Below are positions 1-64,000 of a stretch of 64,000 bases of DNA, piece after piece. Each line of letters opens with the position of its first letter. Within the stretch, counting starts at the first letter, position 1. A model generated the notes under the pieces. It had not been told where the DNA came from. It saw only the letters and a list, made by a program, of their open reading frames with translations, and did not search any database. Origin of the DNA: Hamiltosporidium tvaerminnensis FI-OER-3-3. Taxonomy: Eukaryota > Fungi > Microsporidia. Both the position numbers and the translations under genes were made by a program. The DNA lies in the NCBI GenBank assembly GCA_022605425.2, contig JAKIMF020000005.1, forward strand, positions 434,001 through 498,000. The letters run 5' to 3'.

Positions 1-971
1 TACATCAAATACTCTGTACTGTTAATTGTACTAACAATAGGATATTTGTTTTTGGTGGCAAGAAGCATTCCAGGAAAAATTATAGAATGAAACGGAACAT
101 TATCTTTTCCCATGAATTGGTACCAAACACAATCATCCACAAATGAGTCATATTCTTCCTTAAGACACTTTTTTGTAAAGGTTAAATATCCTATAGGTGC
201 ATCAAACCAGACATATAAAACTTTATCTTCGAATCCTTCAACTGGAACACCAACTCCCCATCTATACTTCAAATCTCTGGTCATACTTCTAGAATGTAGA
301 TCAAGGTTAATCCAATGATTAGCAATAGCCTTGGCATTGTCAGACCAACTTTCACTTTTTTCTTCAATAAATTTTTTTATTTGAGGTTTTAAGAGATCTA
401 ATCGCAAATATAAATGCTTAGTCTTACGAATTACCGGTTCCTCCTTACAAATTGAGCATTTTGGTAATTTTAATTCCAAAGCTTTCACGAGATAACCACA
501 ATCATCACATTGGTCACCTCTAGCACGTTCAGAAGAGCAAGATGGACAAGTTCCTAGTAAATATCTGTCAGCTAAAAAAAGTTCACATTTCAGACAAAAA
601 TACTGTTCACTAGTTTTTTCTTCGAAATAATTTTCACGATAAATTTCTTTGAATATTTTTTGCGTAAAAATTACATGATCATCATCGGTTGTTCGTCCAA
701 AATGATCAAAATGAATTTCAAACCAATCATAAATATTTTTATGAATTACAGAATTTTTATCGACTATTTCTTTCGGATGTAAATTTTGTTCGATTGCTGT
801 CATTTCTGTAGCTGTACCATATTCATCAGTACCACAAATATGAATCGCTTTTTGTCCTCTTTTTTTACAAAATCTTGTATACACATCAGCACTCAAAACA
901 CACCCTACTATATTTCCTAAATGCGGTAGGTTATTAACATATGGAAGAGCAGAAGTAATTAATTTCTTCAT
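1..971 (-). CDS. MES1: Methionyl-tRNA synthetase (class I), 5' part; runs off the window start (missing from the ORF track)
   Basis: Manual translation from ATG at 971: MKKLITSALPYVNNLPHLGNIVGCVLSADVY..ICGTDEYGTATE (HIGH-type HLGN), zinc knuckle CLKCELFLADRYLLGTCPSC..ARGDQCDDCG, RDLKYRWGVGVP..KVLYVWFDAPIGY, QFMGKDNVPFH. Confidence 0.97.
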   Translation of the reverse strand, partial: MKKLITSALPYVNNLPHLGNIVGCVLSADVYTRFCKKRGQKAIHICGTDEYGTATEMTAIEQNLHPKEIVDKNSVIHKNIYDWFEIHFDHFGRTTDDDHVIFTQKIFKEIYRENYFEEKTSEQYFCLKCELFLADRYLLGTCPSCSSERARGDQCDDCGYLVKALELKLPKCSICKEEPVIRKTKHLYLRLDLLKPQIKKFIEEKSESWSDNAKAIANHWINLDLHSRSMTRDLKYRWGVGVPVEGFEDKVLYVWFDAPIGYLTFTKKCLKEEYDSFVDDCVWYQFMGKDNVPFHSIIFPGMLLATKNKYPIVSTINSTEYLM

Positions 972-983
972 TGGATGGGGCGC
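972..983 (-). promoter_or_regulatory. CCC-type start-proximal motif (GCGCCCCATCCA-ATG) of the MetRS gene
   Basis: CCCC lies 5 nt upstream of the ATG in otherwise AT-rich DNA; CCC/GGG motifs just upstream of start codons are described for microsporidia. Confidence 0.55.
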
Positions 984-1941
984 ACAATTTCAATATAAAT
1001 ATAAAAAGATTGCACAATATTTTAGATAACAGATAAAGAATAGCAGAAGAACATAAAAATATTTTTCTAAATATAACGGGATACTTTAGGATACGTAATA
1101 GGAAGGAATAAAAGATAAGAATATTAAAATATTTATTTAAAAGGTAATCAGATATTTTAAATAATTTGTAAATATATAGTACGAACGAAAATATGCGTCC
1201 CAAACAATAACTAAATATTTTAAGATACTAAACGAGAATGAATAGGAAAACAAAATAACTAATATGAATATGAATTCATCTGGTAAAAACAAAAGATAGC
1301 TGAAATACAGATTTCATTTTCTAGTTTGAAAAAAAAGTTCTTAAATAGTTTCTATTTTCTTTTTAAAAAGAATGGATTAAATAAACAAAATACATTACTT
1401 ATATAACGAGAACTTGAAAACAAAATGTATTTGACGGATAACAGTTATGAATATTTAAATGTTTTAATTGAAGTTTATAATATTTGAATAGCGTATACTC
1501 AAAATTAAAGAAAAAAATAATATGTAAGAATGAGAAATTGCTTAATCGTAAAAAACAAAATACATGATAAAAAAAAGTAAATAACTTATAGTAAAATGTT
1601 AGATTTTTTTAAACCGAATACCTAAATCTACGAAAAAAAAATTTTAAAGCTTTTTAAATTTCTTATTGAAAAAAATAAACTATTCCAAAGATTAAAAGTA
1701 AAATGAACATTTCTAATTTAGAAGTAATATATTATCAAAATATGAATAATTTATACCAAAATTAAAACACATTTACAAAAGGCAATTTAGAAAAGTCGGT
1801 TTTAGTTCAATATATTACATACTTTACGTTGAGACTGACAACCTAACCAACCAAAATGAATTGTCTTTATAACGCCCAGAACTCGGCTAAAATACGTTTC
1901 ATCGTTGGATTGTTTTCCATCCGTAGGGAAGAAGCGAGCAA

Positions 1942-2654
1942 TTAAATAATTTATTTTACATATTTTAAACATTAGTACATTTATATTGTTTCAAGATATT
2001 GACACAATTCCGAACTTTGGAAATAACTAGTACTACAATTGCAACAGTATCTCTTACGATAACTACACCCCAGAGCTTTTAATCTAAGGATATATAGAAC
2101 ATATTCATTCAATAGACGGGTTATTAACCCGGGTTAGTCCATTTTATTTGCTCAATATTTAAAAGTAGGTTGAACCCCGCCATACGTACATCCAAGATCA
2201 TGGGCATTCAAATTACTCTTCATTTCTGAACCTTATAAACCACTAGCTAAAAAATATCAGAGAATCTCATGCTTCCACCTAGACAGGCAATGTCATATAA
2301 CCAGATATTACCTGCTACCTAGATTTCATCTTTCCAATTATATTTTTCTCCCTATCTCCGGGCGCACAGTCTTATAATCCGACTGATCAGGGGTAGATTT
2401 TCCTGATTTTACATGGAAATTACCTACAACTTTAACAAAGATCTAAAAACTAGTTACATAGAAAACTAAAATCTAAATTTGTAGAAAATTTTAACCATTT
2501 CGTAGATATTCTCTTTATTATATTGAATCTTATAGAACAAATGATAAATATAATGTTTTTATTATCTCAGAGAAAATCCAAACTATAATATGATACATGA
2601 TTAAACTTATTTATTGCTAAATAGAAAGTTTTTAATATGGTGATCTTTTCCCAC
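1942..2654 (-). mobile_element. Old full-length copy of the ~730-nt structured SINE-like element
   Basis: Reverse complement is collinear with 21015-21742: ends ..atagaaagtttttaatatggtgatcttttcccac; internal attacctgctacctagatttc, tatctccgggcgc, aaatttgtagaaaa. Confidence 0.75.
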
Positions 2655-3212
2655 CGTAAACGCCAAAATATTAATAATTTTAAAATATTATATACAGAAG
2701 ATTTAATTGAAAGTTTGTTGTTTAAATTAAATTAAGTCTTGATTCAAATTATAGTTGTTTCATTTTGTTTGAACTATAATCAAAACGGGTATCTTTTGTT
2801 TATTTCTGAGCCATGCTTGTTATCATAATATAATTTTAAAAATGTATAAATTTGTCTTCAAACTATTTCCTTTAAATTAAATTCAATTTAATAATTCGAA
2901 TTATAAGACGAAAAATTCGATTATTAAAAAGAATGTTTTTTTAAATTGAAAAGTTAATATAAAATAAATTGAATAATTAAATAAGTGATGACTTACAAAT
3001 TTTAACCGATAGTTAAAGGCATATTGAAGGTTATATTTTATTGTTTTTTTCAAATAGATTACAAATCATTTAAATAATATTATTAAATAATTTTAATCTA
3101 TTTTAAATTTATTTCTACTTTGTTTGAAAACTATTTTTGTTAACTGTAAATTTATACAATTTTTAATTTATCAAATTGTAAAGATATATAAACGATTTTT
3201 TTGTATAATTTT

Positions 3213-4517
3213 ATGCTTGTGTATTTCTTATTTGTAAGCACAATATATTGTGCTAAATCTGTTCTTACTGATGCAGGCGTGGATTACAAACAAAAAAAGG
3301 CATGTCTTGAACATGGTACTTTAAAATTTGAAAAACTTGTCTATAAAATTATAGAAAGACTAAGTCCTGGTTATTCATCAGACTTCTTTAAAGATTTGTA
3401 TTGTATGAATGTAGCTAAGGGAATAGAGAGTGAAAAATTGCATGCATTGTTCGATTTGCTAACTAACATCAAAATTAAAAACATTCATATATTTTATTTG
3501 AGTATTATTTGGCAAGATAAAGATGAAGATAATACAGAAGATCAGATAGAAAAACTTTTAAGGATTATAAATGAACATATATGTTTACAGAATCAAAAAA
3601 CTGTTAAAAAAGTAATGAATCATCGAACCGCTCCTTTTGTTCAAACAAAAGATAAAAGTACAAAGTTTATTTATAGAAACATTGAACCAAAAGGCAATAT
3701 GAAAGATAATTTCGAATTCTTTGAAAAAATATTTTCAAATTCGCTGCAAAAAAATTTTTGTGATGAAAATGTAGAAAGTCATAAATACTTCACCATATTA
3801 GTTAAAGATAATTTTACGGAAATCGATTTTATAAGCTTCAAAGGGATATTATTGCAATATCTCAAAGAATTTACATTGAAGAATAATGAAATTATTTTTT
3901 CCTTTGATGACAATACTTTACGAACATTAAATGATATTTGCTTTGAATTTAGATTAAAATTTCCGGAAATAGAACACATCTATAGATTTTCATATGAAAA
4001 AAAAATAAAATCTAGATCGTACAATTTTACCAGAATGTTTATAAAATCCAAAGGATATTTTATATCAGAAGAGTTGAATATTATTTCAATAAAAATTAAC
4101 GCATCAGAAAAAGAAAGAACCAAGGACTGTTTCTCCGAGAAGAAGTGTATTTTATATTTTAAAACTACTCCTTCTCAAAGATATGATTACAAAAATATCA
4201 ATCCGATCAAGAAAGATATAACATTCGACGTAAATGACTTGTTTTCGTTACAATGTTTAAACAAAGGAAATTTTTTTGAGGAAAAAAGCAAAACAGGGGA
4301 AATAAATTTCAAAAAAGGTTTTTATGTATTAGATGTGAGTTTTTCGAATAAACGTGCAAAAATGATTGCATTCAAATATATATTCATATTTAATATAGTT
4401 GGATTTGTTTCACATGGTTATCGGGATAAAATTACAACTATAGGCAGAATAAACGATGTTCCTATAATTATTCAAGAAATCCATATGAAACTAGCTAAAG
4501 GTTTTGGTGATTTATAA
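3213..4517 (+). CDS. Hypothetical secreted protein (~434 aa), paralogue of the arrayed gene at 35573-36913
   Basis: Long open frame in AT-rich DNA; first ATG at 3213 gives a signal-peptide-like MLVYFLFVSTIYCA. Shares FEK..IE.L..GYS..F.D.Y, W...NTE..I.K.L, and NPI.KDI...VN..FS...NKG.FFE.K with the arrayed protein. Confidence 0.85.
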   Translation: MLVYFLFVSTIYCAKSVLTDAGVDYKQKKACLEHGTLKFEKLVYKIIERLSPGYSSDFFKDLYCMNVAKGIESEKLHALFDLLTNIKIKNIHIFYLSIIWQDKDEDNTEDQIEKLLRIINEHICLQNQKTVKKVMNHRTAPFVQTKDKSTKFIYRNIEPKGNMKDNFEFFEKIFSNSLQKNFCDENVESHKYFTILVKDNFTEIDFISFKGILLQYLKEFTLKNNEIIFSFDDNTLRTLNDICFEFRLKFPEIEHIYRFSYEKKIKSRSYNFTRMFIKSKGYFISEELNIISIKINASEKERTKDCFSEKKCILYFKTTPSQRYDYKNINPIKKDITFDVNDLFSLQCLNKGNFFEEKSKTGEINFKKGFYVLDVSFSNKRAKMIAFKYIFIFNIVGFVSHGYRDKITTIGRINDVPIIIQEIHMKLAKGFGDL

Positions 4518-4649
4518 ATCATAAAATTAAAATGTAAAAAAAACCGAGAAACATGAATTAATCAAATTATTTAATAAAATATTGACTTTTAAATGCAAAT
4601 TTTTAAAATTATTAAACGAGTAGCAAAGTAAAATTAAATACTGTAAATT

Positions 4650-5280
4650 TTTTTCATTTACCAAATGTTATATCATTTTTAAAAGTGACAAGTGCTATAT
4701 TGTTGTTTGAAATTAACGCGGTTTTAGGTTCAGCATAAATATACCCTCTCCAAAACACTCTTAATATCCCTTGTAATGATTACATCTCAAAATCTTTGAT
4801 CTAAAAGTTATGTAAACCTTATTAACAAGCGAGTTAGCATCCATATGCTCGTTAATTTTCGAGGCATGGAGTACGATGGTGGTTAGAAACCAATCCTGGA
4901 TTTGTTCAAGAATATGCAGCATTCCCATTTACTCTACATCTTCCTAGCCAATAAACTTCCAGCTAAGATATATCTCGGCGACTTACACGAAGTCAACATA
5001 GACAAGTGAAAGCCATACCAACAAGCAAAACAAAATATAGGCTTTTTTTAGCCTATGTGTGTTTATTTTAAATTCCCATGCGCTTAGATTTCTGACTAAA
5101 GTGAGTAAGTTTATTTTGCATGCTTTAACATGGCAATTACCTATAAGTATAGTTGCGATCGAGTTACATAAAGAGCTATAATTCAGATTTTAGAAAATGT
5201 TTCGTCATTTCGTAGCCTTTTTCCACATACGAAACTCCACGGCCCAACCGAAAATCTAGCGTGGTTATAATTTCGCTAAA
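4650..5280 (-). mobile_element. Old, internally deleted copy of the ~730-nt element
   Basis: RC matches: tgcagcattccc.ttactctaca, ccaataaacttc.agctaagatata, acatggcaattacct, gtggttat. Confidence 0.75.
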
Positions 5281-5879
5281 AATAAAAACAATTATTTTAA
5301 CATAAAATTCACGTACCAATTGCCAACTAGATAATTTTTATTGTAGTTATTTCCTTCTTACCAAAATACAATGAAATTCTTTTATTGTAAAAAAAAATAT
5401 AATGCAAGATTTTTTTCTCTTCTTCTGTTTTAAATTCTTTCTTTTTCTTCGTTCTGTTGTAATATTTTTTTTATGTTTTCTTTTTAATATTTTAGTAAAT
5501 TTTATATTTCAGTATTATGCTCACTTCAAAGTTCATAAATTTTTAAGGTTGTTTTTCCAACTTTTTCGTCTCTGTTTGTTCCTATGTTAAGTTGGTGTAT
5601 GTGTTTTTTGTGTTTCGCATTTGGTGTATGATTTCAAACAAAACCCTTTCTAATTCTCATATGTATTTTTTGGTTATTCTAAACCTCTTCTTCCTCAGAA
5701 TAAATTAAGCTTACGGTTTTAAAGAAAGATCGACTAATTTATGCGGTTATTCTTATTAACATTTGTTGCTTAATAACGCAATATTAGTATTTATAACTAT
5801 AAAATCTCAAGTAATCGTATAAAGATTAATGCAAAAACTAAATATTAACAAAAACTTATCTAATAAGCCATAGAACAAT

Positions 5880-8800
5880 GCTTTCTTCGCATATTACTTT
5901 CCCAAAGTCGCGATTAGACTTCTAATGCCCTTCTAATCTTTATTAGTGCAATGGTATTAAGTTTAGAATTCAAAATATGTATTTCAAATCCATCATTCCG
6001 AATTATACATAGTCTTTTATTCATGAGTTAACTTTTTTTCCGCCTACTCTTTAAAAATATATTGAGAAAGAGACTTGGAAGTACTTTTATAGGGGTAAAA
6101 TTATATTTACTAATAGAATGTAGACCTAGACCTCTCATTTTGGCGTCTATAATAATCATGCCTATATACTCTTAATATCTAGTAGTTTCCAATTTATCAC
6201 CAATTTTGCAAAAAATTCGACAATTTTGACAAATTATTCCTCTAGCGCAAAGAAGATTTCCCTCTTGAATATAACAAAATATCGCGCTTTTACGTTGATC
6301 GATATTTACTTTCGTAAGCCATATCCAAAATTGCAAACACTCAATGACTCTTTATTCTATGCTTTAATAACCTACAATGTGATATTCTAGATTTAATTTT
6401 TTAATATAAGTATTTTTGTTGAACTTGTTTTATGATAATCTCGTGAATTCTTATTCTAAAATATTTCTTTTTGGTTTTGGGTTTTTTTTGGTAATTATAA
6501 GACATGTTTTATCATCATTCTCTATCTTAATAATCACAACCTTTCTGTGTAGATATTTTTTTTATTTCATATAGGCAATCCAAGAGTGGCAAAATCATAT
6601 GTCGCTTTTTAATCATTTTACTAAGAAGATCTCTTAAGATATGAGATCTAGATAAAACAGTAGAGGTCTCTTTATATCAGACCGAACATAACTTATTTTA
6701 ACCAACCAAGCAGCACCATGTAATCTAATCCAGACAAACACACAATTTAAAGTCATATCAATTCCACATTAAAGTTAATTACGATATCGCATTTTCATTA
6801 ATCAATTAAAAATTCGTGCAATTAATTCGGTTAATAAAGTTTTTCAAATCTCGGTATAAACCCTTAATTAATTTACTATGATAGATCTTGTATTGCGCCT
6901 ACTCTGTCATTTTTTTACCACTCCGATGTATTCTTAAAGACAAACCATTTATAAGTAGCTAAATATACCACAAATATCATTTGAATCTGATTTTTCTTTG
7001 TCAAAATCTTTCTCTGATTTTACAAAGAGCTGCGATTATTCTTGTTTAAGACTATTGGAACACTATAATCAAAATTCTCTTTTTATAATGATTTAGAAGA
7101 AACAATTGGTTGGGTTGGGACATTTTGTATTAATGTCAACTTTGTACTTCTCATGAGCTTGCGGTGTAACAGATTCTTATATAACACCTAAGCAATAATT
7201 AGAAACTATCTCATTGCATAATTCCTGTTTCAATATTTTTTAATGATTTTTCGAGACCCTAATTCTAAAAATTTTATTTTTATGGTTTTCTTTGTATTTT
7301 AAGATAAAATCAATAAACTTCAGTTTTTTCTCGAATTTTATCGCATAGGTATAGTTATAAGAAAATAGGTTTTTTTACTCTAAATACTTTGACTCGCGCA
7401 ATTTTTTAATTCTCTTATAAAATATAACGTCTTAAAAACCGCTCTTTCGGCTTTTGCAACCACCCTGCACCGCTAATTAATATTCGAAGCGCAATCTCCG
7501 ATTTCAAACTCAAATAGTACAGCTCTTGTACACTCTTCTTATTGATTTATAATGATTTTACATACATTGATTTGTCTGTATGTATAAAATCTTTGTAGGA
7601 TCAACTTATGGGGATCAAATATGTATGCCAGCAAAAGAACTAATCACATGAGGTTTTACTTTATCAAAACATTTTTCAAACAAAATCATAGAAATAATTC
7701 TGAAAACTTTCAATTTTCCCAGAAATAATTATACCTTGATTAATTGTAGCCATTTTTGGTTTTGAAGACAAATTATGTTATTTATGAACTTATATTGCAT
7801 AAGAAACTTGGCCTGAAGATAATTCGAAAAAAAGTATTAAGTAATTTGAAACTTATGTGTTTTATTAATTTTCTTCATATTGTGGACATAACATTTCAAT
7901 TAGTTACGATACTTTCCATCTCGTATTTGATATGCCCAGCTAGACCACGATAATTAGCTCTATAATAGACAAACCATATTATTCCATACAGCTTAAATTC
8001 CTTTTTGTATTGTAAATATATGTTTTTTTATGCTTAAGTTTCGAAGATATGTTTTATAACCGAATCCACAAGCGAATATCTCTAGCTTAAGTTCAAATTT
8101 AACTTTCGAATGTTATATTAGCCGATTCCCTTAAGGATTACTAAGTTTCCCTACATAGTTTTTTTTTTTGAAAAATTCTTCGAAAGTACAAATATAGAAA
8201 TTCTACTTTATAGGTTTTACTTGTAAGCAACCTAGACCGAATTCTCCTCCCCATTATGCCAGGAGCAGAATTGGCCTGGTATATTCTCTGCTTTCAGTAA
8301 AAAGGGACTAAAAGAGACTGGTCCTCTAGTTTGGGATTGGGGTTAGGTTTAATAACCCACTCTTTAAAACCCCCTTGTTACGAAACCCGAAAAAGTAAAC
8401 AAACCTACCTAAAAAACTGGTGGGCAGTATGTTCGAAGGTGGCCAAGGCTCGTATGGAGCTGTAGTTCCGATGATGATGACCTACCTAGCAAATTTCTAT
8501 GACATACACGGCGTTGTAATGACCCAGATACAAGAAACTCTGTATATTCCTGATTCTTCGCAGTACTGATCCAGAATTTCTAAAACCGATTCGTTAAAGC
8601 TTTTTAGTTTTAAGTAATAATTTTCTACTTCCTTTCCTGAGTTCTTACTTTACTTAGATAGTTATCGCTGTAAAAAATCTACTGAATGGTATTGGCAATA
8701 AAATATGAACTCATTAGAGAATTCTATTCCAAGCTCAACGTTTCTTTCTTGCCTATTTAGTTTTTGTTTAATTTCACAGTTAATTTTTTTACCGTAAAGT

Positions 8801-9000
8801 ATCATGGCACAGCCAAACCTCGAATTATAATACCTATTAAGCTCTGTATAAACATTTGAGAGAACCTTACAAAATCATATTATATAAAAAAGGCATCATA
8901 AGACTATTTATGCCTATCTATATTACGAAATTGTTTTTTTGCCTAATGGCATTCATTAAAGCTTTAAATTAGTGTAGATTCGGTTGTTTTTAATTCTGCA
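5880..9000 (-). pseudogene. Highly degenerate R4/Dong-like RT retroelement
   Basis: RC of ~6255-6330 reads WLTKVNIDQRKSAIFCYIQ (cf. WLKRGNIRPQNEAVFCYIQ); ~6790 INENAIS (cf. INQHAIS); 8811-8850 aligns with 62581-62620 of the young copy. Boundaries approximate. Confidence 0.7.
8231..8480 (+). mobile_element. Short RTE-clade-derived non-autonomous element (5'UTR-like block plus 3' tail)
   Basis: ggtcctctagtttgggattggggttaggtttaataaccc..ttgttacgaaac resembles RTE 5'UTRs; ggccaaggctcgtatggagctgtagttccGATGATGATGA resembles RTE 3' ends with a (GAT)n tail. Recognised from memory of the family. Confidence 0.55.
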
Positions 9001-10042
9001 CGATTTTTTGCATCAGAAACCTTAACTTATACCGGAGTTTTGTATTAGGTGAATTTAAGGGCAGGTTTAAATCTAAATATTATTGGATTTTTCCATAGTT
9101 AGATTGTTATTTTGCATAAGGAGGAAAAATCTAGAAGGATTTGAAATAAACACTTCACGTGTTTTTGCAAGCCCTTTACTTTTATTTAATTCCTCAGATT
9201 CTGTTATAGATTTTTTATATTACTTTTTTTCGTTAGTTTTTTTAAAAACTATTATTATTCTAGAGAATTATTGTACGGAATAAATATCTCCTAAGAAATA
9301 CGGTTATTTTTTATTTTTTTCATTCAAAAGAATATTCAATGCGATACGCATTATGAACATTTCTAAAATCTATAAAATAATCAATGAGTACTTCCGACCA
9401 AATAAAACCTTAAAGTACTTTAGGCGAATTACTCTTATACGATTTCAGACTTAAACCAATCGATTTAAAGAACACAAAATCATCAATCATCTTTTAAAAA
9501 ATCCAAGCTTTAAAGTGCTATATTATGTTTCACATTTGTTTTTTTAAATTATAAAAAAATCTAATTAAAATACATCAAAAAATTTTGAATAAACAATAAA
9601 AAAATTTTATAGCTATTTATTTATATTTATAAAATATCAAGGAAATTTGAGTCTAAAAAGCACGGTAACGTACTTTTTCGATTCATTTATAGGTATAATT
9701 CGATTCTAGACTTGAATTCAAAACAAATTCTTGTTTAAAATAAAATTGTTTTGCTTTTAAAACCTTTTTTATTGAAAAAAAGAGTGTAACAAATATTTTT
9801 TTTTTATACAATAGATTATAACTTTGTCTCAATTTTTTTGATTATTAATTTTTCCAATTTTAGAAAATTACTAAAATTCTAGAATTTAAAAAAATAAAAA
9901 TTAACTAAAAAAGCTTTTATTTTCTAAATTTATATTCTAAAACAAATATTTTGAATAAACTTAAACCAGAAAAGTATAAATCTAATATAAAGAATTTAAA
10001 TTATTTTTTATTAATTTTAAAAAATTTATACATAAATTTAAA

Positions 10043-10444
10043 ATGTTTTTATTTTGCATTTTTTTCTTACAAATATTTACAGATAATATAGAAGTCGATA
10101 TTAGGAAGTATAAAAAAATTAAATTAAATGGAAAAGTTATAGATTTACCTAAAAATATCGAAAATGGTATTCTAAGAATTCACTATCCTGGATACAATAA
10201 ATTTAAATATTTTAAAAATGAAAATAATGATTTAGAAATAATATCTGATACAAACAATATACTTTTTAAATATGAAAAATCTGAAATATTACCATTAATT
10301 TGCTTTGTAGTATTTATATTTTCAATAGGACTCATTCCGTATCTCTTGATAATTAAAAGAAAAAAAATTAAATTTTTTTATTGGATTATATCAATAGAAA
10401 GAAAAATTATAAATTTTTTCATTCTTTATCTTTACCTCTCTTAG
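10043..10444 (+). CDS. Hypothetical small single-pass membrane protein (133 aa)
   Basis: ATG start, hydrophobic N-terminus, soluble middle, TM-like ILPLICFVVFIFSIGLIPYLLII followed by KRKK. The last ~40 nt overlap a repeated sequence. Confidence 0.55.
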   Translation: MFLFCIFFLQIFTDNIEVDIRKYKKIKLNGKVIDLPKNIENGILRIHYPGYNKFKYFKNENNDLEIISDTNNILFKYEKSEILPLICFVVFIFSIGLIPYLLIIKRKKIKFFYWIISIERKIINFFILYLYLS

Positions 10445-10516
10445 AAAGATCCTAAAAATAATTTAAATACCGAAAAATTCAACTTATTAAGATTTATATA
10501 TTTTAAGATCTAATAA

Positions 10517-11250
10517 GTGAAGGGATGATAACCACGTAAAAAACTTTCTGCTTGGCAATGAGTGTGTGAAACAGGTGTGAGATCATTATTTGGATTTTTG
10601 GTGGGAATACAACCACACTACATCTTTGGTTGTTCCATGGGAGTTGTTATGAAGAGGAGAGGTCTAAGAAATGGAGAAACTTTTTCTACAAATTTATTTG
10701 TAGTTTTTTGTGTGACCAGATTACAGGCCGCAGCTGAACATGTAGGTAATTGCCATGTAAAAGCATGGGAACCTAGCCTTGCTCACTCGGGTTAGAAGAC
10801 TTAGCGCCTGGGAGATATAAAACAAAAAACCATTTAAAGCCAGGAAATCTAAGTAGCAGGTTATACCTGTTGGTATGACATTGCACTGTTTAGGTGGACC
10901 CCATGTAATTCTCTGAAATATATCTTAGCTAGAAGTTTATTGGGTTCAGCAAGTGTAGAGTAAGTGGGAATGCTGCATAGTCTTGGGGGAGCTCAGAAGG
11001 GGGGAGATTCTGCCTTCGATCACACTTTATGCAACGGAAATTAACGAACTCCGGGCAACTGCCCCGCCTATAAATTAGGTTCTACACACCTAGTAGATGA
11101 AAGGCTTTGGGACGTAGGTATCGCAGGGGTTACCGATGGAGTGTTGGGGTAGCAGTCATTTATGTTAAACCTAGAACTGCGTTAATGTCATGAAAACAAA
11201 TATAACACTTGCCACTATTATTAAAAAGATGTGATACTTTTAAATAAAGT
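10517..11250 (+). mobile_element. ~730-nt structured SINE-like element, young copy
   Basis: Near-identical to 21015-21742; starts gtgaagggatgataaccac, ends tttaaataaagt. Confidence 0.9.
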
Positions 11251-11275
11251 ATAGAATAGAATTGAGATATAATAA

Positions 11276-12000
11276 GTTAAGGGATGATAACCACATAAAA
11301 AACTTTCTATTTGGCAATGAGTTTGTGAAACTGGTGTGAGGTCATTATTTGAATTTTTGGTGGGAATAAAACTTACCTATATCTTCAGTTGTTCACTGGG
11401 AGGTGTTATGAGGAGAAGAGGTCTAAGAAACAGCAAAATTTTTTCTACAAATTTATATGTAGTTTTTTATGTAACTAGATTGCAGACCGCAGCCAAACAT
11501 GCAGGTAATTACCATGTAAAGGCGTGGAAACATAGCTTTGCTCACTCGGTTAGAAAACTTAGCGCCTGGGAGATATAAAAATATAAACCATTAAAAGCCG
11601 ATAGAGCTAAGTAGCAGGTTATACCTGTTTATTGACATTGTACTGTCTAGGTGAACTCCATGCAAGTCTCTGAAATATATCTTAGCTATACTTTATTGGG
11701 TTTAGAAAGTGTAGAGTAAGTGGGAATGCTGCATGATCTTGTGTGATCCTAGGGTGGGCTTCGGCCTTTGATCACACGCCATCCAACAGACATTCGGGAA
11801 CTTCAGGCAATTGCCTCGCCCATTAATTAGGTAATACACACCTAGTAGATGAAGGGCTTTGAGAAGTAGGTATCGCAGGGGATACTGATGGAGTGTTGGG
11901 TTAGCAGTTTTTTATTTTAAACATAGAACTGCTTGATGTTATGAAAACAAATATAACACTTACCACTGTTTTAAAAAGATTTGATGCTTTAGAATAAAGT
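11276..12000 (+). mobile_element. ~730-nt element, second tandem copy (more diverged)
   Basis: Collinear with 10517-11250 and separated from it by 25 bp. Confidence 0.9.
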
Positions 12001-12004
12001 TATT

Positions 12005-14575
12005 ATTACATAAAATGAAAAGAGGGTGTATAATTCGACAAGAAATTACATGTTAAACTAATTGAAATAAAAGAATAAAATTTGGCTGAATTTTTTGAAT
12101 TTTGATTACATCATTACTAGTTCTTCTATAAATAGAAACAAAGTAAAAAAAAGATTGGTATTTATGCCGAAAAATGCTAGAAACGATTTTCCATAATATC
12201 TTTGGATATTTAATTGATTCGCCTGCATTTTAAAAGTTTCAATACTCGTTTCAGCAAAACAGATTTAGAAAACTCTGTAATTTCTTAAGTTAAGTTAAAA
12301 GAAGATAATATCATAACTTTTTACATTGCTTAAGCTGCAGTAACTACTCTAGTCTTTACACATATATAAAAACCGAAGATAAAAGTGTGTCTATAATGTA
12401 CCTGGTTTCGTTTGAAACGAAACAAGGCACTTTATACATCACCGAACTAAATCTAAAATACTTTATATTTGATTTTTTTAAAAAAAATGTTTTACAGTGG
12501 TTCAATTTATACGAATAAAGAAATTGACGACATATAAAGTAAATTGGGTTTTTAAAAAATAAAAAATAAATTAAAATCGAATTTTATCGTTCCAATAAAT
12601 ATGCCCATAATATCAATATGACTACAAATTTTGTAAAAATTATTAAAAAATACCTATCATAATAAAAAGAGAAGGAATTAAATTACTTGACATACTTGTT
12701 TAAAAAAATATATTATAGCTTGCAATAATATATTTTTTCCATTATATTGTAAAAATCCTAATATTTTGAAAATATTTTTGAAATAATTAAAACAAATCTA
12801 ACTTTCTTAGGCTGCTCTTATCTACCAATAAGAAAATTTTTTTCCTTGAGTTTCGCGAAATAAATTTTTTTAGCTATTCTTTTTAAATATTTCAGAAAAT
12901 TCGTTACCTTTTATAATATAAATGGTCTCTTAATGACTAGATTTAAACTTGTTGCACATTTTTTTAATAATTTTAATTGTATTAATTATATCACACATTC
13001 TATTTAATCAAATGCTAGAGAAATGTAAAAATTAGAAAGTTTTTTATCTAATAAATAGCTAAATTTTTTTAGAAGTGAAAATGTTATATTATTCCATGAC
13101 AATGATGCAGCCATTGGTAGCTTAGATCCAGGTTCTCAAACATTCAGTCGGTGCATTTCGATAAACCTCTATCTCCATGCAATAACTCCCATATGTAGGT
13201 AAAATATTTTGAATGGGGGATCTGGTTTTTCTTGATTGTTAATGTCAGTTGCTCGAGAGTGATCGCAGGTCTAAATAAACATCGGCTACGCCATGATACG
13301 CAGTATTATCATTTTTTTAGATTTTTGAACCCAATAGAGTGACGGATAAGATTATTTGTAGCTCATTTATTAAGATAAAGTAGTATTACAATCTCACACA
13401 TGTTGTTAATGTGCATCGCGAAGATGAATAAATACTTCGTATTTAATTCAATTACTTTATGATGTAATCCCAATGGCTTTATTAGACATTGATACGATAT
13501 GAGAATCGATAACAAGTTGTTATATTTGTGATGTATAGATTTAAAAATACGTAAGTTTTATATTTGGATATCTTTTCATGAAGATTTTGTTTACTATAAT
13601 AAAAACTAGTCACAAAGAAAGAAATTCCACCATCCAACAGGTATAATCTATTATTTACGACCTGGTTTTTTAAATAATATATTTTTGTATCTCCGAAATT
13701 CCAAGCCTTCGTAACTGAATATAAAAAGCTAAGGCTTTACGCTTTCACATCGCAATAACTTAAAATTTATTATTTCCTGTCGTATTTTATTCTGTTTCCC
13801 CGGTAAAAAATATAAACAGCTTTAATAAAATATAGACTTGAAATTGCACTAATTTTTCGTATTTAAAATGAAAATTTAAAAATTCCCAAGGTTTCAATTA
13901 GATTTTCTATCTATATGCTCGGTTTTTTTAAGAATTTCTTACTAAAAATATACTAATTTTTTGTTCTAATTTGATTTTGTCTCCCCTCTATTTTATTCTA
14001 TCACTCTCACATTTTGAATGCATTTCCTTGTTAAATTGCATAATTAGAGTAAATATATGTCAATAAAAACCGTAAAAAAAATATTTTTTTAAAACCGTTT
14101 GATTTAAAGTATATTTTTGTAACTTAAGTCTTATGTTCTCAATTTTTTAAATCTTATATTTTAGATTTTGAATCAAATGCAAAAGTGTGTCATATAAAAG
14201 GGAAAAGTTAAAAAAACCAGGCAGAAGAGAAGAATATAAAAAGCGGAATAAAAAAGGATCATTTAAATTCAAATTTTTTTTTATTCTGTAATAATTTTTC
14301 TTAATTTTATTTGTTTGATTTCCTTTTTTTATAATAAATTTTATTTTTTTTTGATTTTTATAAATTCTTTTAATTTTTTTTTTATTTTAGAAGATCTTAG
14401 TTTACACAAATTTTTTAATTTATCACAAAATATATTTTTTCCCGGTAAAAAGCCATTTACCGATAAAAAAACTATAAATACGAATATTTTTTAATCCCCA
14501 TCCGATTTAGCAGTTTGTGATCTGCTGAATTTTACTTTTGGCCAGGGTAAGAACAATGGGGGGGGTCAATATAAA
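12005..14575 (+). repeat. Long 'arm' repeat, diverged copy with a ~0.87-kb internal insertion; no partner visible
   Basis: Homologous to RC of 19010-20872; ends ..ccagggtaagaacaatggggggggtcaatataaa. From ~12500 it is nearly identical to ~32050-34097. Confidence 0.8.
13610..13765 (-). mobile_element. Fragment of the ~730-nt element inside the arm insertion (also ~33140-33295 and ~51950-52105)
   Basis: ccaacaggtataa..cctggttttttaaat..tgtatctcc..gctttcacatcgcaataac is the RC of the element's middle. Confidence 0.6.
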
Positions 14576-16039
14576 GTACAACATTAAATGATTAAAATAG
14601 CAACTGTAGTAGTTAAAAAATGTTTTTTATGTGCAAGCTTTTTCATGAAATATATTGGTTGATGTACCAACTCATGCTCTTTTATGCATTTTGATATATG
14701 ATTAATTCGTCTCATCATGATCTAGTTTTGTAATCCAAACCAGAGTAAAAGAAGGTCAAGAGGCCGGCTTTTCTCTAAATATAAAAGATTTTTTTATGTC
14801 TAAACATTGACCTAGATATAAATAAGTCCTTGATGGTTCTCAAAATGATGCTTGATATAAATTAGAGTTATTTACTAGATAATCACACTAAAATTTTATG
14901 TATGTTTTTCAGCAATCTATTGATAATGATTGAGGCATTTTAATTATTATGTAAGCGTTCGAAGATACAACTTATTCAATCAATGCTAAAATTGTAAAGA
15001 ACAGCATTCGGTCAAATCTATACGGTAATTATCTGATATAAAGTAATTTCAGCCCAGAGAGCGTGTACACAATAATTCTGATATTGTTTATTTTTCAATC
15101 TAAATAAAATTATATTTCATATTATGTGAAAACAACTAATACGTGGGATTATAGAGGATTTATGATCTAGACAAATATAAAAGCAAAAAAATTTAGATAT
15201 CATCTTCGATTTTAAAAAATACCTTGATTTTTAATGAGTAGCCAATAGCAATTTAAAAAAACGTTAGATCGACGATTATGATACATAATAAAATACCTTC
15301 TAATTAATTAAAAATATGTTTTTTGGTAATAATCTTTGCAAGAGATCTTTGGCTAAGTTAGATACTCTATATCTCTTTTATGTGAAAAATATGCATCGAA
15401 TCATAAATATCTCTGAGAATCAAAAGTAGGCTTTTACCAATCATAATAAATATGAAGCTGTTGATAATCAGGTTTCTATATACTATATATATAATCACCT
15501 AAATTAAAATATATGTAATTTTTTCAGAAATCGGAAAATATATACTTAGTTAAATTGAGAATTTATACCTCTGTTTATTTGGCTATCCATTTTCGTTATA
15601 AGATCAAAAATTTACCATTTAATAAAGCAATGTTTATTAGTCTTTAACGAAAAAATACTAGATTATATTTAATTATTTTTAAGGGACCAGGATTTTATGA
15701 ATGACTTGGTTTTTTTATAATTCGAAGCGTCAATATTGTTTTATGGTTCTTTACACCAATATATGATTATGTTTGAGCAATTTGGTCAACAATAACACCT
15801 TTAAAAATAATTAAAGGCTCAAAACCATGATCCGATTCTTTAAAAAACCCAGATAAAACTACAATAGGAAAATATTTTGCTGTTAATTTATATTTTGAGA
15901 TTTAAGAAACGAAAATTATTATAGAATTGCCAAATTAAAAAATTGTGAATAAAAATATTTTTTTTACTTCATTATGGTATTTTATCATGTGATTATATTT
16001 TAAAAGAAAAAATTCTTGTTTATGGATATTTATATCAGA

Positions 16040-17378
16040 TCATTCCAAATTCATAAGTGAAAGTATTAAATTTTTGCATTTTTCTTCAATTTCATGAAAA
16101 GCTATAGATATGTTTTTGATATTTGCATAGAGCTTTAATTCTTCTCGATAAGTAGAAATAATTTCACCATATTCGTCAATACAAAAATTATATGCAAAAG
16201 AATCTACTCTATCTATGTGAGCAGATAATTCCATAGATTGAATAAAACATTTATTTTTTAAAGTGAAATCGTCTTTTTTTATTTTCTTTTCGAAAAAATA
16301 TCCTTTGTTAATATATTCTATAGAAAATATATTGTTTACAACCATAACTATATCTTTTCTAATTGGATTCACAAAATCCACATCTACTCTACGCGTAGGC
16401 ATTGATTTAAGGCTTAGGATAGACTGATTTTGCATATCATGAAAATTCTCTTCTATCTTTTCCGTAAATTTAATCGCAGAATACTTCAAAAAAAGTTCTT
16501 CTGATACAAAAAAAGCTTTTAATTCCTTAAGATTTTGAAAGTATATTATATATTCAGAAGAAACAATTTTTTCATAATAGAATTTTACAGTGAAAAAGTT
16601 TTAGAAGTATCCTCAGAACTTAAGAAAAAGCCATCATTTTTCAAATTATTCGAACTACTATCAAAAAAAATACAGGGGTCATGAATGACGTATTTCTAAC
16701 TTTTAGATATTTAAAAATAATTTTCTTGAATAAAAAGATATCTAAATTTGGTATTTTTCCTCGACAAATAAAGATAAATGTTTTTTGACTAAGAAAATTT
16801 GTCGCATTCATTTGGAAATCCAGACTTTTAGAGAAAATCTTTTTGATAGATTCTATATTTAAATTTTCATTCTTAAAATTGTTTATATAGTAATGAAAAT
16901 ATCTGAAGACTTTAGAAATGTCCTCGTAAATAAAATTTGTTCCGTTATTTATTACAATTTTTTCTTTCGGTTTACACATTTTTCCTTCTAAATGATTATT
17001 CAGTGCACATAAAATTTTTTTAATAATGTTCTCAGTGTTTAAATTTGAATCTTCAGACCAATCAAATTGAACATAAAAAAAATGTGTTTTTATCGTCTTA
17101 GAATGTGTGATTTTATTTATGAATCCCTCAAAATCTGCATTTGTTGTAAGATTATTTGTTTCTATGAAATATACATCATTAAATGCATTTTTAGAATAAC
17201 CAGAAAATAACTGCTCTATCAGATTAAATGCATGCTTCTCAAAATATGTAGTTTCTTCTTTATAAGGAAACATACCCTTATCTGGTATCGTTTTATTTGA
17301 CTTTGAAAGATAAATTTGTCCTACAATAAATACTATTATAATAAACATTTCTTGTTTAATTAATATTAAGATATTCAT
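16040..17378 (-). pseudogene. Frameshifted copy 1 of the arrayed secreted-protein gene
   Basis: Near-identical to 35573-36913 but has A8 instead of A9 at 16663-16670 and lacks a C at ~16592; splits into the 247-aa and 149-aa ORFs. Confidence 0.85.
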
Positions 17379-18084
17379 AAACACATTTGTTTCTTTACTT
17401 ATATAATTTGTGATAATAAATTAAAAATAACAAATTGTAATTTGATTAATTAAATTTTTTAATCAATCAAATCTTAAATTCAGAACTTATGAAAATTTAA
17501 TTTAAAATCATTATTCGAGTTAGAACCAACATAAATTTGATTTTAATATAAATAATTCTAGTTTTTAGAAAAGTTCAAGTTCAATTCATATGATGAATAA
17601 TTTATATTTTTTTTAGTTTATATTAATATTCTGGTTCATAAATTTATAGTAAGGTTAATATAATACTTAAAAATACAACATTATATGCCTTTTTTTGGTT
17701 GTAGATACTTAGTTATAAGTTCTTACGGATCTTGATGTCTCCCATTTTTCCTTTTTACCTGACTCTTTTGACCAAAATCGTTCTATTTAGAAAGAAATTT
17801 TCAATATAAATTCATTTTTTTAGGAAGCCAGCTAGGTTTGAAGCATTTCGGCTCCAATAAGATCACCTTCCTGACATTAATTTCTGATATTAAAATTAAA
17901 ATGTTGTCTTAGAGAAGCTATCGCGCCGTTTATATTTATTTTTAAGATCTGTATTTAGAGTAAACTTTTGATTTGCCTTTATGTAATATCCATTCTGCTA
18001 GTCTTTCTGGTATTACCCATTACGGTTTTAAAGATTGTATAATTAGAAATTTCCGTAAGATTAATATAATCTCCAGGCTTTAGG

Positions 18085-18795
18085 CGAGTGTAAAAAGCTT
18101 CATTAAAAACTATCTCCTGCAAAAAAAATATCTAAACTGCTGGTTAAAATATTGCTTTTGTTTTAGGTGGGACGAAAACTACACCAAATTTTCGATTTTT
18201 CACGGGAATGCGTATAACACGAGGAAGGTCTAAATAAAGAGTAAAAATTTTTTAGGGTCTTTGTTTGTAGTATAAATAACTAGATTGGAGACCACAGCCG
18301 AAATTGTATCTAGTTGTATGTGAAAGCATGAAAAATTATCTTGACTCACTCGTCTTAGACAGTTTAGCGCTTCGATGATACAAAAAAGTTACTTTTAAAT
18401 AACCAAGGCACCGAGAAGCAGGTTATCCCCCCTTAAGACATTTAAATGCCTAATTTGAAGCAAATAAGTTTAAGATATGTCTTAATATGAAATATGTTCG
18501 GCTCACAAATGTAAAGTAAGTAAGATATTACTGGTTTTAGGGAAATTACAAGGTTTATTTCGACCTAAAATTACGCTCGTAGCAACAAAAATGTGCGAAA
18601 AACGATCTCGATACGATCATTAAATAGTCCTACATATATTTTTAGAGGAAAATTTTTGAAATATTGGTATATCAAAGAAGACTGATGGAATGCTGGGGAG
18701 GCTGTGATTTTTTTTAAATCTAGAACTGCGTTAATGTCTTTAAAACAATATAAAATACCCAAAAAAATTGTATATTTATTAGATGATAACTTTTC
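18085..18795 (+). mobile_element. Old copy of the ~730-nt element (array unit 1)
   Basis: Collinear motifs ggtggga..aactagattggagacc..ctcactcg..gcaggttat..ctagaactgcgttaatgtc. Confidence 0.7.
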
Positions 18796-19009
18796 TACTT
18801 TATACATATTTCAAGATCTGAAAAAGTTTAATGTACCGAATAATCAATACAATGATGATAAATCTTTAACGAATAAATTCTAATATAAAGCTTATTTTAT
18901 AAAACCATAATACTACTGGTGTAACAAATTTTAATTTATACATTAGGAACCATTGATAATATAAAGGTTAAAATTTGTACGTAATATTAAAAAGTAATAA
19001 TTGTAGTAT

Positions 19010-20872
19010 TTTATATTGACTCCCCCTGCTGAATTTTACCCTGGCAAAAAGAAAAATCCAGAAGATCATCACACCTGCTAAATCGGATGAGATGGCAAAA
19101 TTATTCGTATTATAGTTTTTTTGGCGGGAAACGCTTAAAGGTGGGAAAATAATTATTTTGGGATAAATAAAAGAATTTTAATAAACGAGACCTCTCTAAA
19201 GCGAAAAAAAATTTAAAGAAATTAAAAAAAAGTCAAAAAAATTAGAAAAATACTAAAACTAATTTAAAAAAATAAAAATGAAATTATAAAAAATTAAAAA
19301 AATAAAATACAGAAAAATTATCACAGAATAAAAAAAATGAGAAAAATTTGATTTTTAAAGTGGTTTTATTTTGAGTGTTTTTTATATGCTTATTTTCTCA
19401 CAGGTTTCTTTTACTTTTCCTTTATATATGACACACTTTTGTAGTTTAATCTAAAAATATAAAGATTTAAAAATTTGAAAATACAAAGGAAATAAGACTT
19501 AAGTTACATATGACCCTTTAAATTAAAGGGTTTATAAAATATATTTTTTTAGGGTTTTTTTAAATTTTTAAATCTTATTTATCCTATTATATAAGGAAAA
19601 GCATTTAAGAACAAGAGGGAGACAAAATAATATAACAAAAAAAATATGTGGATATTAGTAATAAATTCTTCCAAAACCGAACATATAGAATATTAAAATC
19701 AAGTGAAATAGTGGAAATTTTTAAATTTATATTTTAAATACGAAAACATTGGGGTAAGTCCTTGAAGATGGCATTTTAGTATAGCTTTTTTATTTTTGAC
19801 AGGGAGATAGAATAAAATACGATAATAATTAAAGAATTTGTTTTTGAATTTGCACAATAAAATATTTTTGGATTAGTAAATTAAACCAGAAGAAAGAAAT
19901 TATGATAAGTTTAAAGTTTTGTAAAAATTATTGTCAAAATATTTGTATTTTTTACAATTTAATGAGACTAAAATACTATTGCAGCAGTATTATTTTTTTA
20001 CAGCAAGTTTGCGAAATAACTCAACTCTGCTTCCTTTTTATTGTAAATGTGTAGTTTATAATATATTTCTACAAATTTTTCTGATTGGATCGATATTATT
20101 GGCCTATTTATTTTAACAATAAAATTCGATTTTAATTTATTTTTTATTTTTTAAAACCCAATTTACCCTATATATCTGCAATTTCCTTATTCGCATAAAT
20201 TAAACCACTGTAAAACATTTTTTTTAAAAAAAATCAAATATAAAGTATTTTAGATTTAGTTCGGTGATGTATAAAGTGCCTTGTTTCGTTATAAATGAAA
20301 CCAGGTACATTATAGGCACCCTTTTATCTTCGGTTTTTATATCAGTGTAAAGACTAGAGTAGATAAGGCATTTATAATTAATAATAGGAGTTATAAACTT
20401 TGGTGTTTTACTTAAAAAAAGTACATGGTGCAATCTAAATAATTCTAGCACAGAACTAATCCGTGAAAATTCAAAAATACAAACGAATCGAATTTAATTT
20501 TCTAAGATGTGTTTAAAAAATAGTTTCGAGCTGTTTCCGGCAATGACTTTCGCAAGTTTTCTATTATTGTTGCTATTTATAAAAGATACTAGTGTTTAAA
20601 TAATTACAATCAAAAATATATTTTTAGCATTATTAAAACCATCTATAAAACACAATCTAATATTATTTTACTAGAAAATATTGATTTTTGGCATATCAGT
20701 AATTTCAGATTTATTTCTTATTCGGATTTACATTTCCTATTTTCATTTCATTGAATATATTTTTAAATAATTTTTATTCTATATTTTGGTTGTAAATTAT
20801 ATTTTGAGCCTTTAACCATCGATTTTGCACAATAATTTGGGTATTTATTTTTTTATAACTTCTATTTATTGG
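19010..20872 (-). repeat. Long inverted arm (~1.85 kb), left arm of cassette 1
   Basis: Starts tttatattgactccccctgctgaattttaccctgg; inner ~0.75 kb is close to a perfect RC of 31368-32130. Confidence 0.9.
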
Positions 20873-20875
20873 TTT

Positions 20876-20970
20876 AATTTATTTAATAAAATTCTGGGTT
20901 AAAACATTTTTACCATTTTTTACAAGTTTTTTTCTACCTCTTTAACCACTTCTGTCTCTTCTTCAAATCC
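20876..20970 (-). mobile_element. 5'-truncated (~95 bp) 3' end of the RT-REL element, antisense (also 40416-40510)
   Basis: RC of ~25445-25537 (gatttgaagaagagacagaagtggttaaagaggtaga..acccagaattttattaaataa). Confidence 0.85.
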
Positions 20971-21014
20971 TTTTTTTGGTTTATATATATATATTTATAT
21001 TATAATATAAAAAA

Positions 21015-21742
21015 GTGGAGGGAGGATAACCACATAAAAAACTTTCTGCTTGGCAATGAGTGTGTGAAACTGGTGTGAGATCATTGTTTGGATTTTTGGT
21101 GGGAATAAAACCACACTACATCTTTGGTTGTTCCTTGGGAGTTGTTATGAGGAGGGGAGGTCTAAGAGATGGAGAAACTTTTCTACAAATTTATTTGTAG
21201 TATTTTATGTAACCAGATTGCAGACCGCAGCTTAACATGTAGGTAATTGCCATGTAAAAGCATGGGAACCTAGCCTTGCTCACTCGGGTTAGAAGACTTA
21301 GCGCCTGGGAGATATAAAACAAAAAACCATTTAAAGCCAGGAAATCTAAGTAGCAGGTTATACCTGTTGGTATGACATTGCACTGTTTAGGTGGACCCCA
21401 TGTAATTCTCTGAAATATATCTTAGCTAGAAGTTTATTGGGTTCAGAAAGTGTAGAGTAAGTGGGAATGCTGCATAGTCTTGGGGGAGCCCAGGGGGGCT
21501 TCGGCCTTCGATCACACTCCATGCAACGGACATTAACGAACTCCGGGCAACTGCCTCGCCTAGTAATTAGGTTCTACACACCTGGTAGATGAAAGGCTTT
21601 GGGACGTAGGTATCGCAGGGGTTACCGATGGAGTGTTGGGGTAGCAGTTATTTATGTTAAACCTAGAACTGCGTTAATGTCATGAAAACAAATATAACAC
21701 TTGCCACTGTTTTAAAAAAGATGTGATACTTTTAAATAAAGT
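21015..21742 (+). mobile_element. ~730-nt element, recent insertion with TSD ATATAAAAAA (21005-21014 / 21743-21752)
   Basis: Absent at the equivalent site in unit 2 (40544-40553 has a single ATATAAAAAA). Confidence 0.92.
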
Positions 21743-21752
21743 ATATAAAAAA

Positions 21753-24700
21753 TTGGTAGAAAGAAAAATTTAGCAGCGAAACATTTAAAAAAATAAAATA
21801 AAGGCCGCAAACGACGCCGATAAGGTGAATAAAAGTAATATTGGCATACAAAAATTTGAGCTACACCCACCGGCTATTTCCCTACTTTCCTCCTTCTACA
21901 CAAAAAACACACATCCATCACCAAGCCAAACATGCAGTAAAATGCAAAATAGTAAGCTCTGCTCCTTATTTTTGCCTAATAATCCACTTCCCTTTTCGGT
22001 TGAAGTCTCTTCTTGCGAGCCATGGTACGACATGACAAACCCCATTACTCTAGCTATTCCAGAAGGTAACAGGCTAATGGCATTGCGGACGATATTCGAT
22101 TCCGCAACAGCCGACCCGAAGAGATGGCCTCGAATTGTTTTTTTGTAGTACAGACAAGGTTTGAAAGAATGACAGGAAATGGCTAGACAGAGCTTCACAT
22201 GTACTATGATAAGAAATTCGGCTAAACTGAAACTTTTGAAGTGTTTAAAAAATTGGCACAAAGTGAGATGGGAAAGGAATTAAAAACAGAAGAGAAGGGA
22301 GAGCGACGTAGAATCGCCACTTGTCTCACTAAGCCATGCACCTTGACTGACACCACGGAGTACATAAACCTGAGAGATAAATTCTTGAGTAAAATCAAAG
22401 AAATCTCGGAGAACGAAATTGAAAAGTGGTGGTCCGAACTAGAAAACATCCGAATGAATTGGTTGACAGTAAAGTTTTAGACCTTATTAATCGAATTATC
22501 GGTGAGTATGCTGATTCTTGTGTGCCGATGACGATAACTGCAGTGGCACGAATAATCCAGGCAGCCCAGGTATGCTATGACGAGGCAACAAGCAAAGAAA
22601 AGCCTAGATCCGCTTGGAAGGAAAACATAGAAAGTAAAATTTCTAAGTTAGTACTCTTCAAAGATCTTCTCGAGAAGGCCCGTAAGCAGGAAAAGCTCTC
22701 CACTTCGGAAACGAAGAGCCTTAAGAAAATCATGCGAGTGTTTAATTTAAACTTTAGCAGCGTAACTGATCTTTCTGAGGCTTTAGTTAAAAAGAATGAG
22801 TCTTTGAAGTTTACGAGAAAAAATTACGATGCATGAAAGTGGGAAGCAATTCCGAAAAGAGAATCGTATGTTTGAGCTTTTCCGAGGTCGATTTTATCGT
22901 GGGTTACTTGAGCGTTACGAATCCGAGCATGTGGTCAGTCGTGATGAAATTGTGAGTTTTTGGTCTACAGTGCGAAACAAAAATGATGACACAGTCACGT
23001 ATAATGATTATTTGATCTAATTTGTATCAGATAATCATCCAACCACGTTTCCTTCATTTGATGAATTTGTAAGTATCATTAATTGGCTTCCCAATTTGAA
23101 AGCTGCTGGAATTGATGGTATTTACAATTTTTTCATAAAGAAACTTACAACTCTTCACAAATATATTTATGATATTGTGAAAGTTATATGTTTAGAAGGA
23201 ACACCTCAAGCTGATTGGTTTTACTGCGGGCTTACGTATTTGATACCGAAAGGAATTCCACGAAGAGGCTCTGACTACAGGCCAATCACTTGTATGTCCA
23301 ACCTCTATAAGTTAACGACAAAGTGTGTAACGAAAGTCGTTCAACTTGAAGTGGAAAGGCGAGGGTTGCTTGCAGAGAACCAATTAGGGGCGGTAAGAGG
23401 TGTGCAGGGAGCGAAAGAGCAGGCTCTACTGAATATTGCTTTCAATAAAGAGTAGGGAAAAAATCTTAAGGCGACATGATTGATGTTAAAAAAGTTTATG
23501 ATTCAATACATCATGCTTATTTAACTCAATGCATTGAAAAATTAAATTACCTGATTGGATCTTGAAATTTATTAAGGTAATTATATCAAAATAGAAAATT
23601 TCTATATCAGCAGGGCCTGAAAAAATCATGAGCAAGAATATTGATAAAAGGATTCTGCAAGGAGATAGTTTGTTACCTTTGTTATTTGTTTTGTGTATGG
23701 ATCCATTAAGCCGAAAGCTCAATGAAAAATACACAAAAGTGACGGTACAAACAGATGCAAAATCCCATTCTACTAATCATCTCTTGTTTATTCATGATCT
23801 AAAGCTTTTGCATAAGACAGTTCTACATTGAATGCTTTGACAGACAGAGCAAAGGAATTTTTAGAGGTGATTTGCCTAGAGATTAACAAAGAGAAGTCAG
23901 CCACAAATAATAAGTGTTGTGAAGATAGTGCTACTCTTCTAGAAGGTTTTAGTGTTTACAAATATTTAGGAATAATAGAAGATAGCGCAGGAATTCCAAC
24001 ACGCAGCTCTTTTGAAGAAGTACGATGCGAACTTATATCAAGAGTTAGAAGACATTGTCACATTAGATTAAATTCAATAATTTTTTCTGCAATCAATCAA
24101 CATGCGATATCTTGAATCAACTATCACATAAGAGTACTTCGACTTGAACCGGCGGACTTCTTTAAGTTAGATGATGCAGTGCGTGTTTTGTTGGTGAAGA
24201 ATAAGATACATCTTCGCTCAGGATGCAAAGCGCGTTTGTATCTTCCTATAACAGAACTTGTAAGTGGCCTACATAGTGTTGAGTTGCGAAGCGAACATAT
24301 GCTTCTGCAACTCTTGGATTGTCTGAAAAAAAGTAAAGAAATATCAACTAGACGAGCAGCAATCTTCAAAGTTGAGAATAAAAATAAAACCCATCTTGCA
24401 CTAATAAAAGGCTTCTTAAAAGTAAAGTACAGGTTGGTAGAAAAAGTCACTAGGAAAAAATTAGAAGATGATCAACTTGCGAAACTATATAACGAAATAG
24501 AAAAACGAAAACTTCATTCAAAGTTATATAATGCAAGAAAAAATGAGCTTGTTAGTGTTAGTGATTCTTCTAGATGGCTAAAGAGAGGGAATATTAGGCC
24601 ACAAAATGAAGCTGTGTTCTGCTATATCCAGGATAAAAATGTATTATGGGGAGCAGATGGTATGTGTCAATATTGCGGGAAGTCTGGTAAGACTGTAGAT

Positions 24701-25537
24701 CATCTAGCAACTCGATGTGAAAAAATGCTAGGTATGACTACACCAGACGAAATAATGAAGTGGTTAGATGCATAAACTTACTTCTCCTAAATAGATATAA
24801 GTTTAAGTCCTCAAAACGAATTAGGAGTCACGCAGTTCAAGAAATTCTTCATAATGAGTATGCAGAGATAAGAGTGGACACCAGAATAAAAACTGATGTT
24901 AAAATTCGGAATAACAGTTCCGACATATTTATTTTAGATAAGAAGAATAAGGTAACACTCATTAAAGTATGAATCACTTCCCAAGATTCACTTCAAAAAG
25001 TTGAAACTATAAAACTTAGGAAGTATGACCTGCTAGCCAATGATTTGGGTCTTATTTATAGGTGTAGTGTTGAGATAATCTATTATGTGATAACCTGGAA
25101 CTGTATTGTGACAAATACCATAAGACATATACTAGAAGACCAAAAATACTAATAAATGCAGAGACATATATACAATCTATAGTGCGCAAGAAGACAGTCG
25201 AAATGATTTCCTTTGATCGACGAAGAGGACTTGAGTCAGAACTAAATGCCGAAGAGAGCTGGGAGAGAGCGTCAATGAGTGTTATTATGAGATCAAAGAT
25301 GCATGAGGAACCAACACCCTCTTATAAAGAAGAGAAGAGAGAGGAAGATGGTGTTAAAATTTTAAAACCAAAAAATAATACACCCTTTATTTCACAAGGA
25401 GAATCCACGATAGAGGAACCGACCAATAACATAAATAAAGAGTCTGATTTGGAAGAAGAGACAAAAGTGGTTAAAGAGGTAGAAGAAAACATAAAAAAAT
25501 TGTAAAAATATTTTAACCCTGAATTTTATTAAATAAA
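21753..25537 (+). mobile_element. R4/Dong-like non-LTR retrotransposon (RT + CCHC + REL), disrupted copy 1
   Basis: Fragments with KAAGIDGI, LIPKG..DYRPITC, ILQGDSL, HLLFIHD (catalytic D>H), YKYLG, CQYC..TVDHLATRC; many stops and frameshifts. Confidence 0.92.
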
Positions 25538-26749
25538 TATAGATCGACACAAAAATTATAAATTTGTTTATTCTTTATCTTTACCTCTCTTAAAATTACC
25601 CAGAAAATAATTTAAATACAAAAAATTTATCTTAGTAAGATTTATGTATTTTGAGATGAAGTTTTTTTTGAAAATATTAAAAAATTATTGCTAATAGAAA
25701 ATATATAACATTTAGATTTAATGCGAAAGACTAATTGTGTATTCGTATTTTTTTGATTTTTAATTGTCTAGTATGTAAGTTGCAAAAAGAAGTTGGACAA
25801 ATGGGATTATCAGATATGATATTTGAAACATTCTCTTTATTTTTCTTTAGTCGACAAATGACATTTAATCTTATTTTTCTATAACATATACTTTGTTTTA
25901 TTCAGAAACGAATAAAATACATTCTAATTATTTAAAAAATTTTTCTTTGTACTTCTAATTCTACTGCAAATATTCTTGGAGAGATAAATAGATAATGTAT
26001 AATAAGCTACTTTAATCGATATAATAATTTTTAAATAGCTATTGTTAGTGAATAGGATATTAAATTCCCGGTGAAGTCATACATAAATTATATTCTTGCA
26101 TGAGAATGGAAAAATAAACGTAATTATCAGCTAAAATATACGTTCAAAAAAATATAATGTTAGTTATCCATCAAATTCAATTTATACTAGTATTAAAATA
26201 GAATAGACAAGAATTTTTTGTCGAAATGACTTATAATTAAAAAATAACACACTGATTTAAGAAATAAAGTTATTTTTGCTAAATTTGTTTCTTTCATAGA
26301 AAAAAAGAATAACTTTTTAAAATGACTTTAATTTTAAGTTAAATTACCAGAGATTCATTTTGTTTGGTTTTAAAATATAATAAAGGATATATTTAAGAAC
26401 AAGAATGATTTTTTTATTTAAAATAATGATTTTAAAAAAACTCAAATAATTTACACATTTTTAACTTCATATATATTTTAATGAACTAATCTAAACATAA
26501 AAACAAAATTATTCTGGAAATAATTCCTATTAAAGTTATATTGTATATTATTTTACAAATAATATAATTTGCTCCAAATAAATCACGATAGATACAAAAA
26601 AAATCATTTGTATTACTTGTTCTATAACATATCGGTCTGTCAATATCTAAGTTTGATCTTATATGAACTTCATTTATCTTAATTAAGAGCCAATTTTAAC
26701 GAATGTTTATAGAAGAAATCGTAGAATTTTTTTAACTCTATCAGAAATT

Positions 26750-29200
26750 TTTTTCGCGTGGCTTGAAACTCTGCGATTTTTATTGAAGTTTACACTTTTC
26801 TGTCAAGAGGATTTTATCATTCGGTCAAAATGACTCGGATATCAGAGCGTGATTCTATCGATATGTATAATAAGCAAGATTTTAATCCATCACTCACAAT
26901 GTTTATTGCTAGAATGTCAGTTCACTCGGTGGATTATTGTGAACTTTTTTATACTACTTAAGCTCTTTAGGTTTTCTACAGAGAGTACCGTTATATTAAT
27001 TTTAACCAATATTCATATTTACTGTCATTTATATGATATACATAAGAACATTCATACGTATAATTTTTATTCGTTTCCTGTCCAAACTCGAGATTTGAAG
27101 TTTTCTTTATTTCAAAGTATGTGTTATACACTGCTTGTGTTCTGTCTTTATTCTCCCGTATCATCTTTGTTATCTTGTGAAAAATATTTTTAAATGAAAG
27201 TATGATATTGTTTCGTGAAATATTTATGTACTAAAATAAGAAATTGATATTTTTTGGTCCATAGAACTCATCTTGTGCTATCCATTTTTTTGTGTTTAAA
27301 AAATAATGTGTTTCTTTAATTCGAGACTAACATTTCTAGCATTTCTTTCAGGATCCTTTAATGTTTACGGTAGTATCTAAGCAATCGTAATAAGCTGCGC
27401 GGTTTCCGTTTCTGTGCTGGGAATCTTTTGTACAGTTTTATCTGTACTATAGCTGCATTGAGCTTGATGTCAAAGGAGGATATAAGAAGGTGCATCTATT
27501 GTCTCAAACAGTAGAATATCTCGAGATTTTTTGCAAGTTTTTAAGTTACCACAATTTTCTAGGTCTTTTTTTAGAATCATTCGAATTAGGCTTACATCGT
27601 TTATCATATTCTGCAATTCGACTAAGGATTCGAAAAAGAATACCCTTTGATTCACCTCTATAGAAATTAAAAACCATAGATTACGGGACAATACATAACA
27701 TTTCTCCAAATAAATTTAAGAAAATCTTTGTTTAATTGCTGTTAAACCTTCGAAAAACACATTTGTTATTCCATATGAGTAATTTTTAAGTTCTAAAAAA
27801 AGGAGTTTTAGTTATATATGTGAAAGCAGATGAATAGAAAAAATGAATGTAATTGCTCACTAATTTGAGCAGACTAATTTGGTTATTTTTTGTGAATTAA
27901 AAAAAGAAATTTATCTGATCTACAGATATTTGCAATATTTCCAGATTTTTGGAATCAGAGAAATAATTTATTTACAAGCGATTTTCTTGGTAGCTACTAT
28001 CTCGACTTAAAAAACTTCAACGAGTTTTTTTTTTATTTATCAATGAGAAAATAATCGCTAAGATTTCACGAGTTAAGGCTTTAAAAGGATATTCGTGTTG
28101 CTATTTAGGCCTGACTTTCGAATTGGAAGTTTGCTTCCCAAACAAGCTGATTGTATTTAACATCCGCTCAAATGGTTAGTCATATACATCTATCTCATTC
28201 AGATAAGTCACCAAATGTTCATTGAATACTTATATAACTACGATTCAAAATTTAAACCCAAAGCCTTTTGATATATACCTACCTTGATTTTTCTCGTTTA
28301 TTTAATTCTATTTTTCTATTTTCATAATTTGTTTCTAGATAAATTTTCTTTGCTAGTCTAACATTCATGGTATGCATTTTATTCTCTAACAAATCCACTT
28401 TTTATTCGCCATCTTCTACAGTAATTTTTTATCCTTTGCTGGTTTGGTGCATAATTTCGATTTTAAGTACCAATTTAAAAGCATTTACCCGTCATAGTCC
28501 TAAAAAAAAGATAATTTTGTCAGTCCTTTCTTGTGTATATTTAGCAAATTTTTCGGAGCATCATTTCTATGCCGTCGAATGTTTTCTAAAATATTCGCAA
28601 GAACTTAATCAATCCCCGATTTTTCTATCGAAAAGATTCCATAGATTGACTCTTGGTTTTTAACAGTCTAATTTTCAAAATCTAAGGCATTTGAGCCATT
28701 TCGGTTTTTATAATTTCCGGTGATTTTATTAGTCTAGCGTCTGCCATTTTGTACATTTTAAGATATCGTTCACTCGATGTATTGTGTATGAGCTAAAATG
28801 GTATATTTTTTAGTTAACCACAATATTAATTCACAATTTTTAGGTAAAAATATATATTCATGCAGTCTAATATACTATAAACAATCATGATTTAGCTCGG
28901 ATGAAGATTCAATGGCATCGCTTATTCCTTTGAATCTTCAAAGGCTTTTTTCTCGAATTGTTTCATTTTTGTTCATTCATTGCCTACTTAGGCATTTATG
29001 TCACATACTACTGCTTTTTTTTTCTTGTATCTAATCACATGATTTTCGACAAACTAGCAAAGCTATTCTTTTATATTTGCCTTTTTAACTTAAATGCGAG
29101 CATGGCCCTAGAACTGTGAAACCAAAGAGTTCTCCGTCTAATTTTTTCCGTCAAAAATTTAACTTATTCGTTAAAAATTCTTTGCAATGTAAAGTAAATA
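26750..29200 (-). pseudogene. Very degenerate RT relic of a different R4/Dong-type subfamily (also ~45565-48020)
   Basis: Correctly ordered remnants on the minus strand: IF*KTFDGI (~28590, cf. DYKKAFDSI), VTYLNEIDVY (~28200, cf. LYMDDLKLY), EKCYVLSR (~27700, cf. ERLYLPR), TETAQLITIA (~27400, cf. ETEGLIIAAQ). Confidence 0.5.
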
Positions 29201-31348
29201 TATATTAAAGAAAATATTGTACCAGACATATTCGAAGTGTTTTTTTGCAATACAATTTATCCAACCATTTGTTTAAATACTTCTGTTTTTATAGAGCGAT
29301 TTCTCGCAGTAATCGATTTAAATTTTATATTTTTTTATAATAGCTTGTAAATATCCAGGTTCTAGTCTGGAAGTATGTTCAAATGAAAAATGCCGTCAAG
29401 TTTTCTTTTAAAAGTTATTTCGTCTCTTTTTATTCAGAATCGTTTTCCTTTTTTTCTAATTTGTTCTCCTGTAGCTTTTTTTATGTTTTATAAATCCTTA
29501 ATTTTTTGCACGGTTGGTTTTTCGCCTGAAGCTTCATCCATCTCTTTTCTTATCCAGTTTGAATCAGCTATACCTGGCTTCTTTTTGAATAGATCAAAAA
29601 TTTTAAATTTGAATATTAAATAAAATGAAATACACTTTGGGCATGAGAAATTTACAATCCGAACATGTAAAATCGAATCCTTTTAGGTTGATAATTTGCA
29701 AACATTTTGTTTCGTTTTAAAATAAATATTTCTATGGCGGCATAGTGAAAACATAGAAAAACATGCAAAAAAGAAATATGTATAGAGGAGATATTCTATC
29801 GATCACGGCTGTGTTTTGTTGAATCAAATGATCTCACTTTACCGAGAAACGCAGGGTTAAAAGCATCTGTAAAGCCTGCCGCTTCAAAGAACATATTTCT
29901 AATCCTCTATAATCGTATAAACTTTGTAATGCTTTGGAGAATACCAGTTACATAAATAGAATCCACATAATTGTTTTAGAACAATTATCTAAAAAGTGAA
30001 AAAAAAGTAACTAAAAATACTAGATTTATTAAAAAGAAATTACAGCTTTTTTAAAATGCCCAAAGTGTTTAGAAAAAATTAAAACAAAACAAGGAAAACC
30101 CAAGACATAGCTTATGTCATAGGGTAAAAGAAACAGCTGGTTTAAAGTTGAAAGTTTTTCAGCATTAAAATTATCAGATATTTTTATTAGGGTAAATACT
30201 AAATTGTTAATGCTATCTCGTAAAAATACTTCTATATAATATGTTGATTTTGTTCTCAAGGCCTTGATCTTTCTTTTACAGTAACAAAATAAATGTGTTT
30301 TGGATTAGTATGTAAACAGCATATACACAAGTTACAAACGAAACCAGTAAGAGACCCATATAGGTTTTAATTGAGAAATAAACGTTTGTTTTTGCAATTT
30401 TAAGAGCCACTTGAATTATTTTAAGTAAATAAAGAAGAAGCTTAGAAATGTTAATGAAAAAAATTTTCTAAGAACAAATTCGCACAATAGAAAGCTTCAT
30501 CATATTTTTACAAGATAGTAACAAATGTAATACGAGAATATTAAAAAGCATTACATATTCGATATACAAAAAAATTAATGTTACAAATAACATTGTAATT
30601 TGAAAAATTGGTATACATGAGTTTTTAGTTCTAAGAAATCTTTGAGATAGATAGAGAACGAATAAAGGATATTCTACAATGGTATTAAGCGTATTAAGGA
30701 TATAAATATATTTTAGGTCATTGAAGCAAAATGAAAAGAAACCTTACGCGTGAAATTCGACAAAAGGTATAAAAACTATGCATTAAAAGAATAGTTTGCA
30801 ATTATGCTTCGAATTAAAATGAGTAAATTATCGGTATCGGCATCACTTATTAAATGCATGTTCAATGATTAAAAGTTAAAATAAAATAAATCTTTAAATA
30901 AATTCTTTAAAAGAAGATACAAAAAGGAAACAATACATTTAAATAGAAACACATACTAATGCTCAGAGTAACTCAATAATGTATTTATTTTTGATATAAA
31001 AGAAATCAAAATTACAAGATTAGTTAGATAATAAAAAAATTCTGCTCAATATACTAGAAACCAAAAATCTAAGAGGCATGACTTTTTACCTGCCTAACTT
31101 AATTATATTTTTTTATAGTTTGAAATAATTTCATACTATAACATGAAGTGATGTAGTTCAGAACATCTTATGATATATTTTAGAAGACACCAGAACAGAT
31201 AAAGAATGCACCTATATGGTTGAACATGCTGCACGAGCACATATAACCACTCTTTTTTAAAGTATTTGATTATAAGCAAGGTTTGGTATATATCAGAGCT
31301 TTAGGGTATATTGTAATATCATACTAGAAAAAGGATACAAAAACGAAT

Positions 31349-31369
31349 TATAATATATATATATATATA
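31349..31369. repeat. (TA)n microsatellite at the cargo/arm junction (6 bp shorter at ~50168-50183); a similar tract lies at 20982-21008
   Basis: Directly visible. Confidence 0.8.
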
Positions 31370-34097
31370 ATTCAATAAAATGGAAGTTATAAAAAAATAA
31401 ATACCCAAATTATTTTGCAAAATCGATGGTTAAAGGCTCAAAATATAATTTACAACCAAAATATAGAATAAAAATTATTTAAAAATATATTCAATGAAAT
31501 GAAAATAGGAAATGTAAATCCGAATAACAAATAAATCTGAAATTACTGATATGCCAAAAATCAATATTTTCTAGTAAAATAATATTAGATTGTGTTTTAT
31601 AGTTTGTTTTAATAATTCTAAAAATATATTTTTGATTGTAATTATTTAAGCACTAGTATCTTTTATAAATAGCAACAATAATAGAAAACTTGCGAAAGTC
31701 ATTGCCGGAAACAGCTCGAAACTATTTTTTAAACACATCTTAGAAAATTAAATTCGATTCGTTTGTATTTTTGAATTTTTACGGATTAGTTCTGTGCTAG
31801 AATTATTTAGATTGCACCTGGTACTTTTTTTAAGTAAAACACCAAAGTTTATAACTCCTATTATTGGTTATAAATACCGTATCTACTCAAGTTTCTCACT
31901 GATATAAAAACCGAAAATACAAGGGGCATATAAGGTACTCTGATTTCGTTTATAACGAAACAAGGCACTTTATACATCCCTAAACTTATGCAACAATACT
32001 TTATATTTGATTTTTGTCAAAAAAAATGTTTTACAGTGGTTTAATTTATACGAATAAAGAAATTGAAGATATATTAAGTAAATTGGGTTTTAAAAAATAA
32101 AAAATAAATTAAAATCGAATTTTATTGTTAAAATAAATATGCTCAAAATATCGCTAAATACAAATTTTGTAAAAATTATTAAAAATTACCATCATAATAA
32201 AAAGAGAAGGAATTAAATTACTTGACACACTTGTTTAAAAAAATATATTGTAGCTTGCAATAATATATTTTTTCCATTATAGTGTAAAAATTTTAACATT
32301 TTGAAAATATTTTTGTATAATAATTAAACAAATTTAACTTTCTTTCGCTGTGCTAATTTACCAATACGAAATTTTTTTTCCTTCAGGTTCGCGAAATAAA
32401 TTTTTTTAGCTATTCTTTTTAAATATTTCAGAAAATTCTTTACCTTTTATAATATAAATGGTCTCTTAATGACTAGATTTAAACTTGTTGCACATTTTTT
32501 TAATAATTTTAATGTATTAATTATATCACACATTCTATTTTATCAAATGATAAAGAAATGTAAAAATTAGAAAGTTTTTTATCTAATAAATAGCTAATTT
32601 TTTTTTTGTAAAAATGTTATATTATTCCATGACAATGATGCAGCCATTGGTAGCTTAGATCCAGGTTCTCAAACATTCAGTCGGTGCATTTCGATAAACC
32701 TCTATCTCAATGCAATAACTCCCATATGTAGGTAAAATATTTTGAATGGGGGATCTGGTTTTTCTTGATTGTTAATGTCAGTTGCTCGAGAGTGATCGCA
32801 GGTCTAAATAAACATCGGCTACGCCATGATACGCAGTATAATCATTTTTTTAGATTTTTGAACCCAATAGAGTGACGGATAAGATTATTTGTAGCTCATT
32901 TATTAAGATAAAGTAGTATTACAATCTCACACATGTTGTTAATGTGCATCGCGAAGATGAATAAATACTTCGTATTTAATTCAATTACTTTATGATGTAA
33001 TCCCAATGGCTTTATTAGACATTGATACGATATGAGAATCGATAACAAGTTGTTATATTTGTGATGTATAGATTTAAAAATACGTAAGTTTTATATTTGG
33101 ATATCTTTTAATGAAGATTTTGTTTATTATAATAAAAACTAGTCACAAAGAAAGAAATTCCACCATCCAACAGGTATAATCTATTATTTACGACCTGGTT
33201 TTTTAAATAATATATTTTTGTATCTCCGAAATTCCAAGCCTTCGTAACTGAATATAAAAAGCTAAGGCTTTACGCTTTCACATCGCAATAACTTAAAATT
33301 TATTATTTCCTGTCGTATTTTATTCTGTTTCCCCTGTAAAAAATATAAACAGCTTTAATAAAATATCGACTCGAAATTGCATCAATTTTTCGTATGTAAA
33401 ATGAAAATTTAAAAATTCCCAAGTTTTCAATTAGATTTTCTATCTATATGCTCGGTTTTTAAAGAATTTCTTCTAAAATTTTCTAATTTTTTGTTCTAAT
33501 TTGATTTTGTCTCCCCTCTATTAAATTCTATCACTCTCCCATTTTGAATGCATTTCCTTGTTAAATTGCATAATTAGAGTAAATATATGTCAATAAAAAC
33601 CGTAAAAAAATATTTTTTCAAAACGTCTGATTTAAAGTATATTTTTGTAACTTAAGTCTTATATTCTCCATTTTTTAAATCTTATATTTTAGATTTTGGA
33701 TCAAATTCAAATTGTGTCATTTAAAGGAAAAGTAAAAAAAGCCAGTGAGAAGACTAGCATATAAAAAGCGGAATAAAAAAGGATACATTTAAATTCAACA
33801 TTTTTTTATTCTGTGATAATTTTTCTTAAGTTTATTTGTTTGATTTCCTTTTTTTATAATAAATTTTATTTTTTTTTGATTTTTATAAATTCTTTTAATT
33901 TTTTTTTATTTTAGAAGATCTTAGTTTACACAAATTTTTTAATTTATCACAAAATATATTTTTTCCCGGTAAAAAGCCATTTACCGATAAACAAACTCTA
34001 AATAGAATATTTTTTAATCTCCATCCGATTTAGCAGTGTGTGATCTGCTGGATTTTACTTTTGGCCAGGGTAAGAACAATGGGGGGGTCAATATAAA
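31368..34097 (+). repeat. Long arm, right arm of cassette 1 (chimeric: young inner part, diverged outer part)
   Basis: 31368-32130 matches RC of ~20110-20870; the remainder matches ~12550-14575. Confidence 0.9.
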
Positions 34098-35572
34098 GTA
34101 CAACATTAAATGATTAAAATAGCAACTGTAGTAGTTAAAAAATGTTTTTTATGTGTAGCTTTTTCATCAAATATATTGGTTGATATACCAACTCATGCTC
34201 TTTTATGCATTTTGATATATGATTAATTCGTCTCATCATGATCTAGTTTTCTAATCCAAACCAGAGTAAAAGAAGGTCAAGAGGCCGGCTTTTCTCTAAA
34301 TATAAAAGATTTTTTTGTGTCTAAAAGTTGACCTAGATATAAATAAGTCCTTGATGGTTCTCAAAATGATGCTTGATATAAATTAGAGTTATGTGCTAAA
34401 TTAACACACTAAAATTTTATGAATGTTTTTCTGCAATCTATTTGATAATGATTGAGGCGTTTTAATTATTATGTAAGCGTTCGAAGATACAACTTCTTCA
34501 ATCAATGCTAAAATTGTGAATAAACAACATTCTGTCATATCTATACGGTAATAATCTGATATAAAGTAATTTCAGCCCAGAGAGCGTGTACACAATAATT
34601 CTAATATTGTGTATTTTTCAATCTAAATAAAATTTGATTTCATATTGTGTTAAAACATTTAATACGTGAGATTATAGAGGATTTATGATCTAGACAAATA
34701 TAAATTCAAAAAAAATAAATACCATCTTCGATTTTAGAATGTACCTTGATTTTTAATGAGTATCAAATTGCGATGTATAAAAACGTTAGAGTGACGATTA
34801 TGATGCATAATAAAATACTTTCTAACCAATTAAAAATATGTTTTTTTGTAATAATCTTTGAAGGAGATCTTTGGCTAAGTTATATATCTATATCTCTTTT
34901 ATATGAATAATAGGCATTGAATCATAAATATCTCTGAGAATCAAAAGTAGGCTTTTACCAATCATAATAAATATTAAGCTGTTGATAATCAGGTTTCCAT
35001 ATACTATATATATAATCACCTAAATTGAAATATATGTAATTTTTTCAGAAATCGGAAAATATATACTTAGTTAAATTGAGAATTTATACCTCTGTTTATT
35101 TGGCTATCAATTTTCGTTATAAGATCAAAAATTTACCATTTAATAAAGCAATGTTTATTAGTCTTTAACGAAAAAATACTAGATTATATTTTTAGATTAA
35201 ATTATTTTTAAGGGACCGGGATTTTATGAATGACTTGGTTTTTTTATAATTCGAAGTATAAATATTGTTTTATGGTTCTTTACACCAATATATGATTATG
35301 TTTCAGCAATTTTAGTGAACAATAGCACCTTTAAACATAATTAAAGGCTCAAAACCATGATCTGACTTTTCAAAAAACAGCAGATTAGAACTATAATAAG
35401 AAAATATTTTGCTGCTTAATTTATATTTTGAGATTTAAGAAACGAAAATTATTATAGAATTGCCAAATTAAAAAATTGTGAATAAAAATATTTTTTTTAC
35501 TTCATTATGGTATTTTATCATGTGATTATATTTTAAAAGAAAAAATTCTTGTTTATGGATATTTATATCAGA

Positions 35573-36913
35573 TCATTCCAAATTCATAAGTGAAAGTATT
35601 AAATTTTTGCATTTTTCTTCAATTTCATGAAAAGCTATAGATATGTTTTTGATATTTGCATAGAGCTTTAATTCTTCTCGATAAGTAGAAATAATTTCAC
35701 CATATTCGTCAATACAAAAATTATATGCAAAAGAATCTACTCTATCTATGTGAGCAGATAATTCCATAGATTGAATAAAACATTTATTTTTTAAAGTGAA
35801 ATCGTCTTTTTTTATTTTCTTTTCGAAAAAATATCCTTTGTTAATATATTCTATAGAAAATATATTGTTTACAACCATAACTATATCTTTTCTAATTGGA
35901 TTCACAAAATCCACATCTACTCTACGCGTAGGCATTGATTTAAGGCTTAGGATAGACTGATTTTGCATATCATGAAAATTCTCTTCTATCTTTTCCGTAA
36001 ATTTAATCGCAGAATACTTCAAAAAAAGTTCTTCTGATACAAAAAAAGCTTTTAATTCCTTAAGATTTTGAAAGTATATTATATATTCAGAAGAAACAAT
36101 TTTTTCATAATAGAATTTTACAGTGCAAAAAGTTTTAGAAGTATCCGAAGAACTTAAGAAATAGCCATCATTTTTCAAATTATTCGAACTACTATCAAAA
36201 AAAAATACAGGGGTCATGAATGACGTATTTCTAACTTTTAGATATTTAAAAATAATTTTCTTGAATAAAAAGATATCTAAATTTGGTATTTTTCCTCTAC
36301 AAATAAAGATAAATGTTTTTTGACTAAGAAAATTTGTCGCATTCATCTGGAAATCCAGACTTTTAGAAAAAATCTTTTTGATAGATTCTATATTTAAATT
36401 TTCATTCTTAAAATTATTTATATGATAATGAAAATATCTGAAGACTTTAGAAATGTCCTCGTAAATAAAATTTGTTCCGTTATTTATTACAATTTTTTCT
36501 TTCGGTTTACACATTTTTCCTTCTAAATGATTATTCAATGCACATAAAATTTTTTTAATAATGTTCTCAGTGTTTAAATTTGAATCTTCAGACCAATCAA
36601 ATTGAACATAAAAAAAATGTGTTTTTATCGTCTTAGAATGTGTGATTTTATTTATGAACCCCTCAAAATCTGCAATTGTTGTAAGATTATTTGTTTCTAT
36701 GAAATATACATCATTAAATGCATTTTTAGAATAACCAGAAAATAACTGCTCTATCAGATTGAATGCATGCTTCTCAAAATATGTAGTTTCTTCTTTATAA
36801 GGAAACATACCCTTATCTGGTATCGTTTTATTTGACTTTGAAAGATAAATTTGTCCTACAATAAATACTATTATAATAAAGATTTCTTGTTTAATTAATA
36901 TTAAGATATTCAT
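35573..36913 (-). CDS. Hypothetical secreted protein (446 aa from ATG 36913), the only open copy in the array
   Basis: Uninterrupted ORF, hydrophobic N-terminus, collinear with paralogue 3213-4517. Confidence 0.85.
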   Translation of the reverse strand: MNILILIKQEIFIIIVFIVGQIYLSKSNKTIPDKGMFPYKEETTYFEKHAFNLIEQLFSGYSKNAFNDVYFIETNNLTTIADFEGFINKITHSKTIKTHFFYVQFDWSEDSNLNTENIIKKILCALNNHLEGKMCKPKEKIVINNGTNFIYEDISKVFRYFHYHINNFKNENLNIESIKKIFSKSLDFQMNATNFLSQKTFIFICRGKIPNLDIFLFKKIIFKYLKVRNTSFMTPVFFFDSSSNNLKNDGYFLSSSDTSKTFCTVKFYYEKIVSSEYIIYFQNLKELKAFFVSEELFLKYSAIKFTEKIEENFHDMQNQSILSLKSMPTRRVDVDFVNPIRKDIVMVVNNIFSIEYINKGYFFEKKIKKDDFTLKNKCFIQSMELSAHIDRVDSFAYNFCIDEYGEIISTYREELKLYANIKNISIAFHEIEEKCKNLILSLMNLE

Positions 36914-37617
36914 AAACACATTTGTTTCTTTACTTATATAATTTGTGATAATAAATTAAAAATAACAAATTGTAATTTGATTAATTAAATTTTTTAATCA
37001 ATCAAATCTTAAATTCAGAACTTATGAAAATTTAATTTAAAATCATTATTCGAGTTAGAACCAACATAAATTTGATTTTAATATAAATAATTCTAGTTTT
37101 TAGAAAATTTCAAGTTTAATTCATATGATGAATAATTTATATTTTTTTTAATTTATATTAATATTCTGGTTCATAAATTTATATTAAGGTTAATATAATA
37201 CTTAAAAATACAACATTATATGCATTTTTTGGTTGTAGATACTTAGTTATAAGTACTTACGGATCTTGATGTCTCCCATTTTTCCTTTTTACCTGATTCT
37301 TTTGACCAACATCGTTCTATTTAGAAAGAAATTTTCAATATAAATTCATTTTTTTAGGAAGCCAGCTAGGTTTGAAGCATTTCGGCTCCAATAAGATCAC
37401 CTTCCTGACATTAATTTCTGATATTAAAATTAAAATGTTGTCTTAGAGAAGCTATCGCGCCGTTTATATTTATTTTTAAGATCTGTATTTAGAGTAAACT
37501 TTTGATTTGCCTTTATGTAATATCCATTCTGCTAGTCCTTCTGGTATTACCCATTAAGGTTTTAAAGATTGTATAATTAGAAATTTCCATAAGATATATA
37601 TAATCTCCAGGCTTTAG

Positions 37618-38330
37618 GCGAGTGTAAAAAGCTTCATTAAAAACTATCTCCTGGCAAAAAAATATCTAAACTGCTGGTCAAAATATTGCTTTTGTTTTTG
37701 GTGGGACGAAAACTAAACCAAATTTTCGATTTTTCACGGGAATGCGTATAACAAGAGGAAGGTCTAAATAAAGAGTAAAAATTTTCCACGGTCTTTGTTT
37801 GTAGTATAAATAACTAGATTGGAGACCACAGCCGAAATTGTATCTAGTTGTATGTGAAAGCATGAAAAATTAGCTTTACTCACTCGGCTTAGAGAGTTTA
37901 GCGCTTCGATGATGCAAAAAAGTTACCTTTTAAATAACCAGGTCACAGAGAAGCAAATTTTTTCCCCTTAAGACATTTAAATGTCTAAGTAACGCATGTA
38001 AGTTTAAGATACGTCTTAATATGAAATACGTTCGGCTCACAAATGTAAAGTAAGTAAGATATTACTGGTTTTAGGGAAATTACAAGGTTTATTTCGACCT
38101 AAAATTACGCTCGTAGCAACAAAAATGTGCGAAAAACGATCTCGATACGATCATTAAATAGTCCTACATATATTTTTAGAGGAAAATTTTTGAAATATTG
38201 GTATATCAAAGAAGACTGATGGAATGCTGGGGAGGCTGTGATTTTTTTAAATCTAGAACTGCGTTAATGTCATGAAAACAATATAAAATATCCAAAAAAC
38301 TTGTATATTTATTAGATGATAACTCTTCTA
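37618..38330 (+). mobile_element. Old copy of the ~730-nt element (array unit 2)
   Basis: Duplicate of 18085-18795. Confidence 0.7.
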
Positions 38331-38539
38331 CTTTATACATATTTCAAGATATGAAAAAGTTTAATATTCGGTATACTTAATCAATGATGAAAAATCTTTA
38401 ACTAACAAATTCAATATAAAACTTATTTTAGAAAACCATAATCCTACTGTGTAACAAATTTAAATTTAAACATTAAGAACCATTAATAATATAAAGGTTA
38501 AAATTTGTCTGCAATATTAAAAAGTAATAATTATCGTAT

Positions 38540-40412
38540 TTTATATTGATTGACTCCCCCCTGCTGAATTTTACCCTGGCAAAAAGAAAAATCCAGAAGA
38601 TCATCAAACCTGCTAAATCGGATGGGATGGCAAAATTATTCGTATTATAGTTTTTTTGGCGGGAAACGCTTAAAGGTGGGAAAATAATTATTTTGGGATA
38701 AATAAAAGAATTTTAATAAACGAGACCTCTCTAAAGCGAAAAAAAATTTAAAGAAATTAAAAAAAAAGTCAAAAAAAATTAGAAAAATGCTAAAACTAAT
38801 TTAAAAAAATAAAAATGAAATTATAAAAAATTAAAAAAATAAAATACAGAAAAATTATCACAGAATAAAAAAAATGAGAAAAATTTGATTTTTAAAGTGA
38901 TTTTATTTGAGTGTTTTTTTATATGCTTATTTTCTCACAGGTTTCTTTTACTTTTCCTTTATATATGACACACTTTTATAGTTTAATCTAAAAATATAAA
39001 GATTTAAAAATTTGAAAAAACAAAGGAAATAAGAGTTAAGTTACATATGACCCTTTAAATTAAAGGGTTTATAAAATATATTTTTTTAGGGTTTTTTTAA
39101 ATTTTTAAATCTTATTTATCCTATTATATAAGGAAAAGCATTTAAGAACAAGAGGGAGACAAAATAATATGACAAAAAAAATATGTGGATATTAGTAATA
39201 AATTCTTCCAAAACCGAGCATATAGAATATTAAAATCAAGTAAAATAGCGAAAATTTTTAAATTTGTATTTTAAATACCAAAACATTGGGGTAAGTCCTT
39301 GAAGATGGCATTTTATTATGGCTTTTATATTTTTGACAAGGGGGGACAAAATAAAATACGATAATAATTATAGAATTTGTTTTTGAATTTGCACAATAAA
39401 ATATTTTTGGATTAGTAAATTAAACCAGAAGAAAGAAATTATGATAAGTTTAAAGTTTTGTAAAAATTATTGTCAAAATATTTGTATTTTTTACAATTTA
39501 ATGAGACTAAAATACTATTGCGGCAGTATTATTTTTTTACAGCAAGTTTGCGAAATAACTCAACTATGCTTCCTTTTTATTGTAAATGTGTAGTTTATAA
39601 TATATTTCTACAATTTTTTCTGATCTGATCGATATTATTGGCCTATTTATTTTAACAATAAAATTCGATTTTAATTTATTTTTTATTTTTTAAAACCCAA
39701 TTTACTTAATATATCTTCAATTTCTTTATTCGTATAAATTAAACCACTGTAAAACATTTTTTTTAAAAAAAATCAAATATAAAGTATTTTAGATTTAGTT
39801 CGGTGATGTATAAAGTGCCTTGTTTCGTTATAAATGAAACCAGGTACATTATAGGCACCCTTTTATCTTCGGTTTTTATATCAGTGTAAAGACTAGAGTA
39901 GATAAGGCATTTATAATTAATAATAGGAGTTATAAACTTTGGTGTTTTACTTAAAAAAAGTACATGGTGCAATCTAAATAATTCTAGCACAGAACTAATC
40001 CGTGAAAATTCAAAAATACAAACGAATCGAATTTAATTTTCTAAGATGTGTTTAAAAAATAGTTTCGAGCTGTTTCCGGCAATGACTTTCGCAAGTTTTC
40101 TATTATTGTTGCTATTTATAAAAGATACTAGTGTTTAAATAATTACAATCAAAAATATATTTTTAGCATTATTAAAACCATCTATAAAACACAATCTAAT
40201 ATCATAATACTAGAAAATATTGATTTTTGGCATATCAGTAATTTCAGATTTATTTCTTATTCGGATTTACATTTCCTATTTTCATTTCATTGAATATATT
40301 TTTAAATAATTTTTATTCTATATTTTGGTTGTAAATTATATTTTGAGCCTTTAACCATCGATTTTGCACAATAATTTGGGTATTTATTTTTTTATAACTT
40401 CTATTTATTGGT
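38540..40412 (-). repeat. Long inverted arm, left arm of cassette 2
   Basis: Duplicate of 19010-20872. Confidence 0.9.
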
Positions 40413-40553
40413 TTAATTTATTTAATAAAATTCTGGGTTAAAACATTTTTACCATTTTTTACAAGTTTTTTTCTACCTCTTTAACCACTTCTGTCTCTTC
40501 TTCAAATCCTTTTTTTGGTTTATATATATATATTTATATTATAATATAAAAAA

Positions 40554-43500
40554 TTGGTAGAAAGAAAAATTTAGCAGCGAAACATTTAAAAAAATAAAAT
40601 AAAGGCCGCAAACGACGCCGATAAGGTTAATAAAAGTAATATTGGCATACAAAAATTTGAGCTACACCCACCGGCTATTTCCCTACTTTCCTCCTTCTAC
40701 ACAAAAAACACACATCCATCACCAAGCCAAACATGCAGTAAAATGCAAAATAGTAAGCTCTGCTCCTTATTTTTGCCTAATAATCCACTTCCCTTTTCGG
40801 TTGAAGTCTCTTCTTGCGAGCCATGGTACGACATGACAAACCCCATTACTCTAGCTATTCCAGAAGGTAACAGGCTAATGGCATTGCGGACGATATTCGA
40901 TTCCGCAACAGCCGACCCGAAGAGATGGCCTCGAATTGTTTTTTTGTAGTACAGACAAGGTTTGAAAGAATGACAGGAAATGGCTAGACAGAGCTTCACA
41001 TGTACTATGATAAGAAATTCGGCTAAACTGAAACTTTTGAAGTGTTTAAAAAATTGGCACAAAGTGAGATGGGAAAGGAATTAAAAACAGAAGAGAAGGG
41101 AGAGCGACGTAGAATCGCCACTTGTCTCGCTGATACATGCACCTTGACCGACACCACGGAGTACATAAACCTGAGAGATAAATTCTTGAGTAAAATCAAA
41201 GAAATCTCGGAGAACGAAATTGAAAAGTGGTGGTCCGAACTAGAAAACATCCGAATGAATTGGTTGACAGTAAAGTTTTAGACCTTATTAATCGAATTAT
41301 CGGTGAGTATGCTGATTCTTGTGTGCCGATGACGATAACTGCAGTGGCACGAATAATCCAGGCAGCCCAGGTATGCTATGACGAGGCAACAAGCAAAGAA
41401 AAGCCTAGATCCGCTTGGAAGGAAAACATAGAAAGTAAAATTTCTAAGTTAGTACTCTTCAAAGATCTTCTCGAGAAGGCCCGTAAGCAGGAAAAGCTCT
41501 CGACTTCGGAAAGAAGAGCCTTAAAAAAATCATGCGAGGATTTAATTTTAACTTGAGCAGCGTAACTGATCTTTCTGAGGCTTTAGTTAAGAAGAATAAA
41601 TCTTTGAATGTTTACAGGAAAAAAATTACGATGCATGAAAGTAAGAAGCAATTCCGAAAAGAGAGTCGTATGTTTGAGCTTTTCCGAGGTCGATTTTATC
41701 GTGGGTTTTCTGAGCGTGTAGATCCGAGCATGTGGTTAGTGGTGATGAAATTGTGAGTTTTTGGTCTACAATGTGGAACAAAAATGATGACACAGTCACG
41801 TACGATGATTATTTGATTCCATTTGTATCAGATAATCATCCGACCACGTTTCCTTCACTTGATGAATTTGTGAATATCATTAATTGGCTCCCTAATTGGA
41901 AAGCTGCTGGAATTGATGGTATTTACAATTTTTTCATTAAGCAACTTACAACTCTTCACAAATACCTTTATGATATTGTGAAAGTTATATGTTTAGAAGG
42001 AACACCACAAGCTGATTGGTTTTACTGCGGGCTTACGTATTTGATACCGAAAGGAATTCCACGAAGAGGCTCTGACTACAGGCCAATCACTTGTATGTCC
42101 AACCTCTATAAGTTAACGACAAAGTGTGTAACGAAAGTCGTTCAACTTGAAGTGGAAAGGCGAGGGTTGCTTGCAGAGAACCAATTAGGGGCGGTAAGAG
42201 GTGTGCAGGGAGCGAAAGAGCAGGCTCTACTGAATATTGCCTTAAATAAAGAGTATGGAAATAATCTTAAGGCAACATGGATTGATGTTAAAAAAGCTTA
42301 TGACTCAATAGATCATGCTTATTTAACTCAATGCATTGAAAACCTTAATTTACCTGATTGGATCCTGAAATTTATTAAGGTAATTATATCAAAATAGAAA
42401 ATTTCTATATCAGCAGGGCCTGAAAAAATCATGAGCAAGAATATTGATAAAAGGATTCTGCAAGGAGATAGTTTGTTACCTTTGTTATTTGTTTTGTGTA
42501 TGGATCCATTAAGCCGAAAGCTTAATGAAAAATACACAAAAGTGACGGTACAAACAGATGCAAAATCCCATTCTACTAATCATCTCTTGTTTATTCATGA
42601 TCTGAGCTTTTTGCATAAGACAGTTCTACATTGAATGCTTTGACAGACAGAGCAAAGGAATTTTTAGAGGTGATTTGCCTAGAGATTAACAAAGAGAAGT
42701 CAGCCACAAATAATAAGTGTTGTGAAGATAGTGCTACTCTTCTAGAAGGTTTTAGTGTTTACAAATATTTAGGAATAATAGAAGATAGCAGAGGAATACC
42801 AACACGTAGCTCATTTGAAGAAGTACAGAGCAAATTGATAGCAAGAGTTGAAAGACATTGTCACATTAGATTAAATTCAAAAATTTTTTTCTGCAATCAA
42901 TCAACATGCGATATCGTTAATCAACTACCACATAGGAGTACTTCAACTTGAACCGGCTGACTTCTCTAAGTTAGATGATGCAGTGCGTGCGGTGTTGGTG
43001 AAGAATAAGATACATCTCCGCCCAGGATGTAAAGAGCGTTTATACCTTCCTATAACAGAACTTGTAAGTGGCCTACATAGTGTTGAGTTGCGAAGCGAAC
43101 ATATGCTTCTGCAACTCTTGGATTGTCTGAAAAAAAGTAAAGAAATATCAACTAGACGAGCAGCAATCTTCAAAGTTGAGAATAAAAATAAAACCCATCT
43201 TGCACTAATAAAAGGCTTCTTAAAAGTAAAGTACAGGTTGGTAGAAAAAGTCACTAGGAAAAAATTAGAAGATGATCAACTTGCGAAACTATATAACGAA
43301 ATAGAAAAACGAAAACTCCATTCAAAGTTATATAATGCAAGAAAAAATGAGCTTGTTAGTGTTAGTGATTCTTCTAGATGGCTAAAGAGAGGGAATATTA
43401 GGGCACAAAATGAAGCTGTGTTCTGCTATATCCAGGATAAAAATGTATTATGGGGAGCAGATGGTATGTGTCAATATTGCGGGAAGTCTGGTAAGACTGT

Positions 43501-44345
43501 AGATCATCTAGCAACTCGATGTGAAAAAATGCTAGGTATGACTACACCAGACGAAATAATGAAGTGGTTAGATGCATAAACTTACTTCTCCTAAATAGAT
43601 ATAAGTTTAAGTCCTCAAAACGAATTAGGAGTCACGCAGTTCAAGAAATTCTTCATAATGAGTATGCAGAGATAAGAGTGGACATCAGAATTAAAACTGA
43701 TGTTAAAATTCGGAATAAAAGACCGGACATATTTATTTTAGATAAGAAGAAGAATAAGATAACACTCATTGAAGTAGGAATCACTTCCCAAGATTCACTT
43801 CAAATAGTTGAAACTGAAAAACTTAGGAAGTATGACCTGCTAGCCAATGAGTTGGGTCTTATTTATAGGTGTAGTGTTGAGATAATCCCTTATGTGATGA
43901 CCTGGGACGGTATTGTGACAAAATACCATAAATCTCATCTTAAAAGACTAGAAATACCTATGAATGTAGAGGCATACATTCAGTCTATAGTACTTAAGAA
44001 GACAGTCGAAACAATTTCCTTTGATAGACGAAGAGGACTTGAGTCAGAACTAAATGCCGAAGAGAGCTGGGAGAGAGCGTCAATGAGTGTTATTATGAGA
44101 TCAGAGATGCATGAGGAACCAACACCCTCTTATAAAGAAGAGAAGAGAGAGGAAGATGGTGTTAAAATTTTAAAACCAAAAAATAATACACCCTTTATTT
44201 CACAAGGAGAATCCACGTTAGAGGAACCGACCATAAACATAAAGAAGAGTCGGATTTAGAAGAAGAGACAAAAGTGGTTAAAGAGGTAGAAGAAAACATG
44301 TAAAAAATTGTAAAAATTTATAACCCAGAATTTTATTAAATAAAT
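40554..44345 (+). mobile_element. R4/Dong-like RT-REL element, disrupted copy 2
   Basis: WIDVKKAYDSIDH, ILQGDSL, FIHD, and the REL motif RPDIFILDKKKNKITLIEVG..EKLRKY. Confidence 0.93.
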
Positions 44346-47300
44346 ATAAATCGACACAAAAATTATAAATTTGTTTTGTCTTTATCTTTACTTCTTTTAG
44401 AATAATCCTAAAAATAATTTAAATACAAAAAATTTATCTTAGTAAGATTTATGTATTTTGAGCTGAAGTTTTTTTTGAAAATATTAAAAAATTATTGCTA
44501 ATAGAAAATATATAATATTTAGATTTATTGGGAAAGACTAATTGTGTATCCGTATTTTTTTGATTTTTAATTGTCTAGTATGTAAGTTGCAAAAAGAAGT
44601 TGGACCAATGAGATTATCAGATATGATATTTGATATTTGAAACATTCTCTTTATTTTTCTTTAGTCGATAACTGACATTTAATCTTATTTTTCTAAAACT
44701 TATACTATGTTTTATTCAGAAACGAATAAAATACATTTAATTATTTAAACAAATTTTTCTTTGTACTTCTAATTATACTGCAAATATTCTTGGAGAGATA
44801 AATAGATAATGTATAATAAGCTACTTTAATAAATATAATAATTTTTAAATAGCTATTGTTAGTGAATAGGACATTAAATTCCCGGTGAAGTCATACATAA
44901 ATTATATTCTTGCATGAGAAGGGAAAAATAAACGTAATTATCAGCTAAAATATACGTTCAAAAAAATATAATGTTACTTATTCATCAAATTCAATTTATA
45001 CTAGTATTAAAATAGACTAGACAAGCATTTTTTGTCGAAATGACTTATAATTAAAAAATAACACACTGAATTAAGAAATAAAGTTATATTTGCTAAATTT
45101 GTTTCTTTCATAGAAATAAAAGAATAACTTTTTAAAAAGACTTTAATTTTAAGTTAAATTAGCAGAGATTTATTTTGTTTGTTTTTAAAATATAACAAAG
45201 GATATATTTAAGACAATGAATGATTTTTTTATTTAAAATAATGATTTTAAAAAAACTCAAAAATTTACACATTTTTAACTTCATATATATTTTAATGAAC
45301 TAATCTAAACATAAAAGCAAAATTATTCTGGAAATAATTCCTATTAAAGTTATATTGTATATTATTTTACAAATAATATAATTTGCTCCAAATAAATCAC
45401 GATAGATACAAAAAAAATCATTTGTATTACTTGTTCTATAACATATCGGTCTGTCAATATCTAAGTTTGATCTTATATGAACTTCATTTATCTTAATTAA
45501 GAGCCAATTTTAACGAATGTTTATAGAAGAAATCGTAGAATTTTTTTAACTCTATCAGAAATTTTTTTCGCGTGGCTTGAAACTCTGCGATTTTTATTGA
45601 AGTTTACACTTTTCTGTCAAGAGGATTTTCTCATTCGGTCAAAATGACTCGGATATCAGAGCGTGATTCTATCGATATGTATAATAAGCAAGATTTTAAT
45701 CCATCACTCACAATGTTTATTGCTAGAATGTCAGTTCACTCGGTGGATTATTGTGAACTTTTTTATACTACTTAAGCTCTTTAGGTTTTCTACAGAGAGT
45801 ACCGTTATATTAATTTTAACCAATATTCATATTTACTGTCATTTATATGATATACATAAGAACATTCATACGTATAATTTTTATTCGTTTCCTGTCCAAA
45901 CTCGAGATTTGAAGTTTTCTTTATTTCAAAGTATGTGTTATACACTGCTTGTGTTCTGTCTTTATTCTCCCGTATCATCTTTGTTATCTTGTGAAAAATA
46001 TTTTTAAATGAAAGTATGATATTGTTTCGTGAAATATTTATGTACTAAAATAAGAAATTGATATTTTTTGGTCCATAGAACTCATCTTGTGCTATCCATT
46101 TTTTTGTGTTTAAAAAATAATGTGTTTCTTTAATTCGAGACTAACATTTCTAGCATTTCTTTCAGGATCCTTTAATGTTTACGGTAGTATCTAAGCAATC
46201 GTAATAAGCTGCGCGGTTTCCGTTTCTGTGCTGGGAATCTTTTGTACAGTTTTATCTGTACTATAGCTGCATTGAGCTTGATGTCAAAGGAGGATATAAG
46301 AAGGTGCATCTATTGTCTCAAACAGTAGAATATCTCGAGATTTTTTGCAAGTTTTTAAGTTACCACAATTTTCTAGGTCTTTTTTTAGAATCATTCGAAT
46401 TAGGCTTACATCGTTTATCATATTCTGCAATTCGACTAAGGATTCGAAAAAGAATACCCTTTGATTCACCTCTATAGAAATTAAAAACCATAGATTACGG
46501 GACAATACATAACATTTCTCCAAATAAATTTAAGAAAATCTTTGTTTAATTGCTGTTAAACCTTCGAAAAACACATTTGTTATTCCATATGAGTAATTTT
46601 TAAGTTCTAAAAAAAGGAGTTTTAGTTATATATGTGAAAGCAGATGAATAGAAAAAAATGAATGTAATTGCTCACTAATTTGAGCAGACTAATTTGGTTA
46701 TTTTTTTGTGAATTAAAAAAAAAGAAATTTATCTGATCTACAGATATTTGCAATATTTCCAGATTTTTGGAATCAGAGAAATAATTTATTTACAAGCGAT
46801 TTTCTTGGTAGCTACTATCTCGACTTAAAAAACTTCAACGAGTTTTTTTTTTATTTATCAATGAGAAAATAATCGCTAAGATTTCACGAGTTAAGGCTTT
46901 AAAAGGATATTCGTGTTGCTATTTAGGCCTGACTTTCGAATTGGAAGTTTGCTTCCCAAACAAGCTGATTGTATTTAACATCCGCTCAAATGGTTAGTCA
47001 TATACATCTATCTCATTCAGATAAGTCACCAAATGTTCATTGAATACTTATATAACTACGATTCAAAATTTAAACCCAAAGCCTTTTGATATATACCTAC
47101 CTTGATTTTTCTCGTTTATTTAATTCTATTTTTCTATTTTCATAATTTGTTTCTAGATAAATTTTCTTTGCTAGTCTAACATTCATGGTATGCATTTTAT
47201 TCTCTAACAAATCCACTTTTTATTCGCCATCTTCTACAGTAATTTTTTATCCTTTGCTGGTTTGGTGCATAATTTCGATTTTAAGTACCAATTTAAAAGC

Positions 47301-50181
47301 ATTTACCCGTCATAGTCCTAAAAAAAAGATAATTTTGTCAGTCCTTTCTTGTGTATATTTAGCAAATTTTTCGGAGCATCATTTCTATGCCGTCGAATGT
47401 TTTCTAAAATATTCGCAAGAACTTAATCAATCCCCGATTTTTCTATCGAAAAGATTCCATAGATTGACTCTTGGTTTTTAACAGTCTAATTTTCAAAATC
47501 TAAGGCATTTGAGCCATTTCGGTTTTTATAATTTCCGGTGATTTTATTAGTCTAGCGTCTGCCATTTTGTACATTTTAAGATATCGTTCACTCGATGTAT
47601 TGTGTATGAGCTAAAATGGTATATTTTTTAGTTAACCACAATATTAATTCACAATTTTTAGGTAAAAATATATATTCATGCAGTATAATATACTATAAAC
47701 AATCATGATTTAGCTCGGATGAAGATTCAATGGCATCGCTTATTCCTTTGAATCTTCAAAGGCTTTTTTCTCGAATTGTTTCATTTTTGTTCATTCATTG
47801 CCTACTTAGGCATTTATGTCACATACTACTGCTTTTTTTTTCTTGTATCTAATCACATGATTTTCGACAAACTAGCAAAGCTATTCTTTTATATTTGCCT
47901 TTTTAACTTAAATGCGAGCATGGCCCTAGAACTGTGAAACCAAAGAGTTCTCCGTCTAATTTTTTCCGTAAAAAATTAAACTTATTCCTTAAAAATTCTT
48001 TGCAGTGTAAAGTAAATATATATTAAAGAAAATATTGTACCAGACATATTCGAAGTGTTTTTTTGCAATACAATTTATCCAACCATTTGTTTAAATACTT
48101 CTGTTTTTATAGAGCGATTTCTCGCAGTAATCGATTTAAATTTTATATTTTTTTATAATAGCTTGTAAATATCCAGGTTCTAGTCTGGAAGTATGTTCAA
48201 ATGAAAAATGCCGTCAAGTTTTCTTTTAAAAGTTATTTCGTCTCTTTTTATTCAGAATCGTTTTCCTTTTTTTCTAATTTGTTCTCCTGTAGCTTTTTTT
48301 ATGTTTTATAAATCCTTAATTTTTTGCACGGTTGGTTTTTCGCCTGAAGCTTCATCCATCTCTTTTCTTATCCAGTTTGAATCAGCTATACCTGGCTTCT
48401 TTTTGAATAGATCAAAAATTTTAAATTTGAATATTAAATAAAATGAAATACACTTTGGGCATGAGAAATTTACAATCCGAACATGTAAAATCGAATCCTT
48501 TTAGGTTGATAATTTGCAAACATTTTGTTTCGTTTTAAAATAAATATTTCTATGGCGGCATAGTGAAAACATAGAAAAACATGCAAAAAAGAAATATGTA
48601 TAGAGGAGATATTCTATCGATCACGGCTGTGTTTTGTTGAATCAAATGATCTCACTTTACCGAGAAACGCAGGGTTAAAAGCATCTGTAAAGCCTGCCGC
48701 TTCAAAGAACATATTTCTAATCCTCTATAATCGTATAAACTTTGTAATGCTTTGGAGAATACCAGTTACATAAATAGAATCCACATAATTGTTTTAGAAC
48801 AATTATCTAAAAAGTGAAAAAAAAGTAACTAAAAATACTAGATTTATTAAAAAGAAATTACAGCTTTTTTAAAATGCCCAAAGTGTTTAGAAAAAATTAA
48901 AACAAAACAAGGAAAACCCAAGACATAGCTTATGTCATAGGGTAAAAGAAACAGCTGGTTTAAAGTTGAAAGTTTTTCAGCATTAAAATTATCAGATATT
49001 TTTATTAGGGTAAATACTAAATTGTTAATGCTATCTCGTAAAAATACTTCTATATAATATGTTGATTTTGTTCTCAAGGCCTTGATCTTTCTTTTACAGT
49101 AACAAAATAAATGTGTTTTGGATTAGTATGTAAACAGCATATACACAAGTTACAAACGAAACCAGTAAGAGACCCATATAGGTTTTAATTGAGAAATAAA
49201 CGTTTGTTTTTGCAATTTTAAGAGCCACTTGAATTATTTTAAGTAAATAAAGAAGAAGCTTAGAAATGTTAATGAAAAAAATTTTCTAAGAACAAATTCG
49301 CACAATAGAAAGCTTCATCATATTTTTACAAGATAGTAACAAATGTAATACGAGAATATTAAAAAGCATTACATATTCGATATACAAAAAAATTAATGTT
49401 ACAAATAACATTGTAATTTGAAAAATTGGTATACATGAGTTTTTAGTTCTAAGAAATCTTTGAGATAGATAGAGAACGAATAAAGGATATTCTACAATGG
49501 TATTAAGCGTATTAAGGATATAAATATATTTTAGGTCATTGAAGCAAAATGAAAAGAAACCTTACGCGTGAAATTCGACAAAAGGTATAAAAACTATGCA
49601 TTAAAAGAATAGTTTGCAATTATGCTTCGAATTAAAATGAGTAAATTATCGGTATCGGCATCACTTATTAAATGCATGTTCAATGATTAAAAGTTAAAAT
49701 AAAATAAATCTTTAAATAAATTCTTTAAAAGAAGATACAAAAAGGAAACAATACATTTAAATAGAAACACATACTAATGCTCAGAGTAACTCAATAATGT
49801 ATTTATTTTTGATATAAAAGAAATCAAAATTACAAGATTAGTTAGATAATAAAAAAATTCTGCTCAATATACTAGAAACCAAAAATCTAAGAGGCATGAC
49901 TTTTTACCTGCCTAACTTAATTATATTTTTTTATAGTTTGAAATAATTTCATACTATAACATGAAGTGATGTAGTTCAGAACATCTTATGATATATTTTA
50001 GAAGACACCAGAACAGATAAAGAATGCACCTATATGGTTGAACATGCTGCACGAGCACATATAACCACTCTTTTTTAAAGTATTTGATTATAAGCAAGGT
50101 TTGGTATATATCAGAGCTTTAGGGTATATTGTAATATCATACTAGAAAAAGGATACAAAAACGAATTATAATATATATATA

Positions 50182-52932
50182 TAATTCAATAAAATGGAAG
50201 TTATAAAAAAATAAATACCCAAATTATTGTGCAAAATCGATGGTTAAAGGCTCAAAGTATAATTTACAACCAAAATATAGAATAAAAATTATTTAAAAAT
50301 ATATTCAATGAAATGAAAATAGGAAATGTAAATCCGAATAACAAATAAATCTGAAATTACTGATATGCCAAAAATCAATATTTTCCAGTATTATGATATT
50401 AGATTGTGTTTTATAGTTTGTTTTAATAATTCTAAAAATATATTTTTGATTGTAATTATTTAAGCACTAGTATCTTTTATAAATAGCAACAATAATAGAA
50501 AACTTGCGAAAGTCATTGCCGGAAACAGCTCGAAACTATTTTTTAAACACATCTTAGAAAATTAAATTCGATTCGTTTGTATTTTAAAATTTTCACGGAT
50601 TAGTTCTGTGCTAGAATTATTTAGATTGCACCTGGTACTTTTTTTAAGTAAAACACCAAAGTTTATAACTCCTATTATTGGTTATAAATGCCGTATCTAC
50701 TCTAGTCTTTACAGTGATATAAAAACCGAAAATACAAGGGGCATATAAGGTACTCTGATTTCGTTTATAACGAAACAAGGTACTTTATACATCCCTAAAC
50801 TTATGCAACAATACTTTATATTTGATTTTTGTCAAAAAAAATGTTTTACAGTGGTTTAATTTATACGAATAAAGAAATTGAAGATATATTAAGTAAATTG
50901 GGTTTTAAAAAATAAAAAATAAATTAAAATCGAATTTTATTGTTAAAATAAATATGCTCAAAATATCGCTAAATACAAATTTTGTAAAAATTATTAAAAA
51001 TTACCATCATAATAAAAAGAGAAGGAATTAAATTACTTGACACACTTGTTTAAAAAAATATATTGTAGCTTGCAATAATATATTTTTTCCATTATAGTGT
51101 AAAAATTTTAACATTTTGAAAATATTTTTGTATAATAATTAAACAAATTTAACTTTCTTTCGCTGTGCTAATTTACCAATACGAAATTTTTTTTCCTTCA
51201 GGTTCGCGAAATAAATTTTTTTAGCTATTCTTTTTAAATATTTCAGAAAATTCTTTACCTTTTATAATATAAATGGTCTCTTAATGACTAGATTTAAACT
51301 TGTTGCACATTTTTTTAATAATTTTAATTGTATTAATTATATCACACATTCTATTTAATCAAATGCTAGAGAAATGTAAAAATTAGAAAGTTTTTTATCT
51401 AATAAATAGCTAATTTTTTTTTTTGTAAAAATGTTATATTATTCCATGACAATGATGCAGCCATTGGTAGCTTAGATCCAGGTTCTCAAACATTCAGTCG
51501 GTGCATTTCGATAAACCTCTATCTCCATGCAATAACTCCCATATGTAGGTAAAATATTTTGAATGGGGGATCTGGTTTTTCTTGATTGTTAATGTCAGTT
51601 GCTCGAGAGTGATCGCAGGTCTAAATAAACATCGGCTACGCCATGATACGCAGTATTATCATTTTTTTAGATTTTTGAACCCAATAGAGTGACGGATAAG
51701 ATTATTTGTAGCTCATTTATTAAGATAAAGTAGTATTACAATCTCACACATGTTGTTAATGTGCATCGCGAAGATGAATAAATACTTCGTATTTAATTCA
51801 ATTACTTTATGATGTAATCCCAATGGCTTTATTAGACATTGATACGATATGAGAATCGATAACAAGTTGTTATATTTGTGATGTATAGATTTAAAAATAC
51901 GTAAGTTTTATATTTGGATATCTTTTCATGAAGATTTTGTTTACTATAATAAAAACTAGTCACAAAGAAAGAAATTCCACCATCCAACAGGTATAATCTA
52001 TTATTTACGACCTGGTTTTTTAAATAATATATTTTTGTATCTCCGAAATTCCAAGCCTTCGTAACTGAATATAAAAAGCTAAGGCTTTACGCTTTCACAT
52101 CGCAATAACTTAAAATTTATTATTTCCTGTCGTATTTTATTCTGTTTCCCCGGTAAAAAATATAAACAGCTTTAATAAAATATCGACTCGAAATTGCACT
52201 AATTTTTCGTATGTAAAATGAAAATTTAAAAATTCCCAAGGTTTCAATTAGATTTTCTATCTATATGCTCGGTTTTTAAAGAATTTCTTACTAAAAATTT
52301 TCTAATTTTTTGTTGTTATTTGATTTTGTCTCCCCTCTATTTTATTCTATCACCCTCCCATTTTGAATGCATTTCCTTGTTAAATTGCATAATTAGAGTA
52401 AATATATGTCAATAAAAACCGTAAAAAAAATATTTTTTTAAAACCGTCTGATTTAAAGTATATTTTTATAATTTAAGTCTTTTTTTCTCCATTTTTTAAA
52501 TCTTATATTTTAGATTTTGAATTAAATTCAAAGTGTGTCATTTAAAGGAAAAGTAAAAAAAGCCAGTGAGAAGAATAGCATATAAAAAGCGGAATAAAAC
52601 AGGATACATTTAAATTCAAATTTTTTTTTATTCTGTAATAATTTTTCTTAACTTTATTTTTTTGATTTCCTTTTTTTATAATAAATTTTATTTTTTTGCA
52701 TTTTTTTTGATTTTTATAAATTCTTTTTAATTTTTTTTTGGTTTTAAAAGAATCTTAGTTTAACAAATTTTTAATTTATCACAAAATATATTTTTTCCGG
52801 GTAAAAAGCCATTTACCGATAAAAAAAACTCTAAATAGAATATTTTTTAATCCCCATCCGATTTAGCAGTGTGTGATCTGCTGAATTTTACTTTTGGCCA
52901 GGGTAAGAACAATGGGGGGGGGTCAATATAAA
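50182..52932 (+). repeat. Long arm, right arm of cassette 2
   Basis: Duplicate of 31368-34097. Confidence 0.9.
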
Positions 52933-54412
52933 GTACAACATTAAATGATTAAAATAGCAACTGTAGTAGTTAAAAAATGTTTTTTATGTGTAGCTTTTTC
53001 ATCAAATATATTGGTTGATATACCAACTCATGCTCTTTTATGCATTTTGATATATGATTAATTCGTCTCATCATGATCTAGTTTTCTAATCCAAACCAGA
53101 GTAAAAGAAGGTCAAGAGGCCGGCTTTTCTCTAAAATTAAAAGATTTTTTTATGTCTAAACATTGACTTAGATATAAATAAGTCCTTGATGGTTCTCAAA
53201 ATGATGCTTGATATAAATTAGAGTTATTTACTAGATAATCACACTAAAATTTTATGAATGTTTTTCTGCAATCCATTTGATAATGATTGAGGCATTTTAA
53301 TTATTATGTAAGCGTTCGAAGATACAACTTATTCAATCAATGCTAAAATTGTAAAGAACAGCATTCGGTCAAATCTATACGGTAATAATCTGATATAAAG
53401 TAATTTCAGCCCAGAGAGCGTGTACACAATAATTCTGATATTGTTTATTTTTCAATCTAAATAAAATTTGATTTCATATTGTATTAAAACATCTAATACG
53501 TGAGATTATAGAGGATTTATGATCTAGACAAATATAAATTCAAAAAAATTTAAATATCATCTTCGATTTAAAAAAGTACCTTGATTTTTAATGAGTAGCC
53601 AATAGCAATTTAAAAAAACGTTAGATCGACGATTATGATACATAATAAAATACCTTCTAATTAATTAAAAATATGTTTTTTGGTAATAATCTTTGCAAGA
53701 GATCTTTGGCTAAGTTAGATACTCTATATCTCTTTTATGTGAAAAATATGCATTGAATCATAAATATCTCTGAGAATCAAAAGTAGGCTTTTACCAATCA
53801 TAATAAATATTAAGCTGTTGATAATCAGGTTTCTATATACTATACATATATAATCTTCTAAATTAAGATTTATGTGTAAATTATTTCATAAATCAGGAAA
53901 TATATACTTAGTTAAATAGAGAAACTATACCTCTGTTTATTTGGATATCAATTTTCGTTATAAGATCAAAAATTTACCATTTAATAAAGCAATGTTTATT
54001 AGTCTTTAACGAAAAAATACTAGATTATATTTTTAGATTAAATTATTTTTAAGGGACCAGGATTTTATGAATGACTTGGTTTTTTTATAATTCGAAGCGT
54101 CAATATTGTTTTATGGTTCTTTACACCAATATATGATTATGTTTCAGCAATTTTAGTCAACAATAGCACCTTTAAACATAATTAAAGGCTCAAAACCATG
54201 ATCTGACTTTTCAAAAAACAGCAGATTAGAACTATAATAAGAAAATATTTTGCTGTTAATTTATATTTTGAGATTTAAGAAACAAAAATTATTATAGAAT
54301 TGCCAAATTAAAAAATTGTGAATAAAAATATTTTTTTTACTTCATTATGGTATTTTATCATGTGATTATATTTTAAAAGAAAAAATTCTTGTTTATGGAT
54401 ATTTATATCAGA

Positions 54413-55751
54413 TCATTCCAAATTCATAAGTGAAAGTATTAAATTTTTGCATTTTTCTTCAATTTCATGAAAAGCTATAGATATGTTTTTGATATTTGCA
54501 TAGAACTTTAATTCTTCTCGATAAGTAGAAATAATTTCACCATATTCGTCAATACAAAAATTATATGCAAAAGAATCTACCCTATCTATATGAGCAGATA
54601 ATTCCATAGATTGAATAAAACATTTATTTTTTAAAGTGAAATCGTCTTTTTTTATTTTCTTTTCGAAAAAATATCCTTTGTTTATATATTCTATAGAAAA
54701 TATATTGTTTACAACCATAACTATATCTTTTCTAATTGGATTCACGTAATCCACATCTACTCTACGCGTAGGCATTGATTTAAGGCTTAGGATAGACTGA
54801 TTTTGCAAATCATGAAAATTCTCTTCTATCTTTTCCGTAAATTTAATCGCAGAATACTTCAAAAAAAGTTCTTCTGATACAAAAAAAGCTTTTAATTCCT
54901 TAAGATTTTGAAAGTATATTATATATTCAGAAGAAACAATTTTTTCATAATAGAATTTTACAGTGAAAAAGTTTTAGAAGTATCCTCAGAACTTAAGAAA
55001 AAGCCATCATTTTTCAAATTATTCGAACTACTATCAAAAAAAATACAGGGGTCATGAATGACGTATTTCTAACTTTTAGATATTTAAAAATAATTTTCTT
55101 GAATAAAAAGATATCTAAATTTGGTATTTTTCCTCGACAAATAAAGATAAATGTTTTTTGACTAAGAAAATTTGTCGCATTCATCTGGAAATCCAGACTT
55201 TTAGAGAAAATCTTTTTGATAGATTCTATATTTAAATTTTCATTCTTAAAATTGTTTATATAGTAATGAAAATATCTGAAGAGTTTAGAAATGTCCTCGT
55301 AAATAAAATTTGTTCCGTTATTTATTACAATTTTTTCTTTCGGTTTACACATTTTTCCTTCTAAATGATTATTCAATGCACATAAAATTTTTTTAATAAT
55401 GTTCTCAGTGTTTAAATTTGAATCTTCAGACCAATCAAATTGAACATAAAAAAAATGTGTTTTTATCGTCTTAGAATGTGTGATTTTATTTATGAATCCC
55501 TCAAAATCTGCAATTGTTGTAAGATTATTTGTTTCTATGAAATATACATCATTAAATGCATTTTTAGAATAACCAGAAAATAACTGCTCTATCAGATTAA
55601 ATGCATGCTTCTCAAAATATGTAGTTTCCTCTTTATAGGGAAACATACCCTTATCTGGTATCGTTTTATTTGACTTCGAAAGATAAATTTGTCCTACAAT
55701 AAATACTATTATAATAAACATTTCTTGTTTAATTAATATTAAGATATTCAT
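54413..55751 (-). pseudogene. Frameshifted copy 3 of the arrayed secreted-protein gene
   Basis: Same two 1-bp deletions as copy 1 (A8 at 55036-55043; missing C at ~54965). Confidence 0.85.
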
Positions 55752-56456
55752 AAACACATTTGTTTCTTTACTTATATAATTTGTGATAATAAATTAAAAA
55801 TAACAAATTGTAATTTGATTAATTAAATTTTTTAATCAATCAAATCTTAAATTCAGAACTTATGAAAATTTAATTTAAAATCATTATTCGAGTTAGAACC
55901 AACATAAATTTGATTTTAATATAAATAATTCTAGTTTTTAGAAAATTTCAAGTTTAATTCATATGATGAATAATTTATATTTTTTTTAATTTATATTAAT
56001 ATTCTGGTTCATAAATTTATATTAAGGTTAATATAATACTTAAGAATGCAACATTATATGCATTTTTTGGTTGTAGATACTTAGTTATAAGTTCTTACGG
56101 ATCTTGCTGTCTTCCATTTTTCGTTTTTACCTGACTCTTTTGACCAAAATCGTTCTATTTAGAAAGACATTTTCAATATAAATTCATTTCTTTAGGAAGC
56201 CAGCTGGGTTTGAAGTATTTTGGCTCCAATAAGATCACCTTTCTGACTTTAATTTCTGATATTAAAATTAAAATGTTGTCTTAGAGAAGCTATCGCGCCG
56301 TTTATATTTATTTTTAAGATCTGTAGTTGAGGAATACTTTTCCTTTGCCTTTATGTAATATCCATTCTGCTAGCCTTTCTGGTATTACCCATTAAGGTTT
56401 TAAAGATTGTATAATTAGAAATTTCCATAAGATATATATAATCTCCAGGCTTTAGG

Positions 56457-57165
56457 CGAGGGTAAAAAACTTCATTAAAAACTATCTCCTGGCAAAAAAA
56501 TATCTAAATTGCTGGTTAAAATATTGCTTTTGTTTTTGGTGGGACGAAAACTACACCAGATTTTAGATTTTTCACGGGAATGGGTATAAAATGAGGAAGG
56601 TCTAAATAAAGAGTAAAAATTTTCCACGGTCTTTGTTTGTAGTATATATAACTAGATTGGAGACCACGGCTGAAATTGTAGGTAGTTGTATGTGAAAGCA
56701 TGAAAAATTAGCTTTACTCACTCGGCTTAGAGAGTTTAGCGCTTTGATGATGCAAAAAAGTTACCTTTTAAATAACCAAGGCACGGAGAAGCAGGTTATT
56801 TCCCCTTAAGACATTTAAATGTCTAATTTGAAGCATGTAAGTTTAAGATATGTCTTAACATGAAATATATTCGTCTCAAAAATGTAAAGTAAGTAAGATA
56901 TTACGTGTTTTAGGGGAATTACAAGGTTTATTTCGACCTAAAATTACACTCGTAGCAACAAAAATGTGCGAAAAACGATCTCGACACGCTCATTAAATAG
57001 TCCTACATATATTTTTAGAGGAAAAGCTTTAGAATATTGGTATATCAAAAAAACTGATGGAATGCTGGGGAGGCAGTGATTTTTTTTAAATCTAGAACTG
57101 CGTTAATGTCATGAAAACAATATAAAATACCCAAAAAAATTGTATATTAATTAGATAATAACCCT
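56457..57165 (+). mobile_element. Old copy of the ~730-nt element (array unit 3)
   Basis: Duplicate of 18085-18795. Confidence 0.7.
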
Positions 57166-57380
57166 TCTACTTTATACATATTTCAAGATCCGAAAAAGTT
57201 TAATGTACCGAATAATCAATACAATGATGAAAAATCTTTAACGAATAAATTCTAATATAAAGCTTATTTTATAAAACCATAATACTACTGATGTAACAAA
57301 TTTTAATTTATACATTAGGAACCATTGATAATATAAAGGTTAAAATTTTTACGTAATATTAAAAAGTAATAATTGTAGTA

Positions 57381-59262
57381 TTTTATATTGACTCCCCCTG
57401 CTGAATTTTACCCTGGCAAAAAGAAAAATCAAGAAGATCATCACACCTGCTAAATCGGATGAGATGGCAAAATTATTCGTATTATAGTTTTTTTGGCGGG
57501 AAACGCTTAAAGGTGGGAAAATAATTATTTCTGGATAAATAAAAGAATTTTAATAAAACAAGACCTCTCTAAATCGAAAAAAATTTAAAGAAATTAAAAA
57601 AAAGTCAAAAAAAATTAGAAAAATACTAAAATTAATTTAAAATAAAAATGAAATTATAAAAAATTAAAAAAATAAAATACAGAAAAATTATCACAGAATA
57701 AAAAAAATGAGAAAAATTTGATTTTTAAAGTGGTTTTATTTTGAGTTTTTTTTATATGCTTATCTTCTCACAGGTTTCTTTTACTTTTACTTTATATATG
57801 ACACACTTTTATAGTTTAATCTAAAAATATAAAGATTTAAAAATTTGAAAAAACAAAGGAAATAAGAGTTAAGTTACATATGACCCTTTAAATTAAAGGG
57901 TTTATAAAATATATTTTTTTAGGGTTTTTTTAATATATTTTTAAATCTTATTTATCCTATTATATAAGGAAAAGCATTTAAGAACAAGAGGGAGACAAAA
58001 TAATATGACAAAAAAAATATGTGGATATTAGTAATAAATTCTTCCAAAACCGAGCATATAGAATATTAAAATCAAGTAAAATAGCGAAAATTTTTAAATT
58101 TGTATTTTAAATACCAAAACATTGGGGTAAGTCCTTGAAGATGGCATTTTATTATGGCTTTTATATTTTTTGACAGTGGGAGCAAAATAAAATACCACAA
58201 TAATATAGAATTTGTTTTTGAATTTGCACAATAAAATATTTTTGGATAAGTAAATCAAACCAGCAGAAAGAAATTATGATAAGTTTAAAGTTTTGTAAAA
58301 ATTATTGTCAAAATATTTGTATTTTTTACAATTTAATGAGACTAAAATACTATTGCAGCAGTATTATTTTTTTACAGCAAGTTTGCGAAATAACTCAATT
58401 CTGCTTCCTTTTTATTGTAAATGTGTAGTTTATAATATATTTCGACAAATTTTTCTGATTGGATCGATATTATTGGCCTATTAATTGGCACATTAATTGG
58501 CAAAAGAATGCGATTTTAATTATTTTAAATTTTTCAAAAACACAATTTACTTTATATATCTTTAATTTCTTTATTCGTATAAATGAAACCACTGTAAAAA
58601 AACTTCCTGAAAAAAATTAAATATAAAGTATTGTAGATTTAGTTCGGGGATGTATAAAGTGCCTTGTTTCGTTTCAAACGAAATCAGGTACATTATACTC
58701 CCCTTTTATCTTCGGTTTTTATATCAGTGTAGAGACTAGAGTAGATACGCTATTTACGACTTATAATAGGAGTTATGAGTCTTTCGTGTTTTACTTAAAA
58801 AAAGTACATGGTGTAATCTAAATCATTCTAGCACAGAACAAATCAGTGAAAATTCAAAAATACAAACGAATCGAATTTAATTTTCTAAGATATGTTTAAA
58901 AAATAGTTTCGAGCATTTTCCGGCAAATACTTTCGGGAAATTTTTATTATCGTTGCTATTTATAAAAGATACTAGTGCTTAAATAATTACAATCAAAAAA
59001 ATATATTTGTAGCATTATTAAAACCATCTATAAAACATAATCTAATATTATAATACTAGAAAATATAAATTTTTTGCATATCAGTAATTTCAGATGTATT
59101 TCTTGTTCGGATTTACATTACCTATTTTCATTTAATTGAATATATTTTTAAAAAAATTTTATTCTATATTTTGGTTGTAAATAATATTTTGAGCCTTTAA
59201 CCATCGATTTTGCAAAATAATTTGGGTAGTTGTTTTTTTATAACTTCCATTTTCTTGAATTA
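57381..59262 (-). repeat. Long inverted arm, left arm of cassette 3
   Basis: Outer part to ~58490 matches the other left arms; the inner part contains a tract identical to RC of the arm starting at 63059. Confidence 0.9.
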
Positions 59263-62200
59263 TTTAATAAAATTCTGGGTTAAAATATTTTTAACATTTT
59301 TATATGTTTTCTTCTACCTCTTTAACCACTTTTGTCTCTTCTTCCAAATCCGACTCTTCATTTATGTTATTGGTCGGTTCCTCTAAAGTGGTTCCTCCTT
59401 GTAAAATAAAGGGTGCTTTATATTTTGGTTTAAAATTTTTTGCACCATCTTCCTCTGTTTTCGCTTCTTTTAAAGGGGGTATTGGTTCTTCATGCATCTC
59501 TGATCTCATAATAACACCCATTGACGCTCTCTCCCAGCTCTCTTCGGCATTTAGTCCTGACTCAAGTCCTCTTCGTCGATCAAAGGAAATTGTTTCGACT
59601 GTTTTCTTAAGTACTATAGACTGAATGTATGCCTCTACATTCATGGGTAATTCTAGTCTTTTAAGGTGAGATTTATGGTATTTTGTCACAATACCGTCCC
59701 AGGTCATCACATAAGGGATTATCTCAACACTACACTTATAAATAAGGCCCAACTCATTGGCTAGCAGGTCATACTTCCTAAGTTTTTCAGTTTCAACTAT
59801 TTGAAGTGAATCTTGGGAAGTGATTCCTACTTCAATGAGTGTTATCTTATTCTTCTTCTTATCTAAAATAAATATGTCCGGTCTGTTATTCCGAATTTTA
59901 ACATCAGTTTTAATTCTGGTGTCCACTCTTATCTCTGCATACTCATTATCAAGAATTTCTTGAACTGAGTGGCTCCTTATTCGTTTTGAAGACTTAAACT
60001 TATATCTATTTAAGAGAAGTAAGTGTAGGCATCTAACCACTTCATTATGCCGTCTAGTGTAATCATGGCCTAGTATTTTTTCACATCGAGTTGCTAGATG
60101 ATCTACAGTCTTACCAGATTCATTGCAATGTTGGCACATACCATCTGCTCCCTAGAATACATTTCTATCCTGGATATAGCAGAACGCAGCTTCATTTCGC
60201 GGCCTAATATTCCCTCTCTTTAGCAATCTAGAAGAGTCACTAACACTCACAAGCTCTTTTTTTCGTGCATTATATAACTTTGAATGAAGTTTTCGTTTTT
60301 CTATTTCGTTATATAGTTTTGCAAGGTGAGCATCTTCTAAACTTTTCTTAGTGACTTCTTCTACCAACCTGTACTTTACTTTTAAGAAGCCTTTTATTAG
60401 TGCAAGATGGGTTTTATTATTATTCTCCACCTTGAGGATTGCTGCTCATCTAGTTGATATTTCTTTACTTTTTTCCAGACAATCCAAGAGTTGCAGAAGC
60501 ATATGTTCGCTTCGCAACTCAACACTATGTAAGCCTCTTCCAAGTTCTGTTCTAGGAAGATACAACCGCTCTTTACATCCTAGGCGGAGATGTATCTTAT
60601 TCTTCACGCGCACCGCACGCACTGCATCATCTAACTTAGAGAAGTCAGTCGGTTCAAGTCGAAGTACTCCTATGTGGTAGTTGATTAACGATATCGCATG
60701 TTGATTGATTGCAGAAAATAAATTTTTTGCATTTAATCTAGTGTGACAAAGTCTTTCAACTCTTGATATAAGTTTGCTCTGTACTTCTTCAAATGAGCTA
60801 CGTGTTGGGATTCCTCTGCTATCTTCTATTATTCCTAAATATTTGTAAACACTAACACCTTCTAGAAAAGTAGCAGTATCTTCACAACACGTATCATTTG
60901 TGGCTGACTTCTCTTTGTTAATCTCTAAGCCAATCACCTCTAAAAATTCTTTTGCCTCGCCTGTCATAGCACTCAATGTGGAACTGTCTCTAGCAAGGAG
61001 CTTTCGATCATCAATAAACAAGAGATGATTAGTAGAATCGGATTCTGCATCTGTTTGTAGTGTCACTTGTGTATTTTTCAAAAGTTTTCGGCTCAATGGA
61101 TCCATACACAACACAAACAACAATGGTGACAAACTATCTCCTTGCAGAATCACTTCTCTCAATCTTTTTGCTCATGGTTTTTTCAGGCCCTACTAATATA
61201 TCAATTTTACATTTTTATAATTACCTTAATAAATTTCAAGATCTAAACAGGTAAATTAAGGTTTTCAATGCATTGAGTTAAATAAGCATGATGTATTGAA
61301 TCATAAACTTTTTTAACATCAATCATGTCGCCTTAAGATTTTTTCCCTACTCTTTATTGAAAGCAATATTCAGTAGAGCCTGCTCTTTCGCTCCCTGCAC
61401 ACCTCTTACCGCCCCTAATTGGTTCTCTGCAAGCAACCCTCGCCTTTCCACTTCAAGTTGAACGACTTTCGTTACACACTTTGTCGTTAACTTATAGAGG
61501 TTGGACATACAAGTGATTGGCCTGTAGTTAGAGCCTCTTCGTGGAATTCCTTTCGGTATCAAATACGTAAGCCCGCAGTAAAACCAATCAGCTTGAGTTT
61601 TTCCTTCTAAAAATATAACATTCACAATATCATAAATATATTTGTGAAGAGTTGTAAGTTTCTTAATGAAAAAATTGTAAATACCATCAATTCCAGCAGC
61701 TTTCCTATTGGGAAGCCAATTAATGATATTTACAAATTCATCAAGTGAAGGAAACGTGGTCCGATGATCATCTGATACAAATGGAATCAAATAATCATCA
61801 TACGTGACTGTTTCATCATTTTTGTTCCACATTGTAGACCAAAAACTCACAATTTCATCACCACTAACCACATGCTCGGATCTACACGCTCAGATAACCC
61901 ACGATAAAATCGACCTCGGAAAAGCTCAAACATACGACTCTCTTTTCGGAATTGCTTCTTACTTTCATGCATCGTAATTTTTTTCCTGTAAACATTCAAA
62001 GATTTATTCTTCTTAACTAAAGCCTCAGAAAGATCAGTTACGCTGCTAAAGTTTAAATTAAACTCTCGCATGATTTTCTTAAGGCTCTTCGTTTCCGAAG
62101 TGAAGAGCTTTTCCTGCTTACGAGCCTTCTCGAGAAGATTTTTTGAATGTAATAACTTAGAAATTTTACTTTCTATGTTTTCCTTCCAAGCGGATCTAGG

Positions 62201-63058
62201 CTTTTCTTTGCGTGTTGCCTCGTCATAGCATATCTGCGCAGCTTGCATGATATACGCGGCTTCCGTAATTGACTCAGGTACATGAGCTCCTGCATATTCA
62301 CCGACTACTCGATTAATGAGATCCAGAACTTTACTATCAACCAATTCATTTGGATGTTTTCTAGTTCGGACCACCACTTTTCCAATTTCGTTCTCCGAGA
62401 TTTCTTTGATTTTACTCAAGAATTTATCTCTCAGATTTTATGTACTCCGTGGTGTCGGTCAGGGTGCATGTATTAATTAGACAAGTGGCGATTCTACGTC
62501 GTTCTCTATTCTCTTCTGATTTTTCTTCCTTTCCCATCTCACTTTGGGCCAATTTTTTAACACTTCGAGAGTTACAGCGCAGCCGAATTTCTAATTATAG
62601 TACCTGTGAAGCTCTGTCCAGCCATTTCTTGGCATTCTTTCAAACCTTGTCTGTACTGCAAAAAAAACAATTCGAGGCCATTCCTTCGGGTCGGCTGTTA
62701 CGGAATCGAATATCGTCTTCAATGCCATTAGCCTGTTACCTTCCGGAATAGCTAGAGTACAGGGGCTTGTCATGTCGTACGATGGCTCGTACGTAAAGAC
62801 TTCAACCGAAGAGGGAACTGGTGCATTAGGCGAAGGTAAGGTGTCAAGCCCACTATTTTGCATTTTACTGCATGTTTGGCTTGGTGGTGGAGGTGTTATT
62901 GTTGTGTAGGAGGAGGAAGGTAGGGAGATCGCCGGTGGGTGTAGCTTACATTTTTGTACCTCACTATCACTCTTCTTCATCTCATCAGCGTCGTTTGCAG
63001 CCTTTATTTTGGTATTTTTCGATATTTCGCTACTAACATTTTTCTTTCTACCCATACC
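59260..63058 (-). mobile_element. R4/Dong-like RT-REL element, full-length span (ATG 63055 to stop 59300, ~1250 codons), frameshifted but with intact FIDD and REL motifs
   Basis: QGDSLSP, HLLFIDD, YKYLG, ERLYLPR..GRGL, CQHC..TVDHLATRC, RHNEVV, RPDI..IEV; single-ORF RT-CCHC-REL layout of the R2 superfamily. Confidence 0.95.
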
Positions 63059-64000
63059 CAATTAAATAGAAGTTATAAAAAATAAATACTCAAATTATTG
63101 GGCAAAATCGATGGTTAAAGACTCAAAGGATAATTTACAACTAAAATATAGAATAAAAATTATTTAAAAATATATTTAATGAAATGAAAATAGGTAATGT
63201 AAATCTAAAAAGAAATACATCTGAAATTTCTGATATGCCAAAAATCAATATTTTCCAGTATTATGATATTAGATTGTGTTTTATAGTTTGTTTTAATAAT
63301 GCTACAAATATTTTTTTGATTGTAATTATTTAAGCACTAGTATCTTCTAATAATAGCAAAGATAATAAAAAAAATTGCGAAAGTTATTGCCGGAAAAGTC
63401 TCAAAACTATTTTTTAAACCCATCTTAGAAAATTAAATTCGATTCTTTGTATTTTTGAATTTTCACTGATTTGTTCTGTGCTAGAATGATTTAGATTACA
63501 CCATGTACTTTTTTTAAGTAAAACACGAAAGACTCATAACTCCTATTATAAGTCGTAAATAGCGTATCTACTCTAGTCTCTACACTGATATAAAAACCGA
63601 AGATAAAAAAGGATCGTACAAGGAACCTTATTCGTTGAAACGAAACAAGGCACTTTATACATCCCAGAACTAAATCTACAATACTTTATATTTTATTTTT
63701 TTCAAAAAAAATGTTTTACAGTGGTTTAATTTATGCGAATAGGAAAATTGAAGATATATAAAGTAAATTGGGTTTTTAAAAAATAAAAAATAAATGAAAA
63801 TCGAATTTTATTGTTTAAATAAATATGCCCATAATATCGATATGACTACAAATTTTGTCGAAATATATTATAAACTACAAATTTACAATAAAAAGGAGGC
63901 AGAGTTGAGTTATTTCGCAAACTTGCTGTAAAAAAATAATACTGCTGCAATAGTATTTTAGTCTCATTAAATTGTAAAAAATACAAATATTTTGACAATA
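63059..64000 (+). repeat. Long arm, right arm of cassette 3 (runs off the window end)
   Basis: RC of ~58300-59255. Confidence 0.9.

Follow-up and report, generated by a model that had tools for sequence, protein, structure and literature searches.

At the end of a 64,000-nucleotide stretch of the Hamiltosporidium tvaerminnensis FI-OER-3-3 genome, referred to here as the window, a LINE lies enclosed between two long inverted repeats (arms) that leave no spacer on either side. This arrangement raises the question whether the arms belong to the element, in which case retroelement and repeats would constitute a composite mobile unit, as one of the models in an earlier note held, or to the locus in which the element came to lie. 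The following sections describe the organization of the locus, the identity and decay of the enclosed element, the relative ages of arms and LINE, and the events that may have brought them together.

Organization of the locus

The window contains a unit of about 19 kb three times in tandem, as two full units and a partial one, and seven copies of the arm in alternating orientation (Table 1). Each unit comprises, in this order, the LINE on the plus strand, a non-coding segment X, the right arm, a gene region, the left arm, and an inverted LINE 3' end designated r. The gene region includes a 448-codon Hamiltosporidium ORF, and a neighbouring ORF displays 99% identity to a Hamiltosporidium magnivora protein. 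Within the 64-kb window no arm copies were found outside the array, no rRNA was detected, and no empty arm-arm junction was seen.

Three arm pairs enclosing a LINE, designated cassettes 1 to 3, can be distinguished. In cassette 3 the LINE alone, without X, lies between the arms. Its ATG (63055-63053) stands directly against the arm end, which reads AATTGGGT immediately before the start codon, and its stop codon (59302-59300) is followed by a 39-nt 3' UTR (59299-59261) and then by the arm, from 59260 downwards; the base-for-base enclosure described in the earlier note was thereby confirmed. The arm length of about 1.85 kb given there holds for the left arm only, where the outer boundary was set by comparison with the other cassettes' arms; the right arm is truncated by the edge of the window, which leaves 945 bp visible. 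The same arm pair recurs in cassettes 1 and 2, where the LINE points the other way and is accompanied by additional material, i.e., r and a TA-rich spacer on the 5' side of the LINE, and 5.8 kb of unrelated DNA (X), in which no RT homology was found, on its 3' side. The cassette-1 copy of r (20879-20970) is identical to that of cassette 2, and the cassette-1 spacer (20971-21751) also contains an insertion of about 740 bp of a 760-bp repeat. Moreover, the right arm of cassette 2 holds a stretch of about 0.9 kb without counterpart in the left arms.

Table 1. Coordinates of the features of the LINE/arm array, in positions of the window.
Feature	Position	Strand	Remarks
Full tandem units (2)	21743-40509 and 40544-59351	+	96.5% identical to each other
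Partial tandem unit	12092-21018		
Cassette-1 LINE copy	21752-25536		8 stops, at least 6 frame shifts
Left arm, cassette 2 (AL2)	38549-40417	+	Cassette-1 copy (AL1) at ~19002-20878
r, inverted LINE 3' end (last codons and 3' UTR)	40418-40509	-	92 nt; abuts arm end
TA-rich spacer with (TA)6.5, between r and LINE start, cassette 2	40510-40552		43 nt
Cassette-2 LINE copy	40553-44343	+	Broken gene; 3 in-frame stops, at least 5 frame shifts
X, non-coding, LINE 3' end to right arm, cassette 2	44344-50170		5.8 kb; cassette-1 copy at 25537-31352
(TA)n tract against inner end of right arm, cassette 2	50171-50183		Cassette-1 copy at 31353-31369
Right arm, cassette 2 (AR2)	50184-52940	-	AR1 at 31370-34105; truncated AR0 at 12092-14583
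Left arm, cassette 3 (AL3)	57374-59260	+	GC 23%; outer boundary near 57374-57379
Cassette-3 LINE copy	59261-63055	-	3,795 bp; GC 38%; both ends complete
CCHC motif and PD-(D/E)XK restriction-like endonuclease (RLE) domain	59570-60136	-	
Reverse-transcriptase (RT) domain	60826-61526	-	Bounds approximate, mapped from Pfam RVT_1 span of relative P0016
Right arm, cassette 3 (AR3)	63056-64000	-	Truncated by window edge

Identity and decay of the enclosed element

Judged from motifs, profile searches, and a predicted fold, which agree with one another, the enclosed element is a LINE of the R2 superfamily with a single ORF, a central RT, and a C-terminal CCHC motif and RLE, which corroborates its earlier description as an RT-CCHC-REL element. 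An uninterrupted stretch of the window's element matched Pfam RVT_1 (E=2e-11), as did full-length relatives (1e-28 to 1e-32), and a profile of 13 relatives searched against the PDB retrieved R2 proteins best (2.7e-38), with L1 ORF2 at 1e-33. Columns C2, C5, H14, C19, R30, H31, P87, K119, K122, and Y123 are invariant in 23 sequences, and the C-C-H-C, RH, P(D), and K..KY columns agree with the motifs defined for R2 (PMC4838377). The AF2 model of the RLE domain has a pLDDT above 90 across residues 1-190, and the top seven matches in a PDB fold search were all R2 proteins (E 6e-8 to 5e-6), with R2 only below E 1e-5. The APE endonuclease (Exo_endo_phos) had no match in the window's stretches nor in seven full-length relatives, no N-terminal DNA-binding domain (zinc finger or Myb) was detected in the LINE, and no named R4 or Dong sequence was among the matches of any search.

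The ORF that had been reported at 63055-59300 is in fact one broken gene, with about 11 in-frame stops and at least three frame shifts in the homology-supported frame. The LINE copies of the three cassettes are 90-91% alike, and no stop or frame shift is common to all three, which indicates that decay followed the arrival of the LINE. Searches yielded 1,346 relatives, of which the closest are Hamiltosporidium 'reverse transcriptase' fragments, found in H. tvaerminnensis and H. magnivora on at least 11 contigs; the family is multi-copy in Hamiltosporidium. No arm-like DNA is present in loci L001-L007. Related copies in L006 are arranged tail-to-tail within AT-rich tandem repeats, and in L004, where the element is 45% identical to that of the window across the 238 RT residues used as query, an inverted 86-90 nt of the element's 3' end lies 44 nt upstream of the start codon.

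Age and mosaic structure of the arms

The inverted repeat of cassette 3 (58303-59252 versus 64000-63064) is 88.9% identical over 955 aligned bases, and a repeat search recovered the same arm pair as eight ungapped blocks of 80-99%. Identity between these arms is mosaic, ranging from 62% to 100% per 80-column block. The common identical tract of the earlier note was recovered as 168 nt at 99% (58699-58866 versus 63446-63613; 100% in alignment columns 481-640) and constitutes a gene conversion tract, and a second such tract (58303-58453 and 63850-64000) reaches 97%. The former had been thought absent from the arms of cassettes 1 and 2, where a homologous stretch is nevertheless present, differing at 5-18% of positions. 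The right arm of cassette 3 is also a mosaic, in which the outermost 150 or so visible bases are left-arm-like and the sequence just inside resembles the other right arms. The left arm consists of an outer part of about 1.1 kb representing the old repeat and an inner part of about 0.8 kb (from ~58470) that stays similar to the partner arm.

Between the left and right arms of cassettes 1 and 2, identity is 62-71% for the outer part and 94-100% for the inner part. With outer parts far older than the LINE copies, which are about 90% alike, the arms appear to be part of the locus and not of the LINE. Arms and LINE also differ in GC content (23% versus 38%), the arms contain no ORF of more than 59 codons and no transposase, and no database relatives of an arm ORF were found. 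An even chance is given to the reading that the arms are an old inverted repeat of the locus, which recurs with each tandem unit of about 19 kb and is not the LINE's own. To the same extent, gene conversion between partner arms may be what has kept their inner 0.8 kb or so similar.

The identity between arms changes sharply at about 0.8 kb from the inner end, which coincides with a fall in unit-to-unit identity. This boundary is also compatible with a composite mobile unit, in which the inner 0.8 kb or so of the arms would be the terminal inverted repeats of a foldback-like carrier moving with the LINE inside; a discrete inner-arm module would likewise produce this coincidence, and the inner arms and LINE of cassette 3 differ en bloc by about 10% from their counterparts in cassettes 1 and 2. 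However, conversion limited to the still-similar inner part accounts for the boundary equally well, the arms lack a transposase or any ORF and are confined to the array within the window, the content between them varies by cassette, and relatives in other organisms are devoid of long arms. Moreover, the target-site duplications that the earlier note expected outside the arm pairs are missing, as the flanks at the outer arm boundaries have no common direct repeat. Arms that are a repeat of the locus, outer arm parts older than the LINE, and the opposite LINE orientation and extra 5.8 kb in cassettes 1 and 2 all speak against the composite architecture, which is considered quite improbable.

Origin of the enclosure

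The explanation favoured here, to which about half of the total confidence is assigned, is that an older inverted repeat of the locus received an ordinary LINE insertion at its AT-rich centre, its arms exchanging sequence by gene conversion. In the presumed order of events, the LINE would have entered the repeat centre by target-primed reverse transcription, at or beside an AT-rich, (TA)n-bearing junction of two arm ends, and insertion at this junction would account for the contact of both complete LINE termini with arm ends. Tracts of (TA)n with n of at least 5 support such a site, in that four of the six in 64 kb are located at cassette centres (expected, 0.8), and the arm end is abutted within a few bases by three different sequences, namely the LINE 3' end, the LINE 5' end, and (TA)n with X. 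The LINE 3' terminus is the same in five of five 3' ends, all in one duplicated locus and including a 92-nt 5'-truncated copy, and the start of the LINE agrees with that of a relative with no more than 45% identity across the RT stretch searched. Since cassettes 1 and 2 have the arm-LINE-arm order in the other orientation and with extra material, the repeat centre may have taken several insertions or may have been flipped by recombination between the arms. The absence of X from cassette 3 is left unexplained by the insertion model.

The junctions would be of a different nature if, along the lines of the second model of the earlier note, the endonuclease were strictly specific and nicked the arm's inner end or the palindromic arm-arm junction. 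The 3' OH of the arm would then prime reverse transcription, always creating a junction of arm end and LINE 3' end, and nicking of both half-sites would yield a full copy with a short inverted partner. The arm/LINE-3' junction indeed lies at the same base in three of three units, and X with its (TA)n meets the right arm at that base as well. Furthermore, r shows about equal divergence from both kinds of full copy (83-86 identical of 93-94 columns) and therefore need not be an orthologue of the cassette-3 3' end. Site-specific members are well known in the R2 superfamily. R2 itself is a site-specific element (PMC4838377). Nevertheless, all junctions stem from one duplicated locus, so that the three arm/LINE-3' junctions in these tandem duplicates may represent a single event, A/T richness is all that unites the 3' flanks of the relatives (two from L004, two from L006) with those of the plus-strand copies (where the flank is X), and an N-terminal DNA-binding domain was not detected. 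Strict target specificity is deemed unlikely, whereas a mere preference of the LINE for the arm end is conceivable.

The cassette-3 LINE has diverged from the other copies by about 10%, as much as its inner arms have (about 10-12%), and co-duplication of arm and LINE as DNA therefore fits just as well as insertion. By such rearrangement alone, arm and LINE would have been inversely duplicated, flipped between arms, or copied by break-induced replication from r, and the enclosure in cassette 3 would be a by-product that involved no insertion at that exact place. Consistent with this, reverse-complemented cassette 3 is colinear with the left arm and LINE of cassette 2 at 90-91%, except for r and the spacer, the variant of the arm's last 15 or so bases tracks LINE polarity (5' side versus 3' side) in three of three cassettes, and the codon-position differences between the LINE copies of cassettes 2 and 3 (57/44/92) match those between the cassette-1 and cassette-2 copies, a dead duplicate pair (39/29/60). 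This scenario is nonetheless rated as rather unlikely, because the breakpoints must coincide with both exact LINE termini, the arm/LINE junctions still require an earlier insertion beside the arm end, and a simple flip predicts a left arm resembling the right arms, which its diagnostic outer columns do not, so that conversion must be invoked.

Assembly error, by fold-back or mis-join in a repeat-rich region, deserves mention since cassette 3 lies at the edge of the tandem array, beside repeats that broke short-read assemblies, and the H. magnivora gene region is on a contig of 5.7 kb. A fold-back read chimera would give arms of about 100% identity, however, and not 89% identical mosaics, and a mis-join at the left junction would have had only 92 nt of homology; an artefact is highly improbable.

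Besides the insertion at the repeat centre favoured above, it is conceivable, albeit doubtful, that this LINE lineage regularly yields double-ended insertions, i.e., a full copy preceded, at 43-44 nt from its start codon, by an inverted 3' end of about 90 nt. Both cleaved DNA ends would serve as primers, and AT-rich palindrome centres would be the preferred sites. No more than two independent instances, one in cassettes 1 and 2 (92 nt plus 43 nt) and one in L004, point in this direction.

Implications

The data document a decayed family of R2-superfamily LINEs in Hamiltosporidium, and suggest that a LINE can come to look as though it had kilobase terminal repeats through the combined action of tandem segmental duplication, inverted repeats, and gene conversion, to which repeat annotators working on TE-rich microsporidian genomes should be alert. 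If the short inverted 3' end is a regular product of this lineage, the insertion geometry of Penelope-type elements would be extended to endonuclease-bearing LINEs, with bearing on two-strand target use in integration. If insertions are double-ended, true LINEs would gain a terminal inverted repeat, and cassette 3 with its long arms would represent the extreme case, resulting from insertion into a palindrome centre.

Comparison with known systems

In Microsporidia sp. MB, LINEs labelled 'Dong-R4' by RepeatModeler are reported to outnumber all other retroelements (PMC13174016), which is the one point in favour of the R4/Dong label given in the earlier note. The element described here resembles the early-branching, RLE-bearing R2-superfamily LINEs (R2, R4, Dong, NeSL, CRE, Hero) in its single ORF with central RT, its C-terminal CCHC and PD-(D/E)XK endonuclease with RH and K..KY motifs and no APE, its short A/T-rich 3' end, and its association with AT-rich simple repeats. 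It differs from them in that no N-terminal zinc-finger/Myb domain was detected in the window's LINE, that no rDNA or defined microsatellite target emerged, and that the copy is dead. R4 targets rDNA and Dong targets (TAA)n. No rRNA was detected in the window, and (TA)n tracts lie at its cassette centres, where no independent target recurs; placement is at the superfamily level.

Penelope-like elements (PLEs) have an inverted 5'-truncated copy at their 5' end, and the terminal inverted repeat has been ascribed to them and stated to be absent from non-LTR target-primed reverse transcription (PMC8557442). Cassettes 1 and 2 and L004 are PLE-like in that an inverted 3' end of about 90 nt, 43-44 nt upstream of the start codon, creates short flanking inverted repeats, and in their bias towards microsatellite-like DNA. 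Unlike in PLEs, the endonuclease of the window's LINE is by motifs and predicted fold an RLE and not GIY-YIG, PDB searches place its RT with R2 and L1, and the window has no pLTR tandem and no hammerhead motif (no match in Rfam). Giardia Genie 2, reportedly described by Burke and co-workers (Burke et al. 2002), is said to be an RLE LINE that carries its 3' UTR once more, inverted, at the 5' end. If so, and compared by description only, it would have in common with the LINE studied here both the RLE and a short inverted piece of the 3' end in 5' position.

Kilobase-scale inverted arms around an internal segment are found in foldback and other long-TIR elements (FB-NOF, Galileo) and in Polintons. 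In contrast to these, the present locus has no target-site duplication, transposase, or integrase, its arms are tied to one tandemly duplicated locus, and the pattern of arm-arm identity fits an old repeat with inner gene conversion. In large palindromes and inverted repeats, arm-to-arm gene conversion keeps the arms alike, and the spacer undergoes flip-flop inversion. Similarly, patchy tracts of 97-100% identity are private to each arm pair in the window, and the orientation of the enclosed segment varies by cassette. Unlike in those palindromes, the enclosed segment is a complete retroelement, the two termini of which are the boundaries of the spacer.

Results

Structure of cassette 3 and its arms

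The LINE of cassette 3 had been described in the earlier note as enclosed without spacer between long inverted repeats, and this arrangement was recovered: positions 58303-59252 and 64000-63064 are 88.9% identical in inverted orientation over 955 aligned bases, far above chance, and the minus-strand LINE lies exactly between the two arms. One arm abuts the ATG at 63055; on the other side, a 3' UTR of 39 nt separates the stop codon (59302-59300) from the arm, which runs from 59260 downwards. The pair of arms is real, but the right arm is cut by the window end, and of the ~1.85 kb proposed only 945 bp are visible. An assembly fold-back as the source of the enclosure is highly improbable, because the arms are only 89% alike and mosaic. 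A tract of about 160 bp, taken to be absent from the other arms, was found as 168 nt of 99% complementarity (58699-58866 and 63446-63613); it has counterparts in the other arms, with 5-18% of positions differing, and on these alignments it is a private variant rather than private sequence.

All evidence on the arms comes from this one locus, where the window contains seven arm copies in alternating orientation (Table). Since the array alternates, the arms enclose a gene-bearing segment as much as a LINE-bearing segment. Arms have a GC content of 23% versus 38% for the LINE, and neither the arms nor X, a 5.8-kb segment of cassettes 1 and 2, have coding capacity, the longest arm ORF being 75 codons without a database relative. 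Short repeats inside the arm are A/T-rich chance matches only. The outer 1.1 kb or so of left and right arms are 62-71% identical, and identity in the inner 0.8 kb or so reaches 94-100% in cassettes 1 and 2 and, in a patchy manner, 80-100% in cassette 3. Private identical tracts are present in each arm pair and are the signature of arm-to-arm gene conversion. A stretch of about 0.9 kb in the right arms of cassettes 1 and 2 is without left-arm counterpart, reflecting either a right-arm insertion or a left-arm deletion.

The proposal that the LINE travels inside foldback terminal inverted repeats as a composite unit is very unlikely: no target-site duplication was found at the outer arm boundaries, and the content between the arms varies among cassettes instead of forming a fixed unit. 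This variable content, together with the contrast in age, disfavours the arms as part of the element.

Coordinates of the features identified in the window and in a related contig
Feature	Position	Strand	Remark
Left arms	about 19002, 38549, 57374
Right arms	12092, 31370, 50184, 63056		first copy truncated
Right-arm stretch without left-arm counterpart	32378-33296, 51193-52113		cassettes 1 and 2; ~0.9 kb
r (inverted LINE 3'-end copy)	20879-20970, 40418-40509		cassettes 1 and 2; 92 nt
~440-codon ORF family (paralogous)	3201-4517	+
~440-codon ORF family	35573-36919	-	448 codons
~440-codon ORF family, shorter members	16641-17384, 55014-55757
760-bp repeat family (~33% GC)	10497-12000, 20996-21772		two tandem copies in the first stretch
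760-bp repeat family, diverged	2172-2645, 4672-5350, 56533-57125
RT-like remnant	6184-6579	-	short, very diverged; 28-37% identity to relatives
Inverted copies in contig L004	59-148, 3609-3695		L004 coordinates

Organization of the tandem array

The window is AT-rich (about 25% GC), and a tandem repeat with a unit of about 18.8-19.5 kb makes up most of it: 21743-40509 and 40544-59351 are 96.5% identical, and a partial unit (12092-21018) is 94-95% identical to both. Each unit carries one LINE copy, giving three cassettes with the third at the right edge of the window. Neither rRNA nor tRNA genes nor any other Rfam family turned up in Rfam and tRNA scans of the window, arms included, and viral-contig scans gave nothing relevant; a bacterial promoter and terminator scan was set aside, as the host is a eukaryote. 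A set of paralogous ORFs of about 440 codons shares a hydrophobic N-terminus and lacks any Pfam domain; its members in units 0 and 2 are shorter and apparently broken. The 448-codon member matches, at 99% identity, the hypothetical protein CWI39_0923p0010 of Hamiltosporidium magnivora, a microsporidian that parasitizes Daphnia. The short RT-like remnant apparently derives from another LINE family.

Identity and decay of the LINE

The earlier note had also assigned the element to the RT-CCHC-endonuclease type of the R2 superfamily, and several lines of evidence agree with this. An uninterrupted RT stretch of the cassette-3 LINE matches Pfam RVT_1, and its search against a representative library returned 1,346 relatives. 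The closest are Hamiltosporidium 'reverse transcriptase' fragments of 80-95% identity on at least 11 contigs of H. tvaerminnensis and H. magnivora, followed by proteins of the microsporidian Dictyocoela muelleri and one of Octopus sinensis. A fragment of the family (KAK1347890.1) lies on a 969-kb contig of a long-read Hamiltosporidium assembly. Full-length relatives comprise 1,080-1,400 residues with the RT in the centre and lack an APE domain, and a PDB search with a profile of 13 of them gave R2 proteins as best matches (2.7e-38), then L1 ORF2. The C-terminal stretch of the element is 46% identical to the C-terminus of a relative, and the columns invariant in 23 sequences (C-C-H-C, R-H, P of PD, K..KY) match the R2 endonuclease motifs as defined (PMC4838377). 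Its AlphaFold model is confident over residues 1-190, and the best seven PDB matches are all R2 proteins. Judged by sequence and predicted structure, the element belongs to the R2 superfamily. For the narrower R4/Dong label of the note, no named reference appeared among the search matches; 'Dong-R4' LINEs have been reported to be abundant in another microsporidian (PMC13174016). In the full-length Octopus sinensis relative (XP_029654503.1), an Ets DNA-binding domain (Pfam 1.4e-18) is fused to the N-terminus of the LINE protein, either perhaps borrowed for targeting or produced by a fusion of gene models.

Contrary to the earlier note, the cassette-3 ORF is not open: in the frame supported by homology, in-frame stops number 8, 3 and about 11, and frame shifts at least 6, 5 and 3, in the copies of cassettes 1, 2 and 3, respectively. 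Stop-codon reassignment was rejected as the source, because 10 of the 11 cassette-3 stops occur in no other copy and there are frame shifts as well. No disabling mutation is common to the three full copies, which were therefore intact when they split; the models, DNA-level duplication among them, are not told apart by this. The codon-position ratio between the copies equals that of a dead duplicate pair and hence is uninformative on selection, and RNA folding at the LINE 3' end gave no signal (z = 0.26).

Cassettes 1 and 2

Both cassettes consist, in order, of the left arm, r (92 nt of the LINE 3' end, inverted), a 43-nt TA-rich spacer, the LINE (plus strand), the non-coding segment X, which is without RT homology, a (TA)n tract and the right arm. 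The reverse complement of cassette 3 aligns colinearly with arm, LINE and arm of cassette 2 at about 90%, and has none of r, spacer and X. The spacer of cassette 1, not that of cassette 2, contains an insertion of about 740 bp of the 760-bp repeat flanked on each side by TATAAAAAA; this suggests that the same hotspot underwent a separate insertion or duplication. Four of the six (TA)≥5 tracts lie at cassette centres, against an expectation of about 0.8 for the window as a whole.

The junction of r with the arm end lies at the base where the full cassette-3 copy also joins its arm. Furthermore, the final 15 or so arm bases occur in two variants, one always toward the LINE 5' side and the other toward its 3' side, in all three cassettes. 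An endonuclease that strictly recognises the arm end, making the centre of the palindrome the target of the LINE, is rather unlikely; the supporting junctions all lie inside one duplicated locus. Among the four 3' ends, that of r and those of the full copies, pairwise divergence is about the same. A purely DNA-level origin of the cassette-3 enclosure is doubtful: the equal divergence of LINE and inner arms speaks for it, but breakpoints would be required at both element termini. Insertion is favoured over rearrangement because the LINE termini are complete on both sides.

Related elements in other contigs

Scans of metagenome and genome collections yielded seven short contigs with elements 45-66% identical over the query stretch, none of which contained arm-like DNA. 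One contig, L004, carries a nearly intact element with an 86-90-nt inverted repeat on both flanks, of which the right arm consists of the last codons and 3' UTR and the left lies 44 nt upstream of the ATG; an identical 3' terminus ends both copies. This layout is that of r and spacer in cassettes 1 and 2. In contig L006 two related LINE copies stand tail-to-tail with AT-rich tandem repeats between them, and the 3' flanks of the L004 and L006 copies have no common motif apart from A/T richness. L006 and L007 (NZ_JBOFRG010000245.1 and NZ_JBOFRG010000316.1) belong to a 'Clostridium sp.' MAG but contain the 3' portions of eukaryotic LINEs with 64-66% identity to the family, probably AT-rich, microsporidian-like eukaryotic contamination of the bin. 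In L003, about six copies of a 26-bp tandem repeat (1352-1534) precede the ORF of the related element; a partial tandem was rejected here, the upstream piece being an internal fragment of another copy.

Discussion

The likeliest explanation, to which we give about an even chance, is that the LINE inserted into the centre of an older local inverted repeat and then decayed, the arms being DNA of the locus. Target-primed reverse transcription would have placed one copy of an ordinary multi-copy LINE with a restriction-like endonuclease in the AT-rich centre with its (TA)n, where it decayed, and gene conversion would have kept the inner parts of the arms similar. Differences among cassettes would stem from later insertions at the same centre, namely r with the plus-strand copy, X and the 760-bp repeat; flipping of the enclosed segment by arm-arm recombination, or a separate insertion, may have contributed further. 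LINEs are described as being without terminal repeats; the repeat structure at cassette 3 would then mimic long terminal repeats around a LINE that is itself of known kind.

An inverted 3'-end copy of about 90 nt was encountered twice independently, each time upstream of a full-length copy and 43-44 nt from its start codon: in the window and in L004, whose element shows 45% identity in the RT stretch used for searching. Penelope-like elements have been described with an inverted, 5'-truncated copy at their 5' end, which is said to be unseen in target-primed reverse transcription of non-LTR elements (PMC8557442); the ~90-nt copy is therefore the most interesting by-product of the analysis. The layout thus resembles one for which Penelope-like elements are known. 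Genie 2 of Giardia reportedly has a similar inverted 3'-end feature.
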